Shown here: piece after piece, positions 1 to 64,000 of the stretch | Position numbering within the stretch: the stretch's first letter is position 1 | Layout of the letters: each line of letters starts with the position of its first letter | IMG/VR virus record: IMGVR_UViG_3300024252_000004 | Location: 1-64,000 of that record | Length of the DNA: 64,000 bases | Direction: 5' to 3' (one strand) | The notes under the pieces: generated by a model | Database searches by the model: none | Seen by the model: the letters and a program-made list of their open reading frames with translations, nothing else | What the model was told of the DNA's origin: nothing | Program-made: the position numbers and the translations under genes

Positions 1-68
1 ATGAAAAATGGTGGTCCGATATCGGCAAAGAAAATGAACTAACAGAAGATGATGGTGAAGAATCATGA
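1..68 (+). CDS. 3' end of an upstream gene, truncated by the window edge
   Basis: Frame 3 reads EKWWSDIGKENELTEDDGEES to TGA at 66-68, overlapping the ATG at 65 (ATGA coupling). Confidence 0.6.
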   Translation, partial: EKWWSDIGKENELTEDDGEES

Positions 69-628
69 CAAAAGATAAGCTAAGAAAAAGAATGTCAAGG
101 GTTGAAGCTACTCCGCTTCAGGCAAAAGTTGATCCCTTAAACAATAACAGAAGAGGTAAAAATCACGTTGACATGAGCACAGAAGAGGAGCTATCTCACG
201 ATGATTTCTTTGATTTCGAAAGGGATCTTGTTGACATCAAGTCATCCAGAAGCTTAGCTGCTGATGCTCCTGGCTCTCAATCCTTCTTTACTACAGACTC
301 ATACACTGGCAATACTTCGGCTGTAGATGAGAAGCCTCAGCCATCTTTTATTATGATGGAAGAGGCTGAAGAAGAAGAGGAACCTGTGCCTTCTTTCGGA
401 ATGATATTGGATGAGTTAGATAATGAAGAGACTAATAACGAAATTATAGATGAAGCGCTCGATGCTGCTCATCTCGTTGGCTTTGCGTTTGTCCGATGTG
501 GGGCAACAAAAGGCAATGGAGAGAGGTGCAAAAGACAGGCTCCGAAAGGATTTTCAACCTGTTCTATAGGCGCTCACAGGAAGCAGGAAGCTTCTATTAA
601 TAAGGAGAGGATTGATGAAGACGGATGA
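65..628 (+). CDS. Hypothetical acidic protein with C-terminal Cys/His zinc-finger-like motif (DUF5763-like)
   Basis: C-terminal CGATKGNGERCKRQAPKGFSTCSIGAH; acidic, low-complexity N-terminal part. Family call is from recollection of the motif. Confidence 0.6.
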   Translation: MTKDKLRKRMSRVEATPLQAKVDPLNNNRRGKNHVDMSTEEELSHDDFFDFERDLVDIKSSRSLAADAPGSQSFFTTDSYTGNTSAVDEKPQPSFIMMEEAEEEEEPVPSFGMILDELDNEETNNEIIDEALDAAHLVGFAFVRCGATKGNGERCKRQAPKGFSTCSIGAHRKQEASINKERIDEDG

Positions 629-848
629 TACGACATATAAGACCTCTGACTTACCTTTAGCAGCGTACCTTTCTATGAGGGGTCTAGCACTCTTAAAGGC
701 AACTAAAGGCAGTGACGGTAAATTTGAGTTTCAATTGGATGATCCTGAAGATGTAGCTGACATTCTCGCTGTCGAATATCTTAATAGTGACTGTAGTAAA
801 TTCGATTACCACGTTCGCAGAATTAAAAAGTTTCTATACAGCAAGTAA
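615..848 (+). CDS. Small phage protein, DUF5659-like
   Basis: TSDLPLAAYL...GKFEFQLDD pattern recalls DUF5659. SD AAGGAG at 602-607 favours ATG 615 over TTG 612. Confidence 0.6.
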   Translation: MKTDDTTYKTSDLPLAAYLSMRGLALLKATKGSDGKFEFQLDDPEDVADILAVEYLNSDCSKFDYHVRRIKKFLYSK

Positions 849-857
849 GGATAAACA

Positions 858-1781
858 ATGGCAAACCCAAGATCATTAGCCGTACAAGGACAAGAAGTAA
901 CTCTTCAGGTTCAGTTCTACGACGCCAGCGGAGACGCTGTTGACGCCGACTCTACGCCTACGATTTCCGTAAGGAATACCGATGGCGAGGAGATTTTGGC
1001 AGCAACGTCTCGCGGTGTGCTTTCTGTTGACACTGGACTGTACGAGTATACTTATAGAGTTCCTGATGACGCAGAAGAAGGATCTTGGATGGACGATTGG
1101 ACTGCCATCATTGATGAGGTAGAATTCGAGACCACACTATTCTTCTCAACCGTAGCACCAGAGGTGACTCTTTCTGCGGATGTAGGACCGGGCATTATCG
1201 CGATTGCAGATGATGTAGTTTTTGATTTTGCGGAAGCAGAAATCTATGGAATTAATGTGCTCCTCAAGTACCTCAAAGCAAGACTTAGATCAACAGGCTT
1301 AAGGCCGGTTCGTGATGAATTCGGAGCTTTCGTTAAGGATGCTTACGGTGAATTCATTACAGAAGAATGCAATGTTTTTGATGATGACACACTTGTGTGC
1401 TTCTTATGTCAAGCTCTATCAGAGTTTAATATGATTCCATTCTTCACAACCTACGGTTTTCATGACCAAATTATTCAGACCCTATTTTCTTCAGCCATCG
1501 TTGAAGGGGCATATATTTTTGCAATTGCATCACAGGCAATCATCGAGAAGGGTCGTGACTTTACAATTACTGATGGCGGAGTTAGCTACCAGCCTCCACA
1601 GTTGGGTGACTTCTTGCAGTCCCACTATGGCACTTGGCTTACCAGTTACAGAGAAAGACTGAAGTTTATGAAGAATAGCATCAGACCTGGGCCGCGCGGA
1701 TTTGGAAGCTATTCCAACATGGCAAGTGGAGCACCTGCTTTCACAAGGCTCCGTCACCTAAGAGCAAGGAGGATTATCTAA
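858..1781 (+). CDS. Putative head-tail adaptor (neck) protein with N-terminal Ig/BppU-like domain
   Basis: Beta-rich N-terminus (VTLQVQFYDASG...TGLYEYTY). Helical C-terminal half with an FTITDGGVSY hairpin typical of gp6/gp15-type adaptors. Lies upstream of the tail genes. Confidence 0.5.
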   Translation: MANPRSLAVQGQEVTLQVQFYDASGDAVDADSTPTISVRNTDGEEILAATSRGVLSVDTGLYEYTYRVPDDAEEGSWMDDWTAIIDEVEFETTLFFSTVAPEVTLSADVGPGIIAIADDVVFDFAEAEIYGINVLLKYLKARLRSTGLRPVRDEFGAFVKDAYGEFITEECNVFDDDTLVCFLCQALSEFNMIPFFTTYGFHDQIIQTLFSSAIVEGAYIFAIASQAIIEKGRDFTITDGGVSYQPPQLGDFLQSHYGTWLTSYRERLKFMKNSIRPGPRGFGSYSNMASGAPAFTRLRHLRARRII

Positions 1782-2185
1782 TGGATGCAATTATCGAATA
1801 CTTAATTGCTAAGGGCGGGATTTGGGGCGTGCTACTTGCAGCTTCTCTTGCCTGGATCGTTTTCAGAGAAAGGGCATGGTCCTTGACCGGAAAGGACAAA
1901 ACTAAGAGCGTTGATATCAACGATTCTCTTAAGAAGCTTTCTTCAAAGCATGAGCTAACTTATAGCAAAATTGAAGATATCGGCAGAGCTATGGATGATT
2001 TCAAAGATATCAACCGCAAACAGGCCAAAGCCGCACATGCCCTACAGGAAAAACTACAAGAAGTCAACGATGAAAGAGTTGATGAGCTTAAGGAAGTCTT
2101 GCAGGATTATAACAAAACAATGGCAGAACTTTCTCTTGGCATTGATAAGATGAATTTCATTCTTGACATGAAGCTAGGAGATTAA
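1781..2185 (+). CDS. Single-TM membrane protein with coiled coil, holin-like (BhlA/UviB style)
   Basis: N-terminal hydrophobic GGIWGVLLAASLAWIVF followed by heptad-rich helix; TAATG coupling. Confidence 0.45.
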   Translation: MDAIIEYLIAKGGIWGVLLAASLAWIVFRERAWSLTGKDKTKSVDINDSLKKLSSKHELTYSKIEDIGRAMDDFKDINRKQAKAAHALQEKLQEVNDERVDELKEVLQDYNKTMAELSLGIDKMNFILDMKLGD

Positions 2186-2186
2186 C

Positions 2187-2378
2187 ATGACCTTTGGAAA
2201 ATCCTCTGATAAAAAAGAAATACAGAAGCTGCTTGATGAGTGCCTCAGCACCAAAGAATCATTTAGGAAAAGCCTAAAGAAACTTATTTCAAAAACAGAA
2301 GAGATGGGAAAAGAAAAGGAAATGAAACTTTCCCCTATTGACTCAGAACAAAAAGGAAAGCTTAAAGCATCAGTATGA
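2187..2378 (+). CDS. Small basic hypothetical protein
   Basis: SD AGGAG at 2177-2181; ATGA overlap with next gene. Confidence 0.55.
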   Translation: MTFGKSSDKKEIQKLLDECLSTKESFRKSLKKLISKTEEMGKEKEMKLSPIDSEQKGKLKASV

Positions 2379-2890
2379 TTATCATCTACGCCAGCGAGAA
2401 TACCGAAAAACTATATCTCTCGATTGAGAATTCTGTCAGATTGATCAAAGAGATCAAGGACGAACTTCGCACAAGAGACGTAGTAAAAGAGGTATGCAAA
2501 GAATATGGGTTCACTACCGATATCATTGATGGCGTTGTGATCAAATTTGATGACATCGAAACCTCTGCCGAAACTGTTAATGGGGAAATGGTATTGAATA
2601 ATGAACTCATCAAAGAAGAATTTGATGTGCTCATGCGATACCCCGTCCATGAGCTTGTCCATGTCTTCCAGCATATGAGAAGAGAAGGTACGGGAGGAGA
2701 TCCCTATGAAGGAGTTGAATACATTGACCGACCAGATGAGCAAGAAGCCTTCATCGCCCAAATCGAAGACGAAAAAGAATCAAGAGGCGAGGAAGCGGCT
2801 GAGGAATATGTGGATGAGTTGCTTACTTATCACAAAGTACCGGAACAAGAAAAGCCAGAAAAAAAAGAGATACTCTTAGGACTTAGTTAA
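2375..2890 (+). CDS. Zincin-type metallopeptidase-like protein
   Basis: HELVH (HExxH) motif followed about 25 aa later by EQEAF, a candidate third zinc ligand. Confidence 0.65.
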   Translation: MIIIYASENTEKLYLSIENSVRLIKEIKDELRTRDVVKEVCKEYGFTTDIIDGVVIKFDDIETSAETVNGEMVLNNELIKEEFDVLMRYPVHELVHVFQHMRREGTGGDPYEGVEYIDRPDEQEAFIAQIEDEKESRGEEAAEEYVDELLTYHKVPEQEKPEKKEILLGLS

Positions 2891-4905
2891 TGTTGTCAAT
2901 TTCAGGAAAAACACCCGCAGAGGGTGAGAAGAATGTTGACCTCGACACCACAATCGAATTTTCTATTATCGATGATGGTACCGGGATTGACATATCTACG
3001 CTTATCGTTGAGGTCAACGGAGCCAGAGCATATGATGGCTCCGGGTTCGGCACTGGCTATGATGGAGCTTTTTCTGAAGTTACTCCTGATGGTGATGATT
3101 ATACAGTAGTTATTGATCGCGAAGCTGATTTCCTTCAGAGTCTTGTTGTTGGAGTGCAGGTACAGGTTAAGAGTGTTGATGAAGATTACTTAAATGATCT
3201 GTGGGCATTTAAAACGGTCCTTGCGGAACCTCAGCTTACTGACAATTCTCCTTCACAGGATGAGGAGCTTGATCAGCCTCAGCTAATCCATTTAGAGTTC
3301 GAAGACCTTATTGACGGAGTCGATCTTACTTCGATTGATATCTCCATCAACGGCTTAGGCTACATCGTTAGCGGAACTATCCAGACAGAATGGAACGGTG
3401 CTCTGTCATCGATTTCCGCTACGGACGATGGAGTCATCGTTCGCATAGATCCTCTGGAGTCCCTGAAGAAGGGAGCCTACACGGTTCAATACTCGGTAGC
3501 TGATAGCAACTCCAATTTTCTCAATGGTGTTCTAGACTTCTCTGTTGTTAAGAATTTAACGCTTCCGTCTGATATAAAACAAATAGGCTTTACAGGTTTT
3601 TTCCAAGGAATTAAGAAGACATCAGATCTTGGTTGCGGAGATTCCATCCGAGTCGAATGGCACAACCCTATTGTTAGAAGCGTAAATTACGAATCCTTTC
3701 TTTTGCTTTATAAAAATGAGAGTAGGCTGTCCACATTTGATGGCGATCCCTCATACATCGCACCATCAACAGTCACTCAGGGTGACATCAGTGGGCTAAT
3801 TCCAGGCGACACTATCTCTTACGGAGTTAGGGCCATGGAAGCAACGTTAGATGTGTGGGACCTTTCGGGCATGCAAGAAATGGATGATGGTCTTTACATC
3901 ATCCCAGGTAGGGCATCTGTTAGTACAAGCGCAACAGAGACGGATCTTAGAATTGAAGTAGATTCCACAAGTGGCTGGCCCGAGTCTGGCCTCATTAAGA
4001 TCGGAAATGAAGTGATGAGGTACACCTCAATCTTATCTGATTCGGATACGTTTGTAATTCATGATGACGGCAGGGGACTCTTTGGTTCAACGGCTGGCGT
4101 GTACGTTGAAGGAGATGAGGTTAGCCTCTTCGTGGCATGTCAGGATAATAACTCAGTCATCCTAATGGCTACACCGTCCTATCACGATGGTTACCAGTCA
4201 GGGAGAGAGATTAATTCAACGGGAATCATTGTTCCTGACTTCTCAGATAATGATAGTAAAGTTTTTCAGGGTTTTGATTTCTGCGGATATCACCATCCTC
4301 TGCCACAGCAAGTTCTTCAGAATGAGAAGTGCGGAAGCTATCTCGGCGGAGAGCATAATGGTTGGAGGGGTATGGACCTTTACGACAGAATGCTCAATAG
4401 GGAAGAAGTTCTTCTCGACCAGACTGGAGAGCCGATCATTCTATTGAGAAGGATTTGGGACGGAGAGAAGTGCTCTTGTGCCCACACAAGAAGAGACCAT
4501 CCGAAGCTGAAGTCTTGTGCTGAATGTTTTGGAACAACTTATGTTGGTGGCTACAGTCAATTCCTTAATCAGAGAAGAGCCGACAAGAGGATTATGATGA
4601 GCTTCAAGGAAGCTCCAGAAGATTTGAAGCATGGCGATCATGAGCAGTTGCAACAAGAGTTCGAGCCAGGGGCTTGGACATTGCCGATGCCAGCAATTAA
4701 AGATAGAGATGTGCTTGTGAGATTTGACTTCACAGATGATATTGAATACATCTATGAAGTATTAGATTCATCAAGAGAGAAGATTTTGTACCGACATTTC
4801 GGAAGACAGAACCTTAAGCTCAAGAGAATGGACAAAACTGATATCCTATATACACTAATAAAGAGTGCTATTATAGACAACACATTGTTGCCCACAATTG
4901 AATAG
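2890..4905 (+). CDS. Putative head-closure/neck protein with N-terminal Ig-like and FN3-like domains and a zinc-ribbon motif
   Basis: Two Big_5-like repeats (TPAEGEKNVDLDTTIEF; SPSQDEELDQPQLIHLEF), FN3-like VEWHNP...GLIPGDTISYGVRA, and C-terminal KCSC...SCAECFGTTYVGGY as in myovirus neck/closure proteins. Confidence 0.55.
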   Translation: MLSISGKTPAEGEKNVDLDTTIEFSIIDDGTGIDISTLIVEVNGARAYDGSGFGTGYDGAFSEVTPDGDDYTVVIDREADFLQSLVVGVQVQVKSVDEDYLNDLWAFKTVLAEPQLTDNSPSQDEELDQPQLIHLEFEDLIDGVDLTSIDISINGLGYIVSGTIQTEWNGALSSISATDDGVIVRIDPLESLKKGAYTVQYSVADSNSNFLNGVLDFSVVKNLTLPSDIKQIGFTGFFQGIKKTSDLGCGDSIRVEWHNPIVRSVNYESFLLLYKNESRLSTFDGDPSYIAPSTVTQGDISGLIPGDTISYGVRAMEATLDVWDLSGMQEMDDGLYIIPGRASVSTSATETDLRIEVDSTSGWPESGLIKIGNEVMRYTSILSDSDTFVIHDDGRGLFGSTAGVYVEGDEVSLFVACQDNNSVILMATPSYHDGYQSGREINSTGIIVPDFSDNDSKVFQGFDFCGYHHPLPQQVLQNEKCGSYLGGEHNGWRGMDLYDRMLNREEVLLDQTGEPIILLRRIWDGEKCSCAHTRRDHPKLKSCAECFGTTYVGGYSQFLNQRRADKRIMMSFKEAPEDLKHGDHEQLQQEFEPGAWTLPMPAIKDRDVLVRFDFTDDIEYIYEVLDSSREKILYRHFGRQNLKLKRMDKTDILYTLIKSAIIDNTLLPTIE

Positions 4906-4913
4906 GAGAGAAT

Positions 4914-5252
4914 ATGTGGATTAAAAATACTTCCGGCAAAAAAGATGCAATGCTTACCTTCGCGTTAATCGCGTTTATGGTGACGACTGCAAATGTCTTG
5001 CTTTCTACTATTGGCAGCTTTTCGGCTGGCGATTTTCAGATTAGCTTTGAGGCGTTAGATGCAGCCATTATGTCGACTTACCTTGGAATTGCATTCTCAG
5101 CATACGTTGGCAGAAGATGGACAGATAAGAAATACGTGGACGAACTTGGTTTGCCGAGCGATCTGCAAGAGCCTCATTATGACGAGGTTGAGCAGGAAGA
5201 GCATTACTCCCAGGGCGAGGAGCCACCGGAGCCACCACCAAGTCTGCTGTAG
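4914..5252 (+). CDS. Two-TM membrane protein, holin-like
   Basis: Two hydrophobic segments and an acidic/Pro-rich C-terminal tail; SD AGGAG. Confidence 0.5.
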   Translation: MWIKNTSGKKDAMLTFALIAFMVTTANVLLSTIGSFSAGDFQISFEALDAAIMSTYLGIAFSAYVGRRWTDKKYVDELGLPSDLQEPHYDEVEQEEHYSQGEEPPEPPPSLL

Positions 5253-5260
5253 GGAATAAA

Positions 5261-5590
5261 ATGAAATGGTTTAAAAAGTTAAGCGCCAGAGCAAAAGTAG
5301 TGCTTGGCGTTATCACTTCTATATTTGGTTTCATCTTTTTTGTTTTCGTTAGAGGCAAGCTTAATGCAAAAAGTAAACTTAAGCATGAGCTTGACAATGT
5401 AAGGCGCCAGACAGAGATGGTCAATCTCGAAGAAGATTTCGAAGAGAGGGAGCGCAAGCTTTCTTCTTTAAGACAGAAGGAAAAAGATCTAAGAAAGAAG
5501 ATTAAAGAAGTAGAGGAAAGAGAGTATAAAGGAGAAGAGGTTTCCGTTGAGGAGATCGATGATTTCTTCAAAAGACGAGGTTTGATGTGA
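5261..5590 (+). CDS. N-terminal TM plus coiled-coil protein (spanin-like or other lysis accessory)
   Basis: Basic N-terminus, TM VVLGVITSIFGFIFFVFV, long charged coiled coil. Confidence 0.45.
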   Translation: MKWFKKLSARAKVVLGVITSIFGFIFFVFVRGKLNAKSKLKHELDNVRRQTEMVNLEEDFEERERKLSSLRQKEKDLRKKIKEVEEREYKGEEVSVEEIDDFFKRRGLM

Positions 5591-5775
5591 AAGAACTTAA
5601 ATACTTAAAAATCGTTATCCCTCATCTTGATAAGGACATGCGTAAGCTCGCCCAGTTTTTAGCTGCCGGTAAGATTACTATTGATCTATACGAGTTAGAG
5701 TCTATGATTAACCCTGAGAAATTCGAATTCCCTGAAGAAGAAGTTGAAATGGTTGGAGTGGATCTGAATGAATAA
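5587..5775 (+). CDS. Small hypothetical protein
   Basis: GTGA overlap with the upstream gene and overlap with the downstream start; fills the operon gap. Confidence 0.55.
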   Translation: MKELKYLKIVIPHLDKDMRKLAQFLAAGKITIDLYELESMINPEKFEFPEEEVEMVGVDLNE

Positions 5776-6235
5776 GGCATTTAAGTTTATAGGAAAAGTT
5801 CTTTCGGTGATAGCGGTAGTTATGCTTGTAGCTTTTCCTGCGCATGCTGGTAAGAGATTGCCAGAGGGTACAGTCTTGGCAGAAGAGTCATACGTATTCA
5901 CAGTTGATGAAGCCACTGAACTAATGCAGACCATCGAATCGTTGGAAGCAAAGGTAGCTCAGCAAGAAGAAACAATTGTGCTCCATAAGGAGCTTGATGA
6001 AGTAAACGAAGAACAAGAGGTCGAGCTTGAGGTTCTATTGGAGATCAGGCACGAACAGATTACAGCTTATGAAGAGTGGGTGGTCGCAGACGCCGCAAGG
6101 ATTAAGGCACTTGAGAGGCAGAAGAGAATTACACAGTTGGAGAGGTGGGGTTTCCTCGCTATTGGTGTCGTAGTTACTGGTGGGGCCATAATCGTGGCAG
6201 ACCGGTTAGATGATCGTGTGCTTGAAAACAACTAA
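5768..6235 (+). CDS. Exported coiled-coil protein with signal peptide and C-terminal TM anchor
   Basis: MNKAFKF...VAFPAHA|G signal peptidase I pattern, coiled coil, C-terminal WGFLAIGVVVTGGAIIVA. No lipobox Cys. Confidence 0.55.
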   Translation: MNKAFKFIGKVLSVIAVVMLVAFPAHAGKRLPEGTVLAEESYVFTVDEATELMQTIESLEAKVAQQEETIVLHKELDEVNEEQEVELEVLLEIRHEQITAYEEWVVADAARIKALERQKRITQLERWGFLAIGVVVTGGAIIVADRLDDRVLENN

Positions 6236-6280
6236 TTTCAGCATCCTGTATAGTGACAATATTAATTAGAGAGGCGTTCT

Positions 6281-9200
6281 ATGGGTAAATCTAAATATCC
6301 ATCACAATTAGATACTTCAGTAGAAATTCCTGCTGTAAGAGATAATATTCTTGAGGTCGGCTCCGAAGTTATCAACAGTCTGAGACATGCAATTTTTCAG
6401 ATTGAGAGAACTCTCGGCGTTAACCCCCAAGGTGCGTCTGGAAATACCGTCACGAGCAGACTTGACAAGGTAGTCGATGGCAATGGAAACATTAAAAAAG
6501 AGGCTCTCACTCAGGCTAATGTGCTTGCAGGTCCAGTCACCGACGCTGATGTATCAAAAGTAGCTGCAATCCGAGAGACAAAGCTTAAGCTTGATTATCC
6601 AACTAAGCTTCTACAGTCTGAAATTTCCGTACTTGGTAATCAGATTGATGCATTAGTTTCTCAGCTTGAGGATATGAATTCGATACTTTCAGTACACGTA
6701 CATCCTGATGCCAAGAATAGACACAAGGCTACTGCAATCTCTGTTGAGACCAGCACGATCTCCACAAGCTCAGAGGCAACTGCCGAGCTTGATGGTACAG
6801 ATGTGCAAGCAGTCCTTAGCTCACTATATGATGGACATATAAATTACGATGGCTCCGACATCACAGAAACAAATAGGTCTCACGAGGCTATGCAGATTTT
6901 CTTTGATGATACAAACGTCTCGGCACTTGTGCCGGCAGACAACGCACAGGATGCCATTGAGGGAGCTATCAACGCAGCTACACTGTCCCAGATTAATCAT
7001 CAGGACTTGTACCACGCCAATGGTTTCCATAGAGTTTCAAAGATTTACTCTGCTGATGACAGCACGGTAGGGACTCCAGTTATATCAGAAGAGACGATTA
7101 CGTTCGCCAAAAATGTTGGCGATTCCGATCCGACATTCTTAGTTACATTTTCATCACCATATGAGGAGTCAGAGCTTACTGTGGAGAATGGTGATGTTCT
7201 TACCATTCTTGACGAGAATGATGACGACAGCCTAATTAATGGTGACTACCAGATTTATAAAGTTTCAAGAGATGGAGATGGTTACGTAGAGTCTGTGAAT
7301 GTATTTGGAACATCAACCGAGAACTCTTCGGCAAGTGTCGTAGGAACAGTAAGGAAAGCATTTAGAAGAAAAACAAATCAGGCAGGGCTATTGGTTACCG
7401 CAAGGCAGTCCGCAGATTTAACATCCGCAAAGGTGTTGCAGGTCTGCGATCCAAATGCGGTCAGAGTTATCTCAAGATACATTCGCCCAGCAGAGATCAC
7501 AGCATCCTCAAATACGTTATCAATCGAGGTTGACGAAACAGATACTTATGATTTCGAACTGCATGATTCTACAAAAACCAGACAATCTATTGATTCACTC
7601 ATTGTGAAGTTTAATGAGAAAGCAGCAGAGGACAAGATTCCTTTGACAGCTTATCGTTTAGACCAAGAAGCAGGAGGTTCAGAACTCGTAATTGCTCATA
7701 TTTATCCAGACGAATCGGATAACTTTAGAAGCCTCAAGTTAAGTCAAGGAAGTGATGACGGAATCACCGCTCTTGGATTTAGCCACATTGAGGATGTTAA
7801 AGTTGTTGCGGTTTATGGTTCGCCCTTTTCCATAAAGGGCAAAGACTATAATGGACTTGTTGAAAAGCTTGATACGACAGATCTTGTGTTCTTTGCTGGC
7901 CTCAGAACAGTAAGCGTCGGAGAAGGCTCAACTGATTTCGAGGAGATTGGAATTAGGGAGGGAGATGTTCTTCTAATCTCTGGGTCAGAAGAGGCCAACG
8001 ATAATGGTGCATTTGTAATTGAAGCTGTTAATGCAACCGAGCTAACACTTGACAACGGACAACTTCCGTCAGGCTTTACGTCATCAAGTGGTGAGGACCT
8101 TAGGTTCCTTGTTTATAGCAACACTTTAAATATCGAATCCATTACTTTCAAAGAAGTAAGCGGTTCCTTTTCCTGTGCTCTTGTTGATGTCTTTATGGAC
8201 GAAAACAGAAGCATCTTTGGTCAAACAGCAATTGAGTACGCTACAACTCTGAACGGCACAAATGCTTTATTCGAAATTGTAGATTACTCTGGAGAGCTTG
8301 ACGGCCAAACCATTACTCTCAGTATTGAGAAGAATGATAGCGGAACAGGTGTGGACGTTTCTTTGGATGGCGGTGATGCGCTTCACGTACTTGGTAAGGA
8401 TAACTATATCAAAGTATGTTCTGGAACTTACAGTGTTGAGTTCACATTGCTGATAGACGATGCGGATGAGGTTTACACTTGGATTGATACTAATTCTACA
8501 ATCTCAACTTCTGTGTATACCTTTAAACAACTTGATACACATTCCAACCTTCATATCGCAAGAGTACCTTTCGGTAGCTTCTCTGGCCGAGTAATCGGTG
8601 GACCTGAAGGAACAGGAAGAATTACCTCCATTCTTGAAAAGGGTGGTCTTGGTGTTGATGATATCGCTACATCAGCGAAGTATGCATTAATCGAAAGGCC
8701 ACTTGATGAATTGAGAAGCAATGGTGTGGTTAAGAATGTAGAGATTAGTGGAGTCGGATTAGACGATGGTAAATATCAATTTACCCTATCTGCTGGTGTA
8801 TTCTATGTTGGCGGCTTAAGATATGATTACCCTGGCGGTTCATATATCACAGATCTTGACTCAGGAACTTACGATAAGATTTTCATCTTCGCAAACACAG
8901 ACGGAAATATTTGCTTTGAAGCAGCATTGAGTGCTCCAGCTTGTACATCTCCTGCCAGTGACAGTGATGTTGTATCTCTTTACACCCTTGAGTATAGCAG
9001 TTCTACCACTTACGCTTATGATATGAGACTCTTCATTACAGACCTTGATCTCAAGGTGCTTAATGCGGTCATCGTAAGTAACCAGCCCGGTATGGGACAC
9101 TTCACCGATCTTAGAAAAGCTTTAGATTACACAAGAAGATTTTCTCAGATTTTCCCGAAGGCAGGAACTCCATCTGTTCACTTCAAGTCTGGCACCTATG

Positions 9201-10615
9201 ACATTACTACCACTCATGATTACGCCTCAGTAACTGGTGTTAGTTATATTAATTGGGTCATCAACTTTGATGGCGACGTAGGTTCTACCAGAAAAGATTA
9301 TTACGATGCACTGTATGAGAATGGGCTTTTGGTAGACTTTCCTGTAACAATTACTGGAGAGGGCGATTCTACGATCTTCAAACTCAGAGATAGTTTTGAG
9401 TTTTCAGACGGAACCTTGATTGGAAGAGGTCCCTTTGTTTTTGTTGGAAGTGCTTTTGCTCAGACAACAAAGCCGATCACTGCTCCGACCAGCGGGTTCA
9501 CATCAATTAAAGATATTCGATTTGAACAATCATCCATTGGCTTATTAGACTACAACATCTATGATCCAACAAGTGGTGACGCTCAGTTCTATGGTGTAGA
9601 CATTGAAAGCTGCATTTTCGATCTTGGTGATGATACTGATGGTGATATCGATATTGATGTTACAAAGACGGCGATTCTTTTCGGAGAAGAAAGTGATACC
9701 TCCAATGAGAAGGGCAACCTTACAATTTCTAAGTGCAAATTCCTCAGAGGATTTATTAGGACTGGAGATTTTGGAGCCTCCTTCCCAACCAGAATGAACA
9801 ACATTACTGTGATGGGATGCTCAATGTATGGAGAATTTGATGACGGTATGACTAAGGGTGATATATTCTCCTTAGACTCTGCTGACAGAGAAGAGGAACA
9901 CAACATCTGCTTTGTCGGAAATCAGCACTTCTCTAACCAAAACACTTTGGCGAGTGGAAATGGACCTGACATGATTGATGCCAAGGGCGGAGATCGTTGG
10001 GGCGAAAGATTCAGCAGAGACGTTCACGTTGGTGCTGAGCTGGATGTAAAGGGAGCTATTGTAACGGAGACTTCAGTTGAGTCTCCGACATACACTTACG
10101 ATGCCACAAAGACTTTTACACAGGTAATTACCTTTGAGCATGCAGTGAATGCTACCGGAGGACCCGCAAGCTATGCTACGAACAATGTAACTTATAGTTA
10201 CGTTTTCAATGTATCAAATGGTTTATGGTGGAGAATGGATATTCCTACCGGCGACTCTGCCTATGTAAGAATTTTCCCTCCAAGTGGAGTTACCATTGAG
10301 GATATTATAATCGGTGTAAGTAGAGGTACCACGTCGGCAACTCAATATGATTGGACTGCCGAGATCCATACGCAAGCTCTGGATTCAAGTGGTACAGCAT
10401 CAGTATGGGGATCATCAACCGTAACCTCAACAGAACAGGGGAGCGGTAATAAGCCAGTTATTGCCTCATTCACAGATATTAATTTAGCCGTCAACTCTGA
10501 CGATAATCTTTACTGGTTAGAAATCCTACATGATCAGGCGAGCACAGAAGAAGTATATTGGATCAAGATTGTTTACGATGTCAGTAACCTTGAAGAAACC
10601 CTTGGATTGTCATAA
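6281..10615 (+). CDS. Large virion fibre/appendage protein, paralog 1, with C-terminal pectin-lyase-like beta-helix
   Basis: 1444 aa; N-terminal ~230 aa closely similar to the next gene; GHFTDLRKALD...GTYDI...ITGEGDSTIFKL is a typical beta-helix entry; aromatic-rich C-terminal domain. Confidence 0.6.
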   Translation: MGKSKYPSQLDTSVEIPAVRDNILEVGSEVINSLRHAIFQIERTLGVNPQGASGNTVTSRLDKVVDGNGNIKKEALTQANVLAGPVTDADVSKVAAIRETKLKLDYPTKLLQSEISVLGNQIDALVSQLEDMNSILSVHVHPDAKNRHKATAISVETSTISTSSEATAELDGTDVQAVLSSLYDGHINYDGSDITETNRSHEAMQIFFDDTNVSALVPADNAQDAIEGAINAATLSQINHQDLYHANGFHRVSKIYSADDSTVGTPVISEETITFAKNVGDSDPTFLVTFSSPYEESELTVENGDVLTILDENDDDSLINGDYQIYKVSRDGDGYVESVNVFGTSTENSSASVVGTVRKAFRRKTNQAGLLVTARQSADLTSAKVLQVCDPNAVRVISRYIRPAEITASSNTLSIEVDETDTYDFELHDSTKTRQSIDSLIVKFNEKAAEDKIPLTAYRLDQEAGGSELVIAHIYPDESDNFRSLKLSQGSDDGITALGFSHIEDVKVVAVYGSPFSIKGKDYNGLVEKLDTTDLVFFAGLRTVSVGEGSTDFEEIGIREGDVLLISGSEEANDNGAFVIEAVNATELTLDNGQLPSGFTSSSGEDLRFLVYSNTLNIESITFKEVSGSFSCALVDVFMDENRSIFGQTAIEYATTLNGTNALFEIVDYSGELDGQTITLSIEKNDSGTGVDVSLDGGDALHVLGKDNYIKVCSGTYSVEFTLLIDDADEVYTWIDTNSTISTSVYTFKQLDTHSNLHIARVPFGSFSGRVIGGPEGTGRITSILEKGGLGVDDIATSAKYALIERPLDELRSNGVVKNVEISGVGLDDGKYQFTLSAGVFYVGGLRYDYPGGSYITDLDSGTYDKIFIFANTDGNICFEAALSAPACTSPASDSDVVSLYTLEYSSSTTYAYDMRLFITDLDLKVLNAVIVSNQPGMGHFTDLRKALDYTRRFSQIFPKAGTPSVHFKSGTYDITTTHDYASVTGVSYINWVINFDGDVGSTRKDYYDALYENGLLVDFPVTITGEGDSTIFKLRDSFEFSDGTLIGRGPFVFVGSAFAQTTKPITAPTSGFTSIKDIRFEQSSIGLLDYNIYDPTSGDAQFYGVDIESCIFDLGDDTDGDIDIDVTKTAILFGEESDTSNEKGNLTISKCKFLRGFIRTGDFGASFPTRMNNITVMGCSMYGEFDDGMTKGDIFSLDSADREEEHNICFVGNQHFSNQNTLASGNGPDMIDAKGGDRWGERFSRDVHVGAELDVKGAIVTETSVESPTYTYDATKTFTQVITFEHAVNATGGPASYATNNVTYSYVFNVSNGLWWRMDIPTGDSAYVRIFPPSGVTIEDIIIGVSRGTTSATQYDWTAEIHTQALDSSGTASVWGSSTVTSTEQGSGNKPVIASFTDINLAVNSDDNLYWLEILHDQASTEEVYWIKIVYDVSNLEETLGLS

Positions 10616-13600
10616 TGCCAAAATCTAATTACCCAGATAAAATAGACACATCGGTAGAGCTTCCGTTGGTTAGAGATAACATCACGGAGCTTAACTCCGA
10701 AGTTATTAATAGCATGATTCGTGCTATCATTCAAATTGAGAGAACCCTCGGTATTAACCCTCAGGGTTCAACTGGTAACACCGTTGCTACAAGAGTATCA
10801 AAGACTCTGGATGGCAATGGAAATATCAAGAAGGATGCCTTAACTCAGGCTAACGTATTGGCGGGACCAATATCTGATGCAGATGTTTCTAAGGTCGCAG
10901 CGATTAGGGAGTCTAAGCTTAAACTTGATTTTCCAACTAAATTACTTCAGGCAGAGGTATCCATTCTTGGAAATCAACTTGATGCTTTAATTCAACAGTT
11001 AGAACAGCTTAACTCTGAGTTCTCTGTTCACATTCATCCTGATGCAAAAAATCGACATACCGCTTTGGCTATCACAGTGGAGTCAGATATCGTTCAGGAA
11101 AGCTCTGTAGCTACCCTTGCCTTGGAAGATGGTACGGCTCAGGAAGCGTTTGAGAAAATCTACAATGCACACATCAACTACACCGGTGATAACATTTCCG
11201 AAACGAATACATCTCATCGTGCAGAACAGATATATTTCGATAAGGATGATGTCAGCGATGTAATTTTCGGAGATGACCTGCAAACTGCTATGGTAGATCT
11301 TGCTGGCTTGCAGTCCGCAGGAATCAGAAATTCTGCTTTGAACTTAAGTTCAAATGGCAGGGTCAGATCTGGTTCTTCAACCGATGGGTTTGCGGAGAAC
11401 AGTCTTGGAAAACTACTTTTAGAATCGTCTTCCGTAACATATACCCAGGCAGGTGGGGCCTCAAGGACCACTTTTGCCCTGACCTCGCCGATAGAGCCAG
11501 AAGAGGCCGTAAGTGAATTTGATATCCTTACACTTTCTAACTCTACGACAGAGGCCGATAATAAGGAATACCAGATTGCATCCGTGACATTGTCCGGAGA
11601 TAGCGTATCCTCAATAGATGTATATGGTGGCCCATTTGGCGACCCAGAAAGCGGCATTTCAATTACGATTAGTAAGCCTATCTATGGAGCTTACAATCGA
11701 AATGGTTTAAATTCTGTAGTCAGACCAAGAAACAACAGATCTAATACTCCTGATGTTGTCGTTGCAAATCCTGACGCAGCAACCATTATAACATCAGGAA
11801 TCATCCCTGGACTAATTACATCAGATGTATCTTCTTTTGATCTAACTATAGATGACGGAAGTGCTTTAACAATTGAAGCTTACCATAGCGACGAAACGAT
11901 TCAGACATTTGACACAATCGTGAATAGAATTAATGAGCAATTCGTAGATCAACACCTCCCTGTCTTGGCATTCAAGGCAAAGGTTGGTGCTTGTTATGAA
12001 CTTGCCTTAACACATATGGTTCCTAACTTCGCAGGAGATGTAAAGAATAGGACCTTAATGGTGTCAGCAGCATCAACTACTGACGCCTCAGCAGAGCTTG
12101 GCTTTACAGACGTTTTAGATACAGAGTATCAGGGCGCAACAGGTAACAACGTTCATATCAATGGACACCTTCTATCTAATTTCGGAAAAATCATTATTCT
12201 TGACAGCACTGACGCAGAGCTTGTTCGGGGTTCATCTAACGTTGGATTATTCTCAGGAACCTTTGAGGCTCTCGGGGTAAGGGATGGAGACACACTTGTT
12301 GTCACAAATTCTGAAGACTCAACTGATGATGGGGCTTACAGGGTTAGAGAAGTTAATGGAGACACGGTTACCGTAGATTATGATGACGGCACATTCGATG
12401 GTGCAATGGGAGATACGTCTGCTGTTTATATCATCAGAAATGCCGCAGTCATTAATGAACTTACATTTACAGAATCAGTATCTGCAAATGGCTCAATCCT
12501 TTTCGATGTCTTCATGGATCAGGAAAAAGATGTCAATTACAAAAAGAGAATGGAAGTTGGTGGTGCATTGAGTTCAGGTTCATTCACTGCGGCAGTTGCG
12601 GATATATCAAGAGGGTTTATTATTGGCGGAGAGACTGGAGAGGTTGCAGTAGGAACCGATGGTTATGCATATGTGACAGGTCCAGACTCTCAGGTTGGAG
12701 AATCATTATTCGTTGGAGCAACAGGAACTTACAAGATTCGTTCTTCGGACACATTAGAATACATTTTGCTTGAGGTAAATGCTACAGGAAATCCATCTTC
12801 TCCAATCTCAGTAGATCTCTACGGCTTTGATGAAGTAGCCGATCATAACTACAGACTCAGCAGAGGACTGTTTGGAACATCTCTCGGCATTATCTTAGGA
12901 ACTTCTTCTGATGTAGGTGTGCCAGTACTTAGAGACAAGAGAATCAGCGGAACAATGGATGACACCATCGTCGCAGAGCCTATGCTTGAAAAGTATATCG
13001 AAGGCCCAAGAAACGAATTAAGAGCTTCCGGTATCATATCAGGATTGGGTGTGAGCGCAGTGACCGATGGTGGCACATATTACACGTTCGATGTATCAGC
13101 CGGAGTAGCGGTAGTTAATGGTATCAGATACGAGTACCCAGGAGTTCTTGGGTTCAGGGTAGACTTTACAGACTCATTCTATGTCGCTCTTGATGATAGA
13201 GGATGCATAATTGCTGGAGAGGAAATTGGGAATCCGGGTGGTGCAGATACTGCTGCTGGACTTTCAAACGTATCTCCATTCCACACAAGGAACGTAGCTC
13301 ACTTAGGGTATGTGGATTCATCAGATGACTCCCTAATTGATTTGAGGTTCTTTGTCAGCAGACTTGATTACAAGATGGCGAACCACATTGTCGTATCTTC
13401 TGAGCAGGATCACGGACACTTCACGACCCTGAATGATGCGGTTGATTATCTTAGAAGATTCACTGGAGTCTTCAACACCCTTGGAACACCGAAGATTTTA
13501 ATCGGGCCAGGAGAGTTTGAGTTCTCATCTCAGATAGTGATTGACTACGATCTTCTTATCGAAGGTAGTGGGCCATCTACTGTTCTTAGAAAGGTATCAG

Positions 13601-14181
13601 GAAGCACTCTTGGAAATGGAAAAGTACCGAGCGGAAGCGACATCTTTATGAGCCGCGCCCTTTTCTTGGTAGGAACTGATGCGGAGACAGCTTCAAGTAG
13701 GATTGAAAGTGGAGTAACGTTTAGAGATTTCACATATGAATCTAATGGTTTAACTAATGTAGGAATTGTAATTGCAATTGCTCAGGACCTTGATGCGTCT
13801 CCAGATGCAGCATTCAGAGTTGAGAATATTAACTTCGAAGGACCAGACACAATGGATGGTTCCGTAGCTGATGCTTCAAAGATTGGAGAGTATGCGGTAT
13901 ACATGGGTCAACAAGATCCGACAACAGGTTCTCCGGATTCAAGCTTGAATATGGGTAACTTAATTTTCAGAGGAAATTATTTAAACAAGATGGGACTTGG
14001 CAATGGAGCAATTTACTTCACAGAGTCTTCATCATCAACATTTAAGGATGTCGTAGTTGTTGGAAACATTGGACAAGACTTATCTCCGAACGTAGGTAAC
14101 ACGTCAGTGACTATCTTAGAGGTTCCATCAACACCGACTTCCACAAGATTCGTAGAGACTGGAAACGCAGTCTCCGATTGA
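10615..14181 (+). CDS. Large virion fibre/appendage protein, paralog 2, with C-terminal beta-helix
   Basis: 1188 aa; same N-terminal anchor (YPDKIDTSVELPLVRDNITE...HPDAKNRH); GHFTTLNDAVD...GPGEF...IEGSGPSTVLRK beta-helix entry. Confidence 0.6.
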   Translation: MPKSNYPDKIDTSVELPLVRDNITELNSEVINSMIRAIIQIERTLGINPQGSTGNTVATRVSKTLDGNGNIKKDALTQANVLAGPISDADVSKVAAIRESKLKLDFPTKLLQAEVSILGNQLDALIQQLEQLNSEFSVHIHPDAKNRHTALAITVESDIVQESSVATLALEDGTAQEAFEKIYNAHINYTGDNISETNTSHRAEQIYFDKDDVSDVIFGDDLQTAMVDLAGLQSAGIRNSALNLSSNGRVRSGSSTDGFAENSLGKLLLESSSVTYTQAGGASRTTFALTSPIEPEEAVSEFDILTLSNSTTEADNKEYQIASVTLSGDSVSSIDVYGGPFGDPESGISITISKPIYGAYNRNGLNSVVRPRNNRSNTPDVVVANPDAATIITSGIIPGLITSDVSSFDLTIDDGSALTIEAYHSDETIQTFDTIVNRINEQFVDQHLPVLAFKAKVGACYELALTHMVPNFAGDVKNRTLMVSAASTTDASAELGFTDVLDTEYQGATGNNVHINGHLLSNFGKIIILDSTDAELVRGSSNVGLFSGTFEALGVRDGDTLVVTNSEDSTDDGAYRVREVNGDTVTVDYDDGTFDGAMGDTSAVYIIRNAAVINELTFTESVSANGSILFDVFMDQEKDVNYKKRMEVGGALSSGSFTAAVADISRGFIIGGETGEVAVGTDGYAYVTGPDSQVGESLFVGATGTYKIRSSDTLEYILLEVNATGNPSSPISVDLYGFDEVADHNYRLSRGLFGTSLGIILGTSSDVGVPVLRDKRISGTMDDTIVAEPMLEKYIEGPRNELRASGIISGLGVSAVTDGGTYYTFDVSAGVAVVNGIRYEYPGVLGFRVDFTDSFYVALDDRGCIIAGEEIGNPGGADTAAGLSNVSPFHTRNVAHLGYVDSSDDSLIDLRFFVSRLDYKMANHIVVSSEQDHGHFTTLNDAVDYLRRFTGVFNTLGTPKILIGPGEFEFSSQIVIDYDLLIEGSGPSTVLRKVSGSTLGNGKVPSGSDIFMSRALFLVGTDAETASSRIESGVTFRDFTYESNGLTNVGIVIAIAQDLDASPDAAFRVENINFEGPDTMDGSVADASKIGEYAVYMGQQDPTTGSPDSSLNMGNLIFRGNYLNKMGLGNGAIYFTESSSSTFKDVVVVGNIGQDLSPNVGNTSVTILEVPSTPTSTRFVETGNAVSD

Positions 14182-14192
14182 TAGGAGATCGA

Positions 14193-14699
14193 ATGAGTGA
14201 GAAGACACGAGAGCAATCTGCTGTTGATGTTATCTATGAGATGAAAAGTCTCGTTGAGAAGCTGGACAAGAAGTTAGACATTCTTGACGGAAACATCAAA
14301 CTGTTGAACAATAAAGTTGTAAAGCTTCAAAAGACCGTGAACAACCTGACTTTGGCTCCTGCTCCCGCAGCAAAACCTAAGGCAGCATTGAAATCTCAGA
14401 AACCTGAGGAACCGAATATAATAAGGACTGGTAAGCGTTCTGATAAATATGTGACCGGACCTATTAGAACCTTTGGCAAGATTATGTCAAAGGGTAGGAA
14501 GCCCATTCCGGACGTACAAGTGGCGGTGTTCAACGAGCAGAACGAGGTTATCAAGACGAGGAAGACAGACTCCAAGGGGTATTGGGAGGTCAGATTGCCG
14601 GAAGGCAGATATGGTGTGCAGTATACACACAAGAAATTTAAGCCGATTAATATCACAATCGAGCTTGACAAAAGCATTACTGAATATGAGGTGAAATAA
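14193..14699 (+). CDS. Coiled-coil plus carboxypeptidase-regulatory-like (transthyretin-like Ig) domain protein
   Basis: ATG 14193 follows SD AGGAGA, preferred over TTG 14178. C-terminal GKIMSKGRKPIPDVQV...TDSKGYWEVRLPEGRYGV pattern. Confidence 0.6.
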   Translation: MSEKTREQSAVDVIYEMKSLVEKLDKKLDILDGNIKLLNNKVVKLQKTVNNLTLAPAPAAKPKAALKSQKPEEPNIIRTGKRSDKYVTGPIRTFGKIMSKGRKPIPDVQVAVFNEQNEVIKTRKTDSKGYWEVRLPEGRYGVQYTHKKFKPINITIELDKSITEYEVK

Positions 14700-14700
14700 T

Positions 14701-15003
14701 ATGCTGGTATTGAGATTTAATTTACCACGGAATAGACGTGGAGAAGAGTTCGGGGATTTGATTAAAAATCTTGTAAATCATATTGATAGTGATTTGGGGT
14801 TTGAAGAGGTGAAGGTTATGGTGGATAGGGACACGGTAGAGATAACTACTAAACCTGACTCACATAGTGGAAAAGTAGAAGATGATCTTATCTCAGTTGA
14901 ACTTATGGTATCGAGGAATATGGTTATTAATAACTCTACTATAGGTGAAGACGAAAGTTATCAGGCAATAAAGTCTGAACTGAAACGATTCATTAAAGAA
15001 TAG
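14701..15003 (+). CDS. Hypothetical protein
   Basis: 100-aa ORF filling the operon gap; SD-like GAGGTG upstream. Confidence 0.55.
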   Translation: MLVLRFNLPRNRRGEEFGDLIKNLVNHIDSDLGFEEVKVMVDRDTVEITTKPDSHSGKVEDDLISVELMVSRNMVINNSTIGEDESYQAIKSELKRFIKE

Positions 15004-15017
15004 CAGGTAGACAGCAC

Positions 15018-15833
15018 ATGGCAAATGATCTTCAAAATTTACCCGGAACAGGTTTAAATGGAGATCATAGGGTATACTCAAATTTCTTTAGCGATAACTA
15101 TATCATACAACAGGTATGCATTGTTCAGCCAAAGAATTTGCTTATTGACGTGCTCAGAAGAAGATTTAAGCAGGACAATATCTACACCTACAGGACGGAT
15201 GAATTTGGTTTTCCATTGACTCCTGACATGACAGGTGGAGATATTGATAGTGAAGATACCACTAAGATTGTCATCTCTGATGTATACAGATATGATGTAA
15301 AATTCTATCCTGCAATCACGGTGAAGACGGGTGGCGGATCCTACAAGGCTCTGTCTATGAACCAAAACGCAACCTTCAAGTATCGAAAGGATGTTGTAGA
15401 AAATGATTATGGGAAATTGGTCGAGATAAAGACTCCTACACATAGGGTATATGCCGGACTGTGGGATATGAGCTTCGACGTAACCATATACTCAGAAAGC
15501 CATACAGAGCTTGAAGAGCTTACAGAAATTGTATCGACTGAGCTTCAGTATGTATCGTGGAACGATCTTCGTGCCAATGGATTATTTATTCAGGGCACAT
15601 CAATTTCCGCCGAAAACGCTGAGCCATATGCTAATGACTATGTGTACAGTCATACGGTTACATTAAAAACTCTGACTGAATGGAGAGCTGAAATTCCACT
15701 GGACAATGTAATCGAGAAGATAGTATTTTATTTCGATTCGACAAGGACTCCAATTCCACCGAACGCAACAGCAGAAGATGCGCAGCAACTTATGTTTGAT
15801 GATGTTCTGGAAATAGTCTCGATAGAGATATAA
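15018..15833 (+). CDS. Putative tail terminator / tail completion protein
   Basis: Immediately upstream of the sheath gene. FDVTIYSESHTELEELTEIV...YSHTVTLKTLTEW alpha/beta pattern resembles gpU/gp15-type terminators. Confidence 0.55.
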   Translation: MANDLQNLPGTGLNGDHRVYSNFFSDNYIIQQVCIVQPKNLLIDVLRRRFKQDNIYTYRTDEFGFPLTPDMTGGDIDSEDTTKIVISDVYRYDVKFYPAITVKTGGGSYKALSMNQNATFKYRKDVVENDYGKLVEIKTPTHRVYAGLWDMSFDVTIYSESHTELEELTEIVSTELQYVSWNDLRANGLFIQGTSISAENAEPYANDYVYSHTVTLKTLTEWRAEIPLDNVIEKIVFYFDSTRTPIPPNATAEDAQQLMFDDVLEIVSIEI

Positions 15834-15839
15834 TTTAAC

Positions 15840-15848
15840 CTACTAATA
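15840..15848 (+). promoter_or_regulatory. Candidate late-promoter motif CTACTAATA, copy 1
   Basis: Exact 9-mer also present at 52076-52084; both copies lie in rare intergenic gaps upstream of major structural genes. Confidence 0.4.
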
Positions 15849-15900
15849 TAAAAGAATTCAAATGAATCAGTCTGATCGAATATTTCGGAGGAATTAATCA

Positions 15901-18900
15901 ATGCCTAATTTTCCAGGTCAAAGCGGATATCAAACCCCTAAAGTGATTGCAAGGGATAGAGTTGTATCCAGAGGTGTATCTATCCCTGGAGGTCTAAGGT
16001 TACCCTGCATCGTCGGTGAGGGTCTTAAAGAAGAAATCATAGTAGCATCTGCCGTTGGCGGTGGTGCTGATGGTAGTTCTGATTGCAGCCCTACAGGTTC
16101 AGGAGAAGGTAAATTCTTCGAGCTTGGAGTTGAAACTGTAGTTAGCGGTCGTACAGAGTTACGCCTTAATGGTACCTTACTATATGGTACCGAAGATGAA
16201 ATCGATGCTAACGGTTTCAGCAAAGAATTTGACTATAGAGTTGACCCAGACACCGGTTGCCTTGAGTTACAAGGTGCATCTATTGGGGATCAGGACGGAA
16301 AGAGCTACTCAGCAAGCTCTCTCAGCACAGGTACAGGAGTTATCATCGATGGCACCTGCGGTACTTTTGATTTAGTATCAGTTGTTGACGATTCCGCTCC
16401 TGCCGAAAGATGGACTGTAAGATGCGTAAGCGTCATTAGAGATTCAAATGGCGACCCGGTACCGGGCAAAGCTAAGTTCACATTAACAGGCTCCCTTTCT
16501 GGTCAATTAAGAGACGAGAGTGGTGGCGCAATCCTGTTCGACAGTGATTACAAAACCGGTACAGCAGGCGCTGTTTCCGGAACTGACGACATTTGTGCTG
16601 ACTCATTCATCGTAGCTGATAGCTCCGACTTTGAAGTTGGTTCTGCCGTGCTCAATGCCGGTGATGATTCTACTGGAACAACTGATACCTTCGAATTCCT
16701 TGGCGACTTGGTAACTCAGGGTCAGGCGCTTCCAGGTGATAGTCTCTGCATCGACGGTTACATTGGAATCGAAATCGATGAGATTGAATACGATACAAGC
16801 ACAGGAATCACAACCCTCACACTTGAAACAGACTCTCTTTCGACTGGTGCCCTTGGTATCGATTGGGAGATTAGAGCAAATGATCTCTTTATTGATGACG
16901 ACTCTGTAGCTCACAATGGCGTAACTGGAGCCCCAGCTACCGCAGGTGAGTTTGCCGCATCCGATATTGGAAAGGTTCTTATGATTTGCAGTGGAGATTC
17001 CGTTGGCAAATACGAGATTACCTCGATCACCTCTTCGAGAAGAATAAGGGTGGCACAATTTGGAGACCTAACGGCAGGCTTCCCAGCGATGGCTGATGAT
17101 GACGCAGATGGACTTGCAGAAACAGGTCTAACATGGCATCTTCTTCAGGACAATGGAATCCTATTGTTCGCTATTGATGAAGGAACAGTACCTTATGCAG
17201 TCGGAGATAAATTCTTTATCGATGTAGACTCAAGGGTTCTTGCAGCAGGTGATGAACTTGAAGCAAGATATGTATCTACTCTCGATCTGAACGATCCTGA
17301 GTTCTTCACCAGTGCAAACGAATTGGTAGCCAAGCATGGAACACCAAGCTTAACTAACACAGTGTCTCTTGCCGCACAAATGGCATTTGAGAACGGTGCT
17401 CCAGGCGTCTGGGCAGTTCAAGCTGCACCGGCATTGCCTGCGAGAACATCCCAGACTCTTGTAGAGGAAAGGGATAGTAACGGCGACGGTGGATTTAACG
17501 CTTGCGGTGGAAATGCAGATGACTGCGAGATTGACGATCTTAAGTTCATCATCCCAAGACCTCTTGAGGGATTGAAGAATGCGAAACCAGATGGTGACAC
17601 TCAGGTTAACATCTTCGTGGTCAGAGACGACGAAGAGACTCAGATTTTCCCGAACAAAGTTTCCTTCTACAACTCACAGTTTGATAGTTCAGTAGGACAG
17701 AACACTTTCATTACAAGTTCTGACTATACTTTCTCTTACACAGTTGTTAACACTGATACAGAGATTATCGCACAAGGTTATGACGGCGCTCTAACCTCCG
17801 CAGACGGAACATTCTCTACTGATGAGGTAGATTTTGATGCCGAGCATGTAGGTGCAATCATTGTTGTCCAGGCAGTTGAAGATGTTGACGGAGTTGTTTA
17901 CACAACCGCAGACGACATCAGCACATATCTCTTTGGAAACACAAGCACAGGCGTAGAGCTTATCGTTAAGTCAATCGAGGACGACAACACAGTTGATGTT
18001 CTTGGTAACGATGATGACGAAACAGCAATTATCGCTAACGGTTATGACATTCAGTTCTTTATCAAGGACGAAAGTGACACAACCAATACCAGCGCAGCAC
18101 TGATGCTACACAAGGACCTTGTAGATAGTGGAACCCTACAGGATGGCGACGGTCTTAGGATCTCTTACATCGATGAACTCGATGCAGACTTCTACGATGT
18201 CAACTGGTTCGAGGCTCTTGAGTCTCTCGAAGCAATTGATTGCCAGATTGTTGTTCCTGTTCCAACACAGAATAAGAGTGGAATCTTCAGAGCCACAGTA
18301 AATCACGTAGAGACAATGTCTTCTATCGCGATTCAGAAAGAAAGAGTTGCTCTCATTGGTGCGATGCAGGGTGTTACTGCTGACGCATTGATTGGTAACG
18401 AAGAAGTTGCAGTCGAGGACATCGGAGTTCTTGAAGGAATCCAGGGCGACGACGCCGAAGAGGTTCTTGATGGAAACACCGAAGACTTGGTGAACTACAA
18501 GTTAAGCGATAACTTCACGACTAAAAGAGCTATGTACTTCTGGCCTGACAGGATTGTCAGAAATGTTGCAGGAACAAATACCTACATCGATGGATTCTAC
18601 ATTGGTGCAGCAGCAGCCGGTTGGTTCTCTTCACAGCAGAACGTCGCGATTCCTTTGACTAACAAAGAACTTTCAGGATTCTCTATCCTTAGAGATAAGA
18701 AGCTTAAGCCACTCACCATGAATCAACTTGGTGGTGTCGGAGCAACTATTTTGCAGCCTATCACAGGCGGCGGAAAAGTGATCAATGGAAGAACCACAAG
18801 TCAGTCCGGATTTATTGAAGATGAGGAAATTTCCATAATCTTTATTAGAGACAGAGTAAAGGAAGTTCTGAGACAAGGTCTCCAGAGTTTCATTGGTACG

Positions 18901-19110
18901 GTTGAGGACGTAAACACACAGGGTGTTATAACTTCCAGGGTTGTAGGTTTGCTTAGCGCACTTGCAACACAAGGACTTATCAGCAGCTTCGAGAATGTCA
19001 GAGTAGAAAGAGATAAGGTTGACCCAAGGCAGTGGAACGTGTTCCTCAGATTTGCTCCGGTCTTCCCAATCAACTTCGTCTTCATCGACATCGAAGTTGG
19101 CGTTAGCTAA
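15901..19110 (+). CDS. Contractile tail sheath protein (enlarged)
   Basis: N-terminal MPNFPG...TPKVIARDRV; C-terminal sheath signatures (AAAAGW...PLTNK, GRTT, EEISIIFIRDRV, WNVFLRFAPVFPINFVFIDIEV); followed by tube gene; SD GGAGG. Confidence 0.9.
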   Translation: MPNFPGQSGYQTPKVIARDRVVSRGVSIPGGLRLPCIVGEGLKEEIIVASAVGGGADGSSDCSPTGSGEGKFFELGVETVVSGRTELRLNGTLLYGTEDEIDANGFSKEFDYRVDPDTGCLELQGASIGDQDGKSYSASSLSTGTGVIIDGTCGTFDLVSVVDDSAPAERWTVRCVSVIRDSNGDPVPGKAKFTLTGSLSGQLRDESGGAILFDSDYKTGTAGAVSGTDDICADSFIVADSSDFEVGSAVLNAGDDSTGTTDTFEFLGDLVTQGQALPGDSLCIDGYIGIEIDEIEYDTSTGITTLTLETDSLSTGALGIDWEIRANDLFIDDDSVAHNGVTGAPATAGEFAASDIGKVLMICSGDSVGKYEITSITSSRRIRVAQFGDLTAGFPAMADDDADGLAETGLTWHLLQDNGILLFAIDEGTVPYAVGDKFFIDVDSRVLAAGDELEARYVSTLDLNDPEFFTSANELVAKHGTPSLTNTVSLAAQMAFENGAPGVWAVQAAPALPARTSQTLVEERDSNGDGGFNACGGNADDCEIDDLKFIIPRPLEGLKNAKPDGDTQVNIFVVRDDEETQIFPNKVSFYNSQFDSSVGQNTFITSSDYTFSYTVVNTDTEIIAQGYDGALTSADGTFSTDEVDFDAEHVGAIIVVQAVEDVDGVVYTTADDISTYLFGNTSTGVELIVKSIEDDNTVDVLGNDDDETAIIANGYDIQFFIKDESDTTNTSAALMLHKDLVDSGTLQDGDGLRISYIDELDADFYDVNWFEALESLEAIDCQIVVPVPTQNKSGIFRATVNHVETMSSIAIQKERVALIGAMQGVTADALIGNEEVAVEDIGVLEGIQGDDAEEVLDGNTEDLVNYKLSDNFTTKRAMYFWPDRIVRNVAGTNTYIDGFYIGAAAAGWFSSQQNVAIPLTNKELSGFSILRDKKLKPLTMNQLGGVGATILQPITGGGKVINGRTTSQSGFIEDEEISIIFIRDRVKEVLRQGLQSFIGTVEDVNTQGVITSRVVGLLSALATQGLISSFENVRVERDKVDPRQWNVFLRFAPVFPINFVFIDIEVGVS

Positions 19111-19121
19111 GGAGAATATAA

Positions 19122-19730
19122 ATGGCTACATATCCAAAATCAGGTAGCATTCTTGACAGCACCGTACATACCTCACTATCAACTCAGATAGTGATCATGG
19201 TTAACAATGAACCTGTAGGTGCGGTACAGTCTTTACAGATTGAGCAGAACAGACAGACTGTCCGCGTAGGCGAAGTTGGTTTCGATGGCACAATCGAGAT
19301 CGTCCCGAATGCCAAAACTGAAATCACACTTCAGATCGAAAGAATCGTTTATGATGGCTTGAGCATTACGGAGTCCTTTTCAAGAGGCTTCCAGAATATT
19401 CAGGCTCAGAGGATCCCATTCGACATTGTAGTAATCGATCAGTTCAGCGGAACCGGTAACGATGCTACTATCACAACATTCGTTAATTGTTGGTTTGAAT
19501 CATTGAGCAAGCCATACAGGGCTGAGCAATATATCATTACTGAGAACTGCCGTGTCGCTGTAGAAACAATTCATACACTCAGAGGCGGAGAAGCAGTTGC
19601 GCTCAGTCAGGGTGTAGGTGGCGGTAGGCAGCTTGCCGGTACACAGTTTGATGACATTGAGCTTGCGGCTGACTCTGGTTCCAGAAGAGGTTCTCTCGAC
19701 TTCCCAGGTCTAATCTCCGCATCCTTCTAA
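19122..19730 (+). CDS. Tail tube protein
   Basis: Follows the sheath; 202 aa; VGAVQSLQIEQNR...PFDIVVID...FVNCWFES...ITENCRV tube pattern. Confidence 0.8.
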   Translation: MATYPKSGSILDSTVHTSLSTQIVIMVNNEPVGAVQSLQIEQNRQTVRVGEVGFDGTIEIVPNAKTEITLQIERIVYDGLSITESFSRGFQNIQAQRIPFDIVVIDQFSGTGNDATITTFVNCWFESLSKPYRAEQYIITENCRVAVETIHTLRGGEAVALSQGVGGGRQLAGTQFDDIELAADSGSRRGSLDFPGLISASF

Positions 19731-19755
19731 ATACAATCAATAACTAATTCAGTTT

Positions 19756-19787
19756 AAAAAGCGATACCTTAATTGGTATCGTTTTTT
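19756..19787 (+). terminator. Intrinsic (probably bidirectional) terminator
   Basis: AAAAA-GCGATACC-TTAATT-GGTATCGT-TTTTT: 8-bp stem, T-tract downstream, A-tract upstream, directly after the tube gene. Confidence 0.85.
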
Positions 19788-19798
19788 ATCTGTCTTAA

Positions 19799-19807
19799 TG
19801 GTAAAAT
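19799..19807 (+). promoter_or_regulatory. Candidate extended -10 promoter TGgTAAAAT
   Basis: TGn plus TAAAAT just after the terminator and about 35 nt before the chaperone start; no clear -35 element. Confidence 0.4.
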
Positions 19808-19841
19808 GTAAACTGAACTATCTTATGCATAAGGAGTTGTG

Positions 19842-20423
19842 ATGAGTAAAAAAGTTGGGTCTGACCACCCTATGGCTGGCGGCAGAAGAAGAGGGCGTGG
19901 AGCCAAAGATGAAGCACCCGAAGAAGAGGAGTTAGCTCCCGCTAACCTTACTGGTGCTACCGCCAAGATGCAAGAGCTTATGGACTCCGAGTCTGTAGGT
20001 AATAAACCTCTAAAGGATTTCAAGCCAAGAGAATTGATGGACCTGAAAGATTTGGTCTTCTTGGGAAGGAATACTGCCGAAGTTGAGATTGGCGGATATA
20101 AGTTTAAAATTGCCACACTGACAAACTCTGAGAAAAGAGTTGTGATCAGAGAGCTTGCGAGCCGTGGAAAAGAAATGGCATCTTATGTTCAGGCATGCAC
20201 GTTGGCTATGTCCATACAGAGTATCAACGATGTCCCATTGAAAGATATCTATGAAGGGGGCGAAGACAGGGAGTATACAGATTACGAGAACTGCCTTCTT
20301 TATGTTGACACATGGCAATCAATACTTGTCAACAAACTGTTCCTTGAATATGAGAAGTTAAACTCCGGGTCTGAAGGGATATTTTCCGATGATCCCGAAG
20401 GTGAGGACAAACTAAAAAAATAA
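19842..20423 (+). CDS. Tail assembly chaperone (lambda gpG analogue)
   Basis: Between tube and tape measure; SD AAGGAG at 19831-19836 (ATG 19842, GTG 19839 alternative); ends CTA AAA AAA TAA. Confidence 0.75.
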   Translation: MSKKVGSDHPMAGGRRRGRGAKDEAPEEEELAPANLTGATAKMQELMDSESVGNKPLKDFKPRELMDLKDLVFLGRNTAEVEIGGYKFKIATLTNSEKRVVIRELASRGKEMASYVQACTLAMSIQSINDVPLKDIYEGGEDREYTDYENCLLYVDTWQSILVNKLFLEYEKLNSGSEGIFSDDPEGEDKLKK

Positions 20424-20449
20424 CGCAGGAGTCCGTAAGCAGGCTCCGC
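20414..20449 (+). promoter_or_regulatory. Programmed -1 ribosomal frameshift site with downstream hairpin
   Basis: Slippery A_AAA_AAA (20414-20420) precedes the TAA. The -1 frame is open from 20405 through 20857. GGAGTC (20428-20433) can pair with GGCTCC (20442-20447). Confidence 0.8.
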
Positions 20450-20857
20450 TTTAAACTATGCAAGATGTGGCAATGCACTGTTGACGATCCTGTGTTCGAA
20501 AATATTAATGGGGCTCAGTGGCGCTGGTATGCTCACATGATAGCTGCGGAAGAAGAAGAGACATTTAAGGGACAACTTGACTTGGTCGAATACCTCGCAT
20601 CCTTTACGAATGCTGATGGTGTGCGCAAAGTCAGAGACTACAGAGAAAGAAAAGAGAACCCACACCTTGATGAAGAACTTAAGGATGCTGTTGAGAGTGG
20701 CGACTACAAGGAGAATCCATTACTTAAGGCTCTACAGAAGATCAGAGAAAATGCTAATTTAACTGATAATGATGTAGAAAGTATGAGGCCCGCTAAAGTC
20801 AGAAGAGTTAAGGCTCCGATTGACTTAGATGAGTTGGCTAAAAAAACAAGGATTTGA
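20420..20857 (+). CDS. Frameshift extension of the tail assembly chaperone (gpGT analogue)
   Basis: The -1 frame reads ITQESVSRLRFKLCK then MWQCTVDD... (ORF-track ORF 20465-20857). No SD near ATG 20465. Predicted fusion about 338 aa. Confidence 0.75.
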   Translation: MTQESVSRLRFKLCKMWQCTVDDPVFENINGAQWRWYAHMIAAEEEETFKGQLDLVEYLASFTNADGVRKVRDYRERKENPHLDEELKDAVESGDYKENPLLKALQKIRENANLTDNDVESMRPAKVRRVKAPIDLDELAKKTRI

Positions 20858-20863
20858 TTCTAA

Positions 20864-22675
20864 ATGAGTATTGACGGAACAAGAGCGGGGTTCGAAGGGG
20901 TAGCTGCTGCTGCCGGTCGCACCGAAGATGCAATAACACAACTGACAGAGTCTATGGTTACTGGTGGTAGGCAGTTCGAACTTATGCTCGGTGCTGCAAA
21001 CTCAATGGTCGATGGGTTTGCCTCTGTTGGAACCGCAATTCAGGGAATTACTAATGGCGTGCCTGGGCTTGAGCTTCTTGGTGGTGTAATTGGTTACGGC
21101 AGTAATGCTATGGATGCTCTTGCTAAAAGTGTCACTGCCCTTATGGATACATATTATCAAGGGATGGGAGCCTTAGACGCTCTGAGTGCTGGACACAGAG
21201 CTCTCTATGGCGACATCTATGATGTAGGTACTCAATTCGGCAAAACTTTTGATGAGGCTCGTAGGTACGGTCAAAACATTAAGATGGTCGCAGCATCAAT
21301 TATTGGTGCTGATTTTGGTTGGCTCAAGGAGGAAAACCTTGTCGAGACTGCCAAGGCTCTTGCCGGTAACAGGGTAAGCCTTGATAGATTTGGAGATTCA
21401 ATCATTTCTTCTGCTGGAAAAATGGATCTTTTAACCGCAGCAACACTACAGGCTGGAGCTTCTGGTCTTGAGACGGCAGACTATTTCCAAACACTTTCTC
21501 AGGCTATGATTCGACAGGGTCTTGAATCGCAAGAAGCAATGGAACAGTTGGCTGGGTTCAAGGATACAGCGGAAGCAACAGGTCTCTCTGTCAAATCAAT
21601 CTCCGATGCACTTTCGAACCTTGGAAATACATTTTCTAAGATTGGACTCGCAGCAGACTTCGGCCGACCACTGGTAAAGAGCTTTGGTGATACGATTAGC
21701 GACATGGGGCTCGGTATTGAAAATGCAACTGAGCTTGCAGCAACTCTTTCAAACTCATTAGGAGCATTAGCTACCGATTACTCAACCATGTATGTGACTG
21801 CTCAAAGAGGAAATCTCGGAAGCATGATGGGTGGTGGAGCATTGGGCGCAGGCATTCAATTCCAAGCTCAGTTACTTGAAGCTGAAGGTGACCCGCAAGC
21901 ACAAGCCAAACTCGGTGGAGAAATGGCGACAGCACTGAGGGATACGATTGCCTCATTTGCTGGTGGAGATATCACTACGGTCCAAGAGGCTGCATCTAAT
22001 CCTGCACTCGAAGCTCAGTTCTATACTCAGCAGAGAATGTTGCAGCAGATGTACAACTTAGATGACCAAACAGCAATCAGAACATTAGACCTTCTTGATA
22101 GAATGGGCAAGGCAACCGAGTCTGGAAACTCAGACCTTGCACAAAGTCTTGGCGAAGACCTAACAGATATGATCACTAAGAATGATGAGACAATGGATCT
22201 ACAGGAAAAGGCAAACGCCTTCCTATCCGGTTTACTCTCAGAGGCTATGTCCACTAACGAAGCTCTTTTCTTTATTGGAAGAGAGACGCTGGGCGAAGCT
22301 GCCCTTTCAGAGATGAATGACGGTATGCGCGGGGGCCTTGATAAATTGCAAGAGGTTATGGGTGAGCATAGATCTGCTGCTGAAGATTCAATCAAAGCTG
22401 CAAGGAATGGGGACAATTCCCTTAAGGATCATATCAGTTCTATTTTCGGAGAAGCCTTCGGAACATCTGATGATCCAAAAGATGGAAAGGAAAATCCTTT
22501 AGGTGGAATCTCCAAGTATGATGAAATGATGTCGAATATTGATGCAATGATTCAAGATAATATTCTGACCAATTCTGCGGTTAGACAATTTATGAGTTTG
22601 GTCGGAGGAAACACTGCGACCGTAGATGCATCACCAAGTACAGGCCCAGGAACCGCTGGCGCCAAAGCAAACTAA
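20864..22675 (+). CDS. Tape measure protein
   Basis: 603 aa, Ala/Gly/Met-rich and helical; canonical position after the chaperone pair. Confidence 0.75.
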   Translation: MSIDGTRAGFEGVAAAAGRTEDAITQLTESMVTGGRQFELMLGAANSMVDGFASVGTAIQGITNGVPGLELLGGVIGYGSNAMDALAKSVTALMDTYYQGMGALDALSAGHRALYGDIYDVGTQFGKTFDEARRYGQNIKMVAASIIGADFGWLKEENLVETAKALAGNRVSLDRFGDSIISSAGKMDLLTAATLQAGASGLETADYFQTLSQAMIRQGLESQEAMEQLAGFKDTAEATGLSVKSISDALSNLGNTFSKIGLAADFGRPLVKSFGDTISDMGLGIENATELAATLSNSLGALATDYSTMYVTAQRGNLGSMMGGGALGAGIQFQAQLLEAEGDPQAQAKLGGEMATALRDTIASFAGGDITTVQEAASNPALEAQFYTQQRMLQQMYNLDDQTAIRTLDLLDRMGKATESGNSDLAQSLGEDLTDMITKNDETMDLQEKANAFLSGLLSEAMSTNEALFFIGRETLGEAALSEMNDGMRGGLDKLQEVMGEHRSAAEDSIKAARNGDNSLKDHISSIFGEAFGTSDDPKDGKENPLGGISKYDEMMSNIDAMIQDNILTNSAVRQFMSLVGGNTATVDASPSTGPGTAGAKAN

Positions 22676-22684
22676 GGGGATACA

Positions 22685-23584
22685 ATGGCAAAAAGAAATG
22701 TAATGCGATTTATCGTGCCGGTGGATTTGGATAGCCTTAGTTCATTCAACGTCTCAGCACGAGCAGTTATACCATTCTATGTAAACCCTGAGAACATTCA
22801 GATTCAGGATACAAAGCTGATTCAGAAGACACTAACGAAAGGTGGCTTTTCTGTTCAGTATTGGGGAGAGGACTTGTCCACCATGAGTGTCAGTGGCACA
22901 ACTGGATCAGGCGGTATCGAGGCTGCTTATTTGTTAAGAGACGTATATAGGCACGAGCAAATTCAAATGAATGGAATTATACTGGAGCGGATTAAGGAGG
23001 CTCAGATAGCCGCAGTCGCTGCATCAGCCAATGCAGAAGCATCTCCGGATACAGCTTACAATCTCATTGACCAATTAACTGGTGGAGCGGTGTCTCAAGT
23101 TGTTGATGGATTCAACTCTGTTATCGATGCAGTAAGCAACTCTTATTCGACAGAGGATCCTTCAATCGAAAAGATATACTTAACCCCAACAGCGGCAGCA
23201 TTTGCTACATCTATTGACCTTTACTTTGGTGGAGAAAGGTATAGAGGTTACTTCGAAAACTTTTCTATTACAGAGAATGCTCAGTCTCCTGGTATAATAA
23301 ACTATCAGTTCAGCTTTGTCATCACACGTAGGTGGGGTACAAGAAAGAACTATATGCCATGGCACAGAAGTCCCAGAGATATTGCTGGTAAACCTGTGCC
23401 TGCATCACCACCATCACAAGGTGCTGCTGTCGAAGAACTTTCTTTTCAAACAAGAGCAACTCAGCAAAGTCTAACTAACCCAGACCTTAGAAGCGAAAAA
23501 GATTCGCTTAACGAATTTGTTTCAGATGAAATTGTTCCCGAAGTAAACGCAGTACCGATCAACAGATCGGACAGTACTAAATGA
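22685..23584 (+). CDS. Tail tube initiator / baseplate centre protein (gp48/gp54-like)
   Basis: FYVNPENIQI...GGFSVQYWGE...SVSGTTG and YRGYFENFSITENAQSPGIINYQFSF tube-fold motifs; follows the tape measure. Confidence 0.7.
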   Translation: MAKRNVMRFIVPVDLDSLSSFNVSARAVIPFYVNPENIQIQDTKLIQKTLTKGGFSVQYWGEDLSTMSVSGTTGSGGIEAAYLLRDVYRHEQIQMNGIILERIKEAQIAAVAASANAEASPDTAYNLIDQLTGGAVSQVVDGFNSVIDAVSNSYSTEDPSIEKIYLTPTAAAFATSIDLYFGGERYRGYFENFSITENAQSPGIINYQFSFVITRRWGTRKNYMPWHRSPRDIAGKPVPASPPSQGAAVEELSFQTRATQQSLTNPDLRSEKDSLNEFVSDEIVPEVNAVPINRSDSTK

Positions 23585-26500
23585 GTTTCAACTTATCATT
23601 AAACAAAAGCATCGAGAATATTCTAACGGGAGCCCTATCTGGAAAGTATCCAGTAGTGGGTCGAGGTTTGCGTATTGATCTCGGTGAGTCTGCCGTAACC
23701 GCGACACAACCTGCATCAAGAAACATCGTAGTGCAAGAGCCTCAGGCATCTATCATTATAAAGAAGAAAGAGTTCTCGAACTTCAAACACCTTAATGATT
23801 TGCAGTGGCTTGACAGAACAGAGAAAATGTATCTCCGCACAGTCAAAGCTCTCTTTGCATATAAGTGTGCTCAGATTAGAGCCTATGAAGCATTGACAAA
23901 ATTTGAACAAGTTTTCGCCACAGATCACGAGGTCCCTCTTGAGATTTTCTCAGACATCCTCAGCACTGCCAAGTTCTTTGAGACCACAGACCCTAATGCT
24001 TTCATCACGAATTTCGAAGCAGCAACCCTATTTCAGAATGCCCTCACCAACTCGTTTCCTGCTAAGGAATATAACGACGTTAGAGATGATATCCTTAAGA
24101 TCGCAAAGCGAGGAGCCTTCCAGTCTTCACTTCCATTTACGACTTGGATTGTAGACCCTGACAATATTGAGAATTTTGGCACCGGGCCGGGAACTGGATC
24201 AATGGAACTTGGCACATTCACCAACTTCTCCACCTCCTGTGACCTTAATGCATCACCATCGAGTGCTTCTGTTTATATGGAAGACCCATATAGGATCACA
24301 CACATAACCGAATCAGAGATTGAACTTGCGATTGAAGAGGCGCTCTATGGTACCCTTGGAATCATCAATGAGATCGGAATGGGTACGATTGATTTAGCAA
24401 CTTTTGATGCCAAAAGTGTTGTGGGTGCTGCGTTTGAAATAGCCGGAGGTCCGCTGGATACTGGCATCGACACAGACTACATTAGAAATCAGTTAAGATA
24501 TAATTACATGGGCAAACCATTCATCAATGCTGGCGATGCTATCAGCGTATTCATTAGAGGAAATAAAACTCTTCAGGATTATGATGATGGGCACCTCTTT
24601 AATGAAGATTTGCTTGCTATCGATGAAACGATTCTTGAGGCGGAGAGGTACCTCTACACCGATAAGAAGATTAGCTTTGAGGATTACAAAAAGATTCGTT
24701 CTCTTCAAGAGAACTCTTTAGCTATGCAGCAGGTATATGGTGGAGTTGTTCTTAAAACCTCTCGCTCATTCTCCAGTGGATTCTGGTCTCTCAGCTTGGA
24801 ATGCGAAGACAACATGAAGTGGCTTGACTGGTCACGCTTTATGATTGAGCCTGCTCTACAGGATCCGCAGGGAATCCTCGAAGATCCATTAACTCCATAT
24901 GAGATTAGGACAGACGCATTAGGAATTCCTCTTGTTGGAGAGGGGCCTAAGCTTATTGATGAAAACGTTGAGCTTCTAAACTCTGGGCTATTGGCTTATG
25001 ATTCAGGCATCTTCAATGGGCAGTATGCCACAGAGACTAACCTGCTGCAAGGGCAATATAACCAGACCGGTTCTGCATCTGGAACTAAGATTATGCAGCA
25101 CGCTAATGGCTTTGTATATAGATGGAAGACCGGCATTATCACAGCTACCGCAGGAGCACTACTTAGAGATCCTTTGAATGAAAAAGATATCACCCTTAAA
25201 ATGTTGAATCAGACATATGGCCTGTCTGTAGCAGAAGATGTGCTTAACAATCTTGATGTTGCAAACGTGCTCAGCTTGCTCATTGTTGGGCAACCATACA
25301 ATGTAGAGTCCTTTATGGAGCAAGCATATCAAGCTCATAACATCAGCAAAGCTACGTCTGCGTCTTCACTGTCCCCGACCGATCCATTAACTTCAGTTAT
25401 CGATGTCATTAAAAGGCAGAACATTCGAATCGGTGGCTTCCGACCATACAGAATGATTACCTTGAGTCAAAGCTCTCTTGAGGAGACAGCTACGTCTAAC
25501 CTTATTAGAGGAGAACTCAATGAAAAAATTAAGCTCCTTAGGCAGAGGAAGATCGAACTCTCCACACTAATTGGAAGACTTAGAACTTCTGACTCTGAAG
25601 GTAACGCTGTTTTTATCAGGACAATGAACGAAGAACTTCAGGCTGTGCAGTTGGGTATTCAAGAACAAATCAAAATTGCAAACTCTACTACACTTGATAC
25701 AGCGGATCTTCTAACATCCAATTTCAACCTTCTTGGAAGGAATCGTGTGTTGCCACTGACTGGTAACTTCTCTGCGGATTATAATATCACCAGAGCGATG
25801 ATGATTGTTGGTGCAAGAAGAAGAATTGAAGACGTAAGGCTTAACCGTGACGACAACCTTTTCATTGTATCGGATCAGTACGAAGAGAACACAGACATCA
25901 GAGCTTACATCCTGAAACTCAGAGATTCAAATTACAGAATCTTCGATGGCAACTTCATCTCAATTCTTGAGAAGTGCCAACATGCAACCAAGTTCATTAA
26001 CTTTGAATTCTTCTGCAACCCGCAGGGGCATCTTGAGTTCCGTCCGCCACAGTGGAACAGGACTCCTCTATCTGTGCTTGAAAGATTATTCCAGATGAGC
26101 GAAGAGGAAGGCAGAACTGTCATTCCCCCATTCCTTACTCAAATGTTTGAGGATCGTTCATCCTCATTGAGAAGAGAAGTCCACGGACATAATATACAGA
26201 TTGTGCTCCTTTCGCTGCTGCTTGGCAGGTACCCTGATAGTTCTTTGATCCCTAACTTCAGAGACCCATCTCTTGTGACTATTTGGAAAAGAGGTAATGA
26301 GGCTATCACCAGAGCATACCTTAGATTCTTTGGTGTTAACCCTGAAGGTTTAGCATCCGGTGGAGATAAAAAGACTCTGCTTAGGGCAGGCTTCACAGCA
26401 ACGGTGCTTGGCGATCTCGTCAACACAGGCAATCAGTTAATTGGAGATGGACTATCTGTAAGCTTCGGAACCGGAGAAGATGGCGATACCATCAACGCAG

Positions 26501-28371
26501 ATACTTCAACAATCCTCGGCATCTTTGATCCTATTTTTCAAGAAGAGAAGAACCTTGTAAATAACTTACTCACAACCTCAATGAACGTTGAGGGTATTCC
26601 TGCCATTGAGTATGCTACGGCTGCTGGGCTGAATGCGGTAAGAGATGAGTTCAGAAAGGTAGGCGGATTCGATGCAGCCTCGGGAATCATTGGCAACACC
26701 CAGAGATTCTCTGAGAAAGATTTTGTCTTCTTTGCGGGGCATGATGAGGGCCGAAGGGCTGGGCTAATTGAGATGTATCTCGATGAATTAGCGTCTACAA
26801 TATCCAGCAGAGATAGGCTCGTAACAATCCTCGTCAGAAACGAGGAGAAAGCTACTGAGCTTGATGAGATTAACTCCATTCTTTCTGGTGAGTTTACAGA
26901 GGCTACAGGTGGTGATGATGGTGAGTTCGAAACTCCCATCTCGGACTTCATTGAGGGTAACATCATTGAACCGCTTGAAAAGACAGCCACAGCCATCAAG
27001 ACAATTAAGGATATCTTTACTGGAGAGGCAACAAAGAACTCATTGTTCGACCATCTCGTTGAGGATGATACAAGAAACCTTGTTGGCCCAGGCTCAGGAA
27101 GAAGATTCATCATTGAGGACCATGACATTAGATCATGCACATTCACCGAGACACCTCCAGAATTCAATCGAATTGATGTTGTTGGCGATGCACCATTAGG
27201 ACTTGGTTCGGCTTTGCAGTCAGAGTTTGAAGACAAATACTTCTGGGCAGGAGCTACTGATTTTGATTCGTGGAGACAGTTCGGTTACATAAGTGGTGGA
27301 ACAAAACAGCTTCCATTCGCAAGTGATCCTGAGCTTCAGTGTAGACCTTATGCGATTATGGAATTGCAACTTCAGAGAACCCAGATCAATAGGGGGGTAG
27401 TCACAGTAAACGGAAACGAATTCTATGCTCCGGGTGATGTTGTATTCATCAGAGATCAAGGCATGCTTTATTATGTCACGAGTGTATCGCATAGCTTTGC
27501 TTTTGGCGGCGCCTTTGAGACGCAGTTAAATCTTGAGAACGGACATGCCCCAGGTATCTATCTTCCAAGCCCAATTGATATCATCGGACAGGAGCTTACA
27601 AAGAACTTCCTTGAAGACGGCGCAATGCTTGTATACAGAAACCAAGATGGTGATGATTCATACAGAGCACTACAGCCAGACAGCAATCTTCTTTTCCCAG
27701 CAGGATTACAAGTTGAGGCTCCGGATAAAAATGTCAGCACTTTCCTTGATTACAAAAACAATCAGGTAAAATACACAAACATGATGATCGATCTTAATAC
27801 GATCACGGTTGGAAATAGAATGATTCTCCTCAGAGCTTTCGTAAAGGGAGATGCAGATGTTGCTGATGTAACAAAGAGACTTCAGGTTGTAAGACACCTC
27901 TTGGAGAATCCAATGCAAATCAGCCAGACAAATGGTGCTGGCGGAGATGATCTTTTTGACCTGAATGTGAATCTGAATGTAAATGTTGGTAGCTCCAAAG
28001 AGCTTAACACGATGATTCTTCCTAACGGTCTTGCGGCATCTCCAGTTCCATCTGATAGGATTCTTGAGCAAATAGTTTATCTTGACGGAACGGAAACTAC
28101 TGAGTTCTTATGCCTGAACTCTCAGCTATTAACTGGGGCTACACTTAAGGATAATATTAAAGCTCAGATTGATAAGCTATCTGTTGATGCAGGCAACTAT
28201 GCAGCAGTCTTTCCTAAAGGTGGACCCAAACAGAGTAGTTGGTTAGACCTTAGAGATGACTTAACAAACATTACGCGTATTATTGAAGTTGGAGTATTAG
28301 ATGTGCAAGCTGCTATCGAAGATGCTTCCTCCGAATCTGGAGTATCTGTAAACGTAGACCTTGGATTGTAA
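23581..28371 (+). CDS. Baseplate hub protein (gp27/gpD-like), greatly enlarged
   Basis: Hub motifs VYGGVV...LECED, FEFFCNPQGHLEFRPP, GVVTVNGNEFYAPGDVVFI...YYVTSVSHSF...TQLNL. Confidence 0.7.
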   Translation: MSFNLSLNKSIENILTGALSGKYPVVGRGLRIDLGESAVTATQPASRNIVVQEPQASIIIKKKEFSNFKHLNDLQWLDRTEKMYLRTVKALFAYKCAQIRAYEALTKFEQVFATDHEVPLEIFSDILSTAKFFETTDPNAFITNFEAATLFQNALTNSFPAKEYNDVRDDILKIAKRGAFQSSLPFTTWIVDPDNIENFGTGPGTGSMELGTFTNFSTSCDLNASPSSASVYMEDPYRITHITESEIELAIEEALYGTLGIINEIGMGTIDLATFDAKSVVGAAFEIAGGPLDTGIDTDYIRNQLRYNYMGKPFINAGDAISVFIRGNKTLQDYDDGHLFNEDLLAIDETILEAERYLYTDKKISFEDYKKIRSLQENSLAMQQVYGGVVLKTSRSFSSGFWSLSLECEDNMKWLDWSRFMIEPALQDPQGILEDPLTPYEIRTDALGIPLVGEGPKLIDENVELLNSGLLAYDSGIFNGQYATETNLLQGQYNQTGSASGTKIMQHANGFVYRWKTGIITATAGALLRDPLNEKDITLKMLNQTYGLSVAEDVLNNLDVANVLSLLIVGQPYNVESFMEQAYQAHNISKATSASSLSPTDPLTSVIDVIKRQNIRIGGFRPYRMITLSQSSLEETATSNLIRGELNEKIKLLRQRKIELSTLIGRLRTSDSEGNAVFIRTMNEELQAVQLGIQEQIKIANSTTLDTADLLTSNFNLLGRNRVLPLTGNFSADYNITRAMMIVGARRRIEDVRLNRDDNLFIVSDQYEENTDIRAYILKLRDSNYRIFDGNFISILEKCQHATKFINFEFFCNPQGHLEFRPPQWNRTPLSVLERLFQMSEEEGRTVIPPFLTQMFEDRSSSLRREVHGHNIQIVLLSLLLGRYPDSSLIPNFRDPSLVTIWKRGNEAITRAYLRFFGVNPEGLASGGDKKTLLRAGFTATVLGDLVNTGNQLIGDGLSVSFGTGEDGDTINADTSTILGIFDPIFQEEKNLVNNLLTTSMNVEGIPAIEYATAAGLNAVRDEFRKVGGFDAASGIIGNTQRFSEKDFVFFAGHDEGRRAGLIEMYLDELASTISSRDRLVTILVRNEEKATELDEINSILSGEFTEATGGDDGEFETPISDFIEGNIIEPLEKTATAIKTIKDIFTGEATKNSLFDHLVEDDTRNLVGPGSGRRFIIEDHDIRSCTFTETPPEFNRIDVVGDAPLGLGSALQSEFEDKYFWAGATDFDSWRQFGYISGGTKQLPFASDPELQCRPYAIMELQLQRTQINRGVVTVNGNEFYAPGDVVFIRDQGMLYYVTSVSHSFAFGGAFETQLNLENGHAPGIYLPSPIDIIGQELTKNFLEDGAMLVYRNQDGDDSYRALQPDSNLLFPAGLQVEAPDKNVSTFLDYKNNQVKYTNMMIDLNTITVGNRMILLRAFVKGDADVADVTKRLQVVRHLLENPMQISQTNGAGGDDLFDLNVNLNVNVGSSKELNTMILPNGLAASPVPSDRILEQIVYLDGTETTEFLCLNSQLLTGATLKDNIKAQIDKLSVDAGNYAAVFPKGGPKQSSWLDLRDDLTNITRIIEVGVLDVQAAIEDASSESGVSVNVDLGL

Positions 28372-28374
28372 CAC

Positions 28375-30762
28375 ATGTTTTCTGATTTAATTTTTGAGGC
28401 AATAATTGTCGACATAAATAGAGCTACAGGACACTGTACTTTAAACCCTACAACTGCAAATGAGAATGATACCGTTCCATCAGTTAAGCTTCCACACTTT
28501 GCAGGTGCTGGAAACGCAGGACTATTTGTGGGGCTAAGCATCGGCACAAGAGTTGTTGCGGCATATACCTCTGGCAGAAGCAGAGAGTCCGCAGTAATTC
28601 TGAACACTCTTCCGAAGGCAGAGCTATATCCAGATTCTTTTTCAGTCAATAACGGAAAAGGTGTTCGAGTTGGCACACAACCTTACCCAGATATAAAGGA
28701 ACATTCTACTGTTCTGCGAGGAAATCGCGGAGCAGAGATTGCGCTTCATGATAACGGAGACATCTCCCAGACAATCGCAGGTGGTGGAGGTACGTTCCTC
28801 AGAAATAATGGAATGAGAACTTCGTACACTACAGTGTCTGAGGCTATATCAGAATACTCTCAGGCAGGCAGAAGCATCTCTGGTGCAGCGAATAGAATTA
28901 GTCCAACAGTGAGGGCTCAGTCTCAGAAGGAAGGTCTTGCAGAGATTCCTTTATTTGCAGATACATTTTTCGCACAGCTTGCAGAGCCAAAGGGGTTCTT
29001 CCATGGTAGCCCTGCAAGATTACAGACTCTTGGCACATCACTCAGGAACCCTGAGATGTCAGAACATAGACACGTCATTAATGAGTTCAGTACGGACAGC
29101 ATGTTCACAGGATTTGTAGATGAAGTATCTCGACTGCAAGGCAACTTATCACTATTCACATATAGTGATGCGTTCCAAAGAAACAGGGAACCTGCGAACT
29201 CTTTACATATGGCGGAGCACGAACTTGTAGAGATCATTGGCGGAAACCTAATCGATATTCACGGCAAAGTTCTTGACATTAACTATCGCGAATTGAACTA
29301 CGGTGGTCCAGAGAATAAGGTACCCACTAAGCAAGTAGAGCAGTCATTTGATAGAGCGAGGAGAATTTCTCGTAGAGGTGTTGGATACCATTTCCAGTTG
29401 GCAACCAACTCTCGCAAAACTGACCCAAGCGCCTATGAAACAAATTTTGCTTTTGATGTAGATAAAGAAGGTGTATTCAAGTTGACTGTTCCAAGGTCAA
29501 CTAACACAGGAAACATTCCATTCACATCATCAGCAGACTACACTGCCCCTGGAGACAACGTAAATGTCTCTCTTGCCCAGGAATCTTCCAGCGAGAGGAT
29601 CCCTGTCATGTTGAGGGATAAGAATGGCGTTCCGTTAATCCCTGCTGGCCTCGAAGAATCCGAAGAAGGCAGAGGTACTGGAGTTAGGTTTTCCAATTCA
29701 AGGAAGAGTCCTTACTTCCCAGCACAAAGTGACACTGGAGTTGCAACCAGCCTTAGAGTTAACACGACAAGATACCATAATATGTATGCTGCTTGCGAAA
29801 GGCTCTTCGGAACCACAGTGCAGAAGGTATATATTCCGGAAGAGTTTACAAATAACTATGGCATCGGACAGGGCAACGCAACTGGTCAGCCATTCGAGGT
29901 ACTGGTTCCGTTAGAAGATCAAGAAGGCGAAACCAATGACTCTCCTATCGCGGCAATCTTGGATATCGCAGAGTATCTTTCAGATCCTAAGAAGCTCATC
30001 GAAGTTATTATCGAAGGAAGCAACTATGATGGATATCCTAAGTTCATGTCTACTGTGGGTGTTGGTCCCGAGCAGCCTGCAATTTATCCAGGTGGAGATA
30101 CAGTTGTTGCTGGAAATATTTTTGAGGATGATACTTTAAATCCACCATTCTCCAATCTTTTTGAGCTTGAGCTTGATGGTGATAACTTTGAAACAGAGAT
30201 TGTTGATGAAGGTGGAAATCCGGCAGTGGACGCTGGCGGTAGATCGGCCAATCTAAACTTCATGGGTCTGGTTGAGATGTCAATTGGCGCAGATAATTTT
30301 GATAAGAAGAGCTTAGTGCTTGACACTGAAGGCTCAGTAGTATCTTGGATTGGAAAGGATAAGAACAATAGAAGCATCATTACACAGACGGATGGAGGAG
30401 TCTTTGTTAATATTGGTGGTACATATAGCGGACAGGATACAACTGCTCCGCAGATGAACCCAGGAAGATTCTCTATGAGAGTTAATCTAACTGACAAAGG
30501 TTTCGTCGATTCTCAGTATGATAGTAGTGCAGTTGAAGATGATGAGAACAAGAACCCTATGGGCAACTCAGATGTGATGATTGATATCAGCGAAGCTGGC
30601 ATTGTTATTGCGGGTATGAATCCAGGCATTCCAATGGTCATTAGAAACTCTGGACAAATTCTTATTGAAAGCTCAGCCTCCCTAACTCTTAAGGGCAACA
30701 GGGTTGAAGCAGTCGGACCAGATGGTAAGGCGATTAACCTCTTAACAACGAAAAATGGATAA
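28375..30762 (+). CDS. Baseplate central spike protein (gp5/gpV-like)
   Basis: N-terminal OB-fold pattern (EAIIVDIN...GLFVGLSIGTRVVAAY); later beta-repeat-like segments; follows the hub. Confidence 0.6.
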   Translation: MFSDLIFEAIIVDINRATGHCTLNPTTANENDTVPSVKLPHFAGAGNAGLFVGLSIGTRVVAAYTSGRSRESAVILNTLPKAELYPDSFSVNNGKGVRVGTQPYPDIKEHSTVLRGNRGAEIALHDNGDISQTIAGGGGTFLRNNGMRTSYTTVSEAISEYSQAGRSISGAANRISPTVRAQSQKEGLAEIPLFADTFFAQLAEPKGFFHGSPARLQTLGTSLRNPEMSEHRHVINEFSTDSMFTGFVDEVSRLQGNLSLFTYSDAFQRNREPANSLHMAEHELVEIIGGNLIDIHGKVLDINYRELNYGGPENKVPTKQVEQSFDRARRISRRGVGYHFQLATNSRKTDPSAYETNFAFDVDKEGVFKLTVPRSTNTGNIPFTSSADYTAPGDNVNVSLAQESSSERIPVMLRDKNGVPLIPAGLEESEEGRGTGVRFSNSRKSPYFPAQSDTGVATSLRVNTTRYHNMYAACERLFGTTVQKVYIPEEFTNNYGIGQGNATGQPFEVLVPLEDQEGETNDSPIAAILDIAEYLSDPKKLIEVIIEGSNYDGYPKFMSTVGVGPEQPAIYPGGDTVVAGNIFEDDTLNPPFSNLFELELDGDNFETEIVDEGGNPAVDAGGRSANLNFMGLVEMSIGADNFDKKSLVLDTEGSVVSWIGKDKNNRSIITQTDGGVFVNIGGTYSGQDTTAPQMNPGRFSMRVNLTDKGFVDSQYDSSAVEDDENKNPMGNSDVMIDISEAGIVIAGMNPGIPMVIRNSGQILIESSASLTLKGNRVEAVGPDGKAINLLTTKNG

Positions 30763-30769
30763 CAGTTAG

Positions 30770-33700
30770 ATGGCATCATTTGTAGAAGCATTCGTTCCCC
30801 CATTCTCATTCGATGAGTGCGTACAGTACGTCCTCGAATGTGAGGGCAAACCTTCGTCTGAAACCGGTGCTGGAGATCTTGATGTTATTTTTCCAGAGTT
30901 CCTCGGAGACTGGCTTCCACTTGCTGGAGGCTCCATCGTCAGGTTCGATCAATCTAATTGGGGCTTGTCTGCCGATGAGAAGGTAGATTCTCTTGTCGGA
31001 AAGAGGCTGGCAGACCTTGGCGATCTGCAACTCAAGAATACACTCGATTCATTAAATGAATTCAGGATGACGCTGAATCGACTCCTTTTCAAGATGAGGG
31101 AGTTCAAGGTTCTTGAGTCCGGTGCTTCATCTAAGCCGCCAAAATTATTCTTCTCTTACTACCAGGGTGATGATGCTCTCCTTGATGACGAGAAGTCAAG
31201 TTCAAGCATTACGAGGATGTGTAAGTTCAAGCACATCCCCTACACTGCATTTAATATTGCTCTATCCTTGGTGGTACCAGCAGAAGAAGAGGATGACGAT
31301 TTTGGAAACGTCGTGGGAGCTTCAGGAAAGACCTTCCGTGAGTTGCTTAAGGCATCCGAAAAACCAAAGGAAAGCGACATCATTGATCTCGTCCTTGAGA
31401 TGTTCGCTGTTTTCAATATCAATGAGGACGACATTGTAAAGTCCAGAGGACCAGCAACAGAGGGCGGGTACTATACCATCTTTGATGAGAAGCTTTACAT
31501 TAAAATGCCTGACATAACCGGACGAGACTCCGCAGGCTACTACTCTGACATCTTTGACAAAGATTCTCACTTCTACATTGAGGCATCGAAAGGAAGAAGG
31601 AGCTACGGTAGGGGAGAATTCCCACTGATTGCTCTGCCCATCCTTGCAACGGTAGATGATGCCTCTGTGCCTTTGCCTGACACTGGCGACGTAGAAATTA
31701 CTATCGATACCGCAACAGATGCTAAAGACATTAAGAATGCATATTTATCTATCCTGTCCGTAGGTCAGACTGTTGAATCTTCAAAGAGGACGGTCAGATT
31801 CTACTCTGATAGCTTAGAAGTATTTTCCATTCCGATGCTTACCATCAATGATTACTTCAAGAACAGAGAGCCTACTATCGAATATGATCTGTCAACTAAG
31901 ACGGATGATATCGAGTTCTACATCAAGCCTGAAGAGGGTGGTATTAGTGTTGGTTCAGATAAAGAGAGTGCCGAAGAGACAGGCGTTCCGTATCTCGGCG
32001 GAGAATATTCTGCCGAGAGTTTCTTTGGTGAAAAGAATAGGGCAGAGATTGTCCTGACAGACTCAGAGAGCCCGGAAGCTGTAAACAAAAATGACAGAAG
32101 GTTCTTCTCTCCAAAAGCATACGGAGCGGTGCCTGTACTTGCAGGTGTTAGACCAAGAGTGCATCAGACAGTTCCAACAAAATGGATAGAGATGAATAGG
32201 GCAGAAGAAGGAGACGACGAAGATAAAGTTAGACTCCTTTTTGATCATTCGAAATTTGATGTGGTTAACTTCGATGCACTCAGCAATGAAGCATCTTTCG
32301 CCCTCTACTTGGAAGACGGCAATGGTCAAATCATTAAGGCTGCGGGTGAGAACATTACAATCTCTACTGGTCTGCCAACGGTTACAAAGGTTTCTCCTGA
32401 CGGATATAAGGGATCAGATGAGATCCTCGCCACATTAAAAGGAACTATCCTTCGCTTCTCTGGCGAGGGATTAACGAATGCAATTGGCATCAACGTTACG
32501 ATCAAAGGAACTGATTCAGTTACCACTACATTGTTCTCCGATCCTGCACTGGTCTACACTGGAAGTTCCACGCTTTCAACATTAGAGTGCAGCGCTCAGT
32601 TATCCTACATTGGTTTGGAACCTGGGCAGGAATACGAACTTTCGCTTCTTAGTATCTCTGGGGAAAGTGGGAATGGTAATTGCGTCTACGTGAATACAGC
32701 AGAGGGTGAAGAGCAGATCAGTAAGTCTAAAGAGCTTGCCAAGTTCAGGATCGATGAGTTCTCAGTTAGACGATTCAAATCAGGATATGTGAGTGAAATC
32801 CCTGTTCTCACAGAGACAAGCGCAGTCTTGCAATTAAAATCAAAGCAGAGATTGTTCACGGGAAATCTTGATATCTTTGCATACATTGGAATTACAGACA
32901 AAGATGTAGCTACCGCTATTGGTGGCGATGATGTGCTTGAGGTATCAGCAGTTGGCAAGACATTCTACGTTCCTCATAACTTAGAGTATGAATTTTCAGC
33001 ATCAGCAAGCGCCGATTTCTCAAGAAAATTCTTTAACGCAAGAGCTGACCTATCAATTCCTGGTTCCAGATATCAAAACTATAACCTTTTCCCATTGCTC
33101 AATGCACCGATTGGTTCTGCGATTATCTTTTACAACAAAAGGATCATAGAAGATGCTCCGACAGGAGTTGTTACCCCAGAAGATGGGGACTATGCAATTA
33201 CATGGCTCGGGCATAATGATGGAAGAAAGCCATTCGTGCTTGGACCGACGGTTCTTGGTTTGGTTGCGGAGCAACCCGGTGGAGAAGGACTCACTTCTAC
33301 ATTCACAATTGAAGAGAAAGATGCGGAGATTAAAAAATCATTTGGCGGAGCAACTCCTGACGTTGGAAGCATTTCAATGTTCCAGAACCTTACGAAGCTT
33401 GGCATCGTATTCTCATGCTCAAAAGGTTCAAACCTCAGAAGGCAACTTACGTTCTATATTGGGAAAACAAAACTGTCTGGACTTTCTGAAAAAATTAAAG
33501 ATCTTGGTGGTGGCAGATTCCTTGCTACGTTTGATAATGTATCTATCAAGGAAGAGGGCGTGCTTGAGGTACGCATTGAGAAAAAGGATAAGGTATTCAG
33601 ATATACCTCAAGTGGAGTTGTAGCTAAGAGAGCCTCATTCGGAATCGACGCGGGCACATACGCATTCAATCAGGATGATGGTGAGCTTACTCTCGGAGAA

Positions 33701-36700
33701 AGCTCCGTCAATTTCTATTCTGATGGTGCAGTAGACACAGATACAAATGCAGCGGATCTTATGATCCCGGGCGGAACATCTGGAGTTCTATTGAATCAGG
33801 CAACATCAACTGAGGCTGAACATAAATTCTTGTATCCGTTAACCATTAGACCTAACGTGTCAATGAAGATTAACATCAGCAATGTAACGTCACTTATCGG
33901 TGGGGCTTCAAACGAAATAGATGACTTAGAAAGATCTTATATGCAGGTTGACTCTGGGGAGGTAATGACGGGACGATCATTCTCTATCAGCGAGACTGGC
34001 TCAGCAGTTGGATATCTAAACTGGGACCTCACGAATGCTGCTACTATCAAGTGCAACGTTCCTGAAATTACGTTAATCAAACCAACCATCGAAGCAGCAA
34101 ATGGATTCACTCCCGACAAGATCAATGGTTCTTTATTGACAGCCGGCAGTGAGATTAAGATTGAAGTAGAGAATTGCAAAAAGAACTTCAAGGTTATCTT
34201 TAATGGCTTGTTCGCAGCGAAGACCAAGGGTCCGCCGCGACGCATCTCTCGTGGTAAGTATGAAGCTGTCATCACAGTTCCAGATGCGGTCATAGCATTT
34301 GACTGTATTGAGATGTGTGTGTCTACTGCCAACTCCCGAAGGCTTGGAGCTAAGCTCGCCATGGGAGAAAAATTCGTTCAGAATATCGGAAAGAACATGA
34401 CCGATAAGCTTGAAGGATTCATGAAGGACAAGACACCTGATATTGATGACCTAAAAGGGCTCATCAAGAAGTTCCCTCTTAGGTTCCTTCAGGTCAAACT
34501 TGACAACTCATTGGTACCGCTTGACCTTATCAAATCTTTCTGTGATTTCTCATGGCACTTAACAGCGGATCTCAAGATTGCGCTTAACGGTTTCCAAACA
34601 CTGCTCATCCCTATTCAGGTTATCCTTTGTATCATCGACGTTATCTGTTCTCTGTTACATCCAGGCAAACTGGCAAGTGCAGTCATCAGGTTGTTCTACT
34701 GTCTCTATGATCTATTGTTACTGCTTCCACAGATCTCTGTGCCAGTTATGTTCTTCAGCCTCATACTTCACCTCTTGAATCTTCTTGAGTGTGTTATCGT
34801 TAAGATCATTGAGACCGTTGTGGCCATCAATGAAATCATAAAGGCAATCGAGATAGCGACGCAGCAGCAGAACCTTTGGGACGCAATCATCACTCTTGAA
34901 GAGGTTATTAGCGAGTATCTTTTTGAATTGAATGTGGACTTGGATGTCCTCGAACCTATCATTTCAATCCTTGCAATCTTCCTACAGATTCTTGAATTGA
35001 TTTTCAACTTCCCATGCCCTCCGGACGACGGCATTGGAGATAAGAGTTGCGGTATTCAAGGCTCTATGCTTGCAGGTATGGTAGCAGGAAAGGTATCTCC
35101 TGGCGATGGAGAATATGATCCGGAGGCTTTAATTCCGGTTGCTCAATATTATACCAATGATTCAATTGAGGATATGATCAGCTCAAACTCTGGCAGTAGC
35201 TATGAAGAGTATAGTCTCGGAGACTCAATTATTGATCAAGGTACTGAAAGCTCATACCTGGAAGCAATGGATATTGATCCTGAGTCTCTAAGGACTACAA
35301 ATGGAGAAGACTTTGATGCTGCGTTCTCTGTATCATTCACTAAGTCAACTAAGGGGCTTGGGCAGCCTACTCTTGTCAAATTCAAATTCAAAGACAAACT
35401 TGACAACTCTGGGTTCTTTAAGAAAAAGGTTCTTGATCCTCTTTTGAATAGGGATGCTCCATTCCACCTTCTCGATAATGACAATGGCACATTAAAGATC
35501 GCTTCTGGTAAGGGCAACTTCATCAGTCCACTTGATGGCACCAAGTTCATCACAAAGGATGGAGAGACCGGTTCAGTTAAGCCTCTTACACTCACCTTCG
35601 AGTTTCCAATTATGGAACCTAACCCTGACACAGGGATGCTTGAAGAGACAGGTATCGAAGAGGTCACCAGAACATTTGATGATATTCCTAAAATGGCAAT
35701 AATGGATGAAGAGGGTAACCTGTACTTCATTGAGCCTGACGGAATTGAATTCGATAGCGACAACAATATTGATCAGATCAAAGCAAGAATTATAAATGAC
35801 ATCTCTGCACCTAAGTTTAGGTTCACAAGGGATGATCAAGAAGTTGATACCGACGATGACGATGTGCCAGATGATGAAGGCAGAGTGTTTGACCTTCCTC
35901 AGCTATTCTTTGTGGACATGAGATCGATTGCTGACGAACTTCAGAACTCTTGTTACGCAGCATCTTACAACGAGTTCCTGCTTGAGAACGAAGAGACTGG
36001 TGACACAGACGATATCGCAGACATCGTAGAGGGAGCGGTTGACTGTATCGAAACATACAGAGCCATCATCAGAGATATGATGAAACAGGTTAGGGAGTCA
36101 CTACAGGCAGGAGAAATTCCTGACCCAATGGATCTCGAAGCTATTGCTGAAGCACATCAGGCTCTCATCGATTGTTTGACTGACTCTGCTGATAGCATGT
36201 GTAGATTTGTTATGAACCCATTAAACTCTTCCTTCTTAATTGAGGAAGATGATGATGAGACTCCGCTCGCAGAGTACCCGGAGGTGTTTGATCCTTCAGA
36301 CCTCGATAATATCGATGTTGAGCAGAGCGGACCATCCTTCACTGGAGCAAGAGAGTTTGCTGGCGGTATTGGTGATAGCCATATTCTGGATATTGGAAAA
36401 GTAGCTACCATTAGAGTTACGCCTCGTGACAGCTATGACATAGAGATGCCAGGAGACTTGTCCGATAAAATTAAGATTAACATTCTGTCTGACAGTACAG
36501 GTAGTGCAATGATTCTTAAGAATGATGACGGTACAACTATAGAACAGAATGGCTCCGACTACTATGTTAGGATTAGTTCTACCAACGAGGGAGAGGTTAA
36601 GCTTGGAGCTTCAGTCTGTGGAAGGACTATTGCAGCGGTTACATATGCTGGAATTACAACCACAGAGGAAGAGGAAGAAGTTGACTGTGTGCCAGATGCT

Positions 36701-36871
36701 CCATCCGAAGTAGAGGAAGCTGCGGCCACAAGGCCAGGAGCACTTGTTAAGGTCGACAGAGTCTTAACACTTTACTACGTAAGACTTGCAAGCACCGCAA
36801 CTATTAAGCTTGATGGCGGAAAGACTGCAACCAGTACAGCTCAGACCTTCGGAACCGCATTGGAGAACTAA
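30770..36871 (+). CDS. Giant virion protein with IPT/TIG- and Big_1-like Ig domains and a hydrophobic helical block
   Basis: 2033 aa; PTVTKVSPDG..G IPT-like motif (~32370); Leu/Ile/Cys-rich block at 34580-35015; invasin-like ATIRVTPRD...YYVRISSTNEGEVKLGASV near the C-terminus. Confidence 0.55.
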   Translation: MASFVEAFVPPFSFDECVQYVLECEGKPSSETGAGDLDVIFPEFLGDWLPLAGGSIVRFDQSNWGLSADEKVDSLVGKRLADLGDLQLKNTLDSLNEFRMTLNRLLFKMREFKVLESGASSKPPKLFFSYYQGDDALLDDEKSSSSITRMCKFKHIPYTAFNIALSLVVPAEEEDDDFGNVVGASGKTFRELLKASEKPKESDIIDLVLEMFAVFNINEDDIVKSRGPATEGGYYTIFDEKLYIKMPDITGRDSAGYYSDIFDKDSHFYIEASKGRRSYGRGEFPLIALPILATVDDASVPLPDTGDVEITIDTATDAKDIKNAYLSILSVGQTVESSKRTVRFYSDSLEVFSIPMLTINDYFKNREPTIEYDLSTKTDDIEFYIKPEEGGISVGSDKESAEETGVPYLGGEYSAESFFGEKNRAEIVLTDSESPEAVNKNDRRFFSPKAYGAVPVLAGVRPRVHQTVPTKWIEMNRAEEGDDEDKVRLLFDHSKFDVVNFDALSNEASFALYLEDGNGQIIKAAGENITISTGLPTVTKVSPDGYKGSDEILATLKGTILRFSGEGLTNAIGINVTIKGTDSVTTTLFSDPALVYTGSSTLSTLECSAQLSYIGLEPGQEYELSLLSISGESGNGNCVYVNTAEGEEQISKSKELAKFRIDEFSVRRFKSGYVSEIPVLTETSAVLQLKSKQRLFTGNLDIFAYIGITDKDVATAIGGDDVLEVSAVGKTFYVPHNLEYEFSASASADFSRKFFNARADLSIPGSRYQNYNLFPLLNAPIGSAIIFYNKRIIEDAPTGVVTPEDGDYAITWLGHNDGRKPFVLGPTVLGLVAEQPGGEGLTSTFTIEEKDAEIKKSFGGATPDVGSISMFQNLTKLGIVFSCSKGSNLRRQLTFYIGKTKLSGLSEKIKDLGGGRFLATFDNVSIKEEGVLEVRIEKKDKVFRYTSSGVVAKRASFGIDAGTYAFNQDDGELTLGESSVNFYSDGAVDTDTNAADLMIPGGTSGVLLNQATSTEAEHKFLYPLTIRPNVSMKINISNVTSLIGGASNEIDDLERSYMQVDSGEVMTGRSFSISETGSAVGYLNWDLTNAATIKCNVPEITLIKPTIEAANGFTPDKINGSLLTAGSEIKIEVENCKKNFKVIFNGLFAAKTKGPPRRISRGKYEAVITVPDAVIAFDCIEMCVSTANSRRLGAKLAMGEKFVQNIGKNMTDKLEGFMKDKTPDIDDLKGLIKKFPLRFLQVKLDNSLVPLDLIKSFCDFSWHLTADLKIALNGFQTLLIPIQVILCIIDVICSLLHPGKLASAVIRLFYCLYDLLLLLPQISVPVMFFSLILHLLNLLECVIVKIIETVVAINEIIKAIEIATQQQNLWDAIITLEEVISEYLFELNVDLDVLEPIISILAIFLQILELIFNFPCPPDDGIGDKSCGIQGSMLAGMVAGKVSPGDGEYDPEALIPVAQYYTNDSIEDMISSNSGSSYEEYSLGDSIIDQGTESSYLEAMDIDPESLRTTNGEDFDAAFSVSFTKSTKGLGQPTLVKFKFKDKLDNSGFFKKKVLDPLLNRDAPFHLLDNDNGTLKIASGKGNFISPLDGTKFITKDGETGSVKPLTLTFEFPIMEPNPDTGMLEETGIEEVTRTFDDIPKMAIMDEEGNLYFIEPDGIEFDSDNNIDQIKARIINDISAPKFRFTRDDQEVDTDDDDVPDDEGRVFDLPQLFFVDMRSIADELQNSCYAASYNEFLLENEETGDTDDIADIVEGAVDCIETYRAIIRDMMKQVRESLQAGEIPDPMDLEAIAEAHQALIDCLTDSADSMCRFVMNPLNSSFLIEEDDDETPLAEYPEVFDPSDLDNIDVEQSGPSFTGAREFAGGIGDSHILDIGKVATIRVTPRDSYDIEMPGDLSDKIKINILSDSTGSAMILKNDDGTTIEQNGSDYYVRISSTNEGEVKLGASVCGRTIAAVTYAGITTTEEEEEVDCVPDAPSEVEEAAATRPGALVKVDRVLTLYYVRLASTATIKLDGGKTATSTAQTFGTALEN

Positions 36872-38589
36872 TGTCAGATACAACAGACCAGGAAGTAAAA
36901 TTAAAAGCTGCTATCGACGCAGCAAAGATATCGCTATCGAAAACCTTTGGCGATGCTGGAGCGGATAAGTATGAGTCATTGACTTATTTTCAAGAGGATG
37001 GCTTGGCAGAAGCTTACCAAAAGGAGGAGGTGTTTACCAATATGGCTAAACAGTTCTCCTCCCTTGGCAAGGAAGTGCGCTCAATGCGTTCATCATTTCT
37101 TCCAGTTGAGCTATTCAAAGAGGATGGAGCTTTATCTCCGGAGCTATCTGATGGACTCGGGAAACTTGAGTCTCATGAGAATGCTTTTATGAGAATGCTT
37201 GGAATGCCTCAGTCTGACGAACTTGGGCTTGCTTCGGGTGGAGCTTCAGATGATGATAGTGCGCAAACGGGTTCCATTACTTATGTCACAAAAAGCGGAG
37301 AGCATAAGCCTGGAGCTTCCTTTGCCGATGTAGAAAGAGAAGTTCTTGATCAACGTGCTAAAAGAAAAGCAGACAGAAAAGTTAAGGTCAACAATTACAT
37401 TTTCGATTTGGATAAAAAGACTGCTGATGAGGTCAAGAAAAAAGATGCAAATAGCCTTTCATTGAATGATGAAGTTCTTGACGAAGTCGATTATCCGAAA
37501 CTTGATGAGTTTGAGCAAAACCCATATGCCTTTAGCTACTTACTTTTTCCACCAATTCAAGACTCACGATTCTCAAAGTGCATTAATGAACCGGGAAAAA
37601 TCGTAGCCCCACTCTTCGGCAACCAGAGAGCAAGGCAAATCAACTCTACGAAAATTAAGCCGACGCTTCTTGAGAGCATCATAAGGATAAGAATCGACAG
37701 ACTCAGCGGTCAAGATTCGCAGAAGTCCTTAAAGATTGCGGCAGATAATATGGTCGAAGATGAAGCTGCGGTTTCTATAGATATCAGTGTAGGCTCAGGA
37801 GAAGAGGAAGACACAGTTGTTCCTTACAGTGAAAGCTATGGCATCCTTGAGGCTCTATTCATCATTAGACTGAGGAGCGCCATCCTTGGGCTGTCAAGAA
37901 AATTTGCGAAAGACAGAGAAGAGATTGTTGCGTCCATGGAGAAGATTGGAATGAAGGTAACTGAGCCAGGACCAGAGCCTGACCCAGATGGCTTAGGTTC
38001 TACATCAAATGGAGAAGCTTCTACCACCACAGAGTGGGATGAGATGATGCCCCTTGTTGCAGACTTCCTTGCAAAATCTCGTTTAGAAGAGCAGCTTCTA
38101 ATTGAGGATTCAATGATGGCCTTATTTGGTAACAGTTCTGGAGCAATTGATTTGCAGAAGAATACACAGAGAAACTCTTCTGTTCACGATGCTCACCTTA
38201 TGAGCGGACTTATTGGGGTTGTTGATGTCCCGCGTGGACGAATCAGAGAAAGGCTTGCTGAGATCCAAAGCAGAAGGGCCAATAATGTAATTTCCCAGAT
38301 TGACCCAATTAGAGAAGGTATCAACGCAATCCTTGGTACAGACATTGGAATTGGCAATCTCGACATGCTCGTATTCTCGCTTGCTCTTTTCTCAATTTCA
38401 GAAGTACATCTGCTAAATCTCCTATCAGACTCAGCTTACGACAGATTAAAAGAAGCTACACTTGGCGACGCGCTGGACAATATTGCGGATCGTAGTCTTG
38501 GGCGCGAAGGCAGAATTGCAGCAGTTAATGAAGTTACTGATTTCGCATATGCAGGCTATCAGGTTTTTGTAAAAGGAATTGCTGGCTGA
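36871..38589 (+). CDS. Hypothetical, mostly helical protein in the baseplate module
   Basis: 572-aa ORF, TAATG-coupled to the upstream gene; no recognised motif. Confidence 0.7.
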   Translation: MSDTTDQEVKLKAAIDAAKISLSKTFGDAGADKYESLTYFQEDGLAEAYQKEEVFTNMAKQFSSLGKEVRSMRSSFLPVELFKEDGALSPELSDGLGKLESHENAFMRMLGMPQSDELGLASGGASDDDSAQTGSITYVTKSGEHKPGASFADVEREVLDQRAKRKADRKVKVNNYIFDLDKKTADEVKKKDANSLSLNDEVLDEVDYPKLDEFEQNPYAFSYLLFPPIQDSRFSKCINEPGKIVAPLFGNQRARQINSTKIKPTLLESIIRIRIDRLSGQDSQKSLKIAADNMVEDEAAVSIDISVGSGEEEDTVVPYSESYGILEALFIIRLRSAILGLSRKFAKDREEIVASMEKIGMKVTEPGPEPDPDGLGSTSNGEASTTTEWDEMMPLVADFLAKSRLEEQLLIEDSMMALFGNSSGAIDLQKNTQRNSSVHDAHLMSGLIGVVDVPRGRIRERLAEIQSRRANNVISQIDPIREGINAILGTDIGIGNLDMLVFSLALFSISEVHLLNLLSDSAYDRLKEATLGDALDNIADRSLGREGRIAAVNEVTDFAYAGYQVFVKGIAG

Positions 38590-38652
38590 GACTACACTCT
38601 TTCTATTATTTTCTCGAAGCTAAACGAGTGTATCTACAGAAAGGGAGTTGTG

Positions 38653-39084
38653 ATGTCTTTTGATTTGAAAATTGTTGGCGGTGATATAGCTATCAGCACC
38701 AGCGGTGATGTAGATATTGTCTTTAACAATGCAAAAATGAAGCAAGACATCGTTAAAATCCTATTGACTAAGTTAGGCGACAACAGATATCATCCACAAT
38801 ATGGTAGTGACATAGGTGTTTTGCAGATAGGTAACGTAGCTGATGCGGAAATTTTAGAACTTGATCTACAAAGTTCCGCAGAAGAAGCAATTCGTAAGCT
38901 CATTTCGTTGCAGCGTCAGCAGTCCAAAAGACAGTTTTTATCTCCCGCAGAAGTAATTGTAGACATTGTTGATGTTTCTGTTGCCAGAGATATTAATGAT
39001 CCACGAGCTTGGAACATTTTTCTCTCGGTCTTAACACAAAAGCTCACAACTCTGACCGAAGCTGTTCAGCTTAGGATTATTTAA
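38653..39084 (+). CDS. Baseplate wedge protein, T4 gp25 / P2 gpW-like
   Basis: KQDIVKILLTKLG..RYHPQYGS motif; SD AGGGAG; directly before baseplate J-like gene. Confidence 0.85.
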   Translation: MSFDLKIVGGDIAISTSGDVDIVFNNAKMKQDIVKILLTKLGDNRYHPQYGSDIGVLQIGNVADAEILELDLQSSAEEAIRKLISLQRQQSKRQFLSPAEVIVDIVDVSVARDINDPRAWNIFLSVLTQKLTTLTEAVQLRII

Positions 39085-39094
39085 GGGAAGATAG

Positions 39095-42000
39095 ATGGCA
39101 AACCAGAGAACCTTCAGCCAAATTGTACAGTCAATGATGGAGAGGCTAAGACTAACACAGCCGAACTTGGACACAAAAAGCGGAACTGTTTCTAGAGATT
39201 TGTTTGTTGACATTCAGGCTGATGAATTTGACAGGCTCTATAAATCTATGAAGATTGTGTCTAACAAGCAAAGCCCGGAACTCGCAAGAGGCCGGGACAT
39301 TGATCGTTGGGCCCGTAACTATGGTTTGCTCAGAAAATCTGGAGCATTGGCTAACGGTATCGTGGTCTACACGACCAATGAGCTTAACTCTGATATCCCA
39401 ATTCCTAACAGTACAGTTAACACAGGAAAAAACGGTTATCAGTTTAAAACAATCGGCAGCTATGTTATGTCTGTCGCAGAGAAAAACAAATATGCTGCTA
39501 ATGCTAACAGGCTAAGATCTGCACTGAACCTTGCAGGCATTACAGATTCATTCGCGATTGAAGTCCCTGTCTCTGCCACAAGAGTTGGCACCAGTGGAAA
39601 CATCGCACCACTTCAGATTGTCAGTTCCGATCTTGCTGACGGGTTAAAGGTAGTTAACTTAGTATCCTTTAGCGGCGGAGCAAATTCAGAATCTGATGCA
39701 GCATTTAGAGCAAGGATCTTTGCTGTATTCAGTGGAGCTAACACGGGTACCGCATCGGGATATAGGAATGCCGCCCTCGGAACGAGTGGTGTCTTAGATT
39801 CCCTCGTCGTAAAACCAGGAAGCACTTTGATGCTTAGAGACGGCACAGAGACTATCGAAGTCAATGATGGCTCCTTTCGTATCCTTAACTCGGGAACAGG
39901 CGGAAAGGTAGACGTATATATCCTTGGTAAGAATCTTGAAGAAATCACTGAGTCTTATATCTACTCTGATTTGTCAGGAATCGGAGACCCTACAGATGAA
40001 AGGAATGATTATATCCCAGGACTGTTTGGTGTCGACAATTCTTTGACCTCAGAAGAGAGGAGAGTCCAAGCTTTCGAAGAAGGGAAAATTCCACTTCAGC
40101 CTGTGGATACCATTGTCTCTGTAGTTGGAAGTAGCTCAGGTATTTTTGCAGAAGCAATCATTGATGCTGACGGGAATCTCATAGGAAATTATGAACTTGT
40201 TAAAGATGAGAACGTAGAGACTGGCGGTAGTCCATTCGGGTTCGATAAAGTTAGATTCATTTCAAATATTAAAAACGTTGATGGTGAAAGCATTACTAAA
40301 TCTGCCATCAATAGTGTTGATGCGCTAAGATTCTCTGATGTTAAGCAGATTGAATCTGTTTATCAGGATGTGCAGATCTCCGGAGAGAATTCATCACGAG
40401 CACCCTCTGACAGATCAATCATTATTCTTAACCATACACCTATCGTCAGCGTGAGTCGAGTCTCTAACGTATCAACTGGAGAGGTTTATGCTATCGAGAA
40501 CCAGAACTTTGATTCCTCAGGTCTAAATGAGAGCGGAGAGATCTCGATCTCTGGTAAGACTCTGCCATCCAGAGCTGACGTTTTAAGTGTGGACTACACA
40601 TGGCGACACATGTTTGATAACTACATTGATTTCAATGGAGCAGAAATTGTTAGCATGTTCGAAGATGAGGACGTATCTGATTCGGTTGACTGGGGCGTTG
40701 GTAATGGAATCACAAATGAACTTTCAATAATCACACAGACAGATGATGGATTCGAATACACAATCGAAACAGATTTCTCAATCAGCAGAGTCCTTTCTGC
40801 ATTCTTTGCGGAAGAGGTTACTGCGACAGTAGCGTTGGTTGCTGACTCTGATGGTGTGGAGGTTAAGGGTCTTGAGCTTGAAGCTACAGACTCTGAAATT
40901 GATAACCTTATCTCCGTTACTGACAGTGATAAGGTAGAAGTCTATGACACTATTGATGCGAATGGAACCTTCTCAAGTAGGACTATTTACTTGCCTGACG
41001 ATACATCTGCCGTAGTAGGTGAGGAGCTTGTTGTCTTCTATAACAAGGTTGAGCTATTCGACATTGATGATGGAAATGGTTCATTCTCTGATACTACAAT
41101 TACCCTCCCATCTCAGGATATCTTGGAAGGCTCCAGCCTCTTTGACTCTGTTGATGAGGCATTCCTTTCCGAAGAGGATGTCTATGTTACATATGTAGCT
41201 GAGATTAACGAATTAATACCGACACTATCACTAACCTCGCTACCGATCAATGGAAGTGGTACGAGCAATGCACTGTTTGATTCCTCATTAACTTCCCTTG
41301 TAGGCAGTAACCAGCCTGTCTTCTTCGTTTACGATGAAGGTAGTGCAGTGATTGATATTTCAAGGTTTGGCCCTGCCAGGGTTGGAGTTGAAGTATCAGG
41401 CACAATCAAGCCGGGAAGAATTAAGGTAGTCGGAACTACCCTGAAGAGATATGAGCTAACCCTTACAGCAGGGCTGTCTATTTCCGGGCTCACCTTTGAT
41501 ATCGAGTCTGAATTAAAGGAACTTATGAATCTTTCATCTCTGCCAAGCTCATTGTTTGTAGCGAGAGTAGACAGCGTTGTAGGACTTGACTCAGATGTTG
41601 AATACGACTTGGCTGGTCAGCTATTAATGGATAACACTTATAGCTTTGGAGTAGCCGGACTTGATGATACTCTTGATGCGACAGAATTTACCCTTCCATC
41701 CACTGAGAACAATGACGAGATCAGTCTATCTAGTGGAGAAGAGGTTAAGGTTTCTGTTTTGATTGGAGACTCTAATGATTTCGAGACTCTATACTTCGGA
41801 GCAGACATGGAAGTAATCACAGACAAAAGATTCGCAAGGATTAGCACTGTTTCAGTATCATCTGGATTCAGAAGCTCTGCCGGAACTCTTGTTGGCACAG
41901 CAACTGTGACTCCGGTTAATCAACCAGATGATGGACTTACTTACAACGTAGTTTACAACTTTAAAGCTCCAACTGAAGGCGAAAGGATTTCCGTCAAGTA

Positions 42001-42406
42001 TAATCTGAATAGACTCGTAGGAACAGTGACAAGTAATATTGAAACTGTCCGACCAATCACCGCAGACGTTCTTGTGAAAGAAGCTTTCGAGATTGATATT
42101 GATGTTGCAGGAGAGATTGTCATCGCAAGTGATGCGGAGTCTGGAAGTCAGACCGTACTTGAGAATGTGATCAGCGCTGTAGTCAATCTTCTGAACACTT
42201 CATCCTTGGGCTCATCAATAGACTACTCTGATATCATTACGGTAGCAGCCGGAGTAACCGGAGTGGAGTCTGTAAATATTTCCCAATTCAATGAATCTGG
42301 AAAGCAGGGAAGAAAAACTTCTATCAGATCTTTGGACAACCAGAGTATCGTAGCGGGAAGCGTAAGCTTTACTGCCTCTTCAAGACAAGATTTTAGAATC
42401 ACTTAA
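39095..42406 (+). CDS. Baseplate J-like (gp6/gp47) wedge protein with large insertion
   Basis: RTFSQIVQSMMERL, GGANSESDAAFRARI, C-terminal IDYSDIITVAAGVTGVESV. Confidence 0.85.
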   Translation: MANQRTFSQIVQSMMERLRLTQPNLDTKSGTVSRDLFVDIQADEFDRLYKSMKIVSNKQSPELARGRDIDRWARNYGLLRKSGALANGIVVYTTNELNSDIPIPNSTVNTGKNGYQFKTIGSYVMSVAEKNKYAANANRLRSALNLAGITDSFAIEVPVSATRVGTSGNIAPLQIVSSDLADGLKVVNLVSFSGGANSESDAAFRARIFAVFSGANTGTASGYRNAALGTSGVLDSLVVKPGSTLMLRDGTETIEVNDGSFRILNSGTGGKVDVYILGKNLEEITESYIYSDLSGIGDPTDERNDYIPGLFGVDNSLTSEERRVQAFEEGKIPLQPVDTIVSVVGSSSGIFAEAIIDADGNLIGNYELVKDENVETGGSPFGFDKVRFISNIKNVDGESITKSAINSVDALRFSDVKQIESVYQDVQISGENSSRAPSDRSIIILNHTPIVSVSRVSNVSTGEVYAIENQNFDSSGLNESGEISISGKTLPSRADVLSVDYTWRHMFDNYIDFNGAEIVSMFEDEDVSDSVDWGVGNGITNELSIITQTDDGFEYTIETDFSISRVLSAFFAEEVTATVALVADSDGVEVKGLELEATDSEIDNLISVTDSDKVEVYDTIDANGTFSSRTIYLPDDTSAVVGEELVVFYNKVELFDIDDGNGSFSDTTITLPSQDILEGSSLFDSVDEAFLSEEDVYVTYVAEINELIPTLSLTSLPINGSGTSNALFDSSLTSLVGSNQPVFFVYDEGSAVIDISRFGPARVGVEVSGTIKPGRIKVVGTTLKRYELTLTAGLSISGLTFDIESELKELMNLSSLPSSLFVARVDSVVGLDSDVEYDLAGQLLMDNTYSFGVAGLDDTLDATEFTLPSTENNDEISLSSGEEVKVSVLIGDSNDFETLYFGADMEVITDKRFARISTVSVSSGFRSSAGTLVGTATVTPVNQPDDGLTYNVVYNFKAPTEGERISVKYNLNRLVGTVTSNIETVRPITADVLVKEAFEIDIDVAGEIVIASDAESGSQTVLENVISAVVNLLNTSSLGSSIDYSDIITVAAGVTGVESVNISQFNESGKQGRKTSIRSLDNQSIVAGSVSFTASSRQDFRIT

Positions 42407-42416
42407 TGGATAAACA

Positions 42417-45400
42417 ATGGCGTTAAGACCAGTAGCATTTTCAATACCGTCTACCACTGAACTAAAGGTAACATTCTCAGAGAACCTTTCTGAGTCTCTG
42501 TCCTCAATACATTTTGAGGTCGAGTCTCTTAGTGGATCAGTGCGCGATCTTGAAGTCACTGGCGTAACCATTGCAGGTTCTGTAGCTCTTATCAAGACAA
42601 GGCCACAAGTCGCAGGTAACTATTACCTCCTTAAGTTCCTTGACGCAACAGATCTCAACTTCATATCCAACAAAGGGTCCAGGCTCCTTGATGACTCAAT
42701 CTCACGAGAGCTATTCTTTGTTGGAATTGATAACGTCAATCCTATCCGAGACAGGATCTATAGAAGGATCCCTGACCTGTTTGAGCTTGAAGGCTCTATC
42801 CTTAAGAACATTCTTTCTGCTCAGGCAAATGAACTATTCAAAGCACAGAAAGATATCGGCTCTGTCCTCTCTAACAATTATGTTTCAGAGACAGTAGTTG
42901 ACGAGTTCAGGACAAGATCGGCTGGAGCTTTCGACAGAATGGCTAACGAGAACGTCTACGAGGTCGTAAGAATAAGCAAGAAGCTCACCGGTGAAAGTAT
43001 CAAAACTGATACCATTGAGTTCAGCAGCGATGTGTCCGCTCCAAGAATGGAGATCATGCCGGTTTACCCTGTGCCTCTTCAGCAGGTTATCATTGAAGAT
43101 GAAGAGATCACAGTTGACTCCGAAGGCAATAGCTTTGAGGGATACCTATTAAGTCTTGCAAAAAAGAATGTAACAAAGATCCTTTCCGTATTGCTCATTC
43201 GTAGTGATGACAATGAAGACTGCGATGGTGATATCGGAATCAATTATGATGTTGAAAGATACAAGTACGCCATCACAAGCAACAGATACGATCAGGATTA
43301 TGGTTTTAATTTGCACACTCTTGAGTCTAACCAGATTCTTCTGTCCGAGTTCGGCAACCTTCCGAGACCTACGATCTATGATACGATCATTGTAACTTAT
43401 GCGTACAAGGATCTTGGCAGGCATATCTTAATCGATCAGATTGAGGTGTCCAGAGTTGAAGATGCAATAAGCGAAGCTGTACCAAGTAGCGCAACCTCAT
43501 TCTTCCTTGATAATGCTCCGGTCGTTAACTCCTCAAACAATGTGGCTACCTCTGGCGCTCTTACCTTTAGTGTTAGCGAGAATGACGGAACAACTCCTGA
43601 TGAGTTTGTTACAGAGATTACATTTAATGCTTCAAGGCTTCCATCTTTCCCTGGAGAGTGGTCATGTGACTACGAAACCGGAGAAGTCTTTGTGTATGGT
43701 AAGACCATCAACACTGAGGGTACGGGAAGAAATAATTACATTGTCGATTACCTATACAGAAAAGAGTTCAAGGAAGACCTTGACTATTCTATTAGCGACC
43801 AAGACTTGGTTGCTACACCAGACAGAGAGCTTGCGAACAAAGAAGCAGAAATCTTTATTAGATATGACTACGTCTTTGCAGAAGGTACTGACTACGAGAT
43901 GTCGTCTCATATTGAGGTGATGCCAGAGTTTATGGAGAATAGGCTGAATACATCGTTCAGCGTTATTCCCCAACACACACCTGTGACTGATGTGTTCAGG
44001 ATTCTTAACCAGACAACTGGAGAACTATACACGCCCATGTATCACAGCGACTCTGAGATCTTTTTCGCGGGGAATAGATCTCCAGAGATTAAGTCTGCTG
44101 AGGGCGAGAAGGCTAATTTTCAGAGAGTCAGAAACGAAGAGCTTGGAGTAATCGGAGAGTTCATTGCTCCAACACACACTGCTAAGATCACATCTGTTGC
44201 ATCAAATAATAGCATTCAATTCTCCCCAGGAATTCCGAGCGAACTTATCTCTCAGAACTCCAACGAGTATTACTTTAGAGAGCTTGAGAATGATGACGGA
44301 GACTATGTCGCAGAAGATGTACAGATTAAATTCTTCGGTGATGAAGACTCAGGCGGATTGATTACATCCGTGGGCATCAATGTGTCTGCATCTCCGCCGA
44401 CCAGAGGCTCCACAGTTATCATTGGACCAAGAGCGTTCGTCATTCACCTTGACAACGAAGGCATCTTAAATAAAAATAGTGATGCTCTCGGCTCGCTCGT
44501 TAACACTTCCTTTGTCGCTACTGACAAGGATGTCTTCGAGAATGAAAGGTACTTTGAGCCTATCCTTGTGAACCCAGGCTTTAGCTCCACAACATCAGGT
44601 GGAATCAGCCAAGCACTCACAGCAGATAAAGGAACTGATTTCTACTCCAACCTCGAAAGATTGAGAGTTGTGGGAGACTACCTTGTCGATTACAGATACG
44701 GAATTGCCTATGTAGCTGTAGGTTTGGAACAGGATGTAAATGTATCTACAGCTCATTACGCTTACGCTACACATAAGACTGCCGGAAAGAATATTCTTAC
44801 AGCATCTTCTGTGGCAAAGAAGACTAATGGTCCAGAGGACTTAACTCTTGCAACAAAGGTTTACTCAAACTACGGCCATAATGTCTTCGAGATAACCATT
44901 CATGATATTGAAGATGGTCTAACTTTATACGACGGAGTTACTGAGGCAGTTGATCTTAATGATAACCTTGCTATAATCTGTGAGGTTAGAGAGGACTATA
45001 CAGTTGTGGTTCCTCATAACATCCTTGCGATCAATAGCATCTTTAAAAGATCAGATCTTGAAGGTGTTAATTTAAACGCGAGTGATGAGGCTGACCGCAG
45101 CCCTGGATACTCAGCGGAAGATTTAACAACTGCCACCAAGAACGGCGGAAGAAACCTTTGTGACTCATCTTTCTGCACCTTCACAGACAATGTAATTGAC
45201 CTTAAGAAAGTTGTTGAGAAAAGAGCGTACATGAATGCTGACGGTGATTTCGAGTTCACCATTCTTGATTCAGATGCGAACACATTTGTTAAGTGTGTAC
45301 GCTCATCTACGCAGCTTGAATTCTTCTCAGACGAACTGAACATTACCAAGGTCGATGATCTAGAGGTAGTTAGCGTGGCTCTTGACGGCAGCGAGGTTAC

Positions 45401-48400
45401 CGTCTACATTGATTCCTCCACCTCCATTGCTGATGTGGATTCTGACGGAGATTTTGTTCTTGATGAGAACGGATCTCGATTCACCATCACAGATGTTGAT
45501 AGCTTTACATCTATCATTACAGTTGCGTCTCCAGCAGTAAATAATGTTACTGCAATACTCCCTGCGGTTGGACCAGTAACGGTTGTGGTTAAGCCTACCG
45601 TTACAATTACTGATACTGGAATGACTATCATAATCCCATCAGATTCAGGGATAGCAAACGGCGAAAAATTTGAGGTTACATATCTGCCAGATGGTACTCC
45701 TGAGATTCTCAGCACCGTTGCTGTGGACTATCGTTACGGATTCCATTACTTTGATTACACATATCTCAATGACGAGATCGTTGTGTGGTATGAGTATGGT
45801 GACAACGCAATTGACTGGAGCATCTCTGATGCGCTGACGGAAGGCGAAGGTTACTTCATAACTTATAAGTTCGGTGCATTGAGACAGGCGTTGAGAGCTA
45901 ATTTCGGTAGCGTAACAGATATACCATTTTTCAAAAACTTCCCTGTTGAAGTAAATAGGGAACTATACAGAGATGCATTAAAAGGAACTCTACAGGCATT
46001 CCCCAAGGGACCTACCATTCCTGCGTTCACTGAGCTTGTTAAAGCATTCACAGACATTGAGCCTGACATCGATGAGCTTGCCTTCGGAAATTGGATTCTC
46101 GGAAGAGATTACGTAGACCCAGCAGACATTCATTATGATGGTGTCCTTGACTTCACTGATGGCAAATTTGATAGCGGGCTTGTATACAATGATGACGTGG
46201 TTACATCTGTACCTGCGATCTCAAGTTTGCCTCTCAATGAGGGAACATTGGAATGCTGGATTAGACCAGAGTGGTCAGGTGTTGCTAATGATGCGACGCT
46301 CACATTTGATCTTGATAATCTCGGAAGAGCCAAATTCGGTATTAATGCCAAGCAGAGCCCTTATGATGATGGGTTTGTAATCTACCCTACTGATGGAGCA
46401 GTTGGCGGGACAGATGTGACGGGACTTGGTACGACCATTTTTAATTTCAGGACTGATGATTCTCAAGCTTCAGGCTTTGACCAAAGCAGGTTCGGTATAT
46501 TTAAGGAACTTACTACGCTTACGCAGTTAACCCCATCTGATCTCAGAGCTACAATGAAGATTGATAGGTTTGGTTTAGTGATGGATACCCTCGTGACAGA
46601 CACAGTTCCCGATCCGGCAATCTTTAGATTAGCCTCCCTCCTTACTCTTGATGACAAGAGAGAGGTTGGCGTAGAGCTTGCTCTAAGTCCTGTTGATGGA
46701 TTCGAATATCTCGTATCAACTGTGACAATGGAAGATGAAGAGATTCCTAATTTTGATCCTCCTTACCAGACAAGGAAGTGCAAATGCTTCTTGCTCAATA
46801 CACAATCTGACCTTGCACGAATTAATGACCTTGAGATTGAAATTGATCTTGGTTCGGAATTCGAATTGGACAACGCACTTGACGACTACAAGGTTATCAC
46901 TGATGACAACTCTGTGCTTCTCGTAGGAGATAGCGCTGGATACTTCTATGAAGTTATTAAGCTTATAGACCACAATGACGATGAGGTCAAGACGATCAAA
47001 GGAGACTTTGAGAAACTTATCGTTAAGAGAATCGCGGTAAACAATCCGTCAGCTACAACCAACTGGACCGATGAGATCAATGGAACTCTACCCACAGGAA
47101 CTCTTTATCTCTATGTGAAGACTGTTCTTCCGACTATCAACGACGGAGACGATAGCTCTCTTGCTTTCTTAAGCGATGCGGGATTTGTTTACGACTGGTC
47201 AGACTACACAGAGTACAGAGTTAACAGAAGGCCCAGCGAGAACCTTGTCGATGTTCATATTGGAACTGCAAAAGTAACTTACTTCTACACAGATTTCCTC
47301 AAGGTGCAAACAGATACCAATGATCTTAATGGTGTACTCTTTGCCGCATTGGACCAGTCAGTATTATCTGAGTTCAGCGTGTTGAGACACAGAGGACATT
47401 ACGACAATATCTTTAACCTCTCTGATGTATATATTGGAGCAGCAGGTTACAGCCCAACCGTGCATCCTTTCGGTGTTAACAAGGAAGACTCACCCGACAG
47501 CCCTCTTGGTATTCCAAAGAATATTGAGACTGATGAAGGTATCTTTATCTGGTTTGACGAACTATGCACCAACCCATTCTCTGACGAGGCTGGACAGTGG
47601 GTCATGAGAGTTAGGGCTGACCGCTCTGTGCTCTGCCCAGATGATGTAATCGTAAATGGATACCAAGATTATCAAAACGTCTTCATCTCAGAAACTGTCA
47701 CAAAGAAAGTTGAGGGTGATATTTATACCAGCGGGGACTTTGGTTCCGTTGTTAGATCACATCGCGACGAAACACTCGGCGGTTGTGATGTTGGAGAGGT
47801 ATGCTCTGCAACCTTTAGGTACTGCGGCAATGAATTGCTCGAATCAAATGGTTGGTATAAGTTAGAAGAGACAAGCTCCGATCTTATCAATGTTGTGCTC
47901 TCAGGAACTCCAACTGACAGAGTTGAATGGGTTAAACATGGCGACTTTGATACTTCAGAGTCCAAAGGAATCTATAGAGCAGGACCATCCGCACATCTAT
48001 TTGACTGTGTAGAGGAAGAGTCTGTTCTTGGTAACATGCTATATACAAAGCTGCCATGTTCAGGTGGGGATGTAGAGTACACTGTATCAATGAAGGTTGA
48101 TACATATGCGGCCGTATCAGGAACTGAAGTCGGTTCATTCTCTGGCTTTGTCAGTGGCAACTTAACTGGTATCACTCCTATCCATATGAGCGATGGGGAC
48201 ATAAGCGTTAAGGTATCTCTTGGATTCAACTCTATTGGAGAAAACCTTGTGCTTGTTATCGATGGTGAGACTGACGACGTAGTTGATGTGATCTCCTATG
48301 TATGGGACGACTCATTGTTCCACGAGTACACCATTATCAAAACCGAGGCATCAGGTGTTCTAAATGTCTATGTCGATGACATCCTATTGTCTCAGATTTC

Positions 48401-51400
48401 TCTTTCAGATTTCTCTGAGCCGAGCGAGTTTGACACAGGCTCTATTTACTCACAGGAATTCCTGGCGCTGCATATTGCGGACGCTGATCTCGTAGATTCT
48501 GCTGACCTCCACGCAATTGGTTCCAACACGGTAGACGTAGATCTAATCTTCTTCTCTGGTAGCTACACCGAGGGACTTCCAAATCTTGAGTCCACAGATA
48601 TCTTCATCCATACCGATGATAGAATTCAATTCTCATTCTCGATTGACGAACTCGATGTAGATGGCTACGGGTATGGGGATGCATACGATGGCTACGGCGA
48701 CTTAGTATCTATTGATGAGGTATTCATCTCTTCAGACAGAAGAAGATACATCGCAGACTCAGGAATTAAGGATGGCGACAGAAGGTTCTCCATCTTCAAA
48801 GATGGTAAGGGATTCTTAAACTTCAGGGTTTACGATGAATCATTATTCAAAGGAAGAGACTCAACGTTCTTCAACGTTTCAACTAACATCAAGCACTTCG
48901 TTGCTGGTGACCTACATCATGTTGCTGCAAGTTGGAAGCTGAACAGCGTTGACGAGAAGGACGAGATGCACCTCTTTGTTGACGGACAAGAAGCATCCAA
49001 CATTTACAAATTCGGTGGAAAAATTCCTGTCGCAGTGAACGATAAGTTCTCTGACGTAAGCAAAGAATCTCTTCAGAACTTCTTAGTAAGAGACATTGAC
49101 TTCTGCCAGATCTTTACTGATGGTACGACGGTGGCATTGTCCAGCATCTTTACTTCAGTGTCAGCTACATTTACAGAAGATATGGTTGGCCGTAGCATCA
49201 TTGTTACAGGCTCCAGTCTTTACGATACATTAATTGGGCAGCAGCTTATCATTGCATCTTACATTGATGAAAATCGAGTAACTTTAGCAACAGGTTCTAA
49301 CCTTGAAACGGTTACCTTCGTAGCCTCTGCAAGTGATATCGAATTCAAATTCGCTCCAGTTGCCGGCATACGCTCAGACATCATGACAGATCTAAGGAAC
49401 AATAGGTTCGTCATCAAGCGTTCTGATGCGTCTGGAGATATCGAAGAGCTTGGTGGTATTCTATACACTGTTGATGGCACCACCATCGATATCATACAGG
49501 GCAGCAATGTCTACGAGCCTAAGTTCAGAGCTAATATTGATACAAGAATAATTGAGTTTGTTGGTAGGGATGAAGAGTGTAGCTATCTACAGACAGTCTT
49601 CCCGACTGATCTGGATGTGCATGTTGAGACTCTCGGGTTAAACCTTGAGAACTGCAAGTTTATAATTGAGGTACCTCACTCCACGTACAGTACGTCTGGA
49701 GATTATACAAGTGGCCTCAGCGTTCTCAGAACAAGAAGTTCTGAGCCTGTCTCTCTTGATGATGTACGCATCACAAAAGTTATCTTGCCAAGGACCGCCT
49801 TGGAGATCCTTGATGCTACAGAGATCGGAGACAATAAGTTCCTAACCACATTTGACGTAAGCCTCGACGAAGATACCCACAAGGTATCTTCTGAGTCCGG
49901 AAGAGTTATCCGTAGCCAAAACCTTGGTCGTCTGCTTGAACTTAGATTCGAGTCAGACAACGTGAACTTCTGCGACTATACACTTGATGACGGTTACCAG
50001 GATGGATACCAAGATGGTACGACCGGCACAATCACAATCTATGGCCAGACAATAGACGGCATAGATGAAGAGACATTCTTCATCGGACGCAATGGTTCCT
50101 ATTTCGGCAGAAAATACTTCATTGAAGTAACAAGCGTGGAAGGTACGCTTGAGGTTGTTGACGAAGATTACTTCGAGCTTGGAGTCATTGAGATTCGAGA
50201 GGCTAACCCAATTACTACCTCGGATAACAATGGTGATGCAGCGGACATTCTTTCTTATAGGAATGGGGCGTTCACCTTTGCTACAAGTGGTTCAAATGGA
50301 GGGTTCCCATTCGAACTCCATAAGGGATACTACTCAGTTGATTACCCAACTTTCCTAAGGATTGGTCTGCCACAAGTTGGAGACAGACTCTACATCGGTT
50401 CTGACTATGAAGAAGCTCAGCAATTTGGCGGAGCTATTGACGAGCTTAGAATCATCTCCGAGATGTCATCAGATACCAGGGTAACGGAGCGAGACACTAA
50501 TGGAACAAGAAGCGTTACAGAAGATTTCAACAAAAGCATTCCGTTCTGTCCAGACTCTCAGACTACAGCACTGCTTCATTTTAACGATCCAATCGATAAA
50601 CAGCTTAGAAAGCTAAGAAGCATCTCTTTCCTTAACGAGGAGGATAACTATTCTTTCAATCTTTCCAGAGCACAGATCGAGGAGCTACTTGAGTACGTCA
50701 ATGACGGAGAGAAATTCGTCCTTAAGATGATCAACATGGGCTTTGACGAAGACAATGCTGTGAAGACTTTCTATGAAGTTCACAGAGCAGAAGGTGGGCC
50801 GCTTTGGGACGACTCTAAATACTACAGAACATATGCAGAATACATCTCAAGCTCAAGCAGCGTGAACAACGACTTCGGTTACTCAGGATACTTCGTAGAC
50901 GGTAACTCTTTACTCAAGCTAAATGAAGCTGGTGAGTTCCGTCACAAAGAAGGAACTATTGAGTTCTGGGCAAGTCCTGTCATCGACACTACCGTTGATG
51001 CGGAGCGTAGGTATTTCGTAGATGTATCCTCAGCAAGTAGAGATAGAATTAAGTCAACCTCTTCAAGAGTAATTGATTTACCTAACAAGGCTAAGAATAT
51101 CGTCAGTGTTAAGCTGATTAGCTCAGCAAAGAGACTGGAGACATTCTACACCGAGAGCGAGAAGAGCAGAATCCTTTTTGATGAGATTGCTCGAAGCGAA
51201 ATCTCCGGCAGACTTGAGGGTGGCACCGGTTCTGATAAAGACTTTTCGGTAGGTGCAAAGCTATCTGCCAACGGATCAAAGGTACTCTTGGCGGAGTCCC
51301 TCCCGGGGCAGAAAGTTGATGTCATTGTGACATACATCCCGCTTGACTCTTCAGGAGATAGAGTATCTGTTTACAAGGATGAAAATGGATACATGACCTT

Positions 51401-52073
51401 CGCAATTACCGCGAACAATGTTGATCACATTGTGAATAAGAAAATCGATTGGAAAAAGAATACATGGCACAGAGTAATGTGTACATATAAGACTGGCTCT
51501 AATGGGTACGACACAATGAAAATCTTTGTTGACGGTGAAGAGGGAGGAATCATCAGATACGGTGAGGGTTTGATTTACGGCACAGGATTCATCTATGGGC
51601 AGTACGCTCAGAGAGATGGACAATCTAAGAGTGTTGAGTACAAAATTGATCTCAACAGCGATCTTAAGCTAATTGCAATTGGCTCTGACATCTTCGGAGA
51701 TAATAACATTAGAGGAAGATTGGATAACTTAAGATTCAGCAGAGTCATCAGACCTACATCGAGAGATTCGGCAGGCAACTATGTTGACCTGGGTTATTCA
51801 AGTAATATAAACACAGTAAGGCCCGTCGTAAAAGACGACGCAACAACCTATCTGCAAGACTTTGATGCAGATGGTGAAAGGATTGATAAGTTCGCAACGA
51901 TTATCGATCCTGAAAATGGTATATTTGAATTTGACATTAATGTATTCGACAATTTCGATAGAGTAATCGGAGTTAACGATGGCGAAGTTGAGGAGCTACT
52001 TGTTGATCTTGTTAATAGGCTTAAGCCTGCTCACGCAAATGCCGTAGTAAGGTTCATTAAATCAAGATGCTAA
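42417..52073 (+). CDS. Giant baseplate wedge protein (gp7 / P2 gpI-like core) with LamG/concanavalin-like domains
   Basis: 3218 aa; ELYRDALKG...KGPTIPAF wedge motif; terminal RLKPAH motif; two sets of LamG signatures (EGTLECW / HHVAASW..LFVDG / GAIDELRI and EGTIEFW / WHRVMCTY..IFVDG / GRLDNLRFS). Confidence 0.7.
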   Translation: MALRPVAFSIPSTTELKVTFSENLSESLSSIHFEVESLSGSVRDLEVTGVTIAGSVALIKTRPQVAGNYYLLKFLDATDLNFISNKGSRLLDDSISRELFFVGIDNVNPIRDRIYRRIPDLFELEGSILKNILSAQANELFKAQKDIGSVLSNNYVSETVVDEFRTRSAGAFDRMANENVYEVVRISKKLTGESIKTDTIEFSSDVSAPRMEIMPVYPVPLQQVIIEDEEITVDSEGNSFEGYLLSLAKKNVTKILSVLLIRSDDNEDCDGDIGINYDVERYKYAITSNRYDQDYGFNLHTLESNQILLSEFGNLPRPTIYDTIIVTYAYKDLGRHILIDQIEVSRVEDAISEAVPSSATSFFLDNAPVVNSSNNVATSGALTFSVSENDGTTPDEFVTEITFNASRLPSFPGEWSCDYETGEVFVYGKTINTEGTGRNNYIVDYLYRKEFKEDLDYSISDQDLVATPDRELANKEAEIFIRYDYVFAEGTDYEMSSHIEVMPEFMENRLNTSFSVIPQHTPVTDVFRILNQTTGELYTPMYHSDSEIFFAGNRSPEIKSAEGEKANFQRVRNEELGVIGEFIAPTHTAKITSVASNNSIQFSPGIPSELISQNSNEYYFRELENDDGDYVAEDVQIKFFGDEDSGGLITSVGINVSASPPTRGSTVIIGPRAFVIHLDNEGILNKNSDALGSLVNTSFVATDKDVFENERYFEPILVNPGFSSTTSGGISQALTADKGTDFYSNLERLRVVGDYLVDYRYGIAYVAVGLEQDVNVSTAHYAYATHKTAGKNILTASSVAKKTNGPEDLTLATKVYSNYGHNVFEITIHDIEDGLTLYDGVTEAVDLNDNLAIICEVREDYTVVVPHNILAINSIFKRSDLEGVNLNASDEADRSPGYSAEDLTTATKNGGRNLCDSSFCTFTDNVIDLKKVVEKRAYMNADGDFEFTILDSDANTFVKCVRSSTQLEFFSDELNITKVDDLEVVSVALDGSEVTVYIDSSTSIADVDSDGDFVLDENGSRFTITDVDSFTSIITVASPAVNNVTAILPAVGPVTVVVKPTVTITDTGMTIIIPSDSGIANGEKFEVTYLPDGTPEILSTVAVDYRYGFHYFDYTYLNDEIVVWYEYGDNAIDWSISDALTEGEGYFITYKFGALRQALRANFGSVTDIPFFKNFPVEVNRELYRDALKGTLQAFPKGPTIPAFTELVKAFTDIEPDIDELAFGNWILGRDYVDPADIHYDGVLDFTDGKFDSGLVYNDDVVTSVPAISSLPLNEGTLECWIRPEWSGVANDATLTFDLDNLGRAKFGINAKQSPYDDGFVIYPTDGAVGGTDVTGLGTTIFNFRTDDSQASGFDQSRFGIFKELTTLTQLTPSDLRATMKIDRFGLVMDTLVTDTVPDPAIFRLASLLTLDDKREVGVELALSPVDGFEYLVSTVTMEDEEIPNFDPPYQTRKCKCFLLNTQSDLARINDLEIEIDLGSEFELDNALDDYKVITDDNSVLLVGDSAGYFYEVIKLIDHNDDEVKTIKGDFEKLIVKRIAVNNPSATTNWTDEINGTLPTGTLYLYVKTVLPTINDGDDSSLAFLSDAGFVYDWSDYTEYRVNRRPSENLVDVHIGTAKVTYFYTDFLKVQTDTNDLNGVLFAALDQSVLSEFSVLRHRGHYDNIFNLSDVYIGAAGYSPTVHPFGVNKEDSPDSPLGIPKNIETDEGIFIWFDELCTNPFSDEAGQWVMRVRADRSVLCPDDVIVNGYQDYQNVFISETVTKKVEGDIYTSGDFGSVVRSHRDETLGGCDVGEVCSATFRYCGNELLESNGWYKLEETSSDLINVVLSGTPTDRVEWVKHGDFDTSESKGIYRAGPSAHLFDCVEEESVLGNMLYTKLPCSGGDVEYTVSMKVDTYAAVSGTEVGSFSGFVSGNLTGITPIHMSDGDISVKVSLGFNSIGENLVLVIDGETDDVVDVISYVWDDSLFHEYTIIKTEASGVLNVYVDDILLSQISLSDFSEPSEFDTGSIYSQEFLALHIADADLVDSADLHAIGSNTVDVDLIFFSGSYTEGLPNLESTDIFIHTDDRIQFSFSIDELDVDGYGYGDAYDGYGDLVSIDEVFISSDRRRYIADSGIKDGDRRFSIFKDGKGFLNFRVYDESLFKGRDSTFFNVSTNIKHFVAGDLHHVAASWKLNSVDEKDEMHLFVDGQEASNIYKFGGKIPVAVNDKFSDVSKESLQNFLVRDIDFCQIFTDGTTVALSSIFTSVSATFTEDMVGRSIIVTGSSLYDTLIGQQLIIASYIDENRVTLATGSNLETVTFVASASDIEFKFAPVAGIRSDIMTDLRNNRFVIKRSDASGDIEELGGILYTVDGTTIDIIQGSNVYEPKFRANIDTRIIEFVGRDEECSYLQTVFPTDLDVHVETLGLNLENCKFIIEVPHSTYSTSGDYTSGLSVLRTRSSEPVSLDDVRITKVILPRTALEILDATEIGDNKFLTTFDVSLDEDTHKVSSESGRVIRSQNLGRLLELRFESDNVNFCDYTLDDGYQDGYQDGTTGTITIYGQTIDGIDEETFFIGRNGSYFGRKYFIEVTSVEGTLEVVDEDYFELGVIEIREANPITTSDNNGDAADILSYRNGAFTFATSGSNGGFPFELHKGYYSVDYPTFLRIGLPQVGDRLYIGSDYEEAQQFGGAIDELRIISEMSSDTRVTERDTNGTRSVTEDFNKSIPFCPDSQTTALLHFNDPIDKQLRKLRSISFLNEEDNYSFNLSRAQIEELLEYVNDGEKFVLKMINMGFDEDNAVKTFYEVHRAEGGPLWDDSKYYRTYAEYISSSSSVNNDFGYSGYFVDGNSLLKLNEAGEFRHKEGTIEFWASPVIDTTVDAERRYFVDVSSASRDRIKSTSSRVIDLPNKAKNIVSVKLISSAKRLETFYTESEKSRILFDEIARSEISGRLEGGTGSDKDFSVGAKLSANGSKVLLAESLPGQKVDVIVTYIPLDSSGDRVSVYKDENGYMTFAITANNVDHIVNKKIDWKKNTWHRVMCTYKTGSNGYDTMKIFVDGEEGGIIRYGEGLIYGTGFIYGQYAQRDGQSKSVEYKIDLNSDLKLIAIGSDIFGDNNIRGRLDNLRFSRVIRPTSRDSAGNYVDLGYSSNINTVRPVVKDDATTYLQDFDADGERIDKFATIIDPENGIFEFDINVFDNFDRVIGVNDGEVEELLVDLVNRLKPAHANAVVRFIKSRC

Positions 52074-52075
52074 CA

Positions 52076-52084
52076 CTACTAATA
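52076..52084 (+). promoter_or_regulatory. Candidate late-promoter motif CTACTAATA, copy 2
   Basis: Identical to 15840-15848; lies in the 48-nt gap before the 1516-aa gene. Confidence 0.4.
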
Positions 52085-52121
52085 ATACGACGTGATATTG
52101 AGTTGTGGATAGGAGAAATTA

Positions 52122-55100
52122 ATGGCTAAAGAAAACCGTTTGCCTACAGAAAGAATAAATTGGTTTGATGGTCAACGTGTGACTGAGACAGACTTAGACG
52201 TTGAGCAGATTTACGTTCAGAAGATTACTTCCGAGCTTGCACTTGATGCGATCGGAAGTGGTGTGGTACAGCCAGACCCCTTCGAAACAAGAGTCCTGCT
52301 TGATACAAGTAAGCCTGGAAAGTATACCGATGGCGATGACGAAAATTCCTCAAAACTTGATATTGAGGGCGGTACCTATGATGGTATGCCAATCTATTTT
52401 GACAGACAGGTATCAGACACTACGAGAGGAGTTCGACTTGAGGTCGAGCTTACTGACGTGGATGCAAAAGGGTTAGAGAAAACCAGAGTTCTTCTCTTGG
52501 GAAGGATCTTCGACGGTATTGATTCCGAAGGTGTCCTTACCGCAGAAGTACTTGACTTTGCCAGCAATGGCAAAAAGATCTCCAGCTATTACTTCAGAGA
52601 AATCATTGCAGTCTACTTCAATAACTTCTCTGGCGGTACTGGTGCAACACATTACGAATCAAGCAAAGAAAGCTTAGACCTAATCTCATTGAATAGCGGT
52701 AAGGCCGTAGTGAGAGAGGCTCCACCGCTTTGGGTTTATCCAACTCCGAGCATGTCAGAGCAAGCACAGTCACCTAACTTTGGCTTGGCTACATTCATTA
52801 CGTCTGCAACCTCCAACACTATTGAGGATGAGATCGAGGATGGCTTAGGTGCTTCTAATTCCGTTGGAGACCTATACCTTGATCTTGAAGGAAGAGAAGA
52901 GATTAAGCTTGAGGCTGATGCAAGCACGGCAATAGCTTATGGTCAGAAGTTCCTTGCAAAATGCAATAACCTTCAAAGGATCGATCTACTTCTATCTGCT
53001 GAAGAAGATGAGAGTGCAGCCTTAGGGGAAGAATACGATTGGTCTGGCGAACTTGTAATCTCAATTCATGAGCTTGCATCAGATGTTAACTGCCCAACCG
53101 ATGCCGTCCCTGATGACTTGATCGACTTCGATCCTGATATCACTCCGATTATTGAGGTGGCATTCAGCCAGGAGGATCTAGAGGAACTCGGATACTCACT
53201 TGGCGCTACACCTTCAATGGTTAGCTTTAACTTTGCTGGCACATTAATCGCAGATCCTAACATCGAACCGACAATCGAGGAGGATAAATACTATGCCTTC
53301 CTCTTGTCAAGAAGGGGCGATAATAGAACTGGAACCGTTATTCTTCAGAAGGGCTTCTCAACGAAGGCCGGAAAGGTAGAAGAGAATGTTCCCCTTACTG
53401 TATTTGAAGAATACGGAAAAGCTACTTCAAAGTTTTTCGAATTCGATCCCGTAACAAAGAGATATATAAGCGACTCTGATTCATCTATGTGGTACGTCGT
53501 ACACTGTGACTCCATTGGCGTTACAGATGGTACAGCATACTCTGATGAAGGTGTTGCCGTTACGCTACAAAAGACCGAAGAGTTTATTGGTGGCGCAGAG
53601 ATCTCCTTTATCCTTAAAAATATTCCTCTTGCTACTGTAGAAGAAGGCGAGTCAAACTATGTTGTCCTCTCCCATGTAGAAGAATTCACAACTCCTGACG
53701 TACATCCGCGAACCAATAACTTTGTGTTCAAGAGGATCAAAGATACGCTAGCCGTAACCGTAGTTGACAGCGCCGGACTTGAAGAGTTGCAAGAGGATAC
53801 TTATCCGCTATTACTGGCAAGAGTAAAAGACAAGAATGTCCGAGATGCTCAAACCATTACTGGCACATTTGACAAGCCCGGGTTCATCGATGTAACTAAG
53901 GTTATCATTGAAGACCCAAGCACCACGCTCCTGTCGGCCAATCTTATCGGAAGAGTTATCGTTCCCGACACAGACTGTAATTGCACAGCCAGATACCGAG
54001 TAGTTAAAGCTGAGTGTTTACAGGTACTTGCTGGCGATCTTGACCGAGATGGTGAGATCACTCAGAATGACGTTCTTGAGATGCTGGATGTGGTTGGCAA
54101 TACAATTAACTCAGAAGATACAGAACGTTCGATCCTCGGTGGAGAGATTGACATCATTGATTTCTTGGCTGCGGATCTTAATGCTGACGAGAGTGTCGAT
54201 GGTGATGACATCGAGCTTCTTGAGGATGCTGTCGATGGTTATGTTAACTTTACCACAGAAGAAAAACTCACCTACCTTGTGCTCCACTTAGAGAATATCC
54301 TTGAAACCCAGGACTATCCTGAGATTTATGAAGATGATGCTTCAACCGGAGAGACAACTGCTGATACAGATTCTATAGAGTTCACAGCATCGGACAGAGC
54401 TGCTCTCATCATTCGCCCAGGAGACTTGATCGAAATTGAGTCCGGTAGCGATTCGGGCACTTATGTCATCTTAACGAAAACAATCTCCTCCGACAATACC
54501 ACCGTTACTTTGACGGTAGAGAATCAGGACGGAACAGGTGTATCTTTTGCAGGAGACACAGGCTTTGATGTAACGCTAACCAGTGGAACCAAGGTCAATG
54601 TCTTCGCAGACAACACAGCCCTTGCCCAAATTCCTTTTGCGGAAAGCAGCTACGAAATCTCCTTTGTGGAATCTCCATTCTCTGCTGAGTTTTTAGACAT
54701 CTGTGATTTAAGAAGACTAGTTGGCCTGAGTTTCATTGAGGAAAAGAGTTCTTCCTGTGAGTGTGAAGAGTCAGCATGTGTTGATGAAGATGCATGTGAT
54801 CCGATTTATAAGAATCAACAGTACCTCTCTGGCGATCTTTATTTGCCAGATGGTAACATCCTTTCTGCTCCTGATACAGCTCACAGACTTGATAGTGAGT
54901 ACTCGAACATTAAGATCACCTTGCCTCCTGGCACGATCGATGACTGTGCTATAGATCTTTACAATACTTTCATTAAAGCTGAGGACGACGGTTGCAAAAC
55001 TTCCGCAGGCTATCCAGCTATGAAGTATTCAGATGGAACCTACGTTGGCTGTAGCGATGATGGCACAGATACTGACATAACTAAAGGAAGAATTAAGTTC

Positions 55101-56672
55101 TCTAAGGCAATTTGCAGCTTGTATGTAGATAGTCTTATCGACGGTTACGGTCTTGATGGATATGCTGACGAGACTGATATAGGACTCGGCGTAGAGTCAG
55201 TTGCTGAATCCTTTGTAGACAAGAGCTACACAGGCTTCTCGGACTGGACAGACGACCCAGGCAACAATACATCTATCACTAACATTGATAATCCAACTGG
55301 CGCTAACGAACCTGCTGTATTTGACATTACCACTTCTGGAGACAGCGGTGCAAGGTACGGAAGAATCGTATCTCCTGTTGACGCTCAAGATTTCGAAGGT
55401 GATTTCATTGTAGATTTCTTCGCGACCAGAACTACATGGATTGATAGCGATCTTTCTGGTGGAGAAGTATCAGCGTTTACTACGCTGACGATTACCAACA
55501 CCGATAGCTCAGTAGCTACTCTGAAACTTGGTTGGAAGCTGGTCGGTGGCAATGCAACTAAGCTGTTCTACTCTGGTGTAATTGAAGATGCCACGATGAC
55601 TGTGCTAAGCACATTCGAATATCAAATTGATGCACCTGAGTCCGTTGGCGATGAAGTTAAGTTTAGACTAAGAAGAGAAAATGATGTTGTAAAGGCTTAC
55701 TATATCGTCCCAGGGCAGCTTGACGGGACAGATCTTTCCAGCTTCGGTGGTTATGTTAGACTCGGAACGAACCCGGATATGCAGCCCGGCAAAGGAACTG
55801 TCTTAGCTGAGTATGAAATTACTCAGGACAATTCTCCATCCGCAGGTAAGTCATTCTTCGTAAGATTATCTGAGTTCAAAGTGCTATCAGCTTACTCTTC
55901 AGATGATGAAAAGACTTCCGTCAATATCGGAAGAGATGAAGCATCTGATGAAATCGAAAGAGGCACCTTCACATTCCCTGTTTCAGTTACGAGCAAGACA
56001 AACATTGTTGAAGCTTTCTTGAAATTTGAATCTGAAGTCTCTGGTGATTTTGATGATGATTTTAATGTTATTGGAATCAATGTTCTTAATACAGATAATC
56101 TGGGAGAGATCTTTAACCTCCCGCTATTGGATGATGCAGATAAGATTGTTACATTCTCCCCTGGGACACTTGCTGTGGGTGATGAGCTTGCTGTCGATGT
56201 CACGAACATCATTGTTTCTTTCATCTCAACTGCGGGTCATTTGCCTGGGCAGCTTAAGGGCTTTATGATTGAGCCTGATGCTTCAGCAGACTCTACGATT
56301 ACTGTATCAAATGTGGCTACTCTGGAGATTGGTTACGAAGATGTAACTACAGGGGTTATTTTCAAAGTGGGTACCTCGCTTGATATGAGCACAGGTATTG
56401 TTACATTGAATACAAGGAATATCTTGTACGATGCCCTTGTACCAGAAAACAGAACGGTTCTTAACTTCGGAGTATTCCTTAAGAAAGCTGGATTCATGAA
56501 TAGCGACATTGATGTTGGTATTGATGATCTCAATAGAATTGGAATTGGAACGTGTACCGATGAGACGGTGCTTGATGAAGATGATGAGTGCTTCTTCATT
56601 ACAGGTGATACAGGAACTGGCACATTTGTCCAGGGCCCGTTTCCTTGCAATTTTCACTTTCCTGCCTCTTGA
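52122..56672 (+). CDS. Baseplate-attached fibre / receptor-binding protein with dockerin-like domain
   Basis: N-terminal RINWFDGQRVTETDLDVEQIY anchor motif; duplicated Ca-binding loops GDLDRDGEITQND and ADLNADESVDGDD; Cys clusters. Confidence 0.6.
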   Translation: MAKENRLPTERINWFDGQRVTETDLDVEQIYVQKITSELALDAIGSGVVQPDPFETRVLLDTSKPGKYTDGDDENSSKLDIEGGTYDGMPIYFDRQVSDTTRGVRLEVELTDVDAKGLEKTRVLLLGRIFDGIDSEGVLTAEVLDFASNGKKISSYYFREIIAVYFNNFSGGTGATHYESSKESLDLISLNSGKAVVREAPPLWVYPTPSMSEQAQSPNFGLATFITSATSNTIEDEIEDGLGASNSVGDLYLDLEGREEIKLEADASTAIAYGQKFLAKCNNLQRIDLLLSAEEDESAALGEEYDWSGELVISIHELASDVNCPTDAVPDDLIDFDPDITPIIEVAFSQEDLEELGYSLGATPSMVSFNFAGTLIADPNIEPTIEEDKYYAFLLSRRGDNRTGTVILQKGFSTKAGKVEENVPLTVFEEYGKATSKFFEFDPVTKRYISDSDSSMWYVVHCDSIGVTDGTAYSDEGVAVTLQKTEEFIGGAEISFILKNIPLATVEEGESNYVVLSHVEEFTTPDVHPRTNNFVFKRIKDTLAVTVVDSAGLEELQEDTYPLLLARVKDKNVRDAQTITGTFDKPGFIDVTKVIIEDPSTTLLSANLIGRVIVPDTDCNCTARYRVVKAECLQVLAGDLDRDGEITQNDVLEMLDVVGNTINSEDTERSILGGEIDIIDFLAADLNADESVDGDDIELLEDAVDGYVNFTTEEKLTYLVLHLENILETQDYPEIYEDDASTGETTADTDSIEFTASDRAALIIRPGDLIEIESGSDSGTYVILTKTISSDNTTVTLTVENQDGTGVSFAGDTGFDVTLTSGTKVNVFADNTALAQIPFAESSYEISFVESPFSAEFLDICDLRRLVGLSFIEEKSSSCECEESACVDEDACDPIYKNQQYLSGDLYLPDGNILSAPDTAHRLDSEYSNIKITLPPGTIDDCAIDLYNTFIKAEDDGCKTSAGYPAMKYSDGTYVGCSDDGTDTDITKGRIKFSKAICSLYVDSLIDGYGLDGYADETDIGLGVESVAESFVDKSYTGFSDWTDDPGNNTSITNIDNPTGANEPAVFDITTSGDSGARYGRIVSPVDAQDFEGDFIVDFFATRTTWIDSDLSGGEVSAFTTLTITNTDSSVATLKLGWKLVGGNATKLFYSGVIEDATMTVLSTFEYQIDAPESVGDEVKFRLRRENDVVKAYYIVPGQLDGTDLSSFGGYVRLGTNPDMQPGKGTVLAEYEITQDNSPSAGKSFFVRLSEFKVLSAYSSDDEKTSVNIGRDEASDEIERGTFTFPVSVTSKTNIVEAFLKFESEVSGDFDDDFNVIGINVLNTDNLGEIFNLPLLDDADKIVTFSPGTLAVGDELAVDVTNIIVSFISTAGHLPGQLKGFMIEPDASADSTITVSNVATLEIGYEDVTTGVIFKVGTSLDMSTGIVTLNTRNILYDALVPENRTVLNFGVFLKKAGFMNSDIDVGIDDLNRIGIGTCTDETVLDEDDECFFITGDTGTGTFVQGPFPCNFHFPAS

Positions 56673-56770
56673 TATAAAACTCAATTGGCATCATTGATTA
56701 AGATCTTTTATCACGGGTACTAGATCCTAGACAAGGGTTAATCAAATAAGGTTTCCCTTAGGAGATGGGT

Positions 56771-56995
56771 ATGCACTGGACTGATGTAAATATGGTTGTC
56801 CTGAGGGACGATGGGACTTGGCAGGCGATCACTACGGATGCGAGCGCCTGTGGGGTCAGCACAAAAAGGGTTATCATTTTTGTGGATACCTTTGATAATA
56901 GGGTGATGGCTCAAAGGCTGACCTGCACCGATCCCTCCAGACAAATTCATATCCTTCGGGATGATAATACATTAGAGGAGCTAAAACTGTGCTGA
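56771..56995 (+). CDS. Small hypothetical protein
   Basis: SD AGGAG at 56760-56764 fits ATG 56771; overlaps the next start. Confidence 0.5.
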   Translation: MHWTDVNMVVLRDDGTWQAITTDASACGVSTKRVIIFVDTFDNRVMAQRLTCTDPSRQIHILRDDNTLEELKLC

Positions 56996-58095
56996 AAATT
57001 CGTTCACATTCTATCTTCGGCACGCACCATAGTTGGGCAGTCACGATGAGATCTTTATTCGGAGAATTCATTAAGGATGGCCACGATCCGTACATCCAGA
57101 GCATCAATAAGTATTCGTGCGTGCCTAAGGAATGGGAGCAATATTGCAGAAGAAACGTTTTGGATCCCGATCTTGACATCTCCTATACTGCTCCTATCAA
57201 TTTTCATAGCCGCTTCACAACCGACGCTAAAGTAAAAGCTGCCATCTATAATTATGAAACGATCCCTCTTCCTGAGGTTTTCGGCAAAGCTTACGAGCAT
57301 GTAGATTACGTGCTACCTTCGTCGGAATTCTCGAAAAGGGTTTTTGTTGAAGCTGGCTGGCCGGAGGAGAAGCTCGTTGTGGTTCCTCATGGTATCCACA
57401 TGGAAGACTTCAATAACAAGGATAAGCTTAAGCTTAGAAACAAAAACACATTCAGATTCCTGAACGTATCCATTGCACATTATAGGAAGAATATTCCTTT
57501 ATTGGTTCAGGCATATTACGATGCTTTTACGTCTAAAGACGATGTATGTTTGGTTATCAAGACACAGATTACTCCGACCATCGGAAAGAAAAGGAATCGT
57601 TTCGAGCAGCTTGTGGCACGAGACATTGCCCTGCTTCAAGATAAAATGATTCAAAATGGTAGAGCAGCAGACTCCCTACCTCTTATCGAACTCATTGAGG
57701 AGAAGTTTCCATCTATGGTTCCGCTATACAATTCCTGCGACGTGTTGGTCTCAGCTACCTCGGCAGAGGGTTTTGGCATTCCATTGCTGGAAGGGCTCGC
57801 AGCTAACATGCTTGTCATTGCGCCAAGATGCACAGGGCAGCTTGATTTCCTGAATGATAATAATTCTCTGCTTGTTGACGTAGCAACGATGAAGGCTTCT
57901 CCTCAGTACCAGTATTGGACAGTGACAGATAAGGCATGGACTTATATTCCGATTAAGAAATCCTTATCCATGCAGATGAGAAATGCTTTTGAGAATGATA
58001 AAAAGCTTCGGAAGAAGTTCAAAAAAGGACGTGCCGAAACGCTTGAGCAATTCACATGGGAGAACGCAGCAAAGCAAATTTTGGAGCTGGTATGA
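56989..58095 (+). CDS. GT-B fold glycosyltransferase, GT4-like
   Basis: AEGFGIPLLEGLA (ExFGxxxxE); RKNIPLLVQAYYDAF...VCLVIKT; GTG start with SD GAGGAG. Confidence 0.9.
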   Translation: MLKIRSHSIFGTHHSWAVTMRSLFGEFIKDGHDPYIQSINKYSCVPKEWEQYCRRNVLDPDLDISYTAPINFHSRFTTDAKVKAAIYNYETIPLPEVFGKAYEHVDYVLPSSEFSKRVFVEAGWPEEKLVVVPHGIHMEDFNNKDKLKLRNKNTFRFLNVSIAHYRKNIPLLVQAYYDAFTSKDDVCLVIKTQITPTIGKKRNRFEQLVARDIALLQDKMIQNGRAADSLPLIELIEEKFPSMVPLYNSCDVLVSATSAEGFGIPLLEGLAANMLVIAPRCTGQLDFLNDNNSLLVDVATMKASPQYQYWTVTDKAWTYIPIKKSLSMQMRNAFENDKKLRKKFKKGRAETLEQFTWENAAKQILELV

Positions 58096-59648
58096 AAGTA
58101 TTTGATTCGCTCAAGAATAAAAAGTGGAATGGGAAAGGAATAGTCTTAAACAAAGACATTATGGTGATGAAGGCGAAATCCAGAATCAGCCACAACATAG
58201 ATTTGAAAGCAGGAGAACACACCCTTCATATCCTTGGCAAGAAGCGCTCAGGAAATGGAAGGGTATCTCTGCATGTGATGACCGAGAACGGAACCCTTCT
58301 GTTGTCCGAGGATATTGAATTCCAGAGAAGTTCTACAGCAGAGGTGCGATTCAAATTCGATGTCCCATTAGATTATGGTCTCGGAGCCATCCATTTGAAA
58401 AGGGCAGGTAATTCTTTCGGAACGATTGAGCTAAGCAGAATTAGACTTGTCCGAGAAGAAACAGAAGAGAAAGCTAAAAGAGCCGAGGATATCTTGGAGG
58501 ATAAGAAGAGGAATCGGAATCCCGTTCCTGCAATCTCATTTGACGGGGGCCTCGATATCAAAAAGAAAATCGCGTTTGTCATTCCTTATGGGATCTATGG
58601 CGGAGCCGAGGTTTATATTCAGAGCATTATTCAGAACATTGATTTGTCAGGATACCAAATGGACTTCTTATTTCTTGGGAAAAATAAGTTGATGAATGTG
58701 CTTCAGGATCCAAGATTAAAAATGAAGTTATGTAGAAACCTTGACGCATTAAAAGGCTCTCTGATCTCAACGGATTATGATTACATTGTGTATTACAATA
58801 GGGCAGATGTTTATAGGCTGCTTGAGTCACTGAAGGCAGGCACCCAAATATCCTCCAGGCTCATAGAGATTTACCATAGCGACTTTGAATGGCCGGGAGC
58901 TTTATCTAAGGTGAAGAAGAGGAAGTATGTAGACACCATGTTCCGTGTTGCTCCGTCTTTAGCTAAAGATATTTCAGGTGTATCTACAGAGAAGAAGGTA
59001 ACGATCCCGGTCGGTATCAATCTTGATAAGTTTTCGCACGCACACCGAGACAAGAAATTAAGGAAGAAACTTTTACGAGAGAAGAAAGCTGTGATTGGCA
59101 CTGTGGCAAGAATGTCTCCAGAGAAGAATATTGAATACATTCTTAAGCTTGCAACAAAGATGCCTGATTACTCTTTCGTCCTTGTTGGGGATGGACCATT
59201 GCTCAAATCCTCAAGAAAATATGTGGAAGATAAAGGAATGGACAACGTTGCTTTCATGGGATTTCAGCAGGATGTGCATAAACTGTATCCCAATTTTGAC
59301 GCATTCTTATTGCCTTCAAAGATGGAAGGAACTCCGATATCTATACTTGAAGCAATGTCTTCGGGTACAATAGTATTTGCATCCAATGTCGGAGCCATCT
59401 CTGATATCCTTGAGCATGACAAGACGGGATTTTTTATTAGTGGAACTCCGGCAAAAGACAGGAAGTTGATTCAAGAAAACTTGGAGAGGCTTGATGTGAT
59501 TGGAAATGCAAGAAGGTATGTTGAGGAGAACCATGACATCAGAACAAACGCTCGTGAGTTTATGATTGCAATGATTGACTCCGAACAACATTTTTCTGAA
59601 ATGGAGAATGGAGACTACGTGGTAAAGCTAAAGGGTAGGTTTATATGA
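58092..59648 (+). CDS. GT4-like glycosyltransferase with extra N-terminal beta-sandwich domain
   Basis: ATG 58092 in ATGA overlap; GGAEVY, IGTVARMSPEKN, VGDGP, MEGTPISILEAM. Confidence 0.9.
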   Translation: MKVFDSLKNKKWNGKGIVLNKDIMVMKAKSRISHNIDLKAGEHTLHILGKKRSGNGRVSLHVMTENGTLLLSEDIEFQRSSTAEVRFKFDVPLDYGLGAIHLKRAGNSFGTIELSRIRLVREETEEKAKRAEDILEDKKRNRNPVPAISFDGGLDIKKKIAFVIPYGIYGGAEVYIQSIIQNIDLSGYQMDFLFLGKNKLMNVLQDPRLKMKLCRNLDALKGSLISTDYDYIVYYNRADVYRLLESLKAGTQISSRLIEIYHSDFEWPGALSKVKKRKYVDTMFRVAPSLAKDISGVSTEKKVTIPVGINLDKFSHAHRDKKLRKKLLREKKAVIGTVARMSPEKNIEYILKLATKMPDYSFVLVGDGPLLKSSRKYVEDKGMDNVAFMGFQQDVHKLYPNFDAFLLPSKMEGTPISILEAMSSGTIVFASNVGAISDILEHDKTGFFISGTPAKDRKLIQENLERLDVIGNARRYVEENHDIRTNAREFMIAMIDSEQHFSEMENGDYVVKLKGRFI

Positions 59649-60766
59649 GCAACGTATCGGTCAGGTTTTTCGGACCTTTAAATAACTACTCTGGGTATGG
59701 TAATGCTGTAAAGAATTTTGCACTGGCCTTCTCAGAGTCCGAGTGCGATACGCATTTTGCTTTTGCCAACAAGTTAAAGATAGATTATGCTGAGACATAT
59801 GATCGTCTATACCATTACGATGGGAAATGCATGGTTGACTTTTATCTGCATGGTCCGCCATGGAACAAGCATAGGTCAAGAGCCAAATATAAAATCGGGT
59901 ATTTCTATTGGGAAGCAGATAAGCTGCCACCTGTATGGCTGAAGGGGCTCAACTCTGTGAATGAGATTTGGGCGCCTTGTAATCTTGTCAGGAATGCTTG
60001 CAAGCAGGCAGGATTTAGAGGAAGGATCAGAGTGGTTCCTACGCCCGCAGAGACGTGGTACTCTAATAAGAAAGCTGTAATCCCGTCTGGATTTTCTGAT
60101 GACTACATGTTGTCAGATGAGGTTTTCAAATTTTACTCTATTTTTCAATGGAACGAGAGGAAGGGATATAAGGAGCTTCTAAATTCTTATTACAGAACCT
60201 TTACGCGAAACGATAAGGTAGTCTTAATTGTAAAAACGAATCCACTTAACATCAATGGAAACACCAGAGAGAAGATCAAGTATGAAATTCTTGATATTAA
60301 AAGAAGGCTAAACCAGAAGTATTATCCTCCTGTCTATCTGATGGATGACATCATTCCTGAGGAGCATATTCAGGCGCTGCACATGACCGCAGATTGTTAC
60401 ATTTCTCCGCATCATGGAGAAGGGTGGGGTATGCCGATTCATGACGCAATGCTTTCTGGCAAGCAGATTATTACAACCAAATTTGGCGGAGTAACTGAGC
60501 ATCTCGATAATGATTCAGCTCATATCATTAACCACACTATTGGGCCGGTAAGGAATATGGCATGGTCATCATTATATACGAACAAGCAGAACTGGGCGTA
60601 TCCGAAGGTCAACCATTTGAAGAAGTTGATGAGAGATGTTTATGAGAACCATGAACTGTATGAAGAGAAAGGGTATAAAGCTCGTGAGATTGGGGAGACA
60701 ATGACGGTAGAGACTGTTGCTGATTTTATAACAAGGGAACTTACAAGGGAGAAGCTAAGACTATGA
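59645..60766 (+). CDS. GT4-like glycosyltransferase
   Basis: SGYGNA, FQWNERKG, GEGWGMPIHDAM; same subtype as 56989-58095. Confidence 0.9.
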   Translation: MSNVSVRFFGPLNNYSGYGNAVKNFALAFSESECDTHFAFANKLKIDYAETYDRLYHYDGKCMVDFYLHGPPWNKHRSRAKYKIGYFYWEADKLPPVWLKGLNSVNEIWAPCNLVRNACKQAGFRGRIRVVPTPAETWYSNKKAVIPSGFSDDYMLSDEVFKFYSIFQWNERKGYKELLNSYYRTFTRNDKVVLIVKTNPLNINGNTREKIKYEILDIKRRLNQKYYPPVYLMDDIIPEEHIQALHMTADCYISPHHGEGWGMPIHDAMLSGKQIITTKFGGVTEHLDNDSAHIINHTIGPVRNMAWSSLYTNKQNWAYPKVNHLKKLMRDVYENHELYEEKGYKAREIGETMTVETVADFITRELTREKLRL

Positions 60767-62157
60767 TAGATAGGCAGGAATTTACCAATAAATATATTGA
60801 CACCTCTCTGTCTATATCTGACATAGCAAAGCTATTCGATTTGAGCAATGCTATGGTTTATTATTATGGAAAAAAGTTTAATCTGAAGAGAATCAAAAAA
60901 CACCATAATCCAGAATGGCTCAAAGAAAAGTACGTAAATGAAAATTTATCAATGAGAGAAATCGGAGAATTGGCTGGCACAGGTCCTGATAATATTAGTC
61001 TTTTGTTAAAGAAGTTTAATATTACAAAGGGAGATGAGAAGATTGTTTCATCAAGGCGAAAAACTATGCTAAAAAGATATGGAGGAGATACTCCTATGAC
61101 TTCGCCGATTCTTTTGGAGAAGATAAACTCCACAAAATTTGAAAAATATGGAACAATAAATACATCCTCTTTGAACTCTGTAAAGATGAAGCTTCCGAAG
61201 TCAGTAGATATTTATGGTTATCCTGCAAATTATTGGTCCAAAAAATATGGAGTGCCCAGAACTAGTACTCTTTCAATATATCGCTCAAATTGCTTCGATG
61301 GGGTAGATGAATTTATATCTTTACTTAAAAACTATCAGGTTAAAATTAGCGATATTGAAAATATTTTTCATAAGAAAACAAACATAGCGTTTCATAACAG
61401 ATATTTCGATAAAGATATTTATCCAAATTTGAAATTTAAGCCAGATTTTAAACTATCTGAAAAAATTGCACTTAATACCGATGGTTTATACTGGCATTCT
61501 GAAGAAAGAACACCTAACAAGCTTTATCACTTTAACATGAGAAAAGAATATGAAAATAATGGATTAAGAATTTTTCAATTCAGAGAAGATGAAATTAAGA
61601 ATAAGTTTGAAATCATTCTGTCAATGATAAATAATTCATTAGGATTATCCGAAAGAAGAGTATATGGTAGGAAAACGATTTGCAAAAAGGTATCGAATGA
61701 CGATGCGCAAGCTTTCCTAAATGAGCATCATCTTATGGGCGCAATAAGCTCAAGACATATTGGGCTTTATTACGAAAATGAATTGATATCAGTTATGTCT
61801 TTTAAAATAATTGATCAAACTATAAAGGTAGATAGGTTTTGTTCTAAAGTTAATTTTGTAGTTATTGGAGGATTAAGCAAATTGATGAAATTCATAACAA
61901 GGACCTCTTCTGCAAAGAATATAGATTATTGGGTAGATTTAAGATACGGAACAGGTAAGCACTTAGAAGATAAAGGATTTCTTTTAGAAAAAGAAACTTT
62001 AGGATGGAAGTGGACTGACTTTAAGGAAACCTATAACAGGTTGAAATGCAGAGCCAACATGGATGAACGAAATTTGACTCAAGCAGAACATGCAGAAGAG
62101 ATGGGCTGGGTAAAAATATATGATGCCGGGCAAAGGCTATACAGGAAGAAATTATGA
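60763..62157 (+). CDS. Free-standing Hef-like homing endonuclease (HTH repeats, Vsr/EDxHD-like nuclease, GNAT-like C-terminal domain)
   Basis: Two HTH-like repeats, KTMLKRYG motif, KPDF...TDGLYWHSE nuclease motif, C-terminal FLNEHHLMG...GLYYENELISVMSF...GGLSKL...IYDAGQ; visibly AT-richer than flanks. Confidence 0.75.
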   Translation: MIDRQEFTNKYIDTSLSISDIAKLFDLSNAMVYYYGKKFNLKRIKKHHNPEWLKEKYVNENLSMREIGELAGTGPDNISLLLKKFNITKGDEKIVSSRRKTMLKRYGGDTPMTSPILLEKINSTKFEKYGTINTSSLNSVKMKLPKSVDIYGYPANYWSKKYGVPRTSTLSIYRSNCFDGVDEFISLLKNYQVKISDIENIFHKKTNIAFHNRYFDKDIYPNLKFKPDFKLSEKIALNTDGLYWHSEERTPNKLYHFNMRKEYENNGLRIFQFREDEIKNKFEIILSMINNSLGLSERRVYGRKTICKKVSNDDAQAFLNEHHLMGAISSRHIGLYYENELISVMSFKIIDQTIKVDRFCSKVNFVVIGGLSKLMKFITRTSSAKNIDYWVDLRYGTGKHLEDKGFLLEKETLGWKWTDFKETYNRLKCRANMDERNLTQAEHAEEMGWVKIYDAGQRLYRKKL

Positions 62158-63071
62158 GCAGACTTAAAATTATGGATTTTTACGTGCATCAGGGTCATCA
62201 ATACGAGTTCTTCAAAGGTAAGCATGACTTTTACCTATCAGGCTGCAACTCTCTACCGCCAGATTGGAATGCCGATCATAGGCCCACTCACGAAAACATG
62301 ACATTCATTGATGAAAGGGATGCGTTACTCAATCATAATTTTGATGTAATTATGGTTCGTTCGCCATTGAATGCAAAACGATATGAAGCATTTCATAAGA
62401 GGGGAGCTACAGGTATTGCGGTAGTTCAGACAACAGATCCTTTTCCGATCCCTGGGTGGGTTCCTTTCGTTGTGTGGAACTCTGAGGACGTAATGCGTCG
62501 CTGGAAAGGCAGATTTCCAAAGAAGCAACACTTCTATATTCCTCATGGATTCGATCCAGACGAGTTTCGGGACTTATCTCTTGAGAGGATTGGTCCGGCA
62601 TTAAGTGTGTGCAATGCATTCCGACAAAGGGCAGGATTCCTTGGTTATGATCTATGGAAATATCTTAGCAAAAGAAGTAAGTGTAAGATATACGGACATG
62701 GTAACGAGAAGATGCGGCTCGACATCAGAGAGTGCGACAATTTTGAAGAGCTAATAAACGTGTATAATACACATAAGCTATACCTGAATACAACTCTTCA
62801 CTCTGCAATGCCAAGAGCGAGGGCTGAAGCAATGATGTGCGGCATGCCATTGGTCACAACAGATAATTATGACATTGGAAAATATGTAGAGAATAAAAAG
62901 GATTGTATCCTTACAAATGATAGAAACAAGATGCTTAAAGGAATCAATAAACTTCTTAAGTCCGAAGAGATGAGGGCGGAGTATGGTTCGCGTTCCAGAG
63001 AGATTGCGATAAAGCATTTTCATATCGATACTTACTTGGACAGATGGGACGAAGTTTTTAAGAGGGCCTAA
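62154..63071 (+). CDS. Glycosyltransferase, GT-B fold (GT4-related)
   Basis: IPHGFDPDEF, YLNTTLHSAMPRARAEAMMCGMPLVTT. Confidence 0.8.
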   Translation: MSRLKIMDFYVHQGHQYEFFKGKHDFYLSGCNSLPPDWNADHRPTHENMTFIDERDALLNHNFDVIMVRSPLNAKRYEAFHKRGATGIAVVQTTDPFPIPGWVPFVVWNSEDVMRRWKGRFPKKQHFYIPHGFDPDEFRDLSLERIGPALSVCNAFRQRAGFLGYDLWKYLSKRSKCKIYGHGNEKMRLDIRECDNFEELINVYNTHKLYLNTTLHSAMPRARAEAMMCGMPLVTTDNYDIGKYVENKKDCILTNDRNKMLKGINKLLKSEEMRAEYGSRSREIAIKHFHIDTYLDRWDEVFKRA

Positions 63072-63072
63072 G

Positions 63073-64000
63073 ATGAAGATTCTATATATTGACAATAGGG
63101 TATATGGGCATAACTCAGATCTGCACATAAAGTTTTTTCAGTATATGGAGAAGCGAAAGTATCATTCGATTTATGCCTACGGAGAGCATATGCCTCTCTA
63201 TTTCAAAAGAAGCTACGTACCTAAACGAGACAATGTAGCTAAAGATTTTGATAAGCTTCTTAAGAAAGTTAGACCCGATATCATTTTGACATATAACTGC
63301 AATGGTTCGAGCTACGAGATTGGATTAGATAACGTAGCTCAATTCAAATGGATTGCTCCGACTTTATCAAAGGTAGACATTCCTAAGTTTCATATAACTA
63401 CAGATTATTGTAGGTCTGGGTTCAGGAAAGAACAGGCGAAGTGGTTTGAGGATGTTAATTACACGGCAGCATTCTTCAGGCATAAGGTGGCATTGGATCA
63501 TCCGATTGAGGTGCCTGCATTTTGGTTGCCATTTTCTGTTGACCGAAGACTTTACCAAAGAAATTCTCAGATAAATGTTTCAAGGAAAAAACCAAAGGTA
63601 GGGTTCCTTGGGGCGGCACACAATTCTTCCAAGAAGCTGTATGCGAATAGGATTGCGGCATTTGACATGCTTGAGGAGAAAGATATGCTGGTTACATCCG
63701 CAGTCACCAATCCGATCAAAGGAACTCGAAAGATGTATTTCGGGGAGCAGTATGTTAGATTTTGGACAAGGAATATGTTTGGGCTAACATGTGGTGGAAC
63801 ATGTAATTTTATGACGGCAAAGTATTTTCAGATTCCGGCAGCGTATAGTATGCTCGTGTGCTCTCCGACAGAGGGTTTGGAAATTTTCCCTAAGGACACC
63901 TACATTACTTATGATCGAAAGAATATTGAGCAGTTGCACAAAGATCTTATTTGGCATATCAACAATTACTCAATTACAAAACAGAAGATAAGGACCTTGA
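63073..64000 (+). CDS. CgeB-like glycosyltransferase (Glyco_trans_1_2-type), 3' truncated; absent from the ORF track
   Basis: I translated it from ATG 63073 (MKILYIDNRVYGHNSD...WLPFSVD...VGFLG...KYFQIPAAYSMLV); no stop before the window end. Confidence 0.8.
   Translation, partial: MKILYIDNRVYGHNSDLHIKFFQYMEKRKYHSIYAYGEHMPLYFKRSYVPKRDNVAKDFDKLLKKVRPDIILTYNCNGSSYEIGLDNVAQFKWIAPTLSKVDIPKFHITTDYCRSGFRKEQAKWFEDVNYTAAFFRHKVALDHPIEVPAFWLPFSVDRRLYQRNSQINVSRKKPKVGFLGAAHNSSKKLYANRIAAFDMLEEKDMLVTSAVTNPIKGTRKMYFGEQYVRFWTRNMFGLTCGGTCNFMTAKYFQIPAAYSMLVCSPTEGLEIFPKDTYITYDRKNIEQLHKDLIWHINNYSITKQKIRTL

Follow-up and report, generated by a model that had tools for sequence, protein, structure and literature searches.

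How a contractile-tailed phage brings its DNA through the inner membrane, once its spike has gone through the outer layers, is only partly understood, and the locus described here raises the question of whether a large protein encoded beside the spike takes part in that step. The source virus is a complete 395-kb marine phage from seawater, with a terminase gene. The window, by which we mean the whole stretch of 64,000 nucleotides that was analysed (IMG/VR record IMGVR_UViG_3300024252_000004, positions 1 to 64,000), contains its tail and baseplate module. The 2033-aa protein, P0001, had been read in a first-pass annotation as a soluble protein with helices that insert into a membrane on triggering. 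The observation behind that reading was confirmed by the analysis below, and its interpretation was supported in part.

The tail and baseplate genes around P0001 form a single unbroken row on the plus strand, in the order sheath, tube, putative tape measure, tube initiator, 1596-aa protein, gp5/gpV-like spike, 2033-aa ORF, 572-aa ORF, gp25-like protein and Baseplate_J (Table 1). For the 795-aa spike ORF, protein-language-model features lie at 0.93–0.94 to the Phage_base_V and Gp5_OB clusters, and the structural neighbours of its N-terminus also point to a spike of gp5/gpV type; Pfam and PHROGs gave no match to it. The 603-aa ORF is a putative tape measure, assigned by position and composition only, in which hydrophobicity scans found no transmembrane-like or hydrophobic segment. 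The 1596-aa protein is the probable baseplate hub, an assignment by position only. The earlier remark that no PAAR gene is present holds for the entire phage, as a search for PF05488 in six frames of the 395-kb genome gave no match at E ≤ 1, and control genomes did match. Spikes of gpV type can bear their own apex, so a missing PAAR protein is by itself no anomaly.

Table 1. Features of P0001 and of neighbouring tail and baseplate genes. Coordinates are window positions and residue numbers refer to P0001.
Feature	Residues	Coordinates	Strand	Basis or remark
Putative tape measure, 603 aa		20864..22675	+	Inferred from position after sheath, tube and two small ORFs; Gly/Ala-rich helical sequence
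1596-aa protein, between tube initiator and spike		23581..28371	+	
gp5/gpV-like central spike, 795 aa		28375..30762	+	Atlas features and structural neighbours
2033-aa acidic protein (P0001), ORF		30770..36871	+	Intact under table 11
N-terminal alpha/beta region	~36–330	30875..31759	+	AF2; large subfamily only
About seven Ig-like beta-sandwich domains	~477–1185	32198..34324	+	AF2
IPT/TIG-fold domain	534–645	32369..32704	+	VIA-align
Conserved hydrophobic Cys-bearing helical block	1257–1416	34538..35017	+	Conservation and AF2 helices
Beta-rich middle domain	~1460–1716	35147..35917	+	AF2, pLDDT mostly >90
Amphipathic helices	~1717–1815	35918..36214	+	AF2, Cys conservation
Invasin/Big_1/filamin-like Ig domain, C-terminal	~1814–2007	36209..36790	+	VIA-align
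Conserved C-terminal tail		36842..36868	+	Alignment; low pLDDT
572-aa conserved partner, ORF		36871..38589	+	Start overlaps P0001 stop codon (TAATG)
gp25-like sheath initiator		38650..39084	+	PF10934 (below cut-off), phrog_2669 2e-10
Baseplate_J/gp6-like wedge protein		39095..42406	+	PF04865 3e-21, phrog_6 5e-36

P0001 has a pI of 4.44, and neither its sequence nor a hydrophobicity scan reveals a hydrophobic segment at the N-terminus, in keeping with the very acidic protein without a signal peptide first described. Full-length homologues are 2006–2115 aa long, share 34–79% identity with it and occur on contigs of up to 414 kb. AlphaFold2 (AF2) models were confident, both for residues 1–1200 (pLDDT 84) and for an 874-residue model with the block (pLDDT 84.9, pTM 0.78). 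The predicted layout is an Ig-like array that includes an IPT/TIG fold, then the block, a beta domain, amphipathic helices and an invasin-like Ig domain. AFDB clusters matching the array were IPT/TIG and bacterial Ig-like multi-domain proteins (E 1e-11 to 1e-9), the top ones being named IPT/TIG domain-containing proteins, and the array was also matched in the PDB and the Atlas. The IPT/TIG-fold domain aligned with those of EBF1/EBF3, NFAT and plexin (Z 7.7–8.2, rmsd 2.2–2.9 Å, 80–93 residues), and the C-terminal Ig domain with invasin (1cwv), FdeC, InvD and InvE (Z 10.6–11.9, rmsd 1.7–2.0 Å, 95–98 residues). The IPT/TIG-like and Big_1-like flanks that had been proposed from sequence therefore stand at the level of fold but not in Pfam, where P0001 matched no family at E ≤ 10, PAAR, IPT/TIG (PF01833) and Big_1/invasin (PF02369, PF09134) included. 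One homologue of ~700 aa does match Pfam Invasin_D3 (2e-7) and Big_1 (6e-5). Fold searches with the N-terminal alpha/beta region and with the beta-rich middle domain gave no specific match.

P0001 thus has about eight Ig-like domains in total, counted at fold level. Ig-like domains of tailed phages are reportedly almost confined to virion proteins (Fraser et al. 2006). The N-terminal Ig-like arm appears to have been added in the lineage of P0001, probably for weak binding to the cell surface. At the other end, the C-terminal tail is possibly a docking peptide; its residues Q2025, G2028, L2031, E2032 and N2033 were invariant in the first alignment (13 sequences). The 572-aa protein encoded next is a conserved, translationally coupled partner of P0001. 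Near residue 500 it has a hydrophobic helix that is conserved, and no Pfam family, DUF1795 included, was found in any of 46 members (the 572-aa protein and 45 orthologues).

The helical block is what sets P0001 apart in the module. The first-pass annotation had placed it at 34580–35015, which corresponds to residues 1271–1415, and conservation together with the AF2 helices sets the domain at 1257–1416. It comprises five or six hydrophobic helices, of which AF2 predicts five long ones (1257–1295, 1298–1317, 1320–1365, 1370–1392 and 1395–1412). Its Kyte-Doolittle means over 19 residues peak at 2.6 (residues 1270–1418), a level that the other tail and baseplate proteins of the window do not approach. 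The five or six cysteines of the original description are also borne out: C1287, C1293, C1311, C1341 and C1416 lie within the interval first given or at its edge, flanked by C1258 and C1427. The amphipathic helices add the invariant C1728, C1759, C1802 and C1811, and 11 or 12 cysteines are invariant or nearly so across the helical parts of the protein.

The block is also the best-conserved part of P0001, with 76–82% column identity vs. 35–55% elsewhere, a degree of conservation that is far beyond chance. It is present in 246 representative proteins at E ≤ 1e-3, and P0001 aligns with 91 others along the whole domain. Across these 92 sequences C1293, L1308, P1320 and C1416 are invariant and C1287, C1311 and C1427 nearly so; C1287 and C1311 are missing together in two homologues, as would be expected of a bonded pair. 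The family can be recognised by a signature of ~160 residues (a C-I-I-[DE]-V-[IL]-C helix followed by an N-P-x-K turn, then an R-L-F..C helix, a turn with Pro, a third helix of very high hydrophobicity and P-C at the end) and by its gene context, between the spike and a partner of ~550 aa, upstream of gp25.

Two subfamilies, of ~2000–2700 aa and ~700 aa, have only the block in common. Their alignment with hhalign covers 155 columns (probability 99.9%, E 3e-33), and in the ~700-aa relatives the block lies near the N-terminus. The order tube initiator, ~1650-aa protein, spike, block protein, ~550-aa partner, gp25 and J was found in ~80 IMG/VR loci and in NCBI, JGI and Logan contigs. In ~80 loci at most one small ORF lies between the spike orthologue and the block protein that follows it, so that the position after a spike-like gene, first noted for this phage, is kept among its relatives; the ~700-aa proteins occupy the same slot in ~80 IMG/VR loci (contigs of up to 480 kb). 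Members of the clade were found in many metagenomes from seawater and on more than 100 IMG/VR contigs, and the domain keeps its place in the row of baseplate genes in well over a hundred huge phages. All members of the family are metagenomic, and no match to the block was found in Pfam, PHROGs, the PDB or cultured phages. The block protein appears to be absent from bacterial secretion loci, because only two of 185,579 species genomes matched, both on large MAG contigs. We regard the block proteins as an undescribed family whose functional kind is already known.

Whether such helices could enter a membrane was assessed from apparent insertion energies, on a crude, position-independent translocon scale with values after Hessa et al. 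(2005). The lowest energies in the window belong to four segments of the block that follow one another. For P0001 the values of these 19-residue segments, +1.3 to +3.5 kcal/mol, are marginal on that crude scale. In the ~700-aa subfamily a segment falls at or below 0 in 31 of 34 proteins and below −2 kcal/mol in 25 of the 34, with minima mostly of −2 to −8 kcal/mol, a transmembrane grade.

In the AF2 model helices 3–5 of the block share one bundle with the amphipathic helices ~400 residues downstream, and known helical-bundle structures align in one piece across about 161..656 of the model, a range that takes in the last three block helices and the downstream helices. The first hairpin, where conservation within the block is highest, has a pLDDT of 61–69 and falls outside the aligned bundle. 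Fold searches of the helical part returned generic bundles only, designed proteins scoring best (Z 12–13.6) and PaxB reaching Z 9.8. The comparison proposed at first pass with colicin, translocon and ejection-protein folds gave no specific match: no pore-forming, translocon or ejection fold rose above the helical-bundle noise level (~13), and no colicin was among the top 50 structural matches, in searches made with the domain inside the 874-residue model, which lowers sensitivity. The idea of a soluble protein with insertable helices draws support from the shared bundle and from the membrane-grade hydrophobicity of the ~700-aa relatives, and not from the marginal helices of P0001 itself. The predicted bundle reads equally well as insertable helices kept soluble or as a permanently buried core.

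The layout as modelled is consistent with a virion protein that carries a shielded module able to insert into membranes, and P0001 probably helps the tail to cross or grip the host membrane. The explanation we favour as a whole, at somewhat less than an even chance, is a protein at the centre of the baseplate whose membrane-inserting block is shielded and can be released. We infer from gene position and models that P0001 would be a structural protein at the baseplate centre of this huge contractile-tailed marine phage, co-produced with its 572-aa partner and assembled beside the hub and spike. Its conserved core would consist of the ~160-residue block, the beta domain, the amphipathic helices covering part of the block, and the invasin-like Ig domain. 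In the free virion the hydrophobic helices would stay soluble by packing on the amphipathic ones, possibly stapled there by disulfides between invariant cysteines. Sheath contraction, driving the spike region into the envelope, would release the block to insert into a host membrane, where it would either anchor the tube or add to the DNA channel. It may thereby do the job that a transmembrane segment of the tape measure does in T4 and T5, a segment that the putative tape measure here lacks.

The competitor that survives best is a purely structural baseplate protein, which we consider possible if rather doubtful. Here the helices would stay buried for good, as a core or an oligomerisation interface that disulfides hold together, and would never meet a membrane, and the Ig arm would decorate the baseplate or bind glycans. 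The confident joint bundle suits such a protein, as do the generic bundles returned by the fold searches and the many invariant cysteines, which fit a rigid, disulfide-locked extracellular structure; the helices of P0001 also contain His, Asn, Glu, Asp and Lys and score above 0 kcal/mol. Against a buried core, 19 residues of the third helix in the ~700-aa subfamily score −5 to −8 kcal/mol and include hardly any polar residue, an unusual composition for a soluble core, and the low-confidence first hairpin stands outside the bundle in spite of being the most conserved part. The conserved Pro-containing turns between hydrophobic helices moreover resemble membrane hairpins.

We think it unlikely that P0001 is an unpackaged integral protein of the inner membrane of the infected cell, serving as an anchor or scaffold for hub assembly or as a factor in exclusion or lysis. 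Four to five consecutive hydrophobic helices could insert co-translationally, an even number of spans would keep both large flanking parts on one side, and the ~700-aa relatives, with the block near the N-terminus, have true transmembrane-grade hydrophobicity. In P0001, however, 1250 residues of acidic protein precede the block with no N-terminal signal or anchor, IPT/TIG and invasin-type Ig domains are typical of exposed virion parts rather than cytoplasmic ones, and the invariant cysteines suggest an oxidising location; AF2 also packs part of the block on soluble helices, and the gene is embedded among structural genes and coupled to them. An injected pore-forming effector or toxin on the spike, of T6SS/eCIS type, depolarising its target and conducting no DNA, is very improbable: T6SS/eCIS cargo is often encoded after the spike, and a hydrophobic helical domain with a coupled gene recalls effector/chaperone pairs (PMC7773334), but this is a complete phage genome that includes a terminase gene, and the whole clade has the gene for the block protein in conserved synteny, unlike variable cargo. 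No PAAR, prePAAR or Eag/DUF1795 family was detected, and species genomes yielded only the two hits on large MAG contigs.

The current answer to inner-membrane passage in T4 and T5 is the hydrophobic segments of the tape measure protein, and a large, widespread clade of huge phages appears to pair a tape measure without such segments with a conserved membrane-like domain encoded after the spike and a dedicated partner. A block that inserts into membranes would be a new solution to envelope crossing, as well as a handle for annotating a gene now called "hypothetical" in every huge-phage genome of the clade; if it is a buried core only, the baseplate module of these phages still gains a clean marker family. 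More speculatively, and with a good deal of doubt, the block might be a new type of latent domain for membrane insertion, which an amphipathic cover in the same molecule, together with disulfide staples, keeps soluble at the spike/hub of virions in a whole clade of 200–480-kb phages, with the channel or anchor function moved from the tape measure to a spike-adjacent protein with a dedicated partner. The block protein would then be an unrecognised core component of genome delivery by contractile tails. Since the domain is small (~160–200 residues), the membrane question is directly testable at the bench.

Among known systems, PAAR proteins and T4 gp5.4 share with P0001 the gene position next after the spike, here in a genome without PAAR; P0001 was rejected as a PAAR protein, having no PAAR motif (Pfam, E ≤ 10) and being twenty times larger. 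T6SS prePAAR effectors have N-terminal transmembrane domains whose helices are shielded by Eag chaperones before firing (PMC7773334, PMC12881460). The need to shield hydrophobic helices would be the same in P0001, and the adjacent gene is a candidate shield; membership of that class was rejected, as P0001 has no PAAR or prePAAR, an internal block and a partner without DUF1795, and is encoded by a core gene of a phage. ClyA, XaxAB/PaxB and colicins A and Ia are soluble bundles with a buried hydrophobic hairpin and insert when triggered, and PaxB is among the structural neighbours of P0001, at a Z score below noise. Conserved cysteines are no feature of these alpha-pore-forming toxins and colicins, unlike the block family.

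The podophage ejection proteins (T7 gp14–16, P22 gp7/gp16/gp20) belong to the virion and refold to form a channel across the envelope, with helices that insert into membranes (reviewed in PMC8954989). They are kept in the capsid and their genes lie with those of the head, whereas the gene for P0001 stands in the baseplate row and its product has Ig-like domains. In T4, a helical-bundle domain of the gp29 tape measure harbours a transmembrane helix, the hydrophobic helices are proposed to form an inner-membrane conduit after contraction, and predicted transmembrane helices are said to be common in tape measures (bioRxiv 10.64898/2026.03.06.709160). Like P0001 in its AF2 model, gp29 is a contractile-tail protein with hydrophobic helices in an amphipathic helical bundle. 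The two show no sequence similarity or specific fold similarity, and P0001 is encoded after the spike and is mostly beta, with its Ig-like domains; it was ruled out as a tape measure itself, since its gene follows the spike, its AF2 models are largely beta-sandwich and a separate helical ORF of 603 aa occupies the tape measure position. T5 pb2 and the other siphophage tape measures that have membrane-inserting segments are expelled, and their hydrophobic helices enter the host envelope and make a path for the DNA (bioRxiv 10.1101/2022.09.20.507954; PMC10038345). Tail type, gene position and architecture differ between pb2 and P0001, and no homology was detected; the likeness lies in the role proposed here from genes and models, that of a virion tail protein inserting hydrophobic helices into the envelope.

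The 395,127-bp IMG/VR virus record is rated complete by CheckV, and many seawater metagenome runs contain the same sequence; the window is its first 64 kb. A terminase large-subunit match lies at the extreme end of the linear record (G000:C1:393834-394316, numbered on the whole record) and, should the genome be circularly permuted, would come immediately ahead of the window, which makes the window the opening of the structural module. Its tail genes form a single row on one strand and are listed in the table below, together with the predicted segments of the 2033-aa protein, P0001. Language-model features (0.93-0.94 to the Phage_base_V and Gp5_OB clusters) and structural neighbours of the N-terminus identify the 795-aa protein as a gp5/gpV-type spike. 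The 3218-aa and 1516-aa ORFs probably encode this clade's gp7-like wedge and fibre proteins, and relatives of the former show faint Laminin_G_3 matches. Upstream of the sheath, two small ORFs amid the structural genes, 1781-2185 (134 aa) and 5768-6235 (155 aa), have clear transmembrane-like segments. GC content is 0.345 at window positions 60001-62000, compared to ~0.43 elsewhere in the window.

Tail genes of the window (nucleotide positions) and segments of P0001 predicted by AlphaFold2 (residues)
Feature	Position	Strand	Remark
Sheath	15901-19110	+	first of tail row
Tube	19122-19730	+	after sheath
Two small ORFs		+	between tube and 603-aa ORF
603-aa ORF, Gly/Ala-rich, helical	20864-22675	+	tape measure assignment positional
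Tube initiator	22685-23584	+	
1596-aa protein		+	between tube initiator and spike; hub assignment positional
795-aa spike, gp5/gpV-type		+	between 1596-aa protein and P0001 ORF
P0001 ORF, 2033 aa	30770-36871	+	
572-aa partner ORF		+	between P0001 ORF and gp25-like gene
gp25-like sheath initiator	38650-39084	+	
Baseplate_J	39095-42406	+	
3218-aa ORF	42417-52073	+	after Baseplate_J
1516-aa ORF	52122-56672	+	after 3218-aa ORF
P0001 block helices	1257-1295, 1298-1317, 1320-1365, 1370-1392, 1395-1412		AlphaFold2
P0001 beta-rich domain	~1460-1716		AlphaFold2
P0001, three amphipathic helices	~1717-1815		AlphaFold2
P0001 Ig-like domain, C-terminal	~1814-2007		AlphaFold2

The P0001 ORF is intact and tightly packed between its neighbours: the spike ORF ends 7 nt upstream, and the start codon of the partner lies inside the P0001 stop codon (TAATG). 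Its product is acidic (pI 4.44), and a search for a hydrophobic N-terminus gave none. Long hydrophobic helices follow one another at residues ~1257-1416 (nt 34538-35017), a region we refer to as the block, where Kyte-Doolittle 19-residue means reach 2.6, with far lower values in the other tail and baseplate proteins of the window. Five Cys fall within nt 34580-35015, with two more flanking that interval. These results confirm the hydrophobic, Cys-bearing stretch described in the first-pass annotation, which had also seen no PAAR gene; indeed, a PAAR motif occurs nowhere in the 395-kb genome, and for that reason we rejected a PAAR-like tip as the identity of P0001. A tape measure identity was likewise dropped because both gene position and a beta-rich fold disagree with it. 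Tests of membership in the PAAR, tape measure, and prePAAR/Eag groups were negative for P0001 in all three cases.

P0001 is a member of an undescribed domain family restricted to huge phages. Word-indexed and exhaustive HMM searches returned homologues matching along the full length, 2000-2700 aa in size and carried by contigs of ~400 kb, in which the block is the best-conserved stretch (76-82% column identity vs. 35-55% in the rest of the protein). A second set, comprising proteins of 650-850 aa, matches the block alone, at their own residues ~70-250; IMG/VR holds 120 of these short-form relatives, on contigs of up to 480 kb. Profile-profile comparison of the two subfamilies gave homology across 155 columns (99.9%, E 3e-33) and detected no similarity beyond the block. 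Because only the block is common to both, the sequences indicate that these ~160 residues are the core and that the N-terminal 1200 residues of P0001 are a lineage-specific addition. In a 92-sequence block alignment, C1293, L1308, P1320, and C1416 are invariant, C1287, C1311, and C1427 are near-invariant, and Pro-containing turns between the helices are conserved.

Conservation of gene position, which the first-pass annotation had named as a check, was found in ~80 loci, with the order tube initiator, ~1650-aa protein, ~680-aa spike, block protein, ~550-aa partner, gp25-like protein, and J. The stop and start codons of block protein and partner often overlap in the loci examined, and the partner is a conserved family in its own right, in which a hydrophobic helix close to the C-terminus is conserved. 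Many short-subfamily loci have an additional ~117-aa acidic helical ORF that separates the spike gene from that of the ~700-aa block protein (e.g., L006:7625-7975), including about half of the IMG/VR loci (L008-L011, L013, and L015 among them); this ORF, which the window lacks, could encode a small adaptor or chaperone. At one locus (L076:8001-13545) J comes almost directly after the block protein, and neither a partner nor a gp25-like ORF separates them, which may reflect a rearrangement or an assembly problem.

Searches of other collections gave little. Neither Pfam nor PHROGs matched P0001, its spike and partner neighbours, or the ten diverse members of the block family that were searched, and a Big_1/Invasin_D3 Pfam match was found in one block-family homologue. 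Nothing meaningful was found by sequence among solved structures, using profiles of both P0001 halves and the single 1596-aa, 795-aa, and 603-aa proteins, and the ESM Atlas had no usable match for P0001 or for protein P0131. Among 50,697 phage records, neither tblastn of these two proteins nor megablast of 12 kb returned a match. Judged by the J protein, Bacillus phage G is the nearest cultured relative; no counterpart of the block-protein gene lies in its baseplate row, and profile searches for the block in its genome and in the uncultured LR745208.1 found none. Across 185,579 species genomes the block matched only twice, on two large MAG contigs, L086 and L087 (145 kb and 383 kb), whose bins are labelled an uncultured gammaproteobacterium and a Chitinophagales MAG. 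Most likely, each is phage DNA that was binned together with a possible host, and a secretion-system origin of the block protein was rejected on this basis.

AlphaFold2 modelled residues 1160-2033 with good confidence (86 sequences; pLDDT 84.9, pTM 0.78), with lower values for the first block hairpin (pLDDT 61-69). The C-terminal end of P0001 (window 36842-36868; ..Q..FG.ALEN) also has low model confidence; it is invariant in the large subfamily and may serve in docking or processing. The range ~161..656 of the model superposes as a single unit on solved helical bundles, and the last three block helices therefore form one bundle with the downstream helices in the model. At Z 12-13.6, these bundle matches do not rise above the tool's noise level for helical folds and say nothing about function; the best of them, a designed pH-triggered membrane-lysing bundle, was taken as coincidence. 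The likeness to translocon or pore-forming domains that the first-pass annotation had proposed did not rise above noise: comparison of the C-terminal model with PDB, BFVD, Atlas, and AFDB clusters gave only Ig-like domains and generic bundles, and PaxB (Z 9.8) falls below that noise level. The annotation's calls of IPT/TIG and invasin-like domains, missed by Pfam, proved correct at fold level. The C-terminal Ig-like domain matches invasin, FdeC, InvD, and InvE (Z 10.6-11.9, rmsd 1.7-2.0 A), and the model of residues 1-1200 (pLDDT 84.0, pTM 0.72) has an alpha/beta N-terminal region followed by about seven beta-sandwich domains, with an IPT/TIG fold at residues 534-645, AFDB neighbours that are IPT/TIG and bacterial Ig-like arrays, and no enzyme fold. 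Complex prediction for block and partner scored 0.00, which weighs neither for nor against binding.

Our preferred reading, held tentatively, is that P0001 is a virion protein of the baseplate centre with a membrane-inserting block released on contraction. It would be packaged in the virion, with the block kept soluble by amphipathic helices and perhaps also by disulfides; contraction would release the block for insertion into the host membrane, as an anchor or as part of a DNA conduit. The C-terminal half has 15 conserved Cys columns. C1287 and C1311 (window ~34628 and ~34700) are jointly replaced in homologues P0040 (Ser, Gly) and P0043 (Ala, Ala), which suggests that they are disulfide-bonded to each other across the first hairpin; in P0034, C1311 alone is lost.

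Insertion energies were computed on a position-independent translocon scale (values after Hessa et al., 2005). Four adjacent segments of the block in P0001, at +1.3 to +3.5 kcal/mol, are the minimum of the window yet marginal. This marginal hydrophobicity, like the AlphaFold2 bundle itself, would equally fit a permanently buried structural bundle, which we consider rather unlikely given the transmembrane-grade helices of the short subfamily, where a segment scores 0 kcal/mol or less in 31 of 34 proteins and less than -2 kcal/mol in 25 of 34 (lowest -8.3). That P0001 is instead a non-packaged inner-membrane assembly factor is improbable, as its Ig-like domains, invariant Cys, and long acidic N-terminus argue otherwise. 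An injected pore-forming effector is very improbable indeed, since the gene belongs to the core and not to cargo, the element carrying it is a phage, and PAAR and the Eag family are absent.

A contraction-released block finds its closest functional likeness in the membrane-inserting parts of tape measure proteins. In T4, a helical-bundle domain of the tape measure harbours the transmembrane helix and the released protein is proposed to form the channel, and tape measures commonly have a predicted transmembrane helix (bioRxiv 10.64898/2026.03.06.709160); keeping a hydrophobic helix in a bundle parallels the shielding proposed for the P0001 block. The putative tape measure of the window is entirely without a hydrophobic segment (none below +7.5 kcal/mol), and because of this the membrane function would fall to a protein of its own, encoded beside the spike. 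With 603 aa at 1.5 A each, this tape measure would correspond to a tail of just ~90 nm in a phage with a 395-kb genome. It is less likely than not that P0001 represents a genuinely new core part of the contractile-tail delivery machinery; we rate it, in functional kind, with the virion-borne membrane-active penetration proteins, a kind already known. T6SS transmembrane-domain effectors with their chaperones (PMC7773334) offer a looser functional likeness, and P0001 belongs neither to these nor to the tape measures.

What the first reader, a model, noticed from the sequence alone, without database searches (positions are those of the whole stretch)
54030..54235. Dockerin-like duplicated calcium-binding module inside a tail fibre
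GDLDRDGEITQNDVLEMLDVV...AADLNADESVDGDDIELLEDAV matches the two F-hand loop-helix repeats of dockerins (GDxNxDGxIxxxD...aDxNxDGxVdxxD). Dockerins bind cohesin domains, found on cellulosomes and many non-cellulosomal bacterial and archaeal surface proteins. The virus may use cohesin-dockerin recognition as a receptor interaction, or as a plug-in socket for accessory virion or host proteins.
Basis: partly seen in the sequence, partly recalled or inferred. Interest (0 to 1): 0.6.

Follow-up and report, generated by a model that had tools for sequence, protein, structure and literature searches.

The report
Dockerin-type calcium module in megaphage tail protein
A 1,516-residue tail or baseplate protein of a 395-kb marine phage carries a real, conserved dockerin-type double calcium-binding module inserted in a beta-hairpin, but no cohesin partner was found, so it is a new setting for a known fold and not a shown cohesin-dockerin system.

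Summary
Window 54030-54235 encodes residues 637-705 of a 1,516-aa ORF (52122-56672, +), with two 12-residue calcium loops, each followed by a helix.

It is not a chance motif. It is conserved without indels in 62 aligned orthologues from ~400-kb seawater phage contigs, and the calcium-ligand positions are invariant or limited to conservative swaps.

It is dockerin-like, not a generic EF-hand:
- 44 of 62 orthologues hit Pfam Dockerin_1, against 6 or fewer for any EF-hand family.
- Distant ~950-1,000-aa orthologues pass Pfam's cut-off over the whole profile.
- The AlphaFold model (pLDDT 86) matches solved dockerins first, with Foldseek and with an independent all-PDB search (Z 7-9, rmsd 2-2.6 Å).

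This copy itself scores below the Pfam cut-off (19.4 against 22.9 bits). The module also departs from classical dockerins. It is internal, inserted in a beta-hairpin, and it has about 12 extra linker residues with an invariant GNTINS motif.

No Pfam cohesin is encoded by this phage or two relatives, and the host is unknown. The most likely role is a calcium-stabilised docking or structural knob of the tail-fibre/baseplate assembly. Cohesin-mediated receptor binding is untested.

"Tail fibre" rests on gene order only.

The parts
52122..56672 (+). ORF of 1,516 aa (P0001): conserved megaphage tail/baseplate-block protein that carries the module
   Evidence: There are 69 protein clusters, nearly all ~1,500-1,540 aa (four of 1,181-1,479 aa), on contigs up to 420 kb. 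Conservation is even along the whole length.
53991..54029 (+). Beta-strand (aa 624-636) entering the module; first arm of the hairpin that holds the insertion
   Evidence: AlphaFold models: strand 11-23 and strand 106-117.
54030..54251 (+). Dockerin-type module, aa 637-710
   Evidence: Pfam Dockerin_1 profile positions 1-54 of 57 match aa 637-701. 44 of 62 orthologues hit Dockerin_1.
54036..54071 (+). Calcium loop 1 (aa 639-650), 12 residues with D at positions 1, 3, 5 and 12, T at 9 and G at 6
   Evidence: Column counts: D639 and D650 are 100% conserved, D643 is 98%, position 641 is D or N, and position 647 is T, D, S or N.
54096..54125 (+). Expanded linker with the near-invariant motif G-N-T-I-N-S-x-x-T-E (aa 659-668); about 12 residues more than the Pfam dockerin profile
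   Evidence: G659, T661, N663 and T667 are invariant. 65 residues align to 54 profile positions. An extra helix is predicted at aa 665-673.
54174..54209 (+). Calcium loop 2 (aa 685-696), with D, N, D, D, D at positions 1, 3, 5, 9 and 12
   Evidence: D685, D693 and D696 are invariant; positions 687 and 689 hold only D or N. The loop is intact in 27 of 29 distant relatives.
54201..54251 (+). Last helix and cap (aa 694-710), the most conserved face of the module
   Evidence: E701, A703, G706 and F710 are invariant; D702, D705, Y707 and N709 are at least 92% conserved. Helix 81-91.
54264..54299 (+). Beta-strand (aa 715-726) leaving the module; second arm of the hairpin
   Evidence: Strand 102-113 and strand 196-206.
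54312..54593 (+). Small beta-barrel domain after the module (aa 731-824)
   Evidence: Model. It shows generic beta-barrel matches, including phage tail and tailspike domains, at Z 5-8.
39095..42406 (+). Baseplate J-like wedge gene, two genes upstream
   Evidence: Pfam Baseplate_J at 3.3e-21 and phrog_6 at 5e-36.
42417..52073 (+). 3,218-aa giant ORF with a Laminin_G_3 domain, the conserved upstream neighbour
   Evidence: The same gene order is seen in relatives.
56989..63071 (+). Glycosyltransferase cluster directly downstream, interrupted by an HNH endonuclease gene
   Evidence: Its position is conserved in relatives.

Best explanation
The region is a dockerin-type module: two F-hand calcium loops, each with a helix, packed as in cellulosomal dockerins. 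It is inserted as an excursion between the two strands of a beta-hairpin, in the middle of a conserved 1,516-aa protein encoded at the end of the contractile-tail/baseplate gene block of a 395-kb marine phage. Shown or computed: the homology to dockerins, the fold, the intact calcium ligands and the conservation. Inferred: both sites bind calcium. They would be filled in seawater (about 10 mM calcium, from general knowledge) but not inside the cell, so the module would become rigid once the virion is released. Its strongly conserved face (the last helix plus the GNTINS linker) would then serve as a protein-protein docking or latching surface within the tail-fibre/baseplate assembly. The partner is not a Pfam-recognisable cohesin. 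My split of confidence: about 0.9 that it is a real dockerin-fold calcium module, about 0.4-0.5 that its role is a virion-internal docking or structural knob.
For: - Pfam Dockerin_1 is the only family hit, and it covers profile positions 1-54 of 57.
- 44 of 62 orthologous modules hit Dockerin_1 (best 4.3e-9), against 6 or fewer for any EF-hand family.
- The family profile searched against PDB returns mainly dockerins (2y3n_B at 3.3e-4).
- A scan of 1.84 billion proteins with the family profile finds the orthologues and then multi-dockerin proteins that score 168-257 bits on Dockerin_1.
- Distant 950-1,000-aa orthologues, with the module at the same position and the same gene neighbours, pass Pfam's cut-off at 35-38 bits over profile positions 1-57.
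- The AlphaFold model has pLDDT 85.9. Foldseek's top ~30 matches are all dockerins. VIA-align gives Z 8.8 to 8x39_A, 8.2 to 5lxv_B and 7.7 to 2ccl_B, at rmsd 2.0-2.6 Å over 60-67 residues.
- An independent search of 48,161 PDB chains with the 381-aa model again ranks a dockerin first (4dh2_D, Z 7.9), with no EF-hand protein in the top 50.
- Calcium-ligand columns are invariant or limited to conservative swaps. Position 12 is Asp in both loops, as in dockerins.
- The second half of the module is among the most conserved stretches of the protein, and loop 2 is intact in 27 of 29 distant relatives.
- The whole protein keeps its length and sequence along its full extent, which fits a structural part better than a variable receptor tip.
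- The habitat is seawater.
Against: - This copy is below Pfam's gathering score.
- Calcium binding, the fold and any partner are predictions, not measurements.
- The conserved face may simply pack against the rest of the same protein. I could not read model coordinates to check exposure.
- A conserved face would also fit a conserved host ligand.
- No virion proteomics and no homology to a characterised tail protein places this protein in the particle.
- Absence of a Pfam cohesin does not exclude a divergent cohesin-like beta-sandwich among the many unannotated giant proteins nearby.
Confidence: 0.55

Rival explanations
1. True cohesin-dockerin plug-in inside the virion: the module binds a phage-encoded cohesin or cohesin-like beta-sandwich on another structural or accessory protein, and so attaches it to the baseplate or fibre.
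For: The dockerin homology and fold are solid. The conserved last-helix face corresponds to positions used for cohesin contact in classical dockerins (plus general knowledge of type I dockerins). The gene has fixed neighbours in all relatives: a Baseplate_J-like gene and a 2,200-3,300-aa giant. Many neighbouring giant proteins have no annotation.
Against: The Pfam Cohesin model finds nothing in six frames at E <= 10 in this complete genome, or at E <= 1 in two related records. The conserved acidic face of the core family is replaced by other residues in distant orthologues. I had no candidate partner to test.
Confidence: 0.2
2. Receptor recognition: the dockerin binds a cohesin-bearing surface protein of the host.
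For: Non-cellulosomal cohesins and dockerins occur on surface proteins of many bacteria and archaea (PMC9012536, which cites Peer et al. 2009). The protein sits where tail fibres are usually encoded.
Against: The module is mid-protein, not at the distal end. It is among the most conserved parts of a protein family that spans 40-85% identity across many samples, whereas receptor-binding tips usually vary. The host is unknown. The one hit in bacterial genomes is a 4.3-kb contig in a Zixiibacteriota MAG, probably misbinned.
Confidence: 0.1
3. Partner-less calcium staple: the module only stabilises the local fold of the fibre or baseplate protein in calcium-rich seawater and binds nothing.
For: The calcium ligands are the most conserved feature. 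Loop 1 degenerates in 4 of 29 distant relatives without loss of the module. Many non-cellulosomal dockerins have no known cohesin (PMC9012536).
Against: The invariant non-ligand residues (E701, A703, G706, F710 and the GNTINS linker) go beyond what metal binding needs. They could still be core or packing residues.
Confidence: 0.15
4. Generic EF-hand pair acting as a calcium sensor, unrelated to dockerins.
For: A single-sequence search of PDB gives neuronal calcium sensor 1 as the top hit, though weakly (E 0.09). There are weak EF-hand Pfam hits.
Against: EF-hand families hit 6 or fewer of 62 orthologues, against 44 for Dockerin_1. There is no helix before loop 1; a strand runs straight into it. 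Position 12 is Asp, not Glu, in both loops. EF-hand proteins have Foldseek probability of 0.03 or less and are absent from the top 50 of the all-PDB search.
Confidence: 0.03

Closest known systems
Type I dockerins of cellulosomal enzymes (e.g. PDB 1ohz_B, 2ccl_B, 4dh2_D, 8x39_A; Pfam PF00404)
   Same: Duplicated 12-residue calcium loop plus helix, Asp at loop position 12, no helix before loop 1, and the same packing (Z 6.8-8.8, rmsd 1.9-2.6 Å over 54-66 residues). Orthologues pass Pfam's cut-off.
   Different: The module is internal, in a beta-hairpin, not at the end of an enzyme behind a linker. The loop-to-loop spacing is 46 residues, about 12 more than the Pfam profile, with an invariant GNTINS motif and an extra helix. 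No cohesin is encoded in the genome. The carrier is a phage structural-block protein. This copy is below Pfam's cut-off.
Ruminococcus flavefaciens dockerins with atypical linkers (5lxv_B, 8ajy_B, 5m2o_B)
   Same: Among the best structural matches, and the highest identity among them (5lxv_B: Z 8.2, 38% identity over 63 aligned residues). These dockerins also tolerate insertions between the repeats (general knowledge).
   Different: They are C-terminal modules of secreted cellulosome components with known cohesin partners.
Non-cellulosomal dockerins (Clostridium perfringens NagH/NagJ, 2ozn_B; archaeal and ANME dockerin proteins)
   Same: A dockerin fold used outside cellulose degradation (Z 6.9, rmsd 1.7 Å; PMC9012536).
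   Different: Those systems have cohesins encoded in the same organism. None is seen here.
Phage proteins auto-annotated 'Dockerin type 1' in BFVD/UniProt, and an ESM Atlas viral cluster with PF00404 in 80% of members
   Same: They are viral (Caudoviricetes) carriers of dockerin-type modules, and are the best viral fold matches (probability 0.85-0.98).
   Different: They are different proteins (211-1,344 aa) with no detected full-length similarity to P0001. None is functionally characterised as far as the searched literature shows.
Canonical EF-hand pairs (calmodulin, neuronal calcium sensor 1)
   Same: The same 12-residue DxDxDG-type loop chemistry, and a paired-loop arrangement.
   Different: There is no entering helix at loop 1, Asp rather than Glu at position 12, and only weak sequence and fold matches.

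Membership tests
Dockerin (Pfam PF00404 Dockerin_1) | This copy reaches Pfam's curated gathering score (22.9 bits) | tested here: not met
   12.9 bits in the whole protein and 19.4 bits on the excised piece; 17.9 bits in the six-frame scan.
Dockerin (Pfam PF00404 Dockerin_1) | Orthologous modules (same column-for-column alignment, same gene context) reach the gathering score | tested here: met
   44 of 62 orthologues hit at E <= 0.01, best 4.3e-9. 13 clusters carry a precomputed PF00404 hit. P0104, P0123 and P0135 score 35.5-38.1 bits over profile positions 1-57 and share the gene order.
Dockerin (Pfam PF00404 Dockerin_1) | Two tandem 12-residue calcium loops with oxygen ligands at positions 1, 3, 5, 9 and 12 (Asp at 12), each followed by a helix | tested here: met
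   Loops are aa 639-650 and aa 685-696. Ligand columns are invariant or limited to conservative swaps (D/N; T, D, S or N at loop 1 position 9) in 62 sequences, apart from one G at 641 and one N at 643. Helices follow both loops. Metal binding itself was not measured.
Dockerin (Pfam PF00404 Dockerin_1) | Dockerin three-dimensional fold | tested here: met
   Predicted model only. Dockerins fill the top of Foldseek against PDB, of VIA-align (Z up to 8.8) and of an all-PDB VIA search. Nearly the whole length of the dockerin chains is aligned.
Dockerin (Pfam PF00404 Dockerin_1) | Compact ~60-70-residue module with about 34 residues between loop starts | tested here: inconclusive
   The spacing is 46 residues here, and 46-59 in relatives. 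The insertion forms an extra helix and carries an invariant motif. This is a variant architecture; some Ruminococcus dockerins also have insertions.
Dockerin (Pfam PF00404 Dockerin_1) | A cognate cohesin encoded by the same genome | tested here: not met
   PF00963 finds nothing at E <= 10 in the 395-kb genome, nor at E <= 1 in two related phage records. Divergent cohesin-like folds are not excluded.
Dockerin (Pfam PF00404 Dockerin_1) | Calcium-dependent binding to a cohesin | not testable with these tools
   There is no candidate partner and the host is unknown. For that reason complex prediction was not run.
EF-hand pair (Pfam EF-hand_1/5/6/7/8) | Helix-loop-helix with an entering E helix, Glu at loop position 12, and Pfam EF-hand scores above the cut-off | tested here: not met
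   A strand, not a helix, precedes loop 1. Position 12 is Asp in both loops. EF-hand hits are 10-12 bits against cut-offs of about 25, and 6 or fewer of 62 orthologues hit.
Phage tail fibre / receptor-binding protein | Homology to a characterised fibre, or a variable distal tip, or presence in the virion | tested here: inconclusive
   Support comes from gene position only: after Baseplate_J and the giant ORF. There is no significant PHROGs hit (best E 0.041) and no INPHARED hit. No variable tip is seen. The only PDB hits outside the module are weak (E 0.03-0.19).

The most novel reading that the evidence does not exclude
Marine megaphages use a calcium-switched dockerin on a conserved tail protein as a true plug-and-socket connector. 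The socket would be either a divergent phage-encoded cohesin-like domain that mounts accessory proteins on the baseplate, or a cohesin on the host surface. Either would be the first cohesin-dockerin system working in virion assembly or host recognition.
Probability: 0.2. Interest if true: 0.75.

Novelty: new variant of a known kind. Interest (0 to 1): 0.42.

Why it matters
Dockerins are known as the connectors of cellulosomes and a few other extracellular complexes. Their frequent occurrence without cohesins is an old puzzle.

Here a dockerin-type module is a fixed, strongly conserved part of a structural-block protein in a whole lineage of ~400-kb seawater phages. Other phage proteins in public structure libraries also carry the fold.

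If it proves to be a calcium-gated docking element, it would show a new use of the fold in virus particles. It would also give a handle on how giant phage baseplates are assembled or armed after release into seawater.

If it is only a calcium staple, the finding is a useful annotation for a large family of proteins currently labelled hypothetical.

Tried and rejected
Searches that gave nothing useful:
- PHROGs on P0001 and four relatives: nothing meaningful.
- tblastn of P0001 and P0104 against 50,697 GenBank phage records: no match.
- Full-length family profile against PDB: only the dockerin stretch and weak hits.
- ESM Atlas feature search: no usable hit. The Atlas shape search gave weak TM scores only, but one viral cluster carries Dockerin_1.
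- Cohesin search in this phage and two related phage records: negative.
- Literature searches for dockerin with phage, tail fibre, virion or baseplate: no paper on a dockerin in a phage tail protein. PMC5967307 mentions only a carbohydrate-binding module from a dockerin-bearing protein. Peer et al. 2009 is not held in the library.

Host inference failed:
- The genome-collection scan found one 4.3-kb contig in a Zixiibacteriota MAG, which I take as misbinning, not host evidence.
- The NCBI copies carry no names.

Tools not used:
- Read laying: no RNA run holds the gene.

Explanations rejected:
- A chance acidic motif, because the module is conserved and matches the dockerin profile.
- A generic EF-hand, as set out under the rival explanations.
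Full report
**Where the finding sits.** The window is the first 64 kb of a 395,127-bp virus record that CheckV rates as complete. The genome is 43.8% G+C and carries 44 tRNA genes and a tmRNA. The finding lies in one long ORF, 52122-56672 on the + strand, which encodes 1,516 aa (P0001). Nucleotide 54030 is the first base of codon 637, and 54235 falls in codon 705.

**Gene context.** Upstream are a 1,069-aa protein with a weak tail-sheath C-terminal hit and a protein resembling a tail-tube initiator. Next comes a 1,103-aa Baseplate_J / wedge protein (Pfam 3.3e-21, phrog_6 5e-36), then a 3,218-aa ORF with a Laminin_G_3 domain. P0001 follows. Directly downstream is a run of group-1 glycosyltransferase genes. 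P0001 is thus the last gene of a contractile-tail/baseplate block, which is where fibres are often encoded. It has no detectable similarity to any characterised fibre:
- PHROGs: nothing significant (best E 0.041).
- GenBank phages: no match.
- Full-length family profile against PDB: only the dockerin stretch and weak hits.

**Is it more than chance?** Alone, the sequence is borderline:
- Dockerin_1 is the only Pfam family hit, covering profile positions 1-54 of 57. It scores 12.9 bits in the whole protein and 19.4 bits on the excised piece, against a cut-off of 22.9.
- A single-sequence search of PDB gives equally weak hits to neuronal calcium sensor 1 and to dockerins.

The family settles it. 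A word-indexed search found 69 protein clusters, nearly all ~1,500-1,540 aa (four shorter, 1,181-1,479 aa), on contigs up to 420 kb. The gene is held by many seawater metagenomes. In the 62 orthologues I could anchor, the module aligns without a single indel. The calcium-ligand columns are as follows:
- D639, D650, D685, D693 and D696 are invariant.
- D643 is 98% conserved.
- Positions 641, 687 and 689 hold only D or N, apart from one G at 641.
- Position 647 is T, D, S or N.

**Dockerin or EF-hand?** Four independent lines point to dockerin.
1. Scanned one by one, 44 of 62 orthologous modules hit Dockerin_1 (best 4.3e-9). No EF-hand family is hit by more than 6.
2. A profile of the family searched against PDB returns mainly dockerins at the top.
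3. The same profile was searched against 1.84 billion representative proteins. It finds the orthologues and a shell of more distant 950-1,600-aa relatives. Those relatives carry the module at the same position, around residues 580-700, and many have near-canonical GDVNGDG and ADVNGDG loops. Beyond them it finds proteins made of many dockerin repeats, scoring 168-257 bits on Dockerin_1. Three of the distant relatives pass Pfam's cut-off at 35-38 bits over the whole profile. Two of these were looked up, and both have the same neighbours: a ~1,080-1,090-aa protein, a 2,200-2,300-aa Laminin_G_3 giant and, on the longer contig, glycosyltransferases downstream.
4. AlphaFold2 on the 120-aa alignment gives pLDDT 85.9. 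The predicted order is: a strand, loop 1, a helix, a short bridge, two short helices, loop 2, a long helix, and a strand that pairs back with the first.
   - Foldseek's top ~30 PDB matches are all dockerins. Parvalbumin, troponin C and nucleobindin appear only at probability 0.03 or less.
   - VIA-align gives Z 8.8 to 8x39_A, 8.2 to 5lxv_B (38% identity) and 7.7 to 2ccl_B, at rmsd 2.0-2.6 Å. The alignments cover almost the full length of the dockerin chains.
   - A second model of aa 520-900 (pLDDT 86.5) was searched against 48,161 PDB chains without Foldseek. It again puts a dockerin first for residues 635-713, with no EF-hand protein in the top 50.

Two sequence and model features also fit the F-hand description of dockerins. 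No helix precedes loop 1, and position 12 of both loops is Asp rather than Glu. That these features typify dockerins is my own knowledge of the family.

**How it differs from classical dockerins.**
- It is not terminal. It is an excursion between two paired strands (aa 624-636 and 715-726) and is followed by a small beta-barrel (aa 731-824).
- The starts of the two loops are 46 residues apart, about 12 more than the Pfam profile allows. In distant relatives the spacing is 46-59.
- The extra stretch carries the near-invariant motif G-N-T-I-N-S-x-x-T-E and forms an additional helix.
- Conservation is asymmetric. Exposed positions of the first helix vary, whereas the last helix and its cap are almost frozen: E701, A703, G706 and F710 are invariant, and D702, D705, Y707 and N709 are at least 92% conserved.
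- In distant relatives, loop 1 has lost ligands in 4 of 29 sequences, while loop 2 is intact in 27 of 29. Their last-helix residues differ from those of the core family.

**Cohesin partner.** The Pfam Cohesin model finds nothing in six frames of the complete genome, even at E <= 10. It also finds nothing at E <= 1 in two related phage records of 236 and 332 kb. The host is not known. The only hit in 185,579 species-representative genomes is a 4.3-kb contig in a Zixiibacteriota MAG, which looks misbinned. I had no structure-prediction jobs left to screen the many unannotated giant proteins for cohesin-like sandwiches. I also had no specific pair that would justify a complex prediction.

**Most likely mechanism.** Shown or computed: this is a dockerin-fold module with two intact calcium sites, fixed in a lineage of seawater megaphages, in a protein whose length and sequence are conserved end to end with no hypervariable tip. 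Inferred:
- The sites would be filled in seawater and empty in the cytoplasm, so the module would stiffen after release of the virion.
- The frozen last-helix and linker face would then act as a docking or latching surface within the fibre/baseplate assembly.
- This face could equally be a packing surface against the rest of the same protein.

I rate the identity of the module at about 0.9 and this functional reading at about 0.4-0.5. The rivals are:
- a real cohesin-like partner encoded by the phage (0.2);
- a partner-less calcium staple (0.15);
- a host cohesin receptor (0.1), disfavoured by the mid-protein position and the strong conservation;
- a generic EF-hand sensor (0.03).

**Novelty.** The fold and the family are known. 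Phage proteins automatically labelled 'Dockerin type 1' already sit in BFVD, and one ESM Atlas viral cluster has PF00404 in 80% of its members. The full-text searches found no study of a dockerin in a phage tail or baseplate protein. The review literature treats non-cellulosomal dockerins as widespread and mostly unexplained (PMC9012536). I file this as a new variant of a known kind: an internal, linker-expanded dockerin in a conserved megaphage structural-block protein, with no cognate cohesin in sight.

**Limits.** All structural statements rest on predicted models, and I could not read their coordinates. Calcium binding, presence in the virion and any interaction are untested. 

Noticed in passing
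window 56989-63999; L005 14637-24584; L007 14567-23555: A glycan-synthesis cluster always follows the dockerin-bearing gene. Here it is four or five group-1 glycosyltransferases. Relatives add NTP-transferase, epimerases, dTDP-sugar isomerase, a DegT aminotransferase, hexapeptide acyltransferase, sulfotransferase and methyltransferase genes. The position is conserved but the content varies. This would fit glycosylation of virion proteins or remodelling of the host surface.
   Followed up: partly
window 60763-62157: An HNH/homing endonuclease gene (phrog_3339, 1.9e-51) sits between two glycosyltransferase genes. In the relative L005 the corresponding glycosyltransferase genes are adjacent. It therefore looks like a mobile insertion in this genome.
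   Followed up: partly
window 42417-52073: A 3,218-aa ORF whose only recognisable domain is Laminin_G_3, near the C-terminus. It is the fixed upstream neighbour (2,224-3,317 aa) of the dockerin-bearing gene in all relatives examined.
   Followed up: partly
G000:C1:302460-302537 (outside the window): ARAGORN calls a tRNA with anticodon CUA (an amber-reading tRNA, labelled Pyl) among 44 tRNAs, plus a tmRNA at 325213-325615. The structural genes of the window are open under the standard bacterial code, so no recoding is evident here.
   Followed up: no
window 54246-54254 (aa 709-711): The module ends in N-F-[S/T]. N is 97% conserved, F is 100%, and S or T occupies the third position in 79% of orthologues. 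This is an N-x-S/T sequon-like motif right next to a glycosyltransferase cluster. It may be coincidence.
   Followed up: no
window 53976-54017 (aa 619-632) and 54702-54797 (aa 861-892): Nearly invariant cysteines flank the module: C619, C621 and C632 before it, and C861, C879, C886 and C892 after it. They could form disulfides or a metal site at the base of the insertion.
   Followed up: no
window 14178-14699 and 2890-4905: A 173-aa protein carries a CarboxypepD_reg / prealbumin-like domain, and a 671-aa protein carries a CopC-like domain. Both lie among otherwise unannotated large structural-block ORFs.
   Followed up: no
L009 (JAJRUL010000238.1, 4,337 bp): A fragment of an orthologue (53% identity) is binned in a Candidatus Zixiibacteriota MAG. 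The contig holds only this gene, so it is most likely a phage contig misbinned into the MAG.
   Followed up: no

What the first reader, a model, noticed from the sequence alone, without database searches (positions are those of the whole stretch)
56771..64000. Five tandem glycosyltransferases co-transcribed with the tail module: candidate virion glycosylation system
At least five GT-B enzymes follow the last fibre gene on the same strand with overlapping start/stop codons, and I see no terminator between them and the structural block. They are soluble, with no TM segments, flippase or polymerase in view, which argues against O-antigen seroconversion. They do not resemble T4 DNA glucosyltransferases by eye. 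Late-operon linkage plus several distinct GTs suggests stepwise building of an oligosaccharide on virion proteins, as giant eukaryotic viruses do and as has been reported for a few phages. DNA or host-surface modification remain alternatives.
Basis: partly seen in the sequence, partly recalled or inferred. Interest (0 to 1): 0.65.

Follow-up and report, generated by a model that had tools for sequence, protein, structure and literature searches.

The report
Jumbo-phage tail-linked glycan factory
An uncultivated 395-kb marine phage carries five sugar-adding enzymes directly after its baseplate and putative fibre genes, followed by its own sugar-building pathways; it probably coats its own particle with a complex glycan, as giant viruses do, but this is not yet proven.

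Summary
The observation largely holds. After the putative fibre gene (52122-56672) come five GT-B glycosyltransferases on the same strand. Four match Pfam Glycos_transf_1. The fifth (63073 to 64077, past the window end) is recognised only by predicted fold (pLDDT 94, Z 23 to PimA). The junctions are ATGA overlaps, no terminator is detectable, and no protein has a transmembrane segment. Two corrections apply. The ORF at 60763-62157 is an inserted low-GC homing endonuclease, not a GT. The small ORF at 56771 is not a GT and is not conserved.

The window is the start of a complete 395-kb IMG/VR phage genome. Downstream lies about 27 kb of glycan genes: a CMP-Kdo pathway, NeuB with a cytidylyltransferase, GMD, UGD, an epimerase, methyl- and sulfotransferases, and GT8- and GT29-like genes. 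Two more GT4 genes sit near 92-95 kb.

In eight distinct relatives (26-58% identity, contigs up to 452 kb) GT1 always follows the same two giant tail proteins. Six keep the four-GT core, and the sugar genes behind it differ.

The genome has no ThyA homologue, TET/JBP or C5-methylase, and no flippase, polymerase or initiating transferase.

Virion glycosylation is the best reading (about 0.5). Host-envelope remodelling remains a live rival.

The parts
38650..39084 (+). Sheath-initiator (gp25-like) baseplate gene. Context that marks the tail/baseplate module.
   Evidence: Pfam Sheath_initiator, 9.2e-06, below the gathering score. Position is next to Baseplate_J.
39095..42406 (+). Baseplate wedge, gp6/J-like protein (1103 aa).
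   Evidence: Pfam Baseplate_J, 3.3e-21. phrog_6 baseplate wedge, 5e-36. tblastn to the Bacillus phage G baseplate wedge gene, 27.6% identity.
42417..52073 (+). Giant 3218-aa tail-module protein with a ConA-like lectin (Laminin_G_3) domain at aa 2972-3053. A candidate glycan acceptor or fibre.
   Evidence: Pfam PF13385, 1.4e-14. Homologues precede the GT block in all relatives.
52076..52085 (+). Promoter-like motif CTACTAATAA, 45 nt upstream of the 1516-aa gene.
   Evidence: TAYTAATW lies within 120 nt upstream of a same-strand gene start at 23 of its 55 occurrences, against about 4 expected. CTATTAAT occurs at the same position in L005, L007, L008 and L010.
52122..56672 (+). 1516-aa putative distal tail/fibre protein. 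It is the gene that GT1 always follows, and the likeliest acceptor.
   Evidence: No family or PDB match. 39-64% identity along its whole length to four relatives. Adjacent to GT1 in all eight distinct relatives.
56765..56995 (+). Small ORF (74-76 aa) with an AGGAG ribosome-binding site. Not a GT and not conserved.
   Evidence: No Pfam or PHROG hit. The gap in relatives is 52-100 nt with no such ORF.
56989..58095 (+). GT1, a GT4-type GT-B glycosyltransferase (368 aa, GTG start with a GAGGAG ribosome-binding site).
   Evidence: PF00534, 33.5 bits (cut-off 26.4). phrog_2170, 2.3e-29. The EX7E motif E260-E268 is invariant in 9 homologues.
58092..59648 (+). GT2: an N-terminal beta-sandwich domain (aa 13-134) plus a GT4 GT-B core. 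The longest ORF starts at 58056, but the conserved start is M13 (58092), which overlaps the GT1 stop as ATGA.
   Evidence: PF00534, 1.2e-30. AF2 pLDDT 88.4. Z 33.2 to HepE and BshA. M13 is nearly invariant, and E424/E432 are invariant in 64 sequences. Junction sequence.
59645..60766 (+). GT3, a GT4-type glycosyltransferase (373 aa).
   Evidence: PF00534, 34.0 bits. 40-54% identity in six relatives, with an invariant GEGWGMPI block.
60763..62157 (+). Free-standing homing/HNH endonuclease inserted between GT3 and GT4'. Not part of the glycan system.
   Evidence: phrog_3339, 1.9e-51, and phrog_559, 4.4e-33. GC 0.318. Absent at this junction in L005, L007, L010, L027 and L029.
62154..63071 (+). 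GT4', a Glyco_trans_1_2/GT4-type glycosyltransferase (305 aa).
   Evidence: PF13524, 8.8e-11, and PF00534, 37.4 bits. 43-50% identity in six relatives.
63073..64000 (+). GT5 (334 aa; the gene runs to genome position 64077, 77 nt beyond the window). A GT-B enzyme with no Pfam match.
   Evidence: AF2 pLDDT 94.3, pTM 0.91. Z 23.3 to PimA, 22.8 to BshA, 21.9 to T4 AGT. Family of 83 clusters, about a third of which carry PF13524.

Best explanation
The five GT-B enzymes are the conserved front end of a phage-encoded glycosylation system that extends well past the window, over genome 56.9-84 kb plus two further GT4 genes at 92-95 kb.

Proposed mechanism:
1. Four core GT4-type transferases (GT1, GT2, GT3, GT4') build a conserved core oligosaccharide in the cytoplasm on a virion protein during assembly. 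The likeliest acceptors are the 1516-aa and 3218-aa distal tail proteins encoded immediately upstream.
2. GT5 and the lineage-variable genes behind it extend and decorate this core. These genes are a CMP-Kdo pathway (KdsD/KdsA/phosphatase/KdsB), NeuB plus a PseF-like cytidylyltransferase, GDP-mannose dehydratase, a UDP-sugar dehydrogenase, an epimerase, FkbM-type and other methyltransferases, a sulfotransferase, and GT8-like and GT29-like transferases.
3. The product would be an acidic, methylated and possibly sulfated glycan on the particle surface. It would differ between related phages, as in chloroviruses and mimiviruses.

Shown: enzyme identities and folds, gene arrangement, conservation of order, and absence of DNA-modification precursors and export machinery.

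Inferred: the acceptor, the timing of expression and the glycan itself.
For: - Enzymes: four Pfam GT4 hits over cut-off. GT-B models for GT2 and GT5. Catalytic motifs invariant across homologues of 33-58% identity.
- Coupling: ATGA overlaps, and no terminator between the tail gene and the GTs.
- Position: the block follows tape-measure-like, gp25-like and Baseplate_J genes and two giant proteins.
- Synteny: the giant LamG protein, the ~1000-1900-aa protein and GT1 stay adjacent in all eight distinct relatives (L005, L007, L008, L010, L011, L012, L013, L027, L029). This holds even in L011-L013, where everything after GT1 is rearranged. GT1-GT4' stay contiguous in six relatives.
- Variable tail of the cluster: relatives carry other sugar genes there, including GT2-family transferases, DegT, hexapeptide acetyltransferases, WbqC, AsnB, a pyruvyl transferase, Epimerase_2 and PIG-L. 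This is the pattern expected of a surface glycan under diversifying selection.
- Own donors: KdsA and KdsB pass the NCBIfam cut-offs.
- Against DNA as the target: no PF00303, PF12851 or PF00145 in a genome that CheckV rates complete.
- Against export to the host surface: no polytopic membrane protein of flippase, polymerase or initiating-transferase size anywhere in the genome.
- Precedents: mycobacteriophage capsid and tail-tube glycosylation (as cited in PMC12619734). Clade-specific glycan clusters decorating Megavirinae fibrils (PMC10117803, PMC9614988).
Against: - No direct evidence of a glycan on any virion protein.
- The upstream proteins are called tail or fibre proteins by position only.
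- They have no Ser/Thr-rich tracts or other recognisable acceptor signature.
- The nearest structural neighbours of GT2 and GT5 act on lipid-linked sugars, small molecules or polysaccharides. Protein O-glycosyltransferases (GtfA Z 24.4, Gtf3 Z 20.1) score lower.
- Kdo and nonulosonic acids are typical LPS and capsule sugars of the probable Bacteroidota hosts.
- Conserved gene order may be historical rather than functional.
- Expression timing is unresolved. RNA data could not be obtained.
Confidence: 0.5

Rival explanations
1. Host-envelope remodelling. The TM-less GT4 enzymes act as peripheral membrane enzymes on a host undecaprenyl-phosphate-linked or lipid A/core intermediate. The phage-made CMP-Kdo, CMP-nonulosonate and GDP/UDP-sugars feed the host's own flippase and ligase. 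The infected cell's LPS, capsule or O-glycan is thereby altered, for superinfection exclusion or to stop progeny adsorbing to debris.
For: - The closest structures include PglA, WbnH, PimA, WaaB and WaaG, which act on lipid-linked acceptors and have no TM segments.
- Kdo and NeuB-type sugars are classic LPS and capsule components. KdsA is 51-60% identical to Bacteroidota enzymes, which suggests capture from the host.
- JGI annotates GT2 homologues as 'involved in cell wall biosynthesis'.
Against: - The phage encodes no initiating phosphoglycosyl transferase, flippase, polymerase, ligase or Gtr-type membrane protein.
- This reading does not explain why GT1 stays attached to the distal tail genes across deep divergence while the rest of the cluster moves.
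- No integrase or lysogeny context was seen, although I did not search for one exhaustively.
Confidence: 0.25
2. DNA hypermodification. The GT-B enzymes glycosylate a modified base in phage DNA to evade restriction and CRISPR, as in T-even phages and the 5hmC/5hoC glycan systems, some of which append Kdo or heptose.
For: - T4 alpha-glucosyltransferase is Foldseek's top hit for GT5 (E 2.2e-9) and lies within 1.4 Z units of the best structural hit.
- Phage DNA GTs can append Kdo, heptose and uronic acids (bioRxiv 10.1101/2023.12.21.572611).
- A dCMP deaminase gene lies at 84.8 kb.
Against: - All described routes need a ThyA homologue (hmC, hmU, 5hoC; PMC13326640) or a C5-methyltransferase plus a TET-like dioxygenase. 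The genome has none of these.
- No GT matches the Pfam families of the T4 glucosyltransferases.
- GT2 is much closer to GT4 enzymes (Z 33) than to AGT (Z 23.1) or the phage HY126 DNA transferase (Z 20.9).
- Nine or more GTs together with methyl- and sulfotransferases far exceed any known DNA glycan pathway.
Confidence: 0.07
3. The cluster makes a non-virion, non-envelope product: a free or secreted polysaccharide, or a glycosylated small molecule that changes the physiology, aggregation or defence signalling of the infected cell.
For: - BshA, MshA and tetrahydrobiopterin glucosyltransferases, which use small-molecule acceptors, are among the best structural neighbours.
- The N-terminal domain of GT2 resembles carbohydrate-binding modules (TM 0.60-0.65; a lead only).
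Against: - No exporter is encoded.
- This reading gives no reason for the conserved link to the tail genes.
Confidence: 0.1

Closest known systems
Autonomous glycosylation machinery of giant viruses (chlorovirus capsid glycans; Megavirinae fibril glycans)
   Same: - Virus-encoded nucleotide-sugar synthesis plus many soluble GTs.
- No dependence on membrane-bound export.
- A conserved part plus clade-specific sugar genes (PMC10117803, PMC9614988).
- A weak sequence and fold link to the chlorovirus GT B736L (3oy2).
   Different: - The host here is a bacterium and the virus is a tailed phage.
- The genes sit inside the tail module rather than in a separate cluster.
- The sugar repertoire (Kdo, NeuB-type acid, sulfation) differs.
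- Glycans on the particle are not demonstrated here.
Mycobacteriophage virion glycosylation (Freeman et al. 2023, as cited in PMC12619734)
   Same: Phage-encoded GTs placed next to structural genes and thought to modify virion proteins in the cytoplasm.
   Different: - As I recall, those phages carry one or two GTs and rely on host sugar donors. Here there are at least nine GT-like genes and several donor pathways.
- The suspected acceptors here are giant tail proteins, not capsid or tail-tube C-termini.
- No sequence relationship was tested.
'Moraphages', aquatic jumbo phages predicted to infect Bacteroidota, with four core glycosyltransferase orthogroups (PMC12619734)
   Same: - Uncultivated aquatic jumbo phages.
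- Four GT orthogroups among the core genes.
- Bacteroidota predicted as hosts, in line with the KdsA affinities here.
   Different: - Moraphage genomes reach 307 kb. This genome is 395 kb, and its relatives reach 452 kb.
- That paper does not report linkage to tail genes or sugar pathways.
- I could not compare sequences, so membership is untested.
Phage DNA glycosyl-hypermodification clusters (T4 AGT/BGT; 5hmC- and 5hoC-glycan systems)
   Same: GT-B enzymes, sometimes with cytidylyltransferase, phosphatase or isomerase genes, and sometimes Kdo or heptose donors (bioRxiv 10.1101/2023.12.21.572611; PMC13326640).
   Different: - No ThyA homologue, C5-methyltransferase or TET/JBP gene.
- No Pfam match to the T4 enzymes.
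- The cluster is much larger and tail-linked.
O-antigen/capsule loci and phage seroconversion cassettes
   Same: GT4 enzymes followed by variable sugar-nucleotide genes, methyltransferases and acetyltransferases. A conserved block plus a variable block.
   Different: No Wzx/Wzy, ABC exporter, initiating transferase, ligase or GtrABC-type membrane protein anywhere in the genome.

Membership tests
GT4-type retaining GT-B glycosyltransferases (Pfam Glycos_transf_1 / Glyco_trans_1_2) | Sequence match above the curated Pfam threshold | tested here: met
   - GT1: 33.5 bits (cut-off 26.4).
- GT2: 106.8 bits.
- GT3: 34.0 bits.
- GT4': 37.4 bits, and PF13524 42.4 bits (cut-off 25).
- GT5 (63073-64077) has no hit itself, but about a third of its 83 family clusters carry PF13524.
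GT4-type retaining GT-B glycosyltransferases (Pfam Glycos_transf_1 / Glyco_trans_1_2) | Two-Rossmann-domain GT-B fold | tested here: met
   - GT2 core, aa 170-506: Z 33.2, rmsd 2.6 over 332 aa to HepE.
- GT5: Z 23.3, rmsd 3.6 over 312 aa to PimA.
- GT1, GT3 and GT4' were not modelled.
GT4-type retaining GT-B glycosyltransferases (Pfam Glycos_transf_1 / Glyco_trans_1_2) | Conserved EX7E (or variant) nucleotide-sugar-binding motif | tested here: met
   - GT1: E260-E268 invariant in 9 homologues.
- GT2: E424/E432 invariant in 64 sequences.
- GT3 keeps an invariant GEGWGMPI block, but the second Glu was not confirmed.
- GT4' has an invariant PR.RxEA-type block.
Virus-encoded virion glycosylation systems (giant-virus type, mycobacteriophage type) | Virus-encoded GTs and nucleotide-sugar synthesis | tested here: met
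   KdsA (332 bits; cut-off 242) and KdsB (277 bits; cut-off 193) pass. KdsD-like, NeuB-like, PseF-like, GMD and UGD domains are present.
Virus-encoded virion glycosylation systems (giant-virus type, mycobacteriophage type) | Genetic linkage to structural genes, conserved across relatives | tested here: met
   GT1 follows the homologues of the two giant tail proteins in all eight distinct relatives.
Virus-encoded virion glycosylation systems (giant-virus type, mycobacteriophage type) | Glycan covalently attached to a virion protein | not testable with these tools
   This needs purified particles or co-expression followed by mass spectrometry.
Virus-encoded virion glycosylation systems (giant-virus type, mycobacteriophage type) | Expression together with late or structural genes | tested here: inconclusive
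   - No terminator was found.
- A conserved promoter-like motif lies upstream of the 1516-aa gene.
- The same motif also precedes ribonucleotide reductase, endolysin and HNH genes.
Phage DNA glycosyl-hypermodification systems | Enzyme that creates the hydroxylated base (ThyA homologue, or C5-methyltransferase plus TET/JBP dioxygenase) | tested here: not met
   No match to PF00303, PF12851 or PF00145 in the complete genome.
Phage DNA glycosyl-hypermodification systems | GT related to known DNA glycosyltransferases | tested here: inconclusive
   - No Pfam hit to the T4 glucosyltransferase families.
- At fold level, AGT scores Z 21.9 for GT5 (best hit 23.3) and Z 23.1 for GT2 (best hit 33.2). This is generic GT-B similarity.
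O-antigen/capsule or seroconversion cassette | Integral-membrane initiating transferase, flippase/ABC exporter, polymerase or Gtr proteins | tested here: not met
   In a hydropathy scan of 521 ORFs, the only multi-segment proteins are a tape-measure-like protein, one 206-aa protein and small holin-sized ORFs.

The most novel reading that the evidence does not exclude
A widespread, uncultivated lineage of marine jumbo phages, probably infecting Bacteroidota, makes its own complex acidic glycan with entirely phage-encoded machinery and attaches it to giant tail or baseplate proteins. The glycan would contain Kdo and a nonulosonic acid and would be methylated and possibly sulfated. The system would have a conserved four-enzyme core and a rapidly diversifying outer part. 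That would be a bacterial-virus counterpart of the glycan coats of chloroviruses and mimiviruses, and would imply that phage particles can carry serotype-like glycan variation.
Probability: 0.4. Interest if true: 0.8.

Novelty: new variant of a known kind. Interest (0 to 1): 0.6.

Why it matters
Virion glycosylation in phages is documented only for a few mycobacteriophages with one or two transferases. Autonomous, multi-enzyme glycan synthesis has been regarded as a hallmark of giant eukaryotic viruses.

Here a tailed phage lineage fixes a four-transferase core inside its tail module. The lineage is represented by more than 100 protein clusters on contigs of up to about 450 kb, many from ocean plankton. 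Behind the core lies a variable island of donor-sugar pathways.

If the glycan is on the particle, it would affect four areas:
- host recognition;
- adhesion to marine particles or mucus;
- evasion of grazers or of host surface defences;
- interpretation of the many 'cell-wall biosynthesis AMGs' reported in viromes.

The system is directly testable by co-expressing the tail proteins with GT1-GT4'.

Tried and rejected
- DNA and protein searches of GenBank phages with the GT block, GT2 and the 1516-aa protein found no close relative. Only the baseplate J domain links distantly to Bacillus phage G.
- Pairwise BLASTP of GT5 and the next ORF against GT4' showed nothing. A profile of the GT5 family against PDB sequences gave only spurious designed-protein hits. 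The fold had to be predicted instead.
- I tried to use a promoter motif to assign the block to the late class. TAYTAATW is clearly enriched upstream of genes. It precedes both structural genes and ribonucleotide reductase, endolysin and HNH genes, so it does not define timing.
- I considered that GT2, at about 520 aa, might be a GtfA-like protein O-GlcNAc transferase with an inserted beta domain. Its extra domain is N-terminal, not inserted, and GtfA scores Z 24.4 against 33 for HepE and BshA. I rejected this as a specific match.
- No Ser/Thr-rich acceptor tracts were found in the two giant proteins.
- PHROG and Pfam scans left ten further ORFs of the island without a function.
None of these counts as evidence either way.

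Full report
**What the window is.** The window is the first 64 kb of a single 395,127-bp IMG/VR virus record that CheckV rates 100% complete. A simple ORF call gives 521 genes, 84% of them on the plus strand. A shared strand is therefore weak evidence for co-transcription. No GenBank phage resembles the region at DNA level. The only recognisable link is a Baseplate_J domain 27.6% identical to that of Bacillus phage G.

**The upstream module.** Upstream of the finding lies a contractile-tail module:
- a 2033-aa protein with a cluster of hydrophobic segments, typical of tape-measure proteins;
- a gp25-like sheath initiator at 38650-39084 and a Baseplate_J/gp6-like wedge protein at 39095-42406;
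- a 3218-aa protein with a ConA-like lectin domain near its C-terminus (42417-52073);
- a 1516-aa protein (52122-56672) that matches no Pfam, PHROG, GenBank-phage or PDB entry.

Calling the last two proteins 'fibres' is reasonable from position and size, but it is an inference. The 1516-aa protein is 39-64% identical to four relatives along its entire length. It lacks a hypervariable tip and Ser/Thr-rich tracts.

**The observation.** Four ORFs exceed the Pfam Glycos_transf_1 threshold:
- GT1, 56989-58095;
- GT2, 58056/58092-59648;
- GT3, 59645-60766;
- GT4', 62154-63071.

GT2 was modelled from 64 homologues (pLDDT 88.4). It consists of an N-terminal all-beta domain (aa 13-134), a linker helix and a GT-B core. 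The core aligns to HepE and BshA at Z 33.

The next ORF (63073-64077, ending 77 nt past the window) has no Pfam, PHROG or PDB sequence match. It belongs to a family of 83 clusters and models with pLDDT 94.3 as a GT-B. It scores Z 23.3 to PimA, 22.8 to BshA, 21.9 to T4 alpha-glucosyltransferase and 20.1 to Gtf3. Five GT-B enzymes are therefore real.

The ORF at 60763-62157 is a homing/HNH endonuclease (phrog_3339, 1.9e-51). Its GC content is 0.318, against 0.41-0.44 in the flanking genes.

The 74-76-aa ORF that starts at the finding's first coordinate is neither a GT nor conserved.

Five of the six junctions in the row are ATGA start/stop overlaps. This includes GT1|GT2 once the conserved start, M13 (58092), is used. 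GT4' and GT5 are separated by one base.

No plus-strand terminator-like site separates the tail gene from the GTs. The 316-nt gap folds no better than shuffled sequence.

No gene between 56.7 and 96 kb has a credible transmembrane segment.

**Beyond the window.** Directly downstream (genome 65-84 kb) lie the following genes:
- a HAD phosphatase-like ORF;
- a NeuB-family synthase and a PseF-like cytidylyltransferase;
- KdsA and KdsB, both above the NCBIfam cut-offs, and a KdsD-like SIS isomerase;
- FkbM-type and other methyltransferases;
- a GT8-like protein;
- a sulfotransferase;
- GDP-mannose 4,6-dehydratase;
- a 212-aa protein with the sialyl motif of eukaryote-type GT29;
- a nucleotide-sugar dehydrogenase and an epimerase.

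Two more GT4 genes lie at 92-95 kb. Ten ORFs in the island remain unassigned. The five GTs are thus the front of a glycan island of about 27 kb that has its own donor-sugar supply.

**Comparative evidence.** IMG/VR and the assembly collection hold eight distinct relatives (loci L005-L014, L027, L029). Identity is 26-58% for the tail proteins and GT1, and 31-41% for GT2. They sit on contigs of 24-452 kb.

In every one the order is LamG-bearing giant protein, then a protein of about 1000-1900 aa, then GT1. This holds even in the most distant set (L011-L013), where the genes after GT1 are different.

In six relatives GT1-GT2-GT3-GT4' are contiguous and lack the endonuclease. The endonuclease is therefore an insertion. 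L008 has a different 1099-aa ORF at the same junction.

Behind the four-GT core the content differs from phage to phage. It includes GT2-family enzymes, DegT aminotransferase, hexapeptide acetyltransferases, WbqC, an asparagine-synthase-like amidotransferase, a pyruvyl transferase, UDP-GlcNAc 2-epimerase, PIG-L, further GT4s and NeuB.

GT2 alone has at least 120 full-length homologue clusters. Many are on contigs of 200-420 kb and several come from Tara Oceans data.

Catalytic motifs are invariant. These are EX7E in GT1 and GT2, and conserved blocks in GT3 and GT4'.

In L013 a canonical intein (C...HN|C) sits inside the EX7E motif of GT1. This is the kind of site inteins occupy in conserved, functionally constrained genes.

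**Discriminating the targets: DNA.** Every described pyrimidine glycosylation route starts from one of two enzyme sets. One is a thymidylate-synthase homologue, which gives hmC, hmU or 5hoC (PMC13326640). The other is a C5-methyltransferase plus a TET-like dioxygenase (bioRxiv 10.1101/2023.12.21.572611). The latter paper shows that such systems can append Kdo or heptose, so the rival is serious. The complete genome has no match to PF00303, PF12851 or PF00145. No GT hits the T4 glucosyltransferase families. The similarity of GT5 to AGT is generic GT-B similarity.

**Discriminating the targets: host surface.** A genome-wide hydropathy scan finds no protein resembling a flippase, polymerase, ligase, initiating phosphoglycosyl transferase or Gtr protein. 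PglA, WbnH, PimA and WaaG are among the best structural neighbours. They are TM-less enzymes that work on lipid-linked acceptors. The phage could in principle load host carriers and use host export. The best 80 cellular relatives of KdsA are all Bacteroidota (51-60% identity). This points to the host phylum and to a host origin for the Kdo genes.

**Timing.** A motif, TAYTAATW, lies within 120 nt upstream of a same-strand start codon at 23 of its 55 occurrences, against about 4 expected. One copy sits 45 nt before the 1516-aa gene and is conserved as CTATTAAT in four relatives. Related forms precede the gp25-like gene and the two glycan sub-clusters that restart after minus-strand genes. No copy lies between the tail gene and GT1. 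This fits read-through from the tail gene into the GT block. The same motif also precedes ribonucleotide reductase, endolysin and an HNH gene, so it does not define a late class. RNA evidence could not be obtained.

**Conclusion.** The best-supported reading (confidence about 0.5) is a phage-encoded virion glycosylation system. A conserved four-GT core would act on the distal tail proteins, and a lineage-variable outer part would extend it. The system would work like the autonomous glycosylation of chloroviruses and Megavirinae (PMC9614988, PMC10117803). It would extend the mycobacteriophage precedent cited in PMC12619734.

The rivals are:
- host-envelope remodelling, about 0.25;
- another cytoplasmic or secreted product, about 0.1;
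- DNA glycosylation, about 0.07.

The 'moraphages', also assigned to Bacteroidota hosts, were reported to have four core GT orthogroups (PMC12619734). Whether this genome belongs to that lineage could not be tested.

I rate the finding a new variant of a known kind, of moderately high interest. The decisive experiments are straightforward.

Noticed in passing
window 60763-62157: A free-standing homing/HNH endonuclease (GC 0.318) is inserted by ATGA overlaps between GT3 and GT4'. Relatives lack it. L008 (12652-15951) has an unrelated 1099-aa ORF at the same junction, which suggests an insertion hot spot.
   Followed up: partly
L013:10868-12124: The GT1 homologue of a distant relative carries an in-frame insert of about 419 aa with canonical intein ends (EGF|CLIPD ... 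IVHN|CLPLLE) inside the EX7E catalytic motif. The insert resembles segments of the window phage's own genes at genome 110463-113036 and 370913-375688. An intein in a glycosyltransferase is unusual.
   Followed up: partly
genome 143,000-162,000 (outside the window): About 30 copies of a composite repeat, TTTTCACCCC-N10-14-GGGGAGAAAA(G/A)AT, lie on both strands in a region of short genes of mixed orientation. They may be early promoters, operators or a mobile mini-element.
   Followed up: no
window 52076-52085, 15840-15849, 38603-38611; genome 74352, 78252 and others: The promoter-like motif TAYTAATW, 12-60 nt upstream of many start codons, is conserved in relatives before the 1516-aa gene. Its temporal class is unknown, because it also precedes ribonucleotide reductase and endolysin genes.
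   Followed up: partly
genome 80524-81162 (L002:4524-5162): A 212-aa protein matches the sialyl motif of eukaryote-type sialyltransferases (Pfam Glyco_transf_29, 2.1e-09, above the cut-off). This is rare in bacteria and phages. It sits next to the GMD and UGD genes.
   Followed up: no
genome 113807-116989 (L015): The large subunit of ribonucleotide reductase is split by an insert of about 380 aa that has endonuclease-like PHROG hits (aa 441-562). It is probably another intein.
   Followed up: no
window 58092-58490 (GT2 aa 13-134): The N-terminal beta-sandwich domain of GT2 is conserved across the family. The ESM Atlas structural comparison places it near carbohydrate-binding modules (CBM_6/35/4_9; TM 0.60-0.65). 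This is a lead only, and the domain was not modelled alone.
   Followed up: partly
genome 67068-67847 (L001:11068-11847): All 80 best cellular relatives of the phage KdsA are Bacteroidota (Cytophagales, Flavobacteriales, Sphingobacteriales, Saprospirales; 51-60% identity). This suggests the host phylum.
   Followed up: partly
window 30770-36871: A 2033-aa protein has a cluster of about six hydrophobic segments at aa 1166-1418. It is probably the tape-measure protein, and its position fixes the start of the baseplate module.
   Followed up: no
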